From assembly GCA_038153405.1 (NCBI GenBank), contig JAYOYH010000017.1, positions 1 through 28,251 on the forward strand: a stretch of 28,251 bases of DNA, in the 5' to 3' direction. The stretch's first letter is position 1, and each line of letters opens with the position of its first letter. Of this stretch, positions 1 to 28,251 are shown piece after piece. Source of the DNA: Gemmatimonadota bacterium (GTDB lineage Bacteria; Latescibacterota; UBA2968; UBA8231). Made by a program: the position numbers and the translations under genes. A model generated the notes under the pieces. That model saw only the letters and a list, made by a program, of their open reading frames with translations. It did not search any database and was not told where the DNA came from.

Positions 1-2826
1 ATCACCGACGATCAGGGTCGCTACTTTATTCTTAACGTGCCCCCGGGCGCGTATGCAGTAGAGGCTAGCTACGTCGGTTATCAGGCGCTGCGCAAAACCG
101 ATATCGCGGTGCGGCTCGACCTGACGACGACGGTGGATTTCAGCCTCGCCACCGAAGCGGTGCAGACGGAGGCTATGGTCATCACGGCGGAAGCGCCGAT
201 GGTTGAGCGCTCGCTGACCACCAGTCGCGCATCGATCGGCCTGTCCGAGATCAACAATACGATGCCGGTGGCTGATCTGCAGGATCTCATCAACACCACG
301 CCGAGCGTCTTTCGCGGCTATATTCGCGGGGGTCGCAAGGCCGAAGCCAAGGTCTTAGTCGACGGGGTCGACGTCTCCGATACCTACTTTCGCGCGGGTG
401 AAGGAGGCAACACATACAATCCGTACACGGACGTCAACCGCACCTCAGACGGTGAGTTTACGGCCGTGGGCATCAATGCCAGCAACGTGCAGGCGCTCGA
501 TATCGTGGCCGGCACGTTCAACGCCGAGTACGATGCGGCCAGCGCCGGCGTTATCAACGTCGTCACGCGCGAAGGGGGCGATGAGTTAGAGGGGCGCCTC
601 TTTATCCGCAGCGGTCTTGGTGGGTATAAAAATGCGGGCCCGGATGTGTATGAGGGACGCGTCAATCCAAAGCCTGCCGATGATGGCAGCGTCGACAAGA
701 CGACGTACTACGATCTGTACGAGCAGGCCCGAGACCAGCTGTTGGCCTCGGAAGACGCCGCAGACGTGGCGAAGGCCCAGCAGTACTACACCTTCAGACC
801 GGGCGACGTTACCTACGGCAGCAATCCGACGAGCGAAGTGGAGCTTTCGTTGGGTGGTAAGCTACCTGCCATTGGCACCAACTTCTATCTGACTACGCGC
901 TACCTCAACGACGAAGGCCTGTTGCCCAACACGCTCAATCGCTCGATGCGCCATTCGCTCAAGCTGACGCACAAGGCGGGCGATAACCTCAAGCTGACCG
1001 GCAACGTTATGATCGACGACGGCGGCGAATTGGGTGGCTGGGTAAACCGCAACTTCAGCGGTAAGTATGCCTACTATCCGGAAGGCGCGCTAGGTAATAA
1101 GAAGCTGGGTACTATGATGTATGTGGGCGCCAACTACTCGTTTTCGCCCAACACGTTTTTGGATGTCAAAGTGTCCAACGTAACGCGTTCGAGCACGTTT
1201 GGTTATTCCGATGACGATGGAGACGGCATCGTTGAAGAAGGTGAAGACGGCGATTTCATATTCATCGACAGCGCGGAAGAATCCGTAAAGTATCTCGGCG
1301 TTGACGGAAGTGGTGCCGATGCAGACGGCAACTTCACCTACTTCACCACCAACCCGGGTAACTCGAGAAACTTTGACCTGCCGTTTGGTTCCAATCAGTA
1401 CCGCCTAGGTCAGCCGGGTTTCTTTTACGAGGAACTCAATCGCGACGTGCTGCAGTTTAAAGCAGACCTTACGCATCAGATTAACTTTCATCACCAGTTA
1501 AAAGCGGGTATGCTGGTGCGCAAGCACTCCGTGTCGCAGCTCATGCAGCGCACCCAGGTCACGGTCGGCTACAGCAACCTGCCTTTCGAAGTGGGTGAGT
1601 ACGAGCGCAGTCCTTCTGAGATGGCCGTGTACGTGCAGGACAAGATCGAGTACGAAGGCATCATCATTAACGCGGGCGTGCGCCTCGACGGACTCAACGT
1701 CGATGCAGAGCAGATCGCCGATTTCTTCCGTCCGTCCGAAGAGGCCGAGTACACCTACGGAAATGGACAGACGCAGATCTATCGCCGACCGATTCGCGAA
1801 GGCGCAGTCGACACCAAGTGGTTTCTGCAGCCTCGCCTGGGCATTTCGCATCCGATCAGCGACAATGCGGCCATGCACTACTCGTGGGGCAAGTTTTACT
1901 CGCCGCCGTCCTTCTCTAAGCTGTATGACGATTACGCCAGCTTCGCCAACCCGTCCTATCCTGCCATCTACGACGTAGAGGCGGATCCGACGACGTCGAC
2001 GGCCTACGAGATGGGCATTCAGTACAGCTTTCATCCAGAGTACCTGGCGGACATTACGGCGTATTACCGGGACATCGAAAACTATGGCGATATTGGCTTT
2101 GCCATCAGTCCGGCCGATGCGGGCTTTGCTAACTACAGCTTCCGCACCTCGGGTGGGTATGCCGATAGCCGCGGTATAGAGCTGGGCATCGAGCGTCGTT
2201 CGAATAGCCGTATCAACGGCCGTTTCAACTACGCCTACAGCTATATCAAGGCCTCGCGTAGTGGCAATAACTCGACGCCGTTCCCCAATAAGTCTTCGTT
2301 TTCGCACGCCAGTGAGACGGATGTAGATGCATTGACCACGGCGCTTGAGAACAAAGAGTCGTTTAACACCTACGAAGCCAATGTGAACGGGGGTGGTAAT
2401 CCGCTGGTATCGGGTTATGACCGCGCCCATCGCATCGGTTTGACCTTGCTGGCTACGCTGCCTGCCGAAGTCGAACTGGCACTCATCACGACCGCCGAAA
2501 GTGGTTTCAACTTCAACATTACGGCGACCACCGAGGATCCGCGTGCCAGAGAGACCGATCGCGCACCGTGGAACATGCGCATGGACATGCGTCTCAACCG
2601 CGGTTTCCAGCTAGGCGGCTATGAATTAGGTGCGTTTTTTGAGGTGAGGAACCTGATGAACCGCGAGAACATTCTGACCTATGATAATCGCAACGTGCCG
2701 AGCGTCACCAAGTGGGAAGAAGATGGAGATCCGACCGGAGACCTCAATCGCGCCTTCACCGCCCAGAGCCAGGCCATTTATGACATTCCGCGAATGGCTA
2801 ACATCGGCATAACAGTGGATTTCTAA
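1..2826 (+). CDS. TonB-dependent outer-membrane receptor with N-terminal carboxypeptidase-regulatory-like domain (5'-truncated by window edge)
   Basis: Frame is open from base 1 (ITDDQGRYFILNVPPGAYAVEASYVGY, typical CarboxypepD_reg-like extension), so GTG at 37 is internal. Plug motifs IRGGR...VLVDGVDV and GTFNAEYDAASAGVINVVTREG; barrel strands (QPRLGISHP, AYEMGIQY, DITAYYRDI); ends in C-terminal Phe (IGITVDF). Confidence 0.93.
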   Translation: MTDDQGRYFILNVPPGAYAVEASYVGYQALRKTDIAVRLDLTTTVDFSLATEAVQTEAMVITAEAPMVERSLTTSRASIGLSEINNTMPVADLQDLINTTPSVFRGYIRGGRKAEAKVLVDGVDVSDTYFRAGEGGNTYNPYTDVNRTSDGEFTAVGINASNVQALDIVAGTFNAEYDAASAGVINVVTREGGDELEGRLFIRSGLGGYKNAGPDVYEGRVNPKPADDGSVDKTTYYDLYEQARDQLLASEDAADVAKAQQYYTFRPGDVTYGSNPTSEVELSLGGKLPAIGTNFYLTTRYLNDEGLLPNTLNRSMRHSLKLTHKAGDNLKLTGNVMIDDGGELGGWVNRNFSGKYAYYPEGALGNKKLGTMMYVGANYSFSPNTFLDVKVSNVTRSSTFGYSDDDGDGIVEEGEDGDFIFIDSAEESVKYLGVDGSGADADGNFTYFTTNPGNSRNFDLPFGSNQYRLGQPGFFYEELNRDVLQFKADLTHQINFHHQLKAGMLVRKHSVSQLMQRTQVTVGYSNLPFEVGEYERSPSEMAVYVQDKIEYEGIIINAGVRLDGLNVDAEQIADFFRPSEEAEYTYGNGQTQIYRRPIREGAVDTKWFLQPRLGISHPISDNAAMHYSWGKFYSPPSFSKLYDDYASFANPSYPAIYDVEADPTTSTAYEMGIQYSFHPEYLADITAYYRDIENYGDIGFAISPADAGFANYSFRTSGGYADSRGIELGIERRSNSRINGRFNYAYSYIKASRSGNNSTPFPNKSSFSHASETDVDALTTALENKESFNTYEANVNGGGNPLVSGYDRAHRIGLTLLATLPAEVELALITTAESGFNFNITATTEDPRARETDRAPWNMRMDMRLNRGFQLGGYELGAFFEVRNLMNRENILTYDNRNVPSVTKWEEDGDPTGDLNRAFTAQSQAIYDIPRMANIGITVDF

Positions 2827-2839
2827 TAGGAGCTATATC

Positions 2840-5362
2840 ATGCATATGCGAGTAAAAAAGACGTCGCTGTGGGCGGTGGCTCTGCTCTTCGGTATCGTCG
2901 GTAGCGCCTTTGCTCAGAAGGCGGGAGGCGTTTTCACCGCGGGCGATATCTGGGAGTCTTTCCTCCCGAGTAATGCGGGCCGCTTTTACGGAGAAGTCGC
3001 CGACGACCCGCAAAAGAGCTATGACCTGTTCCGAGTCGGTAACTGGGATCGCCAGTGGACGACTCCGACGCAGACCTATCCCGGCGGTGAGAATATCCAC
3101 TTGCCCTGGGGCCAAGAAATACAGATGTCGATGTACAGCTCGAGTGAGATTAACAACTTCACCGATTCGAATGCGCCCAGTGCCAGAAACTATCTGCTCG
3201 GTTTCTACACGAGTAATTTAGCGGGTGCGGGTGATTCCAATCGCGACTACACCAGCGATGGGGGTAGCTACTGGGCTGACAGCGACCGCAACGAGATGCA
3301 CTATACGGGCGGTATGCCAACCAACTTGGGCGTTGATGTGAAATGGCGCATGCGTCAGTATGCAGCCAACCACGCCAACCTGAACGACTTCATCCTCATC
3401 GAGTTGGAATTGACCAATACCGGCGTGCTCGATGCCGACGGCGACGGCGTGCCGGAAAAGACCGACAACCGCGTCGAGGCGCTCACGCTGCACATGCAGA
3501 ACGAGCCGATCAACTCGATGACGAACAGCAACAACGGTCGTCGCGGGGCCAGCGGTTGGTTTACCGGCCCGACATCGGGATACGATGCAACGCCGGACGG
3601 TAGCGGCGCAGCGTGGGACGTGCCGGTCGTGTTTACCGGTCCTGCGCCTAGCTCGCTGACCGAGCCGCATCCGGTCTTTGGTGGCAGCAGCGGCTGGTCC
3701 GCCGATGGCAAACGCTTGCTGGGTAGCACCATGCGCAGCCGCGGTCATTACTACGACATCTACAACGGTATGCAGTGGATCGCTGCTAAACAGGGTGGCA
3801 TGCCGGCCATTGGTAGCAGTGCTAACCAGGACGACAAGCGCACGATCTACGATAGCCATCCCGTCGGAGAGGGCGCCCAGCGCGGCTGGTTTACCTCTGT
3901 GCTGAAAGACGACGGTGGTCGTTCCGATGCGCGCGCATCGCATATCTATGCTATGAGCACGTTTTTCAACGGGCAGTCGATTGGTAGCCGCGTATGGGAT
4001 AAGGGTGCTTCGATCCAGAGCGCGAGTGCCCTAGTGCCCGATCCCAACTGGTTTGATCCAGACCATCCCGATATCGTGCCGGGCGATCCGCTGTCGTTTG
4101 TAAACGCAGTGCGTCCCGAGGGCGAGCGCGGTCAGCCGTTGGGCGATATGAAGTACAACAACAAGTTTGTGCAAAACTGGGAAGTCGATCCGAGCCAGAG
4201 TCTCGATAACCAGCCCGACTGGGCCTGGACAAAAGGCTACACGATCGATCACGGTTTTGACGGAAACATTCTCGTGGGTATTGGTCCGTTCGACCTGGAA
4301 GTAGGCGAAACGATAAACCTAGTGCTCGTAGAGTACGCTGGTTTTCGTCTCCAAGGCGCGCGCGCTGCCCGTCAGACGGCGCAGTGGGTGTATGAAAACG
4401 ACTTCCAAGTCCCGTCGCCGCCGCCGACGCCGAATATGGTGGTTGCACCCAATACAAACGTCAAGATTGATATCAAGTGGGACAATCGGGCCGAGTCGGA
4501 TCCGGACTTTGCCGGCTATAAAGTCTATCGTTCGGCGCTCTTTCCTCGCGTAGACTCACAGCAGGTGGGTATCCGCGTGGTAGATCGCTATCACGAGCAG
4601 ACAAAGGAAAATCCGACCGACGCTGAGCTGGCTGCATTGGGTAAGGCGAACAATCCCAATATCAGCTCTGCGGCCTACAAGCCACAGGAACCTGCGGCGT
4701 GGGGTCCCTATCGTCTAATCAAGCATGTTCCCGCTAGCGAGTTGGGGAACTATCTGAACGATGGTGCTGATAGCGGCACGTACAAGTACAAGTTTGAAGA
4801 CGAGAGCGACTTAGTGACGTTCGGTTTCACCTACTACTACTACGTGGCGGCATATAACAGCGATTCGGGCTCGATCAATGGCCAGGCATTTAACGGTCTT
4901 GAGACGCATCGTCACAACTTTAACGGACGCGACGGTTTGTGGAAGGGCACGTATCACTATGCGACGGCGTCGTCTTTCTTTCCCGCAGATCTGCAGGCCC
5001 AGAAAGACATTGGGGCCGCGTTTATTCTCAAGTCGCCCCTCGTCGATTCGGCGGAATTGGCCAACGGAAACCTCTCCGTGCGCGTAGTCCCCAACCCTTA
5101 TAAGAAAGGGGCTCTGCACGACACGGGTACCGAGCACAAGATGCTCTTTATCAACCTGCCCACCGGCACAAAGGTCACCATCTTTGACGTGTCGGGTCAG
5201 GTTATTGACGTCTTGCGCTTTAATGGCACCAATGCCTACGACGGTACGCTATTCTGGGATATGTTTTCCAAGGATGGTATCGAGGTTGCAAGTGGTCTAT
5301 ACATCTACGTGGCCGAGTACCCCGGTGGTTCACAGACCGGGCACTTCGCCATTCTGCGCTGA
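2840..5362 (+). CDS. Secreted 840-aa protein with FN3-like domain and T9SS-type/FlgD-Ig-like C-terminal sorting domain
   Basis: AGGAG SD upstream; Sec signal (MRVKKTSLWAVALLFGIVGSAFA|Q). Pro linker then FN3-like segment (IDIKWD...FAGYKVYRS...TYYYYVAAYN). C-terminus VRVVPNPY...KVTIFDVSGQVI...FWD...VASGLYIY...GHFAILR matches the CTD pattern. N-terminal ~520 aa not recognised. Confidence 0.8.
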   Translation: MHMRVKKTSLWAVALLFGIVGSAFAQKAGGVFTAGDIWESFLPSNAGRFYGEVADDPQKSYDLFRVGNWDRQWTTPTQTYPGGENIHLPWGQEIQMSMYSSSEINNFTDSNAPSARNYLLGFYTSNLAGAGDSNRDYTSDGGSYWADSDRNEMHYTGGMPTNLGVDVKWRMRQYAANHANLNDFILIELELTNTGVLDADGDGVPEKTDNRVEALTLHMQNEPINSMTNSNNGRRGASGWFTGPTSGYDATPDGSGAAWDVPVVFTGPAPSSLTEPHPVFGGSSGWSADGKRLLGSTMRSRGHYYDIYNGMQWIAAKQGGMPAIGSSANQDDKRTIYDSHPVGEGAQRGWFTSVLKDDGGRSDARASHIYAMSTFFNGQSIGSRVWDKGASIQSASALVPDPNWFDPDHPDIVPGDPLSFVNAVRPEGERGQPLGDMKYNNKFVQNWEVDPSQSLDNQPDWAWTKGYTIDHGFDGNILVGIGPFDLEVGETINLVLVEYAGFRLQGARAARQTAQWVYENDFQVPSPPPTPNMVVAPNTNVKIDIKWDNRAESDPDFAGYKVYRSALFPRVDSQQVGIRVVDRYHEQTKENPTDAELAALGKANNPNISSAAYKPQEPAAWGPYRLIKHVPASELGNYLNDGADSGTYKYKFEDESDLVTFGFTYYYYVAAYNSDSGSINGQAFNGLETHRHNFNGRDGLWKGTYHYATASSFFPADLQAQKDIGAAFILKSPLVDSAELANGNLSVRVVPNPYKKGALHDTGTEHKMLFINLPTGTKVTIFDVSGQVIDVLRFNGTNAYDGTLFWDMFSKDGIEVASGLYIYVAEYPGGSQTGHFAILR

Positions 5363-5390
5363 ATCGATCTAGGAAATGGAGGCTTAACAC

Positions 5391-6431
5391 ATGAAAGCTT
5401 TAAAGATCATAACAGTGCTGGGAATGGCCGTGCTCGTGGCGGCCGTCCAGCCTGCAGAGGCCGGCGTAGGAAAGTCCGGTCTCACCGGTGCCGCCTTTCT
5501 CAAGGTCGGCGTGGGCGCTCGTGCCGTGGCTTTGGGCTCGGCCTACACTACCGTTACGGGCGATGTGAACCAGATGTTTTGGAACCCCGCCGGCACGGCG
5601 ATGAGCGACGGCAAGGCGCAGGTCTTGCTCTCGCACAACTCGTGGATTGCCGACTTGTCGCACGATGCGGTGGGCTATGCGCGCGATATGGGCGATATGG
5701 GCACGCTGGGTATCGGCGTGGTCACGCTTGGTTTGAGCGATATCTCCGCCGACCGCGACGCCGTGCCGCAGTTTGTGCTCGATGCCGGCACCTTCGACCC
5801 CAACGATACCGCGACGTCGGGTAGCTATTCGTATCGCGACTTGGCCATCGGCGTCACCTGGAGTCGCCACATCACGGACCGCCTCGACATGGGTTTGACG
5901 GGCAAGATTGTCCGCCAGGCCATTGACGGTGTTAGCGCTACGGCCTATGCCGCAGATTTTGGCGCGATTTATCGCGTCGGCAACGGCATGCGCCTTGGTG
6001 CGCGCATCAACAACCTAGGCAGCGACCTGACGTTTTACGACATCGGCGCGCCGCTGCCGCTGATTTTCAGCATCGGTGCCGCCGCCGATCTGCTGCACAA
6101 TCGCGACGATGGCATGCAGGTTACGCTGCTGGCCGATGCGACCAAGCCGCAGGACGGCGAGCAGCTGCTCTACACGGCCGTCGAGGTGCAGTTGTTCGAT
6201 ATGCTGCAGTTGCGCTCGGGCTATAAGTTCAACTACCAGAGCTCGGAAGACGAAAAGGTGGACGAGGTCGATGGAACGGCATTTGATGCCCCGCGCACCG
6301 AAGAAGGCCTAACCGCTGGTATGGGTCTCGACGTGGGCATGGGGGGCTACGATGCCACCCTCGACTACGCCTTCACTTCGTTCGGCATCCTCGACAGCGT
6401 GCATCAGTTCTCGCTCAAGTTTCAATTCTGA
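5391..6431 (+). CDS. PorV/PorQ-family (FadL-like, UPF0164) outer-membrane beta-barrel
   Basis: GGAGG SD; signal peptide; family motif AAFLKVGVGARAVALGSAY...MFWNPAG; amphipathic strands; ends LDYAF...HQFSLKFQF with terminal Phe. Confidence 0.85.
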   Translation: MKALKIITVLGMAVLVAAVQPAEAGVGKSGLTGAAFLKVGVGARAVALGSAYTTVTGDVNQMFWNPAGTAMSDGKAQVLLSHNSWIADLSHDAVGYARDMGDMGTLGIGVVTLGLSDISADRDAVPQFVLDAGTFDPNDTATSGSYSYRDLAIGVTWSRHITDRLDMGLTGKIVRQAIDGVSATAYAADFGAIYRVGNGMRLGARINNLGSDLTFYDIGAPLPLIFSIGAAADLLHNRDDGMQVTLLADATKPQDGEQLLYTAVEVQLFDMLQLRSGYKFNYQSSEDEKVDEVDGTAFDAPRTEEGLTAGMGLDVGMGGYDATLDYAFTSFGILDSVHQFSLKFQF

Positions 6432-6454
6432 TAGCGAGCGGTTGATGTCGATCT

Positions 6455-6498
6455 AACAGGGAGGCCCCCGGGATGTGCTTTCGGGGGCCTCTTTTGTT
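6455..6498 (+). terminator. Intrinsic terminator after the TBDR-CTD-PorV unit
   Basis: 10-bp perfect stem GAGGCCCCCG (6461-6470)/CGGGGGCCTC (6482-6491) followed by TTTTGTT. Confidence 0.85.
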
Positions 6499-6643
6499 GC
6501 AGTGAGTTGTCTCTGCATCGCGCCGAGTTGTCGTCGGCGGGGCTGGTGCGGGATCCCGAGCCTATATTTCTACTAATCATCCTCTAGGCCGCTGCTGGGC
6601 GGATTGCCCGTCGCGGTCGCCATAGATCCAAATTCTATTTAAC

Positions 6644-9600
6644 GTGAGAATCGGGTTATACATAGTCCTGCTAGGCGCTGCCTGCAGTGTTGTTCGAGCC
6701 GATGCGGGCCTCGAAGACCGGCTGCGCCACTCCGTCCACGAGCTCTCAGGCCATGCCTCGCGCATGACAGGCTATGCGGGCGCCGACGCGGCGGCCCATT
6801 GGATTGAGCGCGCGCTGGGCGAAATGGCCGTCAAAGAGATTCACCGCCATGCGTTCCCGCTGCTGGTGCCGATGGACGAGGGATTTTCGCTGGAGATCGA
6901 AGGGCAATCTCTGCCGATCTATGGCGTTTGGCCCAATCTAATTCGCACATCCACTCTGCCCGACGGGGGGATTGAGGGTCAACTGCTCTACGGCGGCGAC
7001 GGCAGTCTCTTAGAGGGCAGGCCGGTAGCCGATCGCATCGTGCTGCTCGAATTCAACGCGCAAGACGTCTGGGTAGAGGCTTTTCAGCTGGGCGCGCAGG
7101 CGGTGATTTTTCTGCCAGCAAAAGGCGCACATCGCGCGGAAGCCGGACAAAAATTTCTCGATGTTCCCGCTGATTTGCCGCGTTTTTTTGCGCCGCAGTT
7201 GACGGCCGATGTGCTGCGCGCGGCGGCCGAGCGCGGGCCGCGGGTGCGCCTGAGCGGGCGCATGCCCATGCGCGAAGTGACGGCGCACAACATCGTGGCC
7301 ATCGTCGAAGGCAGCGACCCGCAGCTGCGCGGTGAAGCGGTGTATGTGACGGCGTATTACGACGCCATGTCGCCGGTGCCCGCACTGGCTCCGGGCGCAG
7401 AGCAGGCCAGCAGCGCGGCGGCCCTGCTCGAATTGGCGCGCGGCTGGACCGAGCGGCGTCCGCGCCGCACCGTCGTGCTCGTGTGGACGGCGGGTCATTT
7501 CCAACACCTCGCCGGCATGCGCTATTTGACGCCGGTGGTGATGGCCGCAGCTGGGCGTCGTCCGCCCGATGGGCTAAGCGAGCGGGAGCGGGCGCTGGCT
7601 GAGCGGTTAGGTGCGTTTAGGCTGCGCTTTGCCGCTGGTCTGGATCTGTCTTCCGGCAGCCCTATGATGGGCGCCTTTCGCCCGAATGCTCCGTATCGAA
7701 CTTCGCTGCTAGCACCGCCCCTTACCGTGCGCTTAATGGACCGCGTAGCGGCGTATGAAGATTCACTAGCAGCAGGTCGGCGCATATTTGCCAACGGCCT
7801 CAGGCAGGACTTTACGCGCCAGAGCCTCGGTTCTATGGCAGAGGTCGTGCCGATGGACGCCGCAGTGCTGGCGCTGGCCGGCTGTCCGACGATCGCTTTT
7901 GCGACGATCAACGACAGCCGCGCCCGCTTTGACGTCGTCGACGACGTTGCCGAGCGCGTGCGTTTTGCGTGGCTGGGCGAGCAGGTCGCGCTCCTCAAAT
8001 TTGTGTTATCGGAGCTGGTCGACGACGGCCAATTGGCTCCCTGGGAATGGGGCAATGACGCCTTTGGAACCATTCGCGGGCAAGTGGTTCACTACGGTCC
8101 GCGCAGCTATTTGCCCGACGAGCCCACCGGTCATGCATTGGTGCGCGTGCGCCTACGCCATCCGACGCTGTCCGGCGTGCGCCCCGATTTGTGGGCGGCG
8201 GCGGACGATTCGGGTTATTACCGCATACCCGGCGTAGAGACGCGCATTATCTATACGCAGCCGGTGCGCTTGGAGGCCTACGCGCTGGACGAGCGCGGTG
8301 CCGTTGTCGCAGCGCCGGATTGGGGCATAAACGGCGAGCGCAAGCTGCCCGGCCGCGCCCTCAAGGTGCTGATGGACGATCACGAGGAAGAGGTGCAGAT
8401 CGTTACGGCGAATCTGCGCGGCACGGCGCTCTTTGGCCTGTTTGACCCGCGCAACTTGCTGATGCCGGAGAATCTTGGCGCGATCGACGCGAGCCTCGAA
8501 GCGGAGCCCATGTCGTACGGGGCGTGCCTGCCGCTGACGGCACCGGAGATGGATCTATTTGGCTATAGAAACTACGTCGGTTCGCTAACGGAATCGGTTG
8601 CGGTGCTCTTTACCCGCCCCGGCACGCGCTTTAAGGTGGCCATGTCTACCGGGCGCTACGGACTGGGCCGCCGCCTACTGCTGCTCAATAGCAGCGACGA
8701 AAATCCGCTGGGTGCGGGCTTTGCCGTGCAGGACGAAGGTCGGCTGCCCAACACCGTTTACCAGGCGGCGCGCGATATGTTCTTGCTCAACGGTGCGCGC
8801 ATCGACAACCTGCAGCGACACGGCGTGCGCAACGGACGGCTGGCCGAGTTTCACGCGCGCGCGAAGGCCTACCTAGAGCAGGCCGATGCGGCGCGCGCGC
8901 GCTGGGCCCATCGCCTTTCGATCGATGCGGCGCGGCGCGCATGGGCCTATTCGGCCGCCGCCTATCGCGACGTTGAGAGCACGCAGGCCGGCGTGGTCCA
9001 AGGGGCGCTGTTTTTGTTGGCCGTCCTGCTGCCTTTTGCCCATTTTGCCGAGCGCCTGGTATTTGGCTTTCCCGACGTGCGCCGTCAGGTGCTGGGCTAC
9101 TTCGGGCTCTTCTTTGTCGGCTTTCTCGTCTTGAGTCAGCTGCACCCCGCCTTTGAACTGTCGATTTCTCCCTTTGTGATCTTGCTCGGCTTTGTCATCC
9201 TATCGCTGGGGCTGCTGGTAACCGGCATTGGCATTTCCCGCCTCAACCGCGAGCTGCAGGAACTAGCGCGCGGCCGGCGTGGCCACGCCTCCATGCAGCG
9301 CGGTGGAGCGGTTATGGCATCCATATCCGTGGGGTTAGCCCATATGCGGCGGCGGCCGCTGCGCACGGGAATGACCTGTGCAACGCTGGTCTTACTGACG
9401 TTTTCCGTGCTGTCTTTCACGTCCATTCGTTCGGCTCTGCGCACCAACTGGATCGACGTGGGGAGCGGGGCGCACTACGACGGCGCGCTGCTGCGCACGC
9501 TCGGTTGGAAGGCGATGGAAATGGAGGCCTACCGCATGCTGGTCGACTGGTTTGGCGTCGACAATGTCGCGCCGCGCGCCTGGAAGTCGGTTTCCTCAGC

Positions 9601-11035
9601 GGCGGCGACTTTTCGCGTCGAACGCGCCGATATCTCGGGGCGCGCGACTGGGGTTATGGGTTTTGCCGGTTTGAGCGCAGTCGAAGCGCACCTCGTGCGT
9701 CCGCAGGAAGGACTTGTCGCCGGGCGCTGGCTGCGCGCAGAGGAGGACGATGTATGCCTGCTGCCGCTGGGCGTCGCCGATTCGCTGGGCATTGGCCCAG
9801 CCGATGTGGGCCGCGCTCGGGTGCGCCTGTTTGGCGAAGAGTTTCGCGTGGTTGGGATTTTGGAGCACGCGGCGCTGGAACGGGTCGATCTCAACGGCGA
9901 GGGGCTGACGCCGCTCGATCCGGAAGCGCAGCAGCCCACCGAGGCTGCCTCGACGCAGCAGGGGGGCATGCCGCAGCACTACGCCCATATGCCGGGCGCG
10001 TCGACGCTCGTGCTGCCTTTTTCTTCGCTGATGCGCTGGCAGGGTGCGCACCTCGTATCGCTGGGCGTGCGGATGCCGCCAGCGCGCGCGCGCGCGGAGC
10101 TGGAGATGCTCTCCGAAGGCGTCGATTTAAACCTGTTTGCCGGTCTTGGGGGACGCCGCTATTTGATCAATACGGTGGGAGTAGCCTCCGTTTCGGGACT
10201 GGGACAGCTGGCCGTTCCACTGGGCATTGCCGCGCTGATTGTGCTCAATACGATGCTCGGCGCCGTCTACGAGCGCACGCGCGAAATAGGCACGCTCAAC
10301 GCCATCGGCTTGGCGCCGGTGCACGTGAGCGGACTCTTTATTGCCGAGGCGGTGGCGCTGGCCGTGATTGGAGCGGTTATGGGCTACCTGCTGGGGCAGA
10401 CGGCGGCGCAGCTGATGGGCAGCTTGGGCTGGTTGCAGGGGTTGGAACTGAATTACTCCTCGCTGTCGGCGGTGGTTACTGTGGGATTGGTCATCGCGCT
10501 GGTCGTCGCGTCGGCGCTCTATCCGGCGCATATGGCCGGCAAGATTTGCACGCCGGGTATCGAGCGGCGCTGGAAGCCGCCGGTGCCCGATGGCCACGAC
10601 CTGCGCATGCGTCTGCCCTTTACGCTGGCGCGCGTAGAGGCCGATGGCATGGCCGCTTTTCAAACCGAGTTTTGGGCGGCCCATCGCGAGCAATCGATTG
10701 GCGCAGGGTTTTACGTCGAAGCCCTGCGCGTCGGTCGCCAAGAGAGCGGTCTGCGCCTCGATGCGCGCGTTTGGCTTGCGCCATTTGACCAAGGCGTTGT
10801 GCAGGATACGGCGCTGTTTATCCGCCCTGGTGAGAACCCGCTTTACTGCGATATCGACGTGCACTTGCACTTGGTCTCAGGCGATTGGGATACTTGGCAG
10901 CGCGTGGCGCGCACCTTTCTCGACGATCTACGCAAGCAGTTTCTCGTATGGCGCACGTTAGCGGATGCCGATCGCCGCGCCTATGCCAGCGCGCTTGCGC
11001 GCTGGGAGCATGTGGGCGACGAGGTGCAGGTATGA
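6644..11035 (+). CDS. Large membrane fusion protein: degenerate M28-peptidase/PA ectodomain + beta-sandwich + extra TM bundle + MacB/FtsX-like ABC permease + C-terminal soluble domain
   Basis: Signal-like N-terminus. PA insert (GQLLYGGDG...DRIVLLEF...LGAQAVIF). M28 fold (NIVAIVEGSDPQLRGEAVYVTAYYD...PGAEQASSAAALLELAR). MacB TM1 (RRRPLRTGMTCATLVLLTFSVLSFTS), periplasmic core (GLVAGRWL...CLLP...ADSLGI...FRVVGIL) and FtsX motif (NTMLGAVYERTREIGTLNAIGL...LFIAEA). GTG start lacks a clear SD. Confidence 0.85.
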   Translation: MRIGLYIVLLGAACSVVRADAGLEDRLRHSVHELSGHASRMTGYAGADAAAHWIERALGEMAVKEIHRHAFPLLVPMDEGFSLEIEGQSLPIYGVWPNLIRTSTLPDGGIEGQLLYGGDGSLLEGRPVADRIVLLEFNAQDVWVEAFQLGAQAVIFLPAKGAHRAEAGQKFLDVPADLPRFFAPQLTADVLRAAAERGPRVRLSGRMPMREVTAHNIVAIVEGSDPQLRGEAVYVTAYYDAMSPVPALAPGAEQASSAAALLELARGWTERRPRRTVVLVWTAGHFQHLAGMRYLTPVVMAAAGRRPPDGLSERERALAERLGAFRLRFAAGLDLSSGSPMMGAFRPNAPYRTSLLAPPLTVRLMDRVAAYEDSLAAGRRIFANGLRQDFTRQSLGSMAEVVPMDAAVLALAGCPTIAFATINDSRARFDVVDDVAERVRFAWLGEQVALLKFVLSELVDDGQLAPWEWGNDAFGTIRGQVVHYGPRSYLPDEPTGHALVRVRLRHPTLSGVRPDLWAAADDSGYYRIPGVETRIIYTQPVRLEAYALDERGAVVAAPDWGINGERKLPGRALKVLMDDHEEEVQIVTANLRGTALFGLFDPRNLLMPENLGAIDASLEAEPMSYGACLPLTAPEMDLFGYRNYVGSLTESVAVLFTRPGTRFKVAMSTGRYGLGRRLLLLNSSDENPLGAGFAVQDEGRLPNTVYQAARDMFLLNGARIDNLQRHGVRNGRLAEFHARAKAYLEQADAARARWAHRLSIDAARRAWAYSAAAYRDVESTQAGVVQGALFLLAVLLPFAHFAERLVFGFPDVRRQVLGYFGLFFVGFLVLSQLHPAFELSISPFVILLGFVILSLGLLVTGIGISRLNRELQELARGRRGHASMQRGGAVMASISVGLAHMRRRPLRTGMTCATLVLLTFSVLSFTSIRSALRTNWIDVGSGAHYDGALLRTLGWKAMEMEAYRMLVDWFGVDNVAPRAWKSVSSAAATFRVERADISGRATGVMGFAGLSAVEAHLVRPQEGLVAGRWLRAEEDDVCLLPLGVADSLGIGPADVGRARVRLFGEEFRVVGILEHAALERVDLNGEGLTPLDPEAQQPTEAASTQQGGMPQHYAHMPGASTLVLPFSSLMRWQGAHLVSLGVRMPPARARAELEMLSEGVDLNLFAGLGGRRYLINTVGVASVSGLGQLAVPLGIAALIVLNTMLGAVYERTREIGTLNAIGLAPVHVSGLFIAEAVALAVIGAVMGYLLGQTAAQLMGSLGWLQGLELNYSSLSAVVTVGLVIALVVASALYPAHMAGKICTPGIERRWKPPVPDGHDLRMRLPFTLARVEADGMAAFQTEFWAAHREQSIGAGFYVEALRVGRQESGLRLDARVWLAPFDQGVVQDTALFIRPGENPLYCDIDVHLHLVSGDWDTWQRVARTFLDDLRKQFLVWRTLADADRRAYASALARWEHVGDEVQV

Positions 11036-12939
11036 TAGCGACGGTGAGAGCGCTATTGCTCATCGCCGGCATCACGGCGCTGAGCGGCTGGTTGGCTCAG
11101 CGCATCGAGCTCGTCTATAGCGGACCGCATATCGCCGGTGCGGGCAGTTCGCCGGGTGAGCAGGTCTTTCTCGCCGTGCCGCTGGGGGCGCTGGCGGCGC
11201 TGGCCCTGCTGCGGCGCTGGCTGAGCGAGGGCGAGCGCGCGGTGATCTACGCCGGGCTTGCCGTGGGCGTGTCGGCTACCGCTTCGGGTCTTATGCACCG
11301 CTTTTTGCCGGGGTTGGTGACGGGCTTTTACGGCGGCTTTGCCAGCCCGACGGGGCCCTACTTTAAGTTTTTGCAGGTTGTGCCCGAATGGGCCGTGCCC
11401 GGTGGCCCCAACGCGCCGGCGGCCATCGGCGCCTTTGAAGGCGGCGCTTCGGTGCCATGGGCGGCGTGGGCCGTGCCGCTGGCGGCGTGGTCGCTGTTTT
11501 TTGCCGCGCTATTTCTCACCTCATTTTGCCTAGTCGCCATTTTCCGCGAGCGCTGGATGGAGACCGAGCGATTGGGATTTCCGCTGCTGGAAATGCCGCT
11601 GGCCCTGCTGCGCGAGGGCCTGTTTACCAATCGCCTGTTTTACTGGGGATTGCTCGTTTCCGTTCTCTTGCTCGGCACCAATGGACTTAACCACTACGTT
11701 CCGGCCGTGCCGCAGATCACCCTCGGCCTCAACTTTGCCGATTTCCTCCTAGACGATCCCTGGAAGGCGATGGCGCCCTTTGAGACGCCGTTCCGCTTTC
11801 AGTTTTCCCCACTGCTCGTGGGCGTCGCCTTTTTGGCGCCGGTCGAGGTGTCGTTTAGCACGTGGTTTTTCTTCTTGGTCTCGCGCCTCCAACTGCTGGT
11901 AACGGGGCTTATTGGCCGTCTGGAGTATCGCGGCGAGTTCATACCGGGACACGGGTCGCCCTGGCTCGATTGGCCGTCGCACTTTCCGTTCTTTATGCCG
12001 CAGGCGCGCGGTGGGCTGCTTTTTTTAGTGCTCTTTGGCTTGTGGACGGCGCGGCGCTCGCTGGCGGCTATGTTGGCCCCGGGTCGCTGGCAGGTGTGGG
12101 GGTTTGCCGCTGGTTTTGCCCTGCTATGGGCGTGGATTGCCCTGCTGGGCGTGCCCGTTGCCATGGCCGGTCTGACGTTGGTTCTGTTTTTTTTGCTGGC
12201 GCTGGGCTTTGCGCGTCTGCGCGTCGACGGCGGCCTGCCCGTAAACGGCGTGCCGCAGATTATGGGCTATATGTTTTTTGTGGCGTTGGGCACGGGGCCG
12301 GGGGTCTTTCCCGATCAGACCTATGTGGCCTTCGCGCTCTTGGCCGTATTGGGCTTTACCTGCGTGGGTATCTGGCCGGCCCTGCAGTTTGAAGGGCTCA
12401 AGCTGGCCGAGGCGACAAGCGTTGCGCCGAGCCGCATGGTCTTAGGCATGTGCGTGGGCCTGGCCGTCGGCCTGGCCGCTGGCTATGTCTTCTCGTTGGA
12501 GGCGATCTACCAGCACGGCCTCTTTGCCTTGCAGGAGCAGGGCGGCGCGCGCTCGGAAGCGCGCATTGGGCGCTATTACAACTATCTGTTCAAAGACGCC
12601 GGTGCCACGGTGGGACCGACCGACTGGATTCGCCTGGCTTTCCACGGCGTGGGGGCGGCAGTGACGGCTTTCCTGGCGGTGATGCGCCAGCATTTTCTGC
12701 GCTGGCCCTTTCATCCGATGGGCTATGTCTTTGGCACGGGCTTTGGCTGGCTGGTGTGGGGGCCGGCGCTGGTGGGCTGGTTGTGCAAGTGGCTATCGGT
12801 GCGCTACGGTGGCGCGCAAACCTATCGCCGCCTGCTGCCCTTTTTTCTGGGGCTGATCTTTGGCGAGGTGCTAATGCGCCTCGTGTGGGCCGCTGTCGCG
12901 CTGTGGCAGGGGCAGATGGGGGCGGGATTCCGCTTTTAA
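11032..12939 (+). CDS. Polytopic membrane protein, DUF6785/DUF6784-like (distant OPT-superfamily relative)
   Basis: Start re-assigned to ATG 11032, which overlaps the upstream stop (ATGA), giving 635 aa. Highly hydrophobic. Motifs RERWMETERLGFPL and RWPFHPMGY...GWLCKWLSVRYGG...YRRLLPFFLGLIFGE recalled as typical of DUF6785/DUF6784 proteins. Confidence 0.75.
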   Translation: MIATVRALLLIAGITALSGWLAQRIELVYSGPHIAGAGSSPGEQVFLAVPLGALAALALLRRWLSEGERAVIYAGLAVGVSATASGLMHRFLPGLVTGFYGGFASPTGPYFKFLQVVPEWAVPGGPNAPAAIGAFEGGASVPWAAWAVPLAAWSLFFAALFLTSFCLVAIFRERWMETERLGFPLLEMPLALLREGLFTNRLFYWGLLVSVLLLGTNGLNHYVPAVPQITLGLNFADFLLDDPWKAMAPFETPFRFQFSPLLVGVAFLAPVEVSFSTWFFFLVSRLQLLVTGLIGRLEYRGEFIPGHGSPWLDWPSHFPFFMPQARGGLLFLVLFGLWTARRSLAAMLAPGRWQVWGFAAGFALLWAWIALLGVPVAMAGLTLVLFFLLALGFARLRVDGGLPVNGVPQIMGYMFFVALGTGPGVFPDQTYVAFALLAVLGFTCVGIWPALQFEGLKLAEATSVAPSRMVLGMCVGLAVGLAAGYVFSLEAIYQHGLFALQEQGGARSEARIGRYYNYLFKDAGATVGPTDWIRLAFHGVGAAVTAFLAVMRQHFLRWPFHPMGYVFGTGFGWLVWGPALVGWLCKWLSVRYGGAQTYRRLLPFFLGLIFGEVLMRLVWAAVALWQGQMGAGFRF

Positions 12940-12963
12940 TCGCGCGTTTTTGCAGGAGGAGCA

Positions 12964-14946
12964 GTGGCACAACACGATCCAAACGCCGACCTGGAGGCCT
13001 ATCGCAGCCTGATGGAGCGGCCCGAGCACTTTGCGGAGGGATTTACCTACCGCACGGTGATTGGCGCGTTCTTTGTCGGCTTTATCATGATGCCGGGCGC
13101 CATCTACATGGGATTGATCGCCGGCGTATCGCTGGGTTCGGCGGCCGAGTGGGTGACGATCATCCTCTTTTCCGAACTGGCGCGGCGCTCGTTCTCTTCG
13201 CTGACGCGCCAGGAGATCTATCTCATATACTATATTGCCGGTGGCCTAGCCGGCGTCATTGGCGGCACCATGCTGGCTGGTGGGCCCTTTGGCCAGCTGA
13301 TGTGGAACCAGTATTTGGTGCAGTCGCAGGCGGCCGAAGGCTTTGGTATCGCCGACAAGATACCGGACTGGGTTTCGCCGATGGCCGGGTCGGAGGCCAT
13401 CCTCTCTCGCTCTTTTCTGCACCGGGCGTGGATTCCACCGATCGCCGTGCTGGTCGCCGCGCAGGTGCTGTCGCGCGTGGAATGGTTTACGCTCGGCTAC
13501 ATTCTCTTTCGCGCGACCTCCGACGTCGAGCGCCTGCCCTTTCCGCTGGCCCCCGTCGCCGCGCAGGGGGCGATGGCGTTGGCCGAGAACGACGACGAGC
13601 GCGAAGGGTGGCGCTGGCGCGTCTTTTCGGTGGGATTGGGCATCGGATTGCTCTTTGGAGCGGTCTATATCGGGCTACCGGCGCTAACGGGTTTGATTGC
13701 CAGCGATCCCATTGCGCTACTGCCGATTCCGTGGATCGACCTGACGCGCACGACCGAATCCTTTCTGCCGGCCGCACCGCTGGGGATAGGCACCGACCTC
13801 GGTCTGGTGCTGCTGGGCACGGTGCTGCCCTTCTGGGTGGTCGTCGGGTCGTTTACCGCGGCCATGGTGCATGCGCTGGGCAGCCCGCTGCTCTACCACG
13901 CCGGATTTCTAACGCACTGGCGTCCGGGCATGGATACGATTATGACCAACTTTGCCAACGATGTCGACGTGTGGATGAGCGTCTATATCGGGGCCGGATT
14001 TGCCGTTGGCATCATTGGCGTTATCCACGCTGTGCGCTCGTTTCGCACTGCCCATCGCGAAAAGAAAATGAGCAGCTTTAGCATCGTGCCCAAAGGGCGC
14101 GGTGATTTTCCACTGTGGTTGGCCTTTGTCGGTTACGGGCTGTCGACGCTGGCCATGGTTGCGCTGTGCACGCTGCTGCTGAGAGACGACGAATTTCCGC
14201 TGGCCTTCCTGCTCATCTTTGGTTTTGTCGTCACGCCCGCTCTGTCCTATGTCAATGCGCGCATGTCGGGGCTAACGGGCCAGACGGTATCGTTTCCAAT
14301 GATTCGCGAGGGGGCTTTCATACTGAGCGGGTACAACGGAGTCGATATTTGGTTTGCGCCGATACCCTACGCCGATCACGGTCGTCGCGCACAGCTCTTT
14401 CGCGAGGTCGAGCTGACGGGCACGCGCTTTACGTCGATTCTCAAGGCGGAATTGCTCATCCTGCCGCTGAGCCTGATCTGCGGCTTTGTGTTTTGGCAGC
14501 TGATCTGGAGCATGGGACCGATTCCCTCGCCGGCCTTCCAATATGCACAGACCTACTGGCATTTGATTGCGCTGCGGCAGTGCTTGTGGTATTCGGCGAC
14601 GCTGGGCGGAGAAACGCTCTTTGATACGGCGATCAAGGGATGGTGGATTGCCGGCGGCTTTGCCTTTGCCGGCGGGGCGTTCGGCGTGCTGTCGCTGCTG
14701 CGCCTGCCGGTATCGCTGATCTACGGTTTTGTGCGCGGCCTGTCGGGACTGCCGCACCTGCTGATCCCAGAGATGATCGGCGCCCTGCTGGCGCGCTACT
14801 CGTTAGAAAAGCGCTTTGGCGCCGAGCGCTGGCGCCAGTACGCTCCCGTATTGTTGGCCGGCTACGCCTGTGGGATGGGATTAATCGGCATGTCTGCCGT
14901 GGCCATTGCGCTCATATCAAAATCCGTCACCCAAATGCAGTACTGA
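12964..14946 (+). CDS. OPT/YSL-superfamily (oligopeptide/metal-chelate) transporter-like protein
   Basis: AGGAGG SD before GTG. N-terminal EGFTYRTVIGAFFVGFIMMPGAIYMGLIAG followed by LTRQEI; ERLPFPLAPVAAQG matches the OPT LxFP motif; many TM segments over 660 aa. Confidence 0.8.
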   Translation: MAQHDPNADLEAYRSLMERPEHFAEGFTYRTVIGAFFVGFIMMPGAIYMGLIAGVSLGSAAEWVTIILFSELARRSFSSLTRQEIYLIYYIAGGLAGVIGGTMLAGGPFGQLMWNQYLVQSQAAEGFGIADKIPDWVSPMAGSEAILSRSFLHRAWIPPIAVLVAAQVLSRVEWFTLGYILFRATSDVERLPFPLAPVAAQGAMALAENDDEREGWRWRVFSVGLGIGLLFGAVYIGLPALTGLIASDPIALLPIPWIDLTRTTESFLPAAPLGIGTDLGLVLLGTVLPFWVVVGSFTAAMVHALGSPLLYHAGFLTHWRPGMDTIMTNFANDVDVWMSVYIGAGFAVGIIGVIHAVRSFRTAHREKKMSSFSIVPKGRGDFPLWLAFVGYGLSTLAMVALCTLLLRDDEFPLAFLLIFGFVVTPALSYVNARMSGLTGQTVSFPMIREGAFILSGYNGVDIWFAPIPYADHGRRAQLFREVELTGTRFTSILKAELLILPLSLICGFVFWQLIWSMGPIPSPAFQYAQTYWHLIALRQCLWYSATLGGETLFDTAIKGWWIAGGFAFAGGAFGVLSLLRLPVSLIYGFVRGLSGLPHLLIPEMIGALLARYSLEKRFGAERWRQYAPVLLAGYACGMGLIGMSAVAIALISKSVTQMQY

Positions 14947-15177
14947 TTATTTGTGTTCGGCGTGCAGATACTGACGGGCGGGCGGCTGGTTGCGCAACTG
15001 CTCTTGCAGACCGCGATGAGCCGTGTAGTGATTGCTATCGGTATCCGTGGTTAGGCCGGATACGGCATTCAGCGTCATATAGGTGATTGCGATGCCGGCC
15101 AGCATGACGCCCACGGTGAGCATATCGCGGATTTGCTCTTCGTGATCGAATAGGAAGTTGCGGATAAAATGGGGCAT
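14947..15177 (-). CDS. Small single-TM hypothetical protein (76 aa)
   Basis: GGAG SD upstream on the minus strand; one hydrophobic stretch (MLTVGVMLAGIAITYMTLNAV); fills the gap between two real genes; has a promoter-like element of its own. Confidence 0.65.
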   Translation of the reverse strand: MPHFIRNFLFDHEEQIRDMLTVGVMLAGIAITYMTLNAVSGLTTDTDSNHYTAHRGLQEQLRNQPPARQYLHAEHK

Positions 15178-15216
15178 TTCCAGTTCTCCATCAAAGGGTT
15201 GTTCTAAGCCTCAACA

Positions 15217-15244
15217 AGCATACGAAGAAGACTAAAATTCGCAA
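15217..15244 (-). promoter_or_regulatory. Putative sigma70 promoter for the 76-aa gene
   Basis: Minus strand reads TTGCGA-16 nt-TATGCT in an AT-rich intergenic gap. Confidence 0.45.
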
Positions 15245-15259
15245 GTCCAATAGTGTGCG

Positions 15260-16438
15260 CTAAAGATGCGCTTTTGCTGCTTCTATGGCCTCGAGTGCGC
15301 GCGCGACTTCGGACGGCGCGTTATACAGGTGGATTGAAGCGCGCAGGGCGTTGAGTCCGCCTTCGTATATGCCGCGCAGGCGCAGGCGGTGGTTGCTCCA
15401 CAGATAGCGTTGTACATCGGCGTATGCCAGGCCGGGCAGGCGAAAGCTCAGTATAGAAGCAGAGCGCGTGCTCGTGACTACCTCGGCACCCAGTGCGCGC
15501 AGTCCTTCGGCGAAGTGCCCGGCCAGCGTGCGGTTGCGTAGCCATATATTATGTGCGCCGACCTCCTGCCAAAAAGATAGGGCGGCTTGCAATCCGACGA
15601 CCAGCGACGCATTGACGGTGCCGTATTCGTAGCGCTGCGCGCTGTCGATAAAATCAAAAGCCCCCGTTTCCATGGAAGAATATCCGGCGTTGGAATAGGC
15701 GCCGACGTGGGTGGCCTGCACGCGATCCAGCGCGTCGCGGCGCACAAATAGAAATCCCGTGCCGTTGGGACCGAGGAGCCACTTGTGGCCGCTCGTCGCA
15801 TAGGCGTGGCAGCCGATGGCTCGCAGGTCGACGGGTATGCAGCCCAGCGCCTGGGCCCCATCGACGAAGTAAAAGATATTGCGCTCCTTGGCCAGCGCGC
15901 CAATTGGGGCAACCGGCAGCACCTGACCGCTAGCGCAGCTGACGTGCGGTATGCTCAGCGCGCGCGTGCGCGCGCTCAAGAGCGCCTCGATGCGCGCAAC
16001 CGTTTCTCGTTCATCGGCAGCGGGCTGAAATACCTTGATGGATAGGCCATCTCGTCGAGCGCGCGCCAGCCAGGTAATGGTGTTGCCAACGTGCTCGTGA
16101 CTGCTGGTAATAATCTCATCGCCGCGCCGCAGCGCCAGGCCGTTGCAGACGATATTGCTGCCCTCGGTGGTGTTGCGGGTGAAGGCAATCTCGTCTGCCG
16201 AGCAATTGAGAAACTGCCCAACGCCTTCTTTGACTCCTTGCCACAGCGCGGTAGAATGACCGCTGTCCCCGCTCTGTGCCAACTGCTCCATGTGCTCTCG
16301 CACGGCGTCGAGAACGGGGTGCGGCGCAATGCCCATCGTAGCCGTATTGAAGTAGATGCGGTCGCGCAGCAAGGGAAATTGGTCGCGTACGGCGGCCCAA
16401 TAGGCTTCGTCAAATGGATCGATTTCAGATGCACTCAT
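15260..16438 (-). CDS. Class V PLP-dependent enzyme (C-S lyase / isopenicillin N epimerase-like)
   Basis: YFNTATMG, FTRNTTEG, HEH, DGAQALG, TSGHKWLLGP (PLP lysine), RYEYGT, LRASIHLYN. Start re-assigned to MSASEIDPF (16438) to avoid overlap with the GNAT gene. Confidence 0.88.
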   Translation of the reverse strand: MSASEIDPFDEAYWAAVRDQFPLLRDRIYFNTATMGIAPHPVLDAVREHMEQLAQSGDSGHSTALWQGVKEGVGQFLNCSADEIAFTRNTTEGSNIVCNGLALRRGDEIITSSHEHVGNTITWLARARRDGLSIKVFQPAADERETVARIEALLSARTRALSIPHVSCASGQVLPVAPIGALAKERNIFYFVDGAQALGCIPVDLRAIGCHAYATSGHKWLLGPNGTGFLFVRRDALDRVQATHVGAYSNAGYSSMETGAFDFIDSAQRYEYGTVNASLVVGLQAALSFWQEVGAHNIWLRNRTLAGHFAEGLRALGAEVVTSTRSASILSFRLPGLAYADVQRYLWSNHRLRLRGIYEGGLNALRASIHLYNAPSEVARALEAIEAAKAHL

Positions 16439-16445
16439 CGTGTGC

Positions 16446-17429
16446 TCACGGAAGCAATGTGCGCTTGAGCGTTGCGGCCCGGCGCAGCCAGGCGTTGCCA
16501 AAGTGTTCGGTCGTATAGTAGGGAATCAAGTCGCCGCCTAGACCGCGTTTAAAAAAGGCCACGGCGGGTATATTGGCGCCGACAAAATCAAAGCGCTGCT
16601 GGGCGCACTGCTCGAAGTACTGCCAGTAGAGCAGCGAAGTGGCGCCGCTGCTGTTGTGCTGCGGATCGGCGCCGGCAATCCACGCATAGCTGGTCAACGC
16701 TCCCTCCACAAAGGCGACGATGGTGGCCGTCGCTCCTGTGGGCGACTGTGCGGCAAAGAGGCGGGCCTGTCCGGTGCGCAGGGCATCGCCGACGAAGCGG
16801 CGGATTTTTTGCTGGGCGATGGGGGCGTCGTGTCCGTGCCGAGCATAGATCATCTCATACTGGTGGCACAGCAGGTCAATGTCGTCGGTCTGAACGAGTC
16901 GATAGCCCAGCTTTTGCGCTTTGCGAATCGCCGTGCGCGTGCGGCGCTCGACGCGTTCCCATAGCGCGTTGAGGTCGCTAAGGTCCATCTGGTAGGTATA
17001 GCGCACGCGCGCCTGCCAGCCGGCCCACATGAAGGGGCGCACGTCGTCGAAGGCGGGGTCGTGCGTCAGGCGCACGTGGCCATAGGGCCGCAAATACTCG
17101 ATGAGCAGTTCGGCGGCGCGGTGGCGCTCCGCTTCGATTTTGGCCGGTCCCTTGCTCTCGATGGGGGCCAATAGGAGGCCGGTGTGCGGCGTGAGCTCGG
17201 GCGTTTCAACGCGCTCGACACCGCGGCGTTTGTAGGTGAGTCCCGACAGGCCAGCCACCAGTGCATCGCCCTTAAAAACGCCGATGCAAAGGGGCTGTCC
17301 GCCGAGCGCCTGCGCAGCGCAGTGCAGCCACGATGCAGTTGCAAAGGGGCTGCTGCCGCAGCTGCCTTCTACAAAGGCATCCCACAGGCGAGCATCTTCC
17401 ACGCGGCGAATTTCATGGGTCTGAGACAT
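16446..17429 (-). CDS. GNAT-fold protein (Acetyltransf_6 / FemAB-like)
   Basis: WDAFV...SPF...WL; RTRTAIRKAQKLG; YAWIAGAD...SGATSLLYW...FDFVGAN...AFFKRGLGG. Start re-assigned to MSQTHEIRR (17429). Confidence 0.85.
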   Translation of the reverse strand: MSQTHEIRRVEDARLWDAFVEGSCGSSPFATASWLHCAAQALGGQPLCIGVFKGDALVAGLSGLTYKRRGVERVETPELTPHTGLLLAPIESKGPAKIEAERHRAAELLIEYLRPYGHVRLTHDPAFDDVRPFMWAGWQARVRYTYQMDLSDLNALWERVERRTRTAIRKAQKLGYRLVQTDDIDLLCHQYEMIYARHGHDAPIAQQKIRRFVGDALRTGQARLFAAQSPTGATATIVAFVEGALTSYAWIAGADPQHNSSGATSLLYWQYFEQCAQQRFDFVGANIPAVAFFKRGLGGDLIPYYTTEHFGNAWLRRAATLKRTLLP

Positions 17430-17436
17430 AGACCAA

Positions 17437-17465
17437 AGTATAAAGAAATCCCCGTTTTGATGTAA
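17437..17465 (-). promoter_or_regulatory. Putative sigma70 promoter giving a leaderless GNAT mRNA
   Basis: Minus strand: TTACAT-17 nt-TATACT-7 nt-ATG, no SD. Confidence 0.55.
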
Positions 17466-17544
17466 GCAACACTTGGATCGCGCGGGCGGTTGGGGCGCAT
17501 TCTGTGCACTGCGCGATTGCGCGGCCACAGCGGCGAATTGTCTA

Positions 17545-17573
17545 TTGACATCTCATTTTCGCCGCTCTATATT
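17545..17573 (+). promoter_or_regulatory. sigma70 promoter of the ilvC-leu operon
   Basis: TTGACA (17545-17550)-17 nt-TATATT (17568-17573), near consensus; implies a leader of about 310 nt. Confidence 0.75.
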
Positions 17574-17622
17574 TGCCCATCTATGTTCTTTTTAACTCTT
17601 TGACCTGCTTGAGCTTATTGAG

Positions 17623-17754
17623 ATGATTGAGCGCTGCCATCGCATCGATTTGCCCCCGCACCGACCCCGTGTCGCGCTGCGCGCGCCCGATGCGCGCATG
17701 CATCTCCATCTTTCCCCCATTGCACCCCTCCTTATTATTGGGCTGCTCAAGTAA
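17623..17754 (+). promoter_or_regulatory. Putative Leu/Ile-rich leader peptide ORF (43 aa, or 18 aa from ATG 17698)
   Basis: Ends MHLHLSPIAPLLIIGLLK* (6 Leu + 3 Ile in the last 18 codons); stop is immediately followed by an imperfect hairpin at 17755-17800; lies upstream of branched-chain amino acid genes. No clear SD. Confidence 0.45.
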
Positions 17755-17887
17755 GCTTCGCTCCTTCTTATTCTCGAACAAAAAAGAAAGATGACGAAGC
17801 CTTTGAAAGAGTTCATAGGCCGTCATATAGCTATGTCTAAAAAGCACTTACGACACGTTCACACTTTTTATAGGAGATGCACCTCCC

Positions 17888-18880
17888 ATGCAGATGTTCT
17901 ACGATAACGACGCCAACCTCGACCTGCTTTCGGACAAGACCGTAGCCGTGATTGGCTATGGCAGTCAGGGGCACGCCCATTCACTCAACCTCAAAGAGAG
18001 CGGCGTCAACGTCGTCGTGGGGCTGCGTGCGGGCAGCAGCAGCCGCGCCGCGGCCGAGAAAGAGGGGCTTAAGGTGCTCGATGTGGCCGAAGCGGCCAAG
18101 GCTGGCGATATCATCATGATTCTCATCAACGATGAAGTGCAGCGCGCCGTTTACGAGGCCGATATCAAGCCAAACCTGGAGGCGGGTAACGCACTGGCCT
18201 TCGCCCACGGCTTTAATATCCACTTTCAGCAGGTGGTGCCGCCGGCTGATGTCGATGTGTTCATGGTTGCCCCGAAGGGACCGGGCCATCTGGTTCGCCG
18301 CGTATACCAGCAGGGCGGCGGCGTGCCGGGCCTGTTGGCCGTTTACCAAGACGCAACGGGTCGCGCCCACGAGATCGGTCTGGCCTATGCCAAGGGCATT
18401 GGCTGCGGTCGCGCCGGCGTGATTGAAACGACGTTCCGAGAGGAAACGGAGACCGATCTCTTTGGTGAGCAGGTGGTGCTCTGCGGCGGTCTGACCGAGC
18501 TAATTCGCGCCGGGTTCGATACGCTGGTTGAGGCGGGGTATCAGCCCGAGGTGGCCTACTTTGAATGCCTGCATGAAGTGAAGCTCATCGTCGACCTGAT
18601 CTACGAGGGCGGCATCGCCAATATGCGCTCGTCGATCTCCGATACGGCCGAGTTTGGCGATCTGATGAGCGGTCGGCGCGTGATTACCGATGAGACGCGC
18701 ACCGAAATGAAGCGCATCCTCGCCGACATTCAGGAAGGGCGTTTCGCCAAGGAATGGCTGTCGGAAAACCAAGTGGGTCGACCGGTCTACAATGCGCGCA
18801 AGCGCCGCGACTCGGAGCATCTGATCGAGGATGTCGGCGCCAAACTGCGCGCGATGATGAGCTGGTTAGACAATAAGTAA
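17888..18880 (+). CDS. ilvC: Ketol-acid reductoisomerase (short form)
   Basis: [56 protein letters not shown]. Confidence 0.98.
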
Positions 18881-18892
18881 GTGGCGATGGGC

Positions 18893-18924
18893 GAGTGGAG
18901 GTGTCTCGTTGAGCACCTCCACTC
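18893..18924 (+). other. Strong intergenic hairpin 3' of ilvC (no U-tract)
   Basis: Perfect 11-bp inverted repeat GAGTGGAGGTG/CACCTCCACTC, extendable by CTC/GAG. Confidence 0.7.
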
Positions 18925-18963
18925 CGATGCTGCTCGTGCGGAAAAGCGGAAAGGAGGAAGCAG

Positions 18964-19095
18964 ATGGAGTCTCGACTTAGTGGCCTGCAAGACTGCGGCA
19001 AACCCCGACTTAGACGGGTAGGCGGTTTCGCACGGGCCGGATGGGACCGCCTGCCATGCTCTTTTCAATCCGGTAGAAGCGAGAAAAATGCATGA
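18964..19095 (+). CDS. Putative 43-aa upstream ORF translationally coupled to leuA
   Basis: AAGGAGG SD (18951-18957), 6 nt before ATG. MESRLSGLQDCGKPRLRRVGGFARAGWDRLPCSFQSGRSEKNA*; its TGA overlaps the leuA ATG (ATGA). Confidence 0.5.
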   Translation: MESRLSGLQDCGKPRLRRVGGFARAGWDRLPCSFQSGRSEKNA

Positions 19096-20630
19096 GCGAT
19101 CCAACTAGAGTATACGTTTTTGACACGACTCTGCGCGATGCAGAACAGACGCCGGGCGCTTCGCTGACCGTAAAGGAAAAGCTGGAGATTGCCCACCAAC
19201 TGGCGCGCCTCAAAGTCGATGTAATTGAGGCGGGGTTTCCGCTCTCGTCCAACGAAGATTTTGAAGCGGTTCGGCGCATTGCACACGAAGTCGAAGGGCC
19301 GATGATCTGCGGGTTGGCGCGCGCGCTGCCCAAGGATGTCAGTCGCGCAGGTGAGGCGTTAAAGGATGCTCCCAATCCGCGCATTCACACGTTTATCGGC
19401 ACGTCGGAGATTCACATGCAGGGTCAGATGCGCAAGGGGCGCGACGACGTGTTGAAGATGGCCGTTGCCGCCGTCGAACTGGCCAAGAGCTTTTGCGACA
19501 GCGTCGAGTTTTCGCCAATGGATGCCGCGCGCACCGAACCCGACTTCCTGCACGAAGTCATTGAGGCGACCATTGCTGCGGGGGCGACGACGATCAACAT
19601 TCCCGACACGGTCGGCTACGCCGTGCCCGAGCAGTTTGGTGCGCTGATCGCCGGTATTCTCGCCAAAGTGCCCAACAGCGAAGAGGCCATTATCAGCGTG
19701 CATTGCCACGACGATTTGGGCATGGCGGTAATCAATACGCTATCGGCCCTAAAAAACGGTGCGCGCCAGGCCGAATGCACGCTCAATGGACTAGGCGAAC
19801 GGGCCGGCAACGCCTCGCTCGAAGAGGTCGTGATGGCCCTGCGCACGCGCCGCGACTATTTCGGCCTGGATACGCAGGTCGATGCGCGTGAGATCATCGC
19901 CACTAGTCGACTAGTGAGCCGCCTGATGGGCATTGCCGTGCCGCCCAACAAGGCCATCGTCGGCGCCAATGCCTTTGCCCACAGCTCGGGCATACACCAG
20001 GACGGGGTGCTTAAAGCGCGCAACACCTTCGAGATTATGGAGCCGAAAGACGTCGGTCTGGAGGATACGGAAATCGTGCTGACGGCGCGCTCTGGTCGCC
20101 ACGCCCTGCGCCACCGCATTGAGGAACTCGGCTATAGCCTGTCTGCCGAGGAATTGGAGAGCGCCTACGAGCGCTTTTTGGAGTTGGCCGACAAAAAGAA
20201 GGAAATCTTCGACGAAGACCTGATCGAGATTATCGGCGGCCAGCAGCGCGAAGAAGCAGCCCACTACAAACTGGAGTATCTTCACACCGTTAGCGGTACG
20301 GGCACCGTCCCTTCGGCGACGGTGCGCCTGTCCATCGGCGATGAGATCGTGCAGGAATCGGCCTGGGGCGACGGGCCGGTCGATGCCACCTATGCCGCCA
20401 TTCGCATGGCGACGCGCACCGACGTGCTGCTGGAGGACTTTGCCATTCGCGCCGTTACCTCGGGCTCGCAGGCGCTGGGCGAAGTGACGGTGCACCTGTC
20501 TGAAAACGGGCGCAGCGCGCGCGGCCGCGGCGTGTCCACGGACGTGGTGGAGGCCAGCGCCGAAGCCTACGTTGCCGCGCTTAATCGCCTGGCTGAACTG
20601 GTCGAAAAAGACGCACATCCGACGGTTTAA
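19092..20630 (+). CDS. leuA: 2-isopropylmalate synthase
   Basis: FDTTLRDAEQTPG, IEAGFP, INIPDTVG, SVHCHDDLG, GLGERAGN, AFAHSSGIHQDG, regulatory domain GDGPVDA. Confidence 0.96.
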   Translation: MSDPTRVYVFDTTLRDAEQTPGASLTVKEKLEIAHQLARLKVDVIEAGFPLSSNEDFEAVRRIAHEVEGPMICGLARALPKDVSRAGEALKDAPNPRIHTFIGTSEIHMQGQMRKGRDDVLKMAVAAVELAKSFCDSVEFSPMDAARTEPDFLHEVIEATIAAGATTINIPDTVGYAVPEQFGALIAGILAKVPNSEEAIISVHCHDDLGMAVINTLSALKNGARQAECTLNGLGERAGNASLEEVVMALRTRRDYFGLDTQVDAREIIATSRLVSRLMGIAVPPNKAIVGANAFAHSSGIHQDGVLKARNTFEIMEPKDVGLEDTEIVLTARSGRHALRHRIEELGYSLSAEELESAYERFLELADKKKEIFDEDLIEIIGGQQREEAAHYKLEYLHTVSGTGTVPSATVRLSIGDEIVQESAWGDGPVDATYAAIRMATRTDVLLEDFAIRAVTSGSQALGEVTVHLSENGRSARGRGVSTDVVEASAEAYVAALNRLAELVEKDAHPTV

Positions 20631-20705
20631 CCGCCGGAGTGTTGGCGTTGATACTGTTTTAATGAATGCGGCCGCCCGTGCGCGGTCGATTGGGAAAGGT
20701 AGACA

Positions 20706-22109
20706 ATGGGCAAGACGTTGTTGCACAAGACGTGGGAGGCGCATTCAGTGCGTCAATTACCCTCTGGACAGACTCAGCTATTCATTGGCCTGCACTTGGT
20801 CCACGAAGTGACCAGTCCGCAGGCTTTTCAGATGTTGCGCGAGCGCGGAGCGAAGGTGCGCTTTCCCGAGCGCACCTTTGCCACGGTCGATCACATCGTG
20901 CCAACGGACGTGACGGATCGGCCCTTTATCGACGCGCTGGCCGAGGAAATGATGTCGGCCATCGAGCAAAATGCCAAAGATTTTGAAATTCCGCTGTTTG
21001 ACATAAACGATCGCCGGCAGGGTATCGTGCACGTCATAGGACCGGAGTTGGGGCTTACGCAGCCGGGTATGACTATTGCCTGTGGTGACAGCCATACTTC
21101 GACGCACGGCGCTTTTGGCGCCATTGCCTTTGGCATCGGCACCAGTCAGGTGCGCGATGTGCTCGCGACGCAGTGTCTGGCGATGGACCCGCTCAAGGTG
21201 CGGCGCATCAACGTATCGGGCGCGCTGAGCGAAGGCGTGTATGCCAAGGACGTCATTCTGCACATTATCGGTCGACTCGGCGTCAATGGCGGCGTGGGCT
21301 ACGGCTATGAGTATGGCGGCGACGTCATCGATGCGATGAGCATGGAAGAGCGCATGACCGTGTGCAATATGTCGATTGAGGGCGGCGCCCGCGTTGGCTA
21401 TGTGAATCCCGACGCGACGACCTTTGACTATTTGCGCGGGCGCCCACACGCGCCGGCTGAAGGCGATTTTGATCGGGCCATTGCCTGGTGGCAGGGCATG
21501 GCCTCCGACGCCGATGCCTCGTACGACGACGTCGTCGATATGCAGGGCGCCGACATCGGGCCGACCATAACCTGGGGCATCACGCCCGGGCAGTCCGTTT
21601 CTATCGATGGCAAGATCCCTCAACTGGGCGCGCTTGAAGGCGATGAGCGCAAGAGCGTGCAGGAAGCGCTGGACTACATGGGGTTCGCCGAAGGACAGCC
21701 CATTGCCGGCACGCCCGTCGATGTGACCTTTGTCGGCTCGTGCACCAACGGTCGTCTTTCCGACCTGCGCGAGGCGGCCAAAGTGGCCAAGGGGCGCAAG
21801 GTGGCCAAGGGCGTCAAGGCGCTAGTGGTGCCCGGTTCGCAGCAGGTGCGCGCGGCCGCTGAGGCCGAGGGCTTGCACGAGATCTTTCAGGAGGCGGGCT
21901 TCGAGTGGCGCGGTGCGGGCTGTTCGATGTGTTTGGCGATGAACCCCGACAAGCTGCAGGGCAATCAGCGCTGTGCCTCGTCTAGTAACCGCAACTTTAA
22001 AGGGCGCCAGGGCAGTCCGACGGGTCGCACGATGTTGATGAGCCCGGCGATGGTAGCCGCCGCGGCCGTAAGCGGCGAAGTGACCGACGTCCGCGCGCTA
22101 TTGAACTGA
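20706..22109 (+). CDS. leuC: 3-isopropylmalate dehydratase large subunit
   Basis: [52 protein letters not shown]. Confidence 0.98.
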
Positions 22110-22118
22110 GGGGGCAAT

Positions 22119-22718
22119 ATGGAAAACTCGAGTGTGAGAAAGCAAGTGCAGGGGAGCGGCGTGCCGGTGCGCGGCGCCGATATCGATACCGACCGCATTA
22201 TTCCCGCGCGCTATTTGCGCACCGTGACCTTCGAAAATTTGGGCGAACACGCCTTTGAGGACGACCGCGCCGGCGGCGGCCATCCGTTTGACGAGCCGAG
22301 CTATCAGGGTGCTGGCGTGCTGGTGGCCAACGCCAACTTCGGCTGCGGTTCGTCGCGAGAGCACGCGCCGCAGGCGCTGATGCGCTGGGGCATCAAGGCC
22401 TTTATCGCCGAGTCTTTCGCCGAGATTTTTTTCGGCAACTGCACGACGCTGGGCTTGCCCTGCGCGACGGCCACAGTGGCTGATGTGCAGGCGCTGCAGG
22501 CGGCGATAGAAGCCAATCCGCGTCAGGAAATCGTCGTCGACGTCGAGGCGCGGACCGTGCGCTTTGACGGCGGTGAGATCGCCGTTTCCATACCGAGCGG
22601 CGTCCGCGAGCAGCTAGTCAGCGGCAATTGGGACTCGCTGGGCCAGTTGCTCGACGCCGAAGAGGAAGTCAAGGCACTGGCGGCCAAGCTGCCCTACGCG
22701 AAGTCCTTCGTCGCCTAG
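22119..22718 (+). CDS. leuD: 3-isopropylmalate dehydratase small subunit
   Basis: DIDTDRIIPARYL, NFGCGSSREHAP, SFAEIFFGN. Confidence 0.98.
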   Translation: MENSSVRKQVQGSGVPVRGADIDTDRIIPARYLRTVTFENLGEHAFEDDRAGGGHPFDEPSYQGAGVLVANANFGCGSSREHAPQALMRWGIKAFIAESFAEIFFGNCTTLGLPCATATVADVQALQAAIEANPRQEIVVDVEARTVRFDGGEIAVSIPSGVREQLVSGNWDSLGQLLDAEEEVKALAAKLPYAKSFVA

Positions 22719-22720
22719 CG

Positions 22721-22771
22721 CCAGATAGAGTAGTGACGGTGGGGCGGAGCTTCACCCCATCGGCTATCTGG
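22721..22771 (+). other. Long intergenic hairpin between leuD and cimA (no U-tract)
   Basis: Outer stem CCAGATAG/CTATCTGG enclosing inner stem CGGTGGGG/CCCCATCG. Confidence 0.6.
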
Positions 22772-22802
22772 AACGCGTATCGCATTATCGAGGAGCCGCC
22801 GT

Positions 22803-24404
22803 ATGTCCGAGCACATAGAAGTCTACGATTCCACGCTGCGCGATGGGGCCCAGGCCGAAGGCATCTCCTACTCGCTAGAGGATAAGTTGCTCATAGCGCG
22901 CCGGCTCGACCAGCTGGGCGTTCACTACATAGAGGGCGGCTGGCCCAACCCGACCAATCCCAAAGATCTCGCCTTTTTTGAACAGGTTAAAAAGCTTGGC
23001 CTAAAAGCCAAGGTGACGGCCTTTGGCAGCACGCGCCGCGCCACCAATGCGCCAGAAGAGGATGCCACGCTCAATACGCTGCTCAAAGCCGAAACGCAGA
23101 GTATTGCGCTCTTCGGCAAAAGCTGGACGCTGCACGCGCTGGAGGTGCTGCGCACATCCCTTGACGAAAACGTCCAGCTCATTGAGGATTCGGTCGCCTA
23201 CATTGCGTCAAACGGCCGCGAGGTCGTCTACGACGCCGAGCATTTCTTCGACGGCTATAAGGCCGATCGCGACTATGCCCTAGAGACGCTCAGCGCCGCC
23301 GAGCGCGGCGGTGCTCGCATTCTCGTGCTATGCGACACCAACGGCGGTACGCTGCCCGGCGAGATGGCTCGGATCATAGAAGATGTGACGGGTCACATCG
23401 GCATCGACTTTGGCATCCACGCGCATAACGATGCAGGCGTAGGCGTGGCCAACAGTCTCATTGCTGTCGAACTGGGTGCCGTGCAGGTGCAGGGGACGTT
23501 CAACGGCTATGGAGAGCGCTGCGGCAACGCCAACCTGTGCTCGATTATTCCCAACCTCGACCTCAAGATGGGGCGGACCAGTATCGGCCGCGAAAAGGTG
23601 CAGGAGCTGATGGAATTCTCCCTCTTCCTAAGCGAGGTTGCCAACGTCTATCACGACCATCGACAGCCCTTTGTCGGCGAGAGCGCATTTGCTCACAAGG
23701 GTGGAGCACACATTGACGGCGTCATGAAAGTGGCTCACAGCTTCGAGCACATCGACCCAGAATGGGTGGGTAACGAGCGGCGCTTTCTCGTTTCCGATCA
23801 GTCGGGCGGAGCGACGATCGTCAGCAAGCTAAAGCGCTTCTTGCCCGACATCGACAAGCGCGATCCGCTGGTGGGCAAAGTGCTCGAAAAGGTTAAAGTG
23901 CTCGAGCACGAGGGGTATCAGTTTGAGGCGGCAGAGGGTTCGTTCGAACTGCTAGCGCGCCGCGAGCAGGGCCTCTATAGCGATCTGTTTGCGCTGGTCA
24001 ACTTCCGCACGATAAACCGCAAAACCGTCGGTGAGTTGGAAGATGCCGAAGCGATTGTCAAGGTGTCGGTCGATGGCAATATATACCATACCGTGGCCAG
24101 CGGCGACGGCCCGGTCAACGCGCTCGACAGGGCACTGCGCAAGGCATTAGAGGACGAGTTTCCCAGCGTGCGCCAAGTGCATTTGGAGGACTATAAGGTG
24201 CGCGTGCTGTCTAGCGGCGACGGCACGGCGGCCAAGGTGCGCGTGCTGATTGAATCATCGGATGGAAGCGACAGTTGGGGGACGGTGGGCGTTTCTGAAA
24301 ACGTCATTGATGCGAGCTGGCTGGCCCTAGCCGACAGCTTGCACTACAAGCTGATGAAAGATGCGCTGGCCGCCGGGGCCGTTGGCGAGTCTGCGACGAG
24401 TTAA
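22803..24404 (+). CDS. cimA: Citramalate synthase (bacterial CimA type)
   Basis: YDSTLRDGAQAEG, IEGGWP, AFGSTRR, YDAEHFFDG, LCDTNGG, AFAHKGG, GYQFEAAEGSFELL: CimA-subfamily motifs distinct from LeuA; GAGGAG SD. Confidence 0.9.
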   Translation: MSEHIEVYDSTLRDGAQAEGISYSLEDKLLIARRLDQLGVHYIEGGWPNPTNPKDLAFFEQVKKLGLKAKVTAFGSTRRATNAPEEDATLNTLLKAETQSIALFGKSWTLHALEVLRTSLDENVQLIEDSVAYIASNGREVVYDAEHFFDGYKADRDYALETLSAAERGGARILVLCDTNGGTLPGEMARIIEDVTGHIGIDFGIHAHNDAGVGVANSLIAVELGAVQVQGTFNGYGERCGNANLCSIIPNLDLKMGRTSIGREKVQELMEFSLFLSEVANVYHDHRQPFVGESAFAHKGGAHIDGVMKVAHSFEHIDPEWVGNERRFLVSDQSGGATIVSKLKRFLPDIDKRDPLVGKVLEKVKVLEHEGYQFEAAEGSFELLARREQGLYSDLFALVNFRTINRKTVGELEDAEAIVKVSVDGNIYHTVASGDGPVNALDRALRKALEDEFPSVRQVHLEDYKVRVLSSGDGTAAKVRVLIESSDGSDSWGTVGVSENVIDASWLALADSLHYKLMKDALAAGAVGESATS

Positions 24405-24427
24405 ACGCTTTTGAAGGAGAGAGGGAC

Positions 24428-25636
24428 GTGGATGCAATTTCAGGTGGAAACGCGTGTGCGCCGCTTGGCTTCCGCGCCGCGGGTGCGCACGGCGGTATTA
24501 AAGCTGGATCGACTAAGCTCGACGTAGCGCTGGTCGTGTCGGATCGGCCCGCTAGCGCGGCTGCCGTATATACGACGAATCAGGTACAAGCTGCACCGCT
24601 GCATGTGTGCCGAGAGTATTTGCGGGATGGCAGCGCCCGCGCCGTGGTCCTCAACTCGGGCAATGCCAACGCCTGCACTGGCCAACAGGGACTGAACGCC
24701 GCGCGTGCGATGAGCGCGCTTGTAGCCGAGGGATTGGGCATCGATAGCCAAGACGTGCTGGTATGCTCCACTGGAGTAATTGGCGTGCAGCTACCAATGG
24801 ACGCGGTGGCAAGGGGCATTACCGGCGCGCTAGCCGCCCTGTCGGAAAGCGGCGGCGACGACGCGGCCGTGGCCATCATGACGACTGACACTGTCCCCAA
24901 GACCTGCGCCGTATCGCTGGAGTTGGAGGGGCAGAAGGTGCGCATCGGCGGCATGGCCAAGGGTTCGGGTATGATTGCACCGAATATGGCGACGATGCTG
25001 GGTGTCGTCACTACAGATGCTAACGTGCCGCCCGCCCTGCTGCGCGAACTGCTGGCGCTGGCGGTTAAGCGTTCCTTTAACTGCATTACCGTCGACGGCG
25101 ATATGAGCACGAACGACACGGTGGTCGCCCTGGCCAACGGCGCGGCGGGCGGGGCCGAGTTGCAGCCCGATACGCCGGCGGCAGCAGCCTTTGCCGCGGC
25201 GTTGGAATCGGTTTGCCGCGAGTTGGCGCGCAAGATTGCCCGCGATGGCGAAGGGGCGACCAAACTCGTCTCCATTGCAGTGCAGGGCGCGCGCAGCGAG
25301 GACGAAGCGCGTAGGGTGGGGCTGAGCGTGGCCAATTCAAACCTGGTAAAGACGGCTATTTTTGGACGCGATCCCAACTGGGGTCGCATTCTCTGTGCCA
25401 TGGGCTATGCTGGCGTTCGGATGGATCCGCAGAAAGTCGAAGTCGCCCTGTGTGATACGCCGATTTACGGCGGTGGCTCGGGTCTGCCCTTTAATCACAA
25501 GGCGCTGGTAGAGGCGATGAGCGCAGCGGATATTCCCATCGTCATCCACTTGGCATCGGGCGATGAGCGCGCGGAAGTTTTTACCTGTGATCTGAGCTAC
25601 GACTACGTGCGCATCAACGCCGAATACACAACCTGA
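24428..25636 (+). CDS. argJ: Glutamate N-acetyltransferase / ornithine acetyltransferase
   Basis: NSGNANACTG, CSTGVIG, AIMTTDT, KGSGMIAPNMATML, VDGDMSTNDT, RDGEGATK, DPNWGRI, YVRINAEYTT; AAGGAG SD. Confidence 0.98.
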   Translation: MDAISGGNACAPLGFRAAGAHGGIKAGSTKLDVALVVSDRPASAAAVYTTNQVQAAPLHVCREYLRDGSARAVVLNSGNANACTGQQGLNAARAMSALVAEGLGIDSQDVLVCSTGVIGVQLPMDAVARGITGALAALSESGGDDAAVAIMTTDTVPKTCAVSLELEGQKVRIGGMAKGSGMIAPNMATMLGVVTTDANVPPALLRELLALAVKRSFNCITVDGDMSTNDTVVALANGAAGGAELQPDTPAAAAFAAALESVCRELARKIARDGEGATKLVSIAVQGARSEDEARRVGLSVANSNLVKTAIFGRDPNWGRILCAMGYAGVRMDPQKVEVALCDTPIYGGGSGLPFNHKALVEAMSAADIPIVIHLASGDERAEVFTCDLSYDYVRINAEYTT

Positions 25637-25646
25637 GGAGAGCCCT

Positions 25647-26843
25647 ATGCCGCTTTCTCGAAACGTTCAGCGCGTACAGCCATCGGTCACCATGCAAATA
25701 TCGGCGCGCGCCGCCGCGCTCAAGCGCGAAGGCGTGGATGTCGTCGCGCTCTCAGCAGGCGAACCGGACTTTGATACGCCAAACAATATCAAAGATGTGG
25801 CGATCCGCGCTATACAGGACGGTTTTACTAAGTATACGACGCCTAGTTCGGGGATCATCGAATTAAGAGAGGCGATCCGCGCCAAATTTAAACGCGACAA
25901 TGGGCTCGACTACGCCGTTGATGCGATCACGGTGAACAACGGCGCCAAGCATTCGCTCTTTTTGGCCGTCGCTGCGCTGCTCAATCCCGGTGATGAGGTC
26001 ATTATTCCCACGCCCTATTGGGTGACCTACAGCGAACAGCCGCGCCTAGTGGGAGCGCAGCCCGTAATCGTCGAAACCAAGCAGGAAAACGGCCTGAAGC
26101 TGACGGCAGAAGAGTTTCGCGCGGCGATCACGCCCCAGACGCGCATGCTCTTTCTCTGCACGCCGTCCAATCCAAGCGGAGCGGTGTATGCGCGCGAGGA
26201 GTTACAGGCGCTGGCCGACGTCGCCGTCGAACACGGCATCTACGTGCTGAGTGATGAAATTTACGAAAAGCTGATCTACGACGGCGCCCAACATCATTCG
26301 ATTGCCGCGCTGAACGACGAGATTAAAGATCTTACGATCGTGGTAAACGGCGTTTCCAAAGCCTATGCCATGACGGGGTGGCGCATAGGCTATGCGGCTG
26401 GCCATCCAGAGGTCATCAGCGGCATGAACAAAGTGCAGATGCAGGAGGTGTCTCACCCCAGTTCGATATCGCAAAAGGCGGCTGTCGAAGCGCTCAATGG
26501 GCCCCAGGAGTCGATCGAGGAAATGCGCGTGGCCTTTGACGCGCGTCGACGCTACATGGTCGATCGCCTCAACGCCATAGAGGGCGTGCAGTGCGCGCTG
26601 CCGCAGGGCGCATTTTACGCCTACCCGGACGTGAGCGCCTTTTATGGACGGCGCGCGGGTGAGCGCTCCGTTGGCGATTCGGTCGCCCTCTGTGAATATC
26701 TCTTGGAAGAAGGCAAGGTGGCCTGCGTGCCCGGTGCCGGTTTTGGCACGCACGAGCATATCCGCCTGTCTTATGCCACGTCCATGGAACTCATAGAGAA
26801 GGCCATGAATCGCGTAGAAAATGCGCTAAATAAACTGAGTTAG
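25647..26843 (+). CDS. aspC: Class I/II PLP aminotransferase (aspartate aminotransferase-like)
   Basis: GEPDFDTP, LLNPGDEVIIPTPYW, PSNPSG, SDEIYE, NGVSKAYAMTGWRIGY, IRLSYA. Substrate specificity is inferred. Confidence 0.85.
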   Translation: MPLSRNVQRVQPSVTMQISARAAALKREGVDVVALSAGEPDFDTPNNIKDVAIRAIQDGFTKYTTPSSGIIELREAIRAKFKRDNGLDYAVDAITVNNGAKHSLFLAVAALLNPGDEVIIPTPYWVTYSEQPRLVGAQPVIVETKQENGLKLTAEEFRAAITPQTRMLFLCTPSNPSGAVYAREELQALADVAVEHGIYVLSDEIYEKLIYDGAQHHSIAALNDEIKDLTIVVNGVSKAYAMTGWRIGYAAGHPEVISGMNKVQMQEVSHPSSISQKAAVEALNGPQESIEEMRVAFDARRRYMVDRLNAIEGVQCALPQGAFYAYPDVSAFYGRRAGERSVGDSVALCEYLLEEGKVACVPGAGFGTHEHIRLSYATSMELIEKAMNRVENALNKLS

Positions 26844-26920
26844 TAGAACAAATGCGCCCATCGGGTGTCTGTATACTGCGGTGATAGTCATATGTGAAAT
26901 ACCCGGCGAAAGGGTTTGAC

Positions 26921-27880
26921 GTGAACAACAACTTCCACCTCGACTTCGAACGGCCCATCGTCGAGTTAGAAAAGAAGATAGAAGAGCTTTCGCAGCAGGC
27001 CGATACAGACGGCCTCGAACTCGATCGCGAAATAGCCAACCTGCAGGCGCGCGTAGAGGAGCAGCGCCAGAAAATTTACAGCGATCTCAGCTCGTGGCAG
27101 AAAGTGCAGATTTCGCGTCATCCCAATCGGCCCTACGCACTAGACTACGTAGAGCGCATGCTGAGCGATTTTCGCGAACTGCACGGGGACCGCTACTACG
27201 GCGACGATCCTTCCGTCGTCGGCGGGCCGGCGCGCCTCGACGGCGAATCGATTATGGTCGTTGGCATTCAGAGCGGGCGCAACTTAGAAGAGCGCCAGCG
27301 GCGCAACTTCGGCATGCCACATCCCGAAGGCTATCGCAAGGCGCTGCGCTTGATGAAAATGGCCGCCAAGTTCGATATGCCGATCCTGACCATGGTCGAT
27401 ACATCGGGCGCGTATCCCGGCGTTGAGGCCGAAGAGCGTGGACAGGCCGAAGCGATTGCGCGCAATCTATACGAGATGTCGCATTTGCGCGTGCCCATCG
27501 TCGTCGCCATAACCGGGCAGGCCTTTAGCGGTGGGGCTATCGGCATAACGGTTGGTGATCGCATCCTGATGATGGAGCACTCCTGCTATTCGGTAATCGT
27601 ACCGGAGAGTTGCTCGACGATCCTTTTCAAGGTGCGCGAGCGCAAAGAGGAAGCCGCCGAAGCGCTCAAGCTAACGGCGAGTGACCTGCAAAAAGAAGGC
27701 ATTATCGATCGCATCGTCAGCGAGCCCTTTGGCGGGGCGCACCGCAACTGGGACGAGTCGGCGGCCAATTTAAAGCGGCACATTCTCGAAGCGCTGGCCG
27801 AACTGCGCACCCTGTCGGCCGACGAATTGATCGCACAGCGCATTGAGAAGTTTTCGGCGATGGCCCGGTATGAGGAATAG
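26921..27880 (+). CDS. accA: Acetyl-CoA carboxylase carboxyltransferase alpha subunit
   Basis: LDFERPI, SRHPNRPYALDY, ELHGDR, NFGMPHPEGYRKALR, AEERGQAEAIARN. GTG 26921 preferred (AAAGGG upstream) over 26894. Confidence 0.96.
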   Translation: MNNNFHLDFERPIVELEKKIEELSQQADTDGLELDREIANLQARVEEQRQKIYSDLSSWQKVQISRHPNRPYALDYVERMLSDFRELHGDRYYGDDPSVVGGPARLDGESIMVVGIQSGRNLEERQRRNFGMPHPEGYRKALRLMKMAAKFDMPILTMVDTSGAYPGVEAEERGQAEAIARNLYEMSHLRVPIVVAITGQAFSGGAIGITVGDRILMMEHSCYSVIVPESCSTILFKVRERKEEAAEALKLTASDLQKEGIIDRIVSEPFGGAHRNWDESAANLKRHILEALAELRTLSADELIAQRIEKFSAMARYEE

Positions 27881-27898
27881 ATCGCGCTGGTAATATGC

Positions 27899-27941
27899 CA
27901 AAGGCCCCCTGCACTACGTTGTGCAGGGGGCCTTTGTTTTT
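27899..27941 (+). terminator. Intrinsic terminator after accA (possibly bidirectional)
   Basis: 16-bp perfect stem CAAAGGCCCCCTGCAC/GTGCAGGGGGCCTTTG, 6-nt loop, then TTTTT; sits between convergent genes. Confidence 0.9.
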
Positions 27942-27958
27942 GTCGATTGCCGATGCGA

Positions 27959-28249
27959 TCAGATGCGGCGAATTCGATCGAGCAGTCGCTCCAAGCGGTC
28001 AAAGGCGACGCGGATCATATCTTCGTCCCAATCGCCGTCGATATTTATGCTCACAACTGAGCGCACTACGTCCAAATAGGCCTTTTGCTGTTCGGTGAGC
28101 GGTCGCGGCGGGCGATCCTGTAAGCTGGGCGCTGAAGGCTGTGCCGACGACGGCGTCGGCTCGCTGCGCTCTTGCCGCTGGACCGGGTTGCTGGTCTCTT
28201 GGCGCTGAGTGCTCTGTGACTGGCCGCGATCCTGGGGGCGGCTTTCCCG
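27959..28249 (-). CDS. 3' end of a convergent hypothetical protein (start outside window)
   Basis: Open minus-strand frame from the edge: Q/S/P/R-rich linker then PLTEQQKAYLDVVRSVVSINIDGDWDEDMIRVAFDRLERLLDRIRRI*. Absent from the ORF track. Confidence 0.7.
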   Translation of the reverse strand, partial: RESRPQDRGQSQSTQRQETSNPVQRQERSEPTPSSAQPSAPSLQDRPPRPLTEQQKAYLDVVRSVVSINIDGDWDEDMIRVAFDRLERLLDRIRRI

Positions 28250-28251
28250 GC

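Follow-up and report, generated by a model that had tools for sequence, protein, structure and literature searches.

Polysaccharide utilisation loci are, by established practice, found through the susC-susD gene pair, in which SusD is a TPR-like lipoprotein, and phyla that do not carry this pair therefore look poorly equipped. Proteins with C-terminal sorting domains (CTDs) are also known to be paired with barrels of the outer membrane. According to the rule stated in PMC12618676, one PorV is common to all type A CTD cargo. In the type B pairs SprB-SprF and PG1035-PorP, the barrel is described as 14-stranded, as belonging to the FadL family and as being thought to anchor an uncut tail (PMC9143113, PMC12618676), while the account in PMC11285876 has the type A-like tails of the PorZ-PorQ and PorU-PorV pairs as not being removed. 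The literature searched yielded no description of a cassette composed of a TonB-dependent transporter (TBDT), a CTD protein and a PorV-family barrel. Such a cassette is described here from a genome that is Latescibacterota-like and does not belong to the Bacteroidota.

Gene order and limits of the operon

The window, that is the whole stretch of 28,251 nucleotides analysed, contains three open reading frames on the + strand at positions 1-2826 (open at its 5' end), 2840-5362 (840 aa) and 5391-6431 (346 aa). The TBDT gene is separated by 13 nt from the gene for the 840-aa protein, which is in turn separated by 28 nt from the PorV-family gene, and each gap holds a Shine-Dalgarno sequence on the + strand (AGGAG at 2828-2832 and GGAGG at 5378-5382). 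The genes are followed by an intrinsic-terminator-like hairpin with a U run at its end (6452-6500, + strand; -30.5 kcal/mol, z -5.19), for which none of 200 shuffles was as good. A consensus scan of the window listed no promoter, nor did it list this hairpin as a terminator. The tight spacing, Shine-Dalgarno sites and single terminator reported in the first-pass annotation were thus confirmed from the reading frames, the gap sequences and hairpin folding.

The same annotation had placed the start of the operon outside the window, which is correct, and had left room for upstream partners. This latter view could not be maintained, because the start is readable on contig C19, the end of which overlaps the start of the window exactly over 55 nt. 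The first 30 nt of the window have no other occurrence in the assembly, and the joined sequence is colinear with that of two relatives (76% DNA identity over 2.95 kb). On C19, the TBDT frame extends upstream by 59 codons to an ATG with GGAGG in front of it and is preceded by an intergenic stretch of 196 nt with a GC content of 31%, compared to 59% for the genome. The overlap and this intergenic stretch rule out a SusD or other partner further upstream in the operon, and no fourth gene was present when the C19 sequence was read. Near-identical contigs in the RNA libraries of three studies cover all three genes, such contigs being a sign of presence only.

The transporter and the host genome

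The first frame (1-2826, + strand) comprises the 3' 941 codons of the TBDT, as judged from Pfam and from comparison of a family profile with solved TBDTs; the full protein has about 1000 residues once the 59 codons on C19 are added. It shows a carboxypeptidase-like N-terminal extension, a plug and a barrel with a terminal Phe. In Pfam, CarboxypepD_reg was matched above the cut-off and Plug below it (E 0.003), and PF00593 gave no match to the gene in the window. A phmmer search with the receptor alone returned nothing among solved structures and the family profile was required, which matched solved TBDTs over plug and barrel (the SusC homologue 8aa4 at 3e-20, PhuR at 9e-20 and Cir at 3e-19). 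The TBDT had no match to TIGR04056, the SusC/RagA family, at E≤0.1, and it is not a member of that family.

TonB_C was found above the cut-off in the genome, which further holds SprA, PorU-like C25 proteins and a housekeeping PorV. SprA was present in all six genomes tested, with one copy in each of the five others. GldM and GldN had no match in the host genome, but neither cut-off was reached in any of the control genomes. Of the T9SS parts named in the first-pass annotation, SprA and PorU were recovered.

The SusD families PF07980 and PF14322 were not detected in the genome, which is 93% complete, although the Bacteroides control was positive, and the gene following the TBDT has neither a SusD match nor a lipobox. 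The initial observation that no SusD-like lipoprotein follows the receptor was thus confirmed. Four other cassette genomes and a fifth genome contain 0-1 SusD and 0-3 SusC/RagA genes above cut-off.

The secreted partner

The second gene (2840-5362, + strand) encodes the 840-aa secreted protein, a putative surface partner of the receptor. Its plan, predicted from an AlphaFold2 model (pLDDT 91.5, pTM 0.90) and fold searches, comprises a signal peptide, a beta-supersandwich, a helix, an FN3-like domain with insertions and a CTD. The putative Sec signal peptide (2840-2914, + strand) ends in A-F-A|Q, has no lipobox cysteine, was judged typical by eye and coincides with an N-terminal helix (residues 2-23) in the model. 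The supersandwich with its linker helix (aa 26-519; 2915-4396, + strand) was assigned from the predicted fold and a structure search, in which it resembled the non-catalytic N-terminal domains of GH15, GH65, GH94 and GH116 enzymes (best Z 16.2 with rmsd 3.6 over 252 aligned residues, then 15.3, 15.0 and 15.0). The model contains only short scattered helices and no catalytic (alpha/alpha)6 barrel, and supersandwich, FN3-like domain and CTD account for the 840 residues. The FN3-like domain (aa 526-735; 4415-5044, + strand) was placed by its similarity to Dscam FNIII (Z 9.5, rmsd 3.0, 101 aligned). The same supersandwich-FN3-CTD plan was predicted for a distant paralogue, the tail of which matches the PorZ CTD (Z 11.6, rmsd 2.4, 88 aligned).

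No family emerged from sequence searches with the partner. No Pfam family was matched above cut-off by the 840-aa protein, the best E-value against solved structures was 0.5, and Foldseek alone gave weak matches (best E 1e-4). In the Atlas, the protein matched clusters named hypothetical, one of which has Por_Secre_tail in 17% of its members, and the N-domain had no named match. The partner family counts 4712 representatives (E≤0.001, 50% clustering), many of which match via the tail alone. Profile comparison with two paralogue groups aligned positions 464-668 only, and there is therefore no N-domain motif common to the whole family. Conserved polar residues of the N-domain are R65, R71, D147, R150, D183, E188, R235, D253, D306, K317, R348, K438 and E448, and such a set would suit an active site and a binding site equally. 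The N-domain also holds, at aa 198-203, an acidic loop of the DxDxDG pattern, a pattern labelled as calcium-binding; its D198 is invariant in 107 homologues. Six homologues (P0050, P0077, P0131, P0133, P0135 and P0169) share the body but have additional domains and a CTD of the ordinary kind, and the body may therefore work outside the cassette. A search for the genomic context of P0050 in 168 genomes returned only frames of cassette-type length.

The tail and its barrel

The C-terminal region (aa 745-840; 5072-5359, + strand) was classified as a type A-like sorting domain of a cassette-specific subtype on the basis of TIGR04183, profile comparison and subtype scoring. Its TIGR04183 score is borderline at a cut-off of 23 bits, with 23.9 for the C-terminal 315 aa, 20.3 for the whole protein and 23.4 from the genome scan. 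Nevertheless, 71 of 82 homologues match this model at E≤0.01, and the tail profile matches the CTD region of PorU (E 0.012), which agrees with the earlier assignment of the C-terminus to the T9SS CTDs. The tail is all-strand in the AlphaFold2 model. Cassette tails scored at least 76 bits when left out one at a time (39/39), against at most 50.5 bits for 64 other CTD-like tails of the genome. The tail thus appears, within the limits of the borderline score, to be a type A CTD-like domain of a distinct subtype. It is also the best-conserved region of the partner (60% identity, compared to 35-38% for the other domains, among the 43 most distant homologues), as would be expected for a lasting interface.

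The third gene (5391-6431, + strand) encodes an outer-membrane barrel of the PorV/PorQ family, identified as a cassette-type paralogue by NF033709 (172.5 bits, cut-off 90), profile and tree. It scored far lower against the PorV equivalog NF033710 (57.6, cut-off 250) and PorQ (87, cut-off 220), while the family profile matched the solved PorV 6h3i_F (E 1e-16). The housekeeping PorV (C91) follows porU elsewhere in the genome and groups apart from the cassette barrels. In a quick tree, all 40 cassette barrels fell within one group of 44 (SH-aLRT 91), and a separate group of five members (support 100) contained the PorU-adjacent PorVs. The low NF033710 score, the PorV beside porU and the position in the tree rule out that the barrel is the housekeeping PorV, and the first-pass annotation was right to call it a dedicated paralogue. 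For this locus, neither a TIGR04131-type tail nor a PorP/SprF-family barrel was listed at E≤0.1, and a DUF560 barrel or TbpB-like cargo, as in Slam or type XI secretion, had no Pfam match.

Conservation of the cassette

In loci with enough flanking sequence, the partner gene was immediately preceded by the TBDT gene in 109 of 110 cases and immediately followed by the PorV-like gene in 138 of 138. The triplet, supposed beforehand to be conserved, was complete in each of the 99 loci that could be tested, including those with identity as low as about 35%, which rules out a chance adjacency of the three genes. Its genes remain linked in several phyla that are relatives of Bacteroidota. The expected co-phylogeny was likewise observed: for 82 orthologous triplets, the gene trees are in agreement (distances correlated at 0.92-0.98; 2-3 conflicts among 33-50 strong splits), and across 39 cassettes, mostly paralogues, the distances of receptor, partner, tail and barrel correlate (Spearman 0.71-0.82, against ≤0.29 in 999 permutations), with pairs from the same genome about as distant as pairs from different genomes. 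Such agreement is also expected from duplication of whole cassettes, whether or not their products bind each other.

A count of paralogous cassettes in four other FCB genomes showed that 39 of the 66 PorV-family ORFs examined close a TBDT-(x)-CTD-PorV cassette. Cassettes are expanded to 10-14 per genome, with divergent partner bodies. At one locus (L175), a paralogous barrel gene directly follows the TBDT gene with no partner gene between them. Among Ignavibacterium, Melioribacter and Caldithrix, cassettes were shown here only in an Ignavibacterium album genome. The copy in the window is one ordinary member of this large family, and this orthologue has a patchy distribution, being carried by 21 of the 61 genomes in the class. 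Several cassettes adjoin genes for sugar enzymes, symporters or regulators. No glycoside hydrolase gene lies beside the locus in the window, and the glycan-related neighbours of its orthologues are scattered; a fixed glycosidase neighbour was not found among them, and we therefore do not name a substrate.

Proposed role and alternative explanations

The three genes form one conserved operon, the products of which likely build a nutrient-uptake unit. We propose that the 840-aa protein leaves the cell via the SprA translocon, remains attached to the co-encoded barrel through a tail that is not cleaved, and captures a nutrient, likely a glycan, for the neighbouring TBDT. Taken as a whole, this is the explanation that we favour to some extent, and its parts differ in strength. 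The tail very probably binds the co-encoded barrel, and there is a good likelihood that the protein works with the neighbouring receptor. As suggested in the first-pass annotation, it would be held on the surface and may act as a lid. The protein is probably a binder rather than an enzyme, and a glycan is the somewhat favoured substrate class. The unit is likely to do the job of a SusC/SusD pair without a SusD lipoprotein.

The enzyme role, which the first-pass annotation had offered beside that of a lid, became the less likely branch. A hydrolase, lyase or epimerase of unknown family, seated on its private barrel and feeding products to the receptor, would fit the many conserved polar residues between R65 and E448. 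Supersandwich folds include catalysts (GH174 fucanase with Z 10.1 and mutarotase-like proteins with Z of about 10), and the homologues with ordinary CTDs carry cohesin/dockerin, ASH or propeller domains. However, the best matches are N-terminal domains of enzymes whose helical catalytic barrel is absent from the model, none of 38 partner paralogues matches a Pfam enzyme family, and the N-domains share no family-wide motif. A surface enzyme thus seems unlikely.

We are more doubtful still that the barrel is a private shuttle only, which would collect the protein from SprA and either hand it to PorU, to be cleaved and attached to lipid, or release it as a soluble, hemophore-like scavenger that returns its substrate to the receptor. 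PorU-like C25 proteins do occur in the genome, type A CTD cargo is, as outlined in PMC12618676, normally moved by a recycled PorV and then anchored or released, and the Xenorhabdus hrp locus described in PMC8406197 joins a TBDT and a dedicated barrel to a released binder. Yet a recycled shuttle is already available beside PorU, the tail is unusually conserved, and each partner gene has one barrel gene with which it is co-transcribed and co-diverges, as would suit a stoichiometric anchor. Improbable in our view is a unit not meant for uptake at all, in which either the TBDT or the barrel serves as exporter of the partner (as for Oar/PopC or Slam), or in which barrel and partner fold or stabilise the large receptor (as for BamG/BamH). 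A protein-exporting TBDT is on record (PMC6434023), and in the BAM complex of Bacteroidota, FadL-family barrels are described as keeping surface proteins in place next to another barrel (PMC12578637). On the other hand, the tail is a T9SS-type signal and SprA is found throughout the genomes tested, while many cassettes per genome with divergent partner bodies form the pattern of substrate-specific importers, and several of them lie next to genes for sugar enzymes, symporters or regulators.

In the broadest form of the favoured uptake model, to which we give an even chance, Ignavibacteria, KSB1, Calditrichota, Latescibacterota and related FCB phyla would rely on lidded TonB importers of a second class that was built independently. 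As lid, these would have a beta-supersandwich protein that is exported by the T9SS, carries a tail of its own subtype and is fastened to a private PorV-like barrel lying against the transporter. This class would be the main counterpart of SusCD, with 10-14 or more copies per genome, would mark the polysaccharide utilisation loci of these phyla, and may be the older of the uses to which SprA, CTDs and PorV barrels are put. The interest thus lies in the cassette system, not in the copy in the window. With a three-gene marker of an equivalent importer, substrate-specific loci could be mapped in aquatic and sediment phyla that are abundant and mostly uncultured, and the proposed role would give a function to a large unannotated protein family. 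The cassette would also form a direct link between the T9SS translocon and TonB uptake, and the system is testable in cultured Ignavibacteria.

Comparison with known systems

Like SusC/SusD (RagA/RagB), the cassette places one dedicated surface partner gene directly after a TBDT with a carboxypeptidase-like N-terminal extension, occurs in many paralogous copies per genome and shows co-divergence. Unlike SusC/SusD, its TBDT is not of the TIGR04056 type, the partner is a predicted beta-supersandwich/FN3/CTD protein with a putative Sec signal, and the third gene encodes the putative barrel anchor. With tbpBA-slam and Xenorhabdus hrpABC it has in common the combination of importer, binding protein and dedicated outer-membrane barrel, as presented in PMC8406197. 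However, there is no homology to these Slam/T11SS loci and no DUF560, and in these loci the barrel is the exporter and the substrates are metals or heme. The fold predicted for the partner and the linker helix that follows it are like those of the GH15, GH65, GH94 and GH116 N-terminal domains (Z 13-16 for the partner and up to 19.9 for a paralogue), but identity is only 6-12%, and FN3 and CTD domains stand in place of the (alpha/alpha)6 barrel.

As in the type B pairs SprB-SprF and PG1035-PorP, the cargo gene directly precedes its own barrel gene; the cassette, however, combines a type A-like tail with a barrel of the PorV/PorQ family, whereas known type B cargo proteins are adhesins without a linked TBDT. 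The pairing of a type A-like tail with a PorV-family barrel is shared with PorZ-PorQ and PorU-PorV, the tails of which are matched by cassette tails. Whereas those pairs are single-copy secretion parts, the cassettes are multi-copy and tied to transporters, and they break the rule of a single PorV for all type A CTD cargo.

Organization and conservation of the triplet

The three genes follow each other tightly on the forward strand, as the first-pass annotation had described: the frame of gene 1, which encodes the TonB-dependent transporter (TBDT) and within which the window begins (941 codons, 1-2826), the ORF of gene 2, the partner protein (840 aa, 2840-5362), and that of gene 3, the PorV-family barrel (346 aa, 5391-6431). 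The gaps of 13 and 28 nt hold AGGAG and GGAGG, respectively. The single terminator is upheld by a hairpin at 6452-6500 (-30.5 kcal/mol; none of 200 shuffled sequences folded as well), which was absent from the list of a consensus terminator scan. By contrast, the caveat that upstream partners could not be excluded, the operon start being outside the window, no longer applies. The window is the first part of contig C17, and its start overlaps the end of contig C19 exactly over 55 nt. In C19 the frame of gene 1 runs on for 59 codons to an ATG; the added N-terminus resembles a signal peptide, and a 196-nt AT-rich gap lies in front of the ATG. Because this start was found and the junction is bridged colinearly in two related loci (L003 and L007), we conclude that this is a three-gene operon. 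Thirty contig pairs of this assembly (G000) have exact 55-nt end overlaps, so that many of its contig breaks can be bridged. All three genes were covered by near-identical contigs in RNA libraries from three studies, which indicates presence only.

The cassette is real and strongly conserved. At least 151 loci (71 metagenome, 80 genome; the best 80 per scan, some redundant) encode a relative of gene 2. A TBDT gene was located directly upstream in 109 of the 110 loci with at least 500 nt of upstream sequence, a PorV-like gene directly downstream in 138 of 138, and both neighbours were kept in 99 of 99, while the genes flanking the triplet vary freely. The only miss (L140) is probably a misassembly: in this record, labelled Chlamydiaceae, a fragment of the partner lies at the end of a contig, next to a retroelement-like ORF. 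For 82 triplets that were complete and non-identical, the gene trees agree with one another, which, taken alone, could be explained by the species tree. The window's orthologue occurs in 21 of the 61 genomes examined from the class (11 of the 33 good ones), a patchy distribution. The nearest named homologues are in records labelled Latescibacterota or Gemmatimonadetes, followed by KSB1, Calditrichota and Ignavibacteria, which suggests that the host is Latescibacterota-like and belongs to the FCB group.

Identity of the three proteins and the host inventory

For gene 1, a carboxypeptidase-like extension was recognized and the plug matched weakly; the profile of its family (75 members) matches solved TBDTs across plug and barrel. 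A family-model scan did not assign it to SusC/RagA. Gene 3 belongs to the PorV/PorQ family (172.5 bits versus a cut-off of 90) with scores below both the PorV and the PorQ equivalog cut-offs, and its family profile matches solved PorV. Together with a different PorV-family gene directly downstream of one of the two C25 genes in this genome, this agrees with the earlier view of a dedicated PorV paralogue.

Gene 2 matched no Pfam family. Its proposed C-terminal domain (CTD) was recovered, its last 95 residues lying at the type A CTD cut-off (23.9 versus 23 for the C-terminal part; 20.3 for the whole protein). Of 82 homologues, 71 reach E<=0.01 with this model. No other part of the protein is as well conserved as the tail. 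Cassette tails form their own subtype: the left-one-out minimum, obtained with close kin remaining in the training set, was 75.9 bits and the window's tail scored 79.4 bits, versus at most 50.5 bits for 64 other tails in the same genome. In six homologues of the partner body (P0050, P0077, P0131, P0133, P0135 and P0169), the type A tail is of the ordinary kind and ASH, SBBP propeller, cohesin or dockerin domains are added; a scan of 168 genomes with P0050 did not recover their genomic surroundings.

In the AlphaFold2 model of gene 2 (pLDDT 91.5, pTM 0.90), a beta-supersandwich is followed by a helix (503-519), an FN3-like domain and a tail made up of strands alone. Its top structural neighbours are N-terminal domains of GH94, GH15, GH65 and GH116 enzymes (best match Z 16.2, rmsd 3.6, 252 aligned; identities 6-11%), and the model has no counterpart to their catalytic helical barrel. 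Residue D198 is invariant in 107 homologues. Acidic DxDxDG loops, presumably of the calcium-binding type, occur in the receptor (about 1210-1236) and the partner (3431-3457).

The genome (93% complete) encodes TonB and has 69 CTD matches at E<=0.01. SusD models gave no match in it and a positive Bacteroides control, in line with the reported lack of a SusD-like partner gene. The suggested search for sprA, porU and gld genes succeeded in part: SprA and the two C25 proteins were found, and GldM and GldN went unmatched at cut-offs that no control passed either. The triplet is the sole complete cassette of this genome. On contig C55 (25618-28972), a second related TBDT gene lies at the contig end ahead of a secreted-protein gene of which just the truncated start is present; in another genome (G004, locus L169) the orthologous TBDT gene sits in a full triplet. 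Contig C31 (18131-21616) and loci L165, L171, L191 and L208, five genomes in all, carry, outside TBDT cassettes, two tandem PorV-family genes behind a gene for a conserved 485-580-aa protein, which in most cases has a weak CTD-like tail.

Paralogous cassettes in other genomes

Five genomes to which the recovered loci led, labelled Calditrichota, Ignavibacterium album, KSB1 species, Latescibacterota and uncultured 'Bacteroidetes', contained 37, 19, 35, 13 and 32 PorV-family matches, 1, 1, 1, 0 and 0 SusD matches, and 1, 3, 2, 0 and 0 SusC/RagA matches over cut-off, respectively, with one SprA each. Using profiles built from the window's own families, we called cassettes in 60 stretches around the stronger PorV-family matches of four of these genomes, all but the Calditrichota one. 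Here, 39 of 66 PorV-family ORFs end a cassette (36 TBDT-CTD-PorV, 3 TBDT-x-CTD-PorV; 10/15, 14/20, 14/23 and 1/8 per genome). The paralogous partners measure 589-1277 aa, apart from one 341-aa fragment, and most share the tail, last strand, helix and FN3 start. For one distant partner the predicted model (pLDDT 87.8) repeats the domain plan of the window's protein, with Z 19.9 against a GH15 N-domain and Z 11.6 between its tail and PorZ.

Among 38 of these cassettes and the window's, the fragment being dropped, the distances computed for receptor, partner, tail and barrel rise together (correlations 0.71-0.82, against at most 0.29 in permutations), which extends the suggested co-phylogeny test to paralogues. 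Among 74 PorV-family proteins in a quick tree, all 40 cassette barrels fell within a group of 44 (SH-aLRT 91, not starred). The other four members lie behind a partner whose tail scores weakly, behind a 1065-aa ORF at a stretch edge, between two cassettes as a second barrel, and directly behind a TBDT. In one cassette subgroup (L203, L206 and L209 of genome G003) the next gene after that for the barrel is lipoprotein-like and encodes roughly 410 aa, and L203 and L206 have tandem cassettes.

Neighbouring genes and substrate class

Three genes lie directly downstream (6644-14946). One encodes a 1463-aa protein in which an M28-peptidase-like N-part is fused with a MacB/FtsX permease part, another a membrane protein with DUF6785/DUF6784, and the third is an ORF of 660 aa without annotation. 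They are candidates for the inner-membrane step of the substrate. The 1463-aa and DUF6785 genes are near the cassette in 24 and 29 of 86 complete loci, in close relatives only. Upstream, C19 (79537-84033) encodes a DUF6785-like protein, a GFO/IDH/MocA-type oxidoreductase and a 480-aa membrane protein with no Pfam match, which to us looks Nramp-like; homologues of these upstream genes flank the cassette on either side in 25/86 and 23/86 loci. In the group most distant from the window's copy (L055, L070, L147, L149 and L152), the cassette is followed by a PF01717 cobalamin-independent methionine synthase catalytic-domain gene (5/86 loci) and by one whose product, of about 620-780 aa, is unannotated (6/86). 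Further genes of the window, at 17888-27880, are ordinary biosynthetic ones (ilvC, two leuA-like, leuC, leuD, argJ, an aminotransferase and accA).

Scattered neighbours of the orthologues include rhamnosidase, GH38, heparinase-like and GH116-like genes, sugar oxidoreductases and symporters; no glycosidase is fixed to the cassette across these loci, and none flanks the window's copy. These neighbours and the predicted fold suggest that the substrate is likely a glycan.

Proposed mechanism

It is established that type A cargo leaves via SprA and is collected by PorV, and that type B cargo requires a cognate PorP/SprF barrel, encoded directly downstream and thought to anchor it (PMC12618676, PMC9143113); the tail is retained on some T9SS proteins (PMC11285876). 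We propose that Sec would carry the partner over the inner membrane, and that it would leave through SprA to be collected by, and remain on, the co-encoded barrel. With the FN3 domain serving as a stalk, the supersandwich might then bind the substrate at the mouth of the TBDT, and TonB would open this receptor.

The barrel might instead be a shuttle that is recycled after delivering the partner. However, a lasting complex fits better, because there is one barrel per partner, the tail subtype is conserved and the three components co-diverge. The homologues with ordinary tails count against the proposed mechanism. Furthermore, the partner's conserved polar residues could be catalytic, as in the earlier proposal of a lid or enzyme; enzyme families matched none of the 38 paralogous partners scanned, the orthologue L162 being left out.

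Comparison with known systems

T9SS parts in other FCB phyla are already in print (PMC11285876, PMC12611786), and the available portions of the genome papers on Caldithrix and Latescibacteria mention TBDTs for vitamins and iron only. No description of the cassette was found in the literature searched, and it belongs to a widespread, apparently undescribed architecture with a putative uptake function. The cassette would function like SusCD, yet it has neither a SusC/RagA-family TBDT nor a SusD lipoprotein. With SprB-SprF it shares the pairing of cargo and barrel, but differs in its type A-like tail and PorV-family barrel. Lastly, TBDT-co-receptor-Slam loci follow the same three-part logic without homology to the cassette.

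Follow-up and report, generated by a model that had tools for sequence, protein, structure and literature searches.

A giant MacB/FtsX subunit and two OPT-fold proteins as parts of a candidate ATP-driven import system in Latescibacterota and Armatimonadota

The locus considered here lies in a window of 28,251 nucleotides (the whole stretch of DNA that was analysed) and raises the question of why a giant type VII ABC membrane subunit should be encoded together with two OPT-like proteins, and whether these three genes make up a machine by themselves, as the first-pass annotation had proposed. Gene 1 (ORF 6644-11035, + strand) encodes 1463 residues from a GTG start, gene 2 (ORF 11032-12939, +) encodes 635 residues from an ATG that overlaps the gene 1 TGA as ATGA, and gene 3 (ORF 12964-14946, +), separated by a 24-nt gap, encodes 660 residues from a GTG start behind AGGAGG; these frames confirm the co-orientation, overlap and spacing described earlier. 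The products and their relatives are called G1, G2 and G3. Both boundaries that had been reported were also recovered. Upstream, a hairpin at about 6458-6494 (-28 kcal/mol) with a T-run, not called by a consensus terminator scan of the window, terminates a TonB-receptor/T9SS-cargo/PorV operon at the PorV gene; downstream, the closest convergent frame, found by eye, is a 76-codon ORF (14947-15177, - strand) that abuts the gene 3 stop, belongs to a family (F11) with relatives in 6 of 80 loci, and is followed by a class-V aminotransferase gene. Since the upstream TonB/T9SS genes and the downstream ilv/leu genes recur only among close relatives (13 of the 80 loci have a PorV-family gene) and lie beyond the terminator or on the opposite strand, they were left out of the system. 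In one metatranscriptome (6% of words matched; 13 short contig pieces), none of the pieces bridged two genes. The features are:

about 6458-6498, + strand: intrinsic-terminator-like hairpin and T-run, from the sequence (fold -28 kcal/mol)
6644..11035, + strand: gene 1 (G1), giant type VII ABC membrane subunit that begins with a hydrophobic leader
6716..8053, + strand: G1 residues ~25-470, M28-fold domain with PA insert and altered metal site
8066..8752, + strand: G1 residues ~475-703, carboxypeptidase-regulatory-type beta-sandwich and a second beta domain
8753..9274, + strand: G1 residues ~704-877, helical stalk plus three additional membrane helices
9302..10564, + strand: G1 residues ~887-1307, complete MacB/FtsX module
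10571..10963, + strand: G1 residues ~1310-1440, cytoplasmic alpha/beta tail, KA1/helix-grip-like
11032..12939, + strand: gene 2 (G2), DUF6785+DUF6784 carrier of the OPT/Yellow-Stripe fold, a member of a set of 21 paralogues in the genome
12964..14946, + strand: gene 3 (G3), core subunit related to the OPT family and homologous to G2 over its full length, one of five paralogues

The anatomy previously read from the G1 sequence, from the M28/PA domain through the beta-sandwich, extra helices and MacB/FtsX permease to a soluble tail, is borne out by profiles and a structure model. The G1 profile matches the PA-containing M28 aminopeptidases 2ek8 and 6hc6 (E 1.4e-18, positions 24-321), which establishes an M28 fold with a PA insert, as well as Nicalin (7tm3 chain 7, E 3.7e-7) and MacB, YtrF, LolC and LolF; true M28 peptidases outscore Nicalin by far. 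The canonical M28 set (two His, two Asp and one Glu as metal ligands plus a catalytic Glu) is incomplete among the 44 G1 sequences compared. In the window protein the first His is Tyr238, the Glu-Glu pair is His285/Phe286 and the last His is Asp430, while the acids Glu253 and Asp334 are kept; across the set, the first position is Tyr or Phe in 38 sequences and His in five, His285 occurs in 43 and Phe286 in 35, Asp430 in 40, and the two acids in 43. The structure model spans residues 300-1463, that is, without half of the M28 domain, and Nicalin and M28 structures are not among the matches listed for it. Its beta-sandwich resembles 1qmu (Z 9.3, rmsd 2.1, 78 aligned), and the second beta domain has no match among the structures listed. 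The region of the extra helices, which might be where an OPT-fold partner docks, holds the invariant residues P797, E803, R804, H834-P835, F837 and F850. In the MacB/FtsX module an amphipathic helix and TM1 are followed by a periplasmic core domain and TM2-4, the order of the four-helix FtsX fold; Pfam FtsX is matched at 1193-1297 with 48.5 bits (cut-off 25.5) and MacB_PCD below its cut-off, and model positions 588-1008 (residues ~887-1307) superpose on HrtB, YtrF, MacB and LolC with Z 15-18.6. Eight residues of the coupling helix (M1204, V1208, E1210, R1211, G1222, L1223, P1225 and E1235) are invariant in 44/44 sequences. The tail reaches a Z of about 9 against KA1/helix-grip structures, a common arrangement, and BceAB is among the structural relatives of the model.

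Genes 2 and 3 had been described as a pair of OPT-like proteins; the shared fold holds, whereas their equivalence does not. G2 belongs to Pfam DUF6785 and DUF6784, gene 3 reaches no Pfam cut-off, and neither window protein matches Pfam OPT (PF03169). The G2 model (pLDDT 89.9) falls into the OPT/YSL fold (Foldseek E 6.8e-9, TM 0.65) and superposes on barley YS1 (PDB 7wsr/7wst) with Z 24.3 and rmsd 3.8 over 539 residues, at 14-16% sequence identity of the window proteins to YS1. The core and scaffold of the YS fold are thus present in the G2 model, and in G3 through profile homology to G2 (99.4%, E 5e-21, 576 columns), which direct BLAST does not detect; the OPT-likeness of gene 3 is visible through structure and profiles only. 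Sequence and profile searches of both proteins against solved structures gave nothing useful and no YS1 alignment; an aquaporin match (E 0.52) was put down to chance. Among 47 G3 relatives, three match Pfam OPT weakly; two paralogues in the source genome score 25.2 and 21.2, below the cut-off of 25.8, and one archaeal-type G3 passes it at 42 bits. The acids that couple protons in YS1 are Asp446, Asp490 and Asp494; in the presumed TM9 of G2 acids occur patchily, with an Asp or Glu at column 443 of the G2 alignment in 38 of 68 sequences and a Glu at column 454 in 21 of 68. Long G3 frames in four loci (L034, L036, L041, L043), considered as fusions, turned out to be shadow extensions. The two proteins are not equivalent: G3 is a low-copy core part, and G2 is one of 21 scattered paralogues. 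In the DUF6785 tree, G1-linked members fall among stand-alone ones.

The trio is also not the whole machine it had been taken for. It is one of six related cassettes in the source genome, which holds six G1, five G3 and 21 DUF6785 genes. Outside the window the genome also encodes a single small FtsX, a single two-repeat protein, a PqqD-like protein and two ATPases dedicated to the system; the trio is therefore not self-contained and belongs to a larger conserved membrane system. The small FtsX has only a short outer loop. ATPase A adjoins it and matches an operonic ATPase at 73%, ATPase B is an orphan gene, and both, encoded in trans to G1 (C18 and C2), retain Walker A/B, signature and H-loop; they are judged cognate to G1 from operon linkage and co-occurrence. 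The two-repeat protein falls into no Pfam family, none of its Atlas neighbours carries a name, and the repeat within it is modest (hhalign 81.5%, E 1e-5). Fusions of G1 with G2 occur in the source genome (C5) and in G060, and several cassettes adjoin TonB/ExbBD, TPR and PpiC genes; lipoprotein genes also occur as neighbours.

That homologues of the trio co-occur, as had been anticipated, emerged clearly from other genomes. In a phylum panel of 40 hand-picked genomes (32 G3-positive and all eight G3-negative ones found), the 32 with G3 also have G1, DUF6785 and a lone small FtsX with ATPase A next to it, and the eight have none of these; ATPase B was detected in 24 of the 32 and not found at E 1e-75 in the other eight. 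Among 41 Armatimonadota genomes, G1, G3 (1-2 copies), the two-repeat protein (one) and DUF6784 (5-42) occur in the same 29, 28 of which carry the small FtsX. No genome among the 81 searched for both had DUF6785/6784 without the core. These co-absences are clade-bound, all eight negatives of the phylum panel being one family, and no kinship is given for the 12 Armatimonadota negatives, so that independent losses may be few. The whole operon G1-G3-repeat-PqqD-FtsX-ATPase is found in G003, G005, G011, L079 and 11 of 20 Armatimonadota loci, and the order ATPase B-G2-G1-G3 in G040 and G052; in one further locus, where G3 groups with proteins of Bathyarchaeia, a G1 tail lies directly 5' of it. The core set by genomics thus comprises G1, G3, the two-repeat and PqqD-like proteins, the small FtsX and ATPase A, often with ATPase B. 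G3 is often remote from G1: among ten Armatimonadota-titled G3 loci with at least 4 kb upstream, G1 occurs in two and G2 in none.

We favour, with a probability of about 50%, an ATP-driven importer that takes up small organic nutrients, with a single type VII ABC motor serving many OPT-fold carriers, a reading that suggests itself because one small FtsX and two ATPases face six G1, five G3 and 21 DUF6785 proteins. By analogy with MacB and LolCDE, the FtsX half of G1 would pair with the small FtsX, and the ATPases would dock on the coupling helices; G3, seated on the three extra helices of G1, would be the constant OPT-fold protomer, which a DUF6785 protein such as G2 might join as an exchangeable, cargo-specific one, much as in the YS1 dimer. 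Since a type VII stroke moves helices rather than solute, ATP would drive or reset the elevator domain of the carrier. The weakest steps are that the altered M28 head might bind or pre-select external cargo, and that G1 paralogues might give six versions of the core. Broader and somewhat more doubtful is the claim of a new class of primary active transporters in which a type VII motor, shared by up to at least 40 DUF6785 proteins, drives elevator-type OPT carriers, serving Latescibacterota and Armatimonadota as a major route of uptake and having a counterpart in archaea. Against ATP drive, known OPT/YSL proteins are described as proton symporters that need no ATPase (PMC9691689), and known type VII systems as acting at the outer side and not on inner-membrane carriers (PMC8277102). 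We also count against a shared motor the clade-bound absences, the separation of G3 from G1, the eight genomes in which ATPase B was not found, the PqqD/RRE domain and the post hoc choice of neighbour families.

The likeness to known systems is partial in each case. With type VII ABC systems (MacB, LolCDE, FtsEX, HrtBA, YtrEF, YbbAP, BceAB) the locus shares the four-helix FtsX module with periplasmic core domain, the coupling helix, ATPases of the MacB/LolD type and probably a membrane pair that is asymmetric, like LolC/LolE; it differs in the 880-residue N-terminal extension and cytoplasmic tail of G1, in a partner FtsX almost devoid of an outer domain, in ATPases supplied in trans, and in one motor for several G1 paralogues with OPT-fold partners. 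With OPT/YSL proteins it shares the fold, but at low identity, and the window proteins do not reach the Pfam cut-off; YS1 works as a homodimer driven by protons and has no ATPase partner (PMC9691689), whereas in the genomes searched DUF6785/6784 never occurred without the ABC core. Group II ECF transporters (EcfAA'T with S-components) combine one module carrying two ATPases with many scattered, divergent substrate subunits (PMC4820897); the likeness to them is one of genetic logic, and the suggested sharing of one module here is drawn from gene counts. No folds are shared: FtsX-type subunits take the place of EcfT, and 635-residue carriers of the YS1 type that of six-helix S-components. Nicastrin and GPAA1 are M28 pseudo-peptidases, and G1 resembles such proteins, Nicalin among them, in that an M28 fold lacking the canonical metal-binding and catalytic residues is placed on a membrane complex, but its head is fused to an ABC membrane module and has its own conserved His/acid pocket.

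Other readings deserve weighing against the same data. Along the lines of the first-pass annotation, the six cassettes could each form a fixed G1-G2-G3 complex, in which a (glyco)peptide or a piece of polymer from the periplasm is caught by the M28-like head and passed on by ATP-driven motion to a proton-driven OPT pair, stand-alone DUF6785 proteins being independent proton symporters. Of the 48 Latescibacterota-like loci with sufficient flanking sequence, 42 indeed contain both G1 and G2, G1-G2 fusions exist, selection on the altered pocket is strong (H285 43/44, D334 43/44, D430 40/44) and TonB/ExbBD, TPR and PpiC genes adjoin several cassettes. We nevertheless think this rather unlikely: DUF6785/6784 never turned up without the core in the 81 genomes, linked and stand-alone copies are interleaved, and none of the 20 Armatimonadota G1 loci contains G2 although their genomes hold 5-42 copies elsewhere. 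Nicalin acts in multipass-protein biogenesis, and its match to the G1 profile could mean that the core is an assembly or quality-control machine for DUF6785 proteins, which would then be lone secondary transporters, with a Nicalin-like head, an ATP motor, and PqqD-like and two-repeat proteins gripping cytoplasmic tails. Strict co-occurrence and a single-copy core are explained equally well, as is the RRE-type domain. This seems improbable given the far higher scores of true M28 peptidases; six G1 paralogues, a constant OPT-fold subunit and G1-G2 fusions would be superfluous for a chaperone, and canonical OPTs exist without such a system in Caulobacter and Bacteroides, among 14 control genomes in none of which DUF6785 occurs.

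The direction of transport could also be the reverse, with an RRE-like protein delivering a peptide or lipid-linked envelope precursor, the OPT-fold part moving it outward and the MacB-type part releasing it. The PqqD domain in the core operon, the TPR, PpiC and lipoprotein neighbours, and the description of type VII systems as taking substrates out of the membrane or periplasm (PMC8277102) all speak for export; yet the 80 loci contain no conserved precursor peptide or modifying enzyme, and uptake is the better fit for dozens of carriers that neighbour catabolic oxidoreductases and dioxygenases, so that we give it little credence. Least convincing is a sensing complex like BceAB-BceS, in which the G1 head and the OPT-fold proteins would serve as ligand receptors and the ATPase cycle would pass the signal inward: the KA1/helix-grip-like tail and the BceAB relationship of G1 would suit it, but the loci examined show no recurrent kinase or regulator family.

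For the favoured importer, the neighbours of stand-alone carriers point to small organic molecules as cargo rather than to a (glyco)peptide. In the source genome a PhyH dioxygenase or Gfo/Idh/MocA gene lies within 3 kb of 10 of 16 stand-alone DUF6785 genes (random expectation 3.1; 2 of 5000 draws as high), two families picked after the neighbours had been inspected; the remaining six have neither, and the same holds for all five G1-linked copies. The PqqD/RRE domain, for its part, suggests cytoplasmic peptide binding and would be superfluous for a small-molecule importer.

Literature searches found no description of the system and no papers on DUF6785 or DUF6784, although subscription journals, TCDB and supplements, which lay outside their scope, may mention it; term searches within the accessible text of PMC5898192 and PMC9425974 gave no mention, and FtsX is absent from that of PMC3061005. 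If the favoured reading is true, ATP-driven MacB/FtsX mechanotransducers and proton-driven OPT elevators, classes thought separate, would be joined in one system, the shared-module logic of ECF transporters would have been invented independently, and a function would be gained for DUF6785/6784, a family that numbers 21 genes in this genome and reaches 42 in a single genome among the uncultured heterotrophs searched. The small genomes G005 and G011 carry the full set in one operon, which makes co-expression directly feasible.

The first-pass annotation had the locus right: three open reading frames, the first two overlapping by ATGA and the last two 24 nt apart, with a terminator upstream:

6644-11035, forward strand: gene 1 (G1)
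11032-12939, forward strand: gene 2 (G2), DUF6785 plus DUF6784
12964-14946, forward strand: gene 3 (G3)

The G1 domain order read from the sequence (M28/PA, beta-sandwich, extra transmembrane helices, MacB/FtsX, tail) was matched by a profile built from 12 homologues and by an AlphaFold2 model of residues 300-1463 (82 sequences, pLDDT 84.5). The profile matches the PA-containing M28 aminopeptidases 2ek8 and 6hc6 (E 1.4e-18), and also MacB, YtrF, LolC/LolF and Nicalin; next to a carboxypeptidase-regulatory-type beta-sandwich (475-590), the model has another beta domain and, beyond it, a helical stalk that leads to three additional transmembrane helices. The MacB/FtsX module is complete in it (887-1307, Z 15-18.6), and the tail is KA1/helix-grip-like (Z about 9). 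When scored against 2ek8 and across 44 operon-paired homologues, the M28 site shows its first His ligand changed to Tyr/Phe (38/44), its Glu-Glu pair replaced by His285/Phe286 and its last His by Asp430, with the acids at 253 and 334 kept in 43/44. Because these ligand residues are substituted, the head is no canonical peptidase, though its pocket is conserved after a pattern of its own. Conservation peaks in the membrane parts (mean top-residue share 0.58-0.70 versus 0.44-0.56 outside), and the coupling helix is invariant.

The label OPT-like, given earlier to genes 2 and 3, is borne out for G2 by its model (68 sequences, pLDDT 89.9) and for G3 by profile homology to G2 (576 columns, 99.4%, E 5e-21). 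Barley YS1, an OPT/YSL transporter, is the sole clear structural match to the G2 model (Foldseek E 6.8e-9, TM 0.65; Z 24.3, rmsd 3.8 over 539 residues), the next reaching only Z 5.6, and an archaeal-type relative of G3 lies above the Pfam OPT cut-off. YS1 is described in PMC9691689 as a proton-driven elevator transporter that forms a homodimer via its scaffold domains. Some G3 paralogues carry soluble insertions of 140-300 aa near the C-terminus (L001:2115-4742, L004:3424-5838, L127:14839-17718), one with Reg_prop repeats and one with acidic calcium-binding-like repeats; two Armatimonadota-titled contigs (L083, L085) bear G3 pairs in tandem with no G1 nearby.

The closest relatives bear the names of Latescibacterota or Gemmatimonadota MAGs. 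The host genome (4.86 Mb, 93% complete) encodes six G1 (contigs C17, C49, C60, C7, C8 and C5, the last fused to a DUF6785), five G3 and 21 DUF6785 proteins, 16 of them stand-alone; none of its cassettes includes an ATPase gene. A Desantisbacteria locus holds G1, G3, a two-repeat protein, a PqqD-like protein, a small FtsX and an ATPase in a single run. Used as queries on the host genome, its genes located the two-repeat and PqqD genes, which follow G1-G3 on C8. They also found a single 236-aa small FtsX, accompanied on C18 by ATPase A (73%), and on C2 an ATPase B (57%) that stands alone; both ATPases have intact motifs.

Within the phylum, G3 is present in 73/81 sampled genomes and missing only from the eight that make up family f10 in the sample. 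In a panel of 40 hand-chosen from these (all eight negatives plus 32 positives), the same 32 carry G1 (1-8 matches each, split pieces counted), DUF6785 (1 to at least 28), exactly one small FtsX and, beside it, ATPase A, none of the negatives does, and ATPase B occurs in 24/32; the genomes here, as in the Armatimonadota and locus counts, are kin, so that the counts overstate independence. The six-gene operon recurs in three genomes (G003, G005, G011), preceded by G2 and a TPR gene in the latter two, and the order ATPase B-G2-G1-G3 in two others (G040, G052).

Co-occurrence of the trio, which the first-pass annotation had expected, held only in part: among the best 80 of 583 G3 loci, G1 and G2 accompany G3 in 44/58 Latescibacterota-like loci (42/48 with enough flank), whereas in the Armatimonadota-titled ones G1 occurs in 2/21 and G2 in 0/21, which disfavours a fixed trio. 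In a second sample of 41 genomes from the phylum to which G081 belongs (its record title reads Armatimonadota), the same 29 hold G1, one or two G3, a single two-repeat protein and 5-42 copies of DUF6784, 28 of them with the small FtsX. Twenty G1 loci fetched there, 15 selected for a small FtsX nearby, comprise 11 six-gene operons, four FtsX-ATPase-G1-G3, four G1-G3 and one G1 alone; G2 was found in none of the 20. On one metagenome contig, a G1 tail lies directly 5' of a G3 that falls in a cluster bearing the name Bathyarchaeia.

Beyond the observed anatomy, folds, operons, fusions and copy numbers, the best explanation is one type VII ABC motor serving many OPT-fold carriers, a gene logic parallel to that of group II ECF transporters as presented in PMC4820897, although the folds are unrelated. 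That all parts serve one system is highly probable; that a shared motor drives the elevator of exchangeable DUF6785 carriers with ATP is roughly an even call (about 0.5). G1 and the small FtsX would pair asymmetrically, type VII style, with the ATPases; the extra G1 helices may dock G3; and DUF6785 proteins would be exchangeable, cargo-specific protomers, their elevator driven or reset by the ATP stroke. In MacB-type systems, as described in PMC8277102, this stroke moves helices and carries no solute. Linked (next to G1) and stand-alone DUF6785 interleave in a quick tree of 68 proteins, the window G2 falling in an operon-linked clade. A PhyH-type dioxygenase or Gfo/Idh/MocA gene lies within 2, 3 and 5 kb of 7, 10 and 10 of the 16 stand-alone copies (random 2.2, 3.1 and 4.5) and within 3 kb of 0/5 linked ones; since these families were chosen after the neighbours had been viewed, this is a hint of small organic solutes as cargo.

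The individual folds are all known already. Of the combined system, as the first reading had supposed, no description was found in the literature searched, and to our knowledge it is not among the characterised systems. Prokaryotic OPT gene contexts are surveyed in PMC3061005, FtsX being unmentioned in the sections consulted.

In sponge-type relatives, G1 and G2 are separated by the insertion of a gene of 275-307 aa (family F8, seen at 10 of the best 80 of 583 G3 loci), whose start resembles a DppA/M55 peptidase, and of restriction-modification-like genes (L021, L023, L024, L031, L033, L037, L051, L063 and others). Cassettes of other types (L048-L058, L003, L002) have TPR, ExbB/ExbD/TonB, PpiC and lipoprotein genes as flanking neighbours, a hint of links to outer-membrane uptake. 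A 2315-aa frame in L135 (G064:C10) combines G1 with no more than the initial ~106 positions of DUF6785 and with additional unknown sequence; it may be a fusion that is either broken or novel. Both enzyme families are very strongly expanded in the host genome, with 125 matches to PhyH-family dioxygenases and 71 to Gfo/Idh/MocA. Two features flank the locus:

1-6431, forward strand: one operon of a TonB-dependent receptor, an 840-aa protein and a PorV/PorQ-family barrel
14947-15177, reverse strand: 76-codon frame with a single hydrophobic stretch, its stop abutting that of G3

The former, whose 840-aa protein has a weak match to a T9SS-type C-terminal sorting domain, is a cargo cassette of T9SS-like type found outside the Bacteroidota; the latter has relatives in 6 of the best 80 of 583 G3 loci.

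Follow-up and report, generated by a model that had tools for sequence, protein, structure and literature searches.

The window, that is the whole stretch of 28,251 nucleotides analysed here, carries a gene for a fusion protein followed by two genes for polytopic membrane proteins (Table 1). From its N-terminus, the 1463-aa fusion protein contains a likely signal peptide, a PA-M28-like head, a beta-sandwich and helical stalk, three extra transmembrane (TM) helices, a MacB/FtsX permease module and a C-terminal cytoplasmic alpha/beta domain. The predicted membrane topology comprises about seven TM helices with the FtsX module and, judged by the signal peptide and the TM count, the head probably lies outside the inner membrane. 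A Pfam scan of the whole protein identified PF02687 (FtsX, E 1e-12) and PF12704 (MacB_PCD, E 1e-4); the FtsX four-TM core and the MacB-like periplasmic domain of a type VII ABC permease are thus both present, and Foldseek matched the module to MacB, LolC/E and YtrF (Z 13-17). The model of residues 465-1463 (pLDDT 83.9) starts with two beta domains and a helical stalk; three extra TM helices come next, then a MacB/LolC/YtrF-like module, and last a small cytoplasmic domain. In the beta-rich region, a CarboxypepD_reg match was obtained at E 0.003 in one homologue, and a PDB sequence search with the first beta domain returned no match. The PA domain was assigned from PF02225, found in 9 of 42 homologues, and from hhalign comparison with the PA regions of active M28s (E 5e-12). 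Scanning the gap upstream of the gene for promoters and terminators gave no promoter and one terminator-like site, as in shuffled sequences.

Table 1. Features of the fusion gene and of the two genes downstream of it (positions are those of the window).
Feature	Position	Strand	Basis or remark
1463-aa fusion gene	6644..11035	+	ORF; Pfam, translation, structure models, Foldseek
Likely signal peptide, residues 1-19	6644..6700	+	Hydrophobic stretch; cleavage site by eye
PA (protease-associated) domain, insert in the M28 fold, about residues 77-207	6872..7264	+	Secondary structure of the model
M28-like catalytic-fold domain, residues 206-462, remodelled site	7259..8029	+	Pfam, model, profile alignment, structure matches
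AYYD...PGAEQ segment (Tyr238, Asp240, Ser243, Glu253/Gln254)	7352..7405	+	Alignment
His285-Phe286, replacing catalytic Glu151 and ligand Glu152	7496..7501	+	Profile alignment to AAP
Asp334, the one clearly kept metal ligand (Asp179 position)	7643..7645	+	Asp in 323/345
Arg426, Asp430 (for ligand His256), Asp434	7919..7945	+	Family alignment
Two beta-rich domains and three-helix stalk, between head and membrane	8063..8990	+	Model
Three additional predicted TM helices	8993..9229	+	Hydrophobicity, model
Type VII ABC permease module: TM1, MacB-like periplasmic core, TM2-4 with coupling helix	9299..10549	+	Pfam, Foldseek
C-terminal cytoplasmic alpha/beta domain, Aha1/START/KA1-like arrangement	10592..10963	+	Z ~9, weak
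DUF6785/DUF6784 polytopic membrane protein	11032..12939	+	Pfam; start overlaps the fusion-gene stop (ATGA)
660-aa polytopic membrane protein without Pfam family, weak 'OPT-like' label	12964..14946	+	hhalign to DUF6785

The sequence-only reading of this DNA had recognised an M28 domain in the fusion protein, and the comparison of residues ~20-470 with active M28 peptidases agrees with this. PF04389 (M28) scores 27.4 bits on residues 20-470, for a cut-off of 21.3, and was undetected when the whole 1463-aa protein was scanned. As modelled by AlphaFold2 from 66 sequences (residues 20-470, pLDDT 96.4), the region has the M28 alpha/beta fold. The model matches active M28 aminopeptidases with Z of 27-31, the best being 6hc6, a PA-containing aminopeptidase (Z 30.8, 375 aligned, rmsd 5.7); with the Aeromonas/Vibrio aminopeptidase (AAP), Z is 27.7 for 256 aligned residues at an rmsd of 2.5. 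Nicalin and nicastrin are absent among the structure-search matches listed for the head model.

Site residues were mapped onto AAP, using the numbers that we take for its site (His97, Glu151, Glu152, Asp179 and His256). The in-frame motifs of the ORF (6644-11035) start at 7352 (AYYD), 7391 (PGAEQAS), 7493 (GHFQHLAGM), 7637 (GLDLS) and 7925 (RFDVVDD). It had been proposed that the domain lost its metal and catalytic residues through the changes H>Y, D>Q, EE>HF and H>D. Profile alignments to AAP place His285 on Glu151 and Phe286 on Glu152, while Tyr238 and Asp430 correspond to His97 and His256, all as proposed. The change of the bridging Asp to Gln is not a safe mapping, since the GAxD loop is one residue short, with 11 residues from the Gly to the helix Glu in 345/345 family members against 12 in other M28s; in this alignment Glu253, rather than Gln254, may hold the bridging-Asp position. 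The proposed list also needs a correction, as the fifth ligand, Asp334, is kept in the fusion protein.

The family was scored on 345 of 379 sequences, the 34 others having a gap at a scored site. These 345 correspond to 119 close relatives, 120 representatives and 106 sequences of an archaeal clade; most of the named sequences in this clade come from Thermoprotei, Bathyarchaeia and Ignisphaera, and one is from a WOR-3 bacterium. From 150 representatives, 25 without a full head were dropped and 125 were used for residue conservation. None of the 345 has Glu at the catalytic position, where 329 have His, or at the ligand position 286, and the last His ligand is kept in four. With the ligands mapped as in the sequence-only reading, at most three of the five are kept in any member; the fusion protein keeps Asp334 and possibly Glu253. 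Judged by the alignments, a di-zinc M28 peptidase site is excluded for the family, and it is firm that the head studied here is not a standard peptidase. That it binds no metal and does no chemistry at all is a less secure claim.

The pocket is nevertheless remodelled, not decayed, to judge from its conservation: Asp240 (345 of the 345), Ser243 (340), His285 (329), Asp334 (323) and the family-specific Arg426 (320) are near-invariant, which means that the pocket has not drifted. Tyr238 is shared with 95 of 120 diverse representatives; among the 119 close relatives, position 238 is His in 61 and Tyr in 54. The combination of His285 with acids at both 253 and 334 is found in 276/345, so the claim that metal and catalytic residues were lost holds family-wide for the di-zinc site and the catalytic Glu but not for this set. 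A possible single-metal site formed by His238 and acids at 253 and 334 is found in 128/345, including 65/106 in the archaeal clade, and is absent from the fusion protein, which has Tyr238; one metal half-site may survive, mainly in archaeal members. The kept residues (acid 253, His285, Asp334) correspond to the side of the M28 site where the amino group of the substrate is bound. The two-site layout of the M28 metal centre is stated in the accessible part of PMC4320195. In the alignment, His285 also falls on the mutant residue of AAP E151H; the PDB title of this mutant (2anp) calls it 'functional'. A new site made by a His pair (GHFQH), which had been suggested as well, was rejected as a family-wide feature: His288 is variable, the commonest residues in the 125 representatives being Ala, Gly, Ser and Asn.

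The genes around the fusion gene recur with it. The 660-aa protein is a distant DUF6785 homologue (hhalign prob 92, E 5e-7), its OPT label resting on PF03169 at E 0.37 in 1 of 17 sequences only, and PDB sequence searches with the DUF6785 and 660-aa proteins gave no match. Six paralogues of the fusion gene, with 33-35% identity, are present in this genome; each of the other five adjoins a DUF6785 gene, a 660-aa-type gene or both, and in one of them (C5, 2122 aa) the DUF6785 protein is fused to the M28-FtsX protein. Of the 55 loci flanked by 3 kb or more on either side, a 660-aa gene or DUF6785 lies within 7 kb in 50 and both do in 25. PorV was observed upstream in 13 of these 55 loci and a T9SS-type cargo gene in 11, in the subgroup of the window protein. 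Related loci mostly carry the label Latescibacterota, some Armatimonadota, Planctomycetota, Gemmatimonadota and others, and the phylum of the window is taken from these labels. The family counts 2010 representatives at E <=0.001 and 1148 at E <=1e-10 (50% identity).

Within the phylum, the head is found in 140 of 151 genomes, with 1-8 matches each, and the 660-aa protein in exactly these 140. A small FtsX protein gives exactly one match in 138 of the 140 head-bearing genomes and none in the 11 others, which have no head, 660-aa protein or small FtsX; these 11 genomes make up one family, so their co-absence is a single event. The window itself contains neither a LolD/MacB-type ATPase nor a partner permease for the fusion protein, and no ATPase gene was found within 20 kb of any paralogue on its own contig. 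By motif search, an ATPase is near the fusion gene in 5/80 loci, three of which have the cognate type: in these Armatimonadota-type loci (L036, L056 and L079), the fusion-gene cluster continues with a PqqD gene, the small FtsX and a LolD-like ATPase. In the present genome, the small FtsX and the LolD-like ATPase form an orphan pair on contig C18, and this ATPase is 66% identical to that of L079. A complex prediction for the permease part with the small FtsX reached 0.29, for a mark of 0.32, and was not used as evidence. PqqD-family proteins, which we take to bind peptides, occur in the cluster in 6/80 loci.

The sequence-only reading had likened the head to nicalin (NCLN, of the BOS complex) and nicastrin. 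A PDB search with residues 1-480 as a single sequence returned nicalin as the sole match (E 0.7), and the family profile ranked it third (E 1e-11, in one 270-position stretch), so that the likeness at sequence level is real. The wording of the motifs on which the comparison had leaned was rejected as proof of kinship, AHYD and LEL/IAR being common in active M28s (55 of 114 other M28s have AHYD, and 32 have an LEL/IAR-type word). Aligned by hhalign, nicalin and the family reach a probability of 98.4 (E 7e-15, 306 columns), and active M28s score equally well. A nicalin set was built from metagenomes by motif scan (37 loci); all 20 aligned members carry PF05450, and 13 of 35 frames were dropped as partial, intron-containing or redundant. 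With the nicalin profile, scores of 22-32 bits put five of the six paralogues of this genome ahead of its three active M28s (12-16 bits), and the medians are 34.3 bits for the archaeal clade (n=106), 28.0 for representatives (n=103) and 21.4 for other M28s (n=113), the last falling to 17.4 (n=88) without the sequences picked by the nicalin profile itself. Nicalin, also an inactive M28 fold, shares with the family an Asp-to-Gly loop of 10 residues with Pro, found in 340/379 family members and 0/108 other M28s; the loop is ungapped in the nicalin alignments and present by construction in the metagenome set. In place of the S-D-H-x of active enzymes, the family has L/F-D-x-E (Glu in 16/20) and nicalin W-E-H-E (Glu in 8/8), the window protein having Ala there.

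Trees were computed under LG+C20 after removal of near-duplicate active M28s. A first tree with 3 outgroups was uninformative. The family and nicalin were joined with SH-aLRT 95 (37 outgroups) and 96 (62 outgroups), and still with 96 when 12 columns of ligand and catalytic residues were left out; L247, an M28 that degenerated independently, stayed outside this clade in the 62-outgroup tree. In a careful tree with 22 family, 8 nicalin and 41 other rows, the clade received 95/95, and in 948 of 1000 bootstrap trees the sister group of nicalin was the family or a subset of the family. Thus the phylogeny does bring nicalin to the family in its best trees, but joining nicalin to the main active clade was not rejected (AU 0.454 and 0.25). 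Without any of the 50 motif columns, the clade was no longer recovered by the free search and nicalin stayed unplaced, although a forced tree holding the clade scored higher. The nicalin stem is long (1.9), and the outgroups came from Planctomycetota and this genome only, without active archaeal, Bacillota or eukaryotic M28s, nicastrins or Asgard proteins.

Several scores do not single out nicalin. Against the nicalin profile, intact M28s from Planctomycetota score 45-47 bits, equal to the best family members in such a search, and with the catalytic-domain profile YwaD (41 bits) exceeds nicalin (37 and 34), which ties with AAP. Profile-profile scores of the catalytic domain, for five subsets of 20, are 117-128 between nicalin and family, 117-151 between nicalin and active enzymes and 173-194 between family and active enzymes. 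The PA lobe was discarded as independent support, since the nicalin N-lobe has no profile similarity to the family PA domain (E 0.17-0.53) and gives E 0.007 with active PA domains. Nicalin further differs by its 12-residue GADSNGSG loop, kept in 22/22 where the family has a deletion, by Gly at the general-base position where the family has His, by having no Arg426, and by being a single-pass, type I ER protein with a C-terminal TM, compared with the roughly seven TM helices and FtsX module of the fusion protein. A nicalin-profile search of long proteins, a weak test with a word filter, matched 9 eukaryotic nicalins only; among the matches listed, an Atlas search with a protist nicalin gave eukaryotic nicalin and nicastrin clusters only and one with the head bacterial M28 clusters only. 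The likeness to nicastrin proved weak, with a profile E of 0.007-0.012 and Pfam Nicastrin (PF05450, cut-off 25 bits) below its cut-off: 1/42 members matched at E 0.002, and in this genome two paralogues score 14.7 and 13.4 bits and an ordinary M28 22.1 bits. Neither its architecture nor the Pfam cut-offs place the protein in the nicalin or nicastrin families. Kinship with nicalin is favoured by the trees and the two shared features, and is possible but unproven: a real lead, though less likely than not. On a wider and tentative scenario, the family, spanning bacteria and Thermoproteota archaea, would be the prokaryotic sister of nicalin and, by extension, of nicastrin; the ectodomains of BOS and gamma-secretase would derive from the receptor head of an ancient machine of ABC motor and permease, with a single FtsX/ATPase motor for several heads, the archaeal members displaying a half-metal intermediate.

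Our preferred reading, to which we give a probability of about 0.5, is that the head is a ligand-binding, non-cutting receptor of an ABC-motor and permease system that grips a peptide-like amino end. An amino-terminus receptor is preferred because the kept residues match the amine-binding half of the M28 site. The PA-M28 head would hold the free amino end of a peptide-like cargo, uncut, outside the inner membrane. The fusion permease would pair with the single-copy small FtsX and the LolD-like ATPase encoded elsewhere (contig C18), and motion powered by ATP would pass the cargo from the head on to the neighbouring DUF6785 and 660-aa membrane proteins, which in turn would move it inward. A single motor would serve paralogues that differ in their heads, and many heads with one motor gene is the pattern that we would expect of substrate-specific receptors on a shared energising module. 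Nicastrin E333 offers a precedent, a dead M28 pocket having been proposed to bind substrate in the accessible part of PMC2647162.

The same pocket residues could belong to an active hydrolase or transferase, with one metal (held by acid 253, Asp334 and, where present, His238) and His285 as general base, which would trim cargo before transport. The sets of kept residues counted above, more frequent for the metal triad in the archaeal clade, are compatible with it, as is the match of His285 to the mutant of 2anp, and a catalytic set of another kind could be made up of the invariant Ser243, His285 and Asp334; yet none of the 345 retains the second zinc site, Tyr238 prevails in the window protein and the diverse representatives, and His and Tyr exchange at this position among close relatives, unlike an essential ligand. 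We regard such an enzyme as unlikely.

The sequence-only reading had pointed instead to membrane-protein biogenesis or quality control, that is, to an envelope machine comparable to nicalin in BOS or to LolCDE. The place of the family next to nicalin in the tree, its near-universal presence in the phylum, and the PorV and T9SS-type cargo genes noted upstream in one subgroup would suit this role, as would the fact that type VII permeases such as LolC/E, matched here by fold, pull proteins from the membrane; nicalin itself works at the multipass translocon (accessible part of PMC7505659). However, up to 8 divergent heads per genome for one motor gene fit substrate-specific receptors better than housekeeping, the three genes tested are all missing from one family of 11 genomes, we noticed no translocon gene in the neighbourhoods examined, and the architecture is wholly unlike that of single-pass nicalin. 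A transport system is the better fit to architecture, copy number and neighbours, which leaves the biogenesis role improbable. The transport could run outward, with a PqqD protein delivering a peptide or glycoconjugate inside and the dead-peptidase head receiving it outside. Known type VII ABC systems export or act mechanically, and to our knowledge none is an importer, which favours this direction, as does the PqqD neighbour where present. Yet PqqD is missing from most paralogue clusters, and no precursor peptide or modifying enzyme was a conserved neighbour in the loci examined, so export seems to us no likelier than the biogenesis role.

The receptor reading can be set beside known systems. 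The PA-containing M28A aminopeptidases (B. subtilis YwaD/BSAP, 6hc6; Aneurinibacillus AM-1, 2ek8; P. aeruginosa PaAP) have the PA and M28 fold in common with the head and are its best structural and profile matches (E 5e-19), but they are soluble enzymes that keep both zinc sites and the catalytic Glu, whereas here a remodelled site sits atop a multi-pass permease. The reuse of a dead M28 fold likens the window protein to transferrin receptor or nicastrin. In transferrin receptor 1, the PA-M28 fold (Z 24.7 with the head model) is reused as a non-catalytic receptor ectodomain; this protein is a type II single-pass dimer with lower scores against the family profile, and it lost the catalytic site independently. 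Nicastrin keeps a Glu at the general-base position (E333) where the family has His, and a presenilin-type partner was not seen for the family. Its inactive M28-like large lobe, which gives a weak profile match, resembles the head in being proposed to hold a substrate-binding pocket (PMC2647162, accessible part). With type VII ABC systems (MacB, LolCDE, FtsEX, YtrEF, YbbAP-TesA) the fusion protein shares the four-TM permease, periplasmic core and coupling helix and, presumably, a heterodimer with a second permease; in none of those named is a pseudo-peptidase head fused to the permease, nor do they have the three extra TM helices or conserved polytopic partners, and one motor serving several paralogues, as we infer here, is also unlike them.

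Literature searches on DUF6785, on nicastrin with Asgard and on FtsX/M28 with these taxa, most subscription papers lying outside them, found no paper, and a prokaryotic origin of the nicalin and nicastrin ectodomains was not found in the literature searched. The accessible part of PMC7505659, on nicalin, does not discuss prokaryotic homologues; the main text of PMC10307638, as far as accessible, mentions neither nicalin nor nicastrin, and its table of archaeal homologues may bear on the question. A membrane system with a PA-M28 head is thus undescribed in the literature searched. Regardless of the link to nicalin, the family is large, spans bacteria and archaea and occurs almost throughout its phylum; with a prokaryotic relative that is soluble and folds well, the ligands of dead M28 pockets would become testable.

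Three genes are kept upstream of the M28-FtsX fusion gene in the window's paralogue subgroup: of 55 loci, the TonB-dependent receptor-like gene is present in 8, the gene whose 840-aa product carries a T9SS-type C-terminal domain in 11 and the PorV-family gene in 13. An additional DUF6785 gene sometimes accompanies this upstream set. Past the PorV-family gene, a GC-rich inverted repeat followed by a T-run was seen by eye (window ~6460-6500), and was not flagged by the terminator scan. Downstream, the aminotransferase-like and FemAB/GNAT genes are followed by ilvC-leu-arg-acc genes; none of all these genes was observed as a conserved partner.

Coordinates of features in the window and in contigs (C) of the source genome
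Feature	Location	Strand	Remark
TonB-dependent receptor-like gene, 840-aa protein with T9SS-type C-terminal domain, PorV-family gene	window 37-6431		
Class V aminotransferase/cysteine desulfurase-like and FemAB/GNAT genes	window 15260-17528	-	convergent with operon
M28-FtsX protein joined to DUF6785	C5:115786-122154		paralogue; single 2122-aa frame
Paralogue cluster after TPR, ExbB/TolQ-like and peptidyl-prolyl-isomerase-like genes	C7:80596-91080		labels by eye; also locus L033
300-330 aa protein and PqqD-family protein	C8:105427-106422		also loci L036, L051, L056, L063, L065, L069, L079
Small FtsX and LolD-like ATPase (L258, L260)	C18:18805-20329		orphan pair

In a subset of clusters, two genes follow the 660-aa-type gene, one for a 300-330 aa protein that belongs to no Pfam family, the other for a PqqD-family protein. 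DUF6785 itself has about 20 matches in the source genome, the majority of them distant from any fusion gene. Elsewhere, a planctomycete protein (L247, G172:C580) carries an unrelated M28 domain that has degenerated independently, and it grouped with neither this family nor nicalin in the tree.

Finally, the small FtsX protein of contig C18 (~234 aa) almost lacks a periplasmic domain. Exactly one match to it was detected in 138 of the 140 genomes containing the fusion family, and none in any of the 11 genomes devoid of it. The small FtsX and its LolD-like ATPase are likely to constitute a shared motor.
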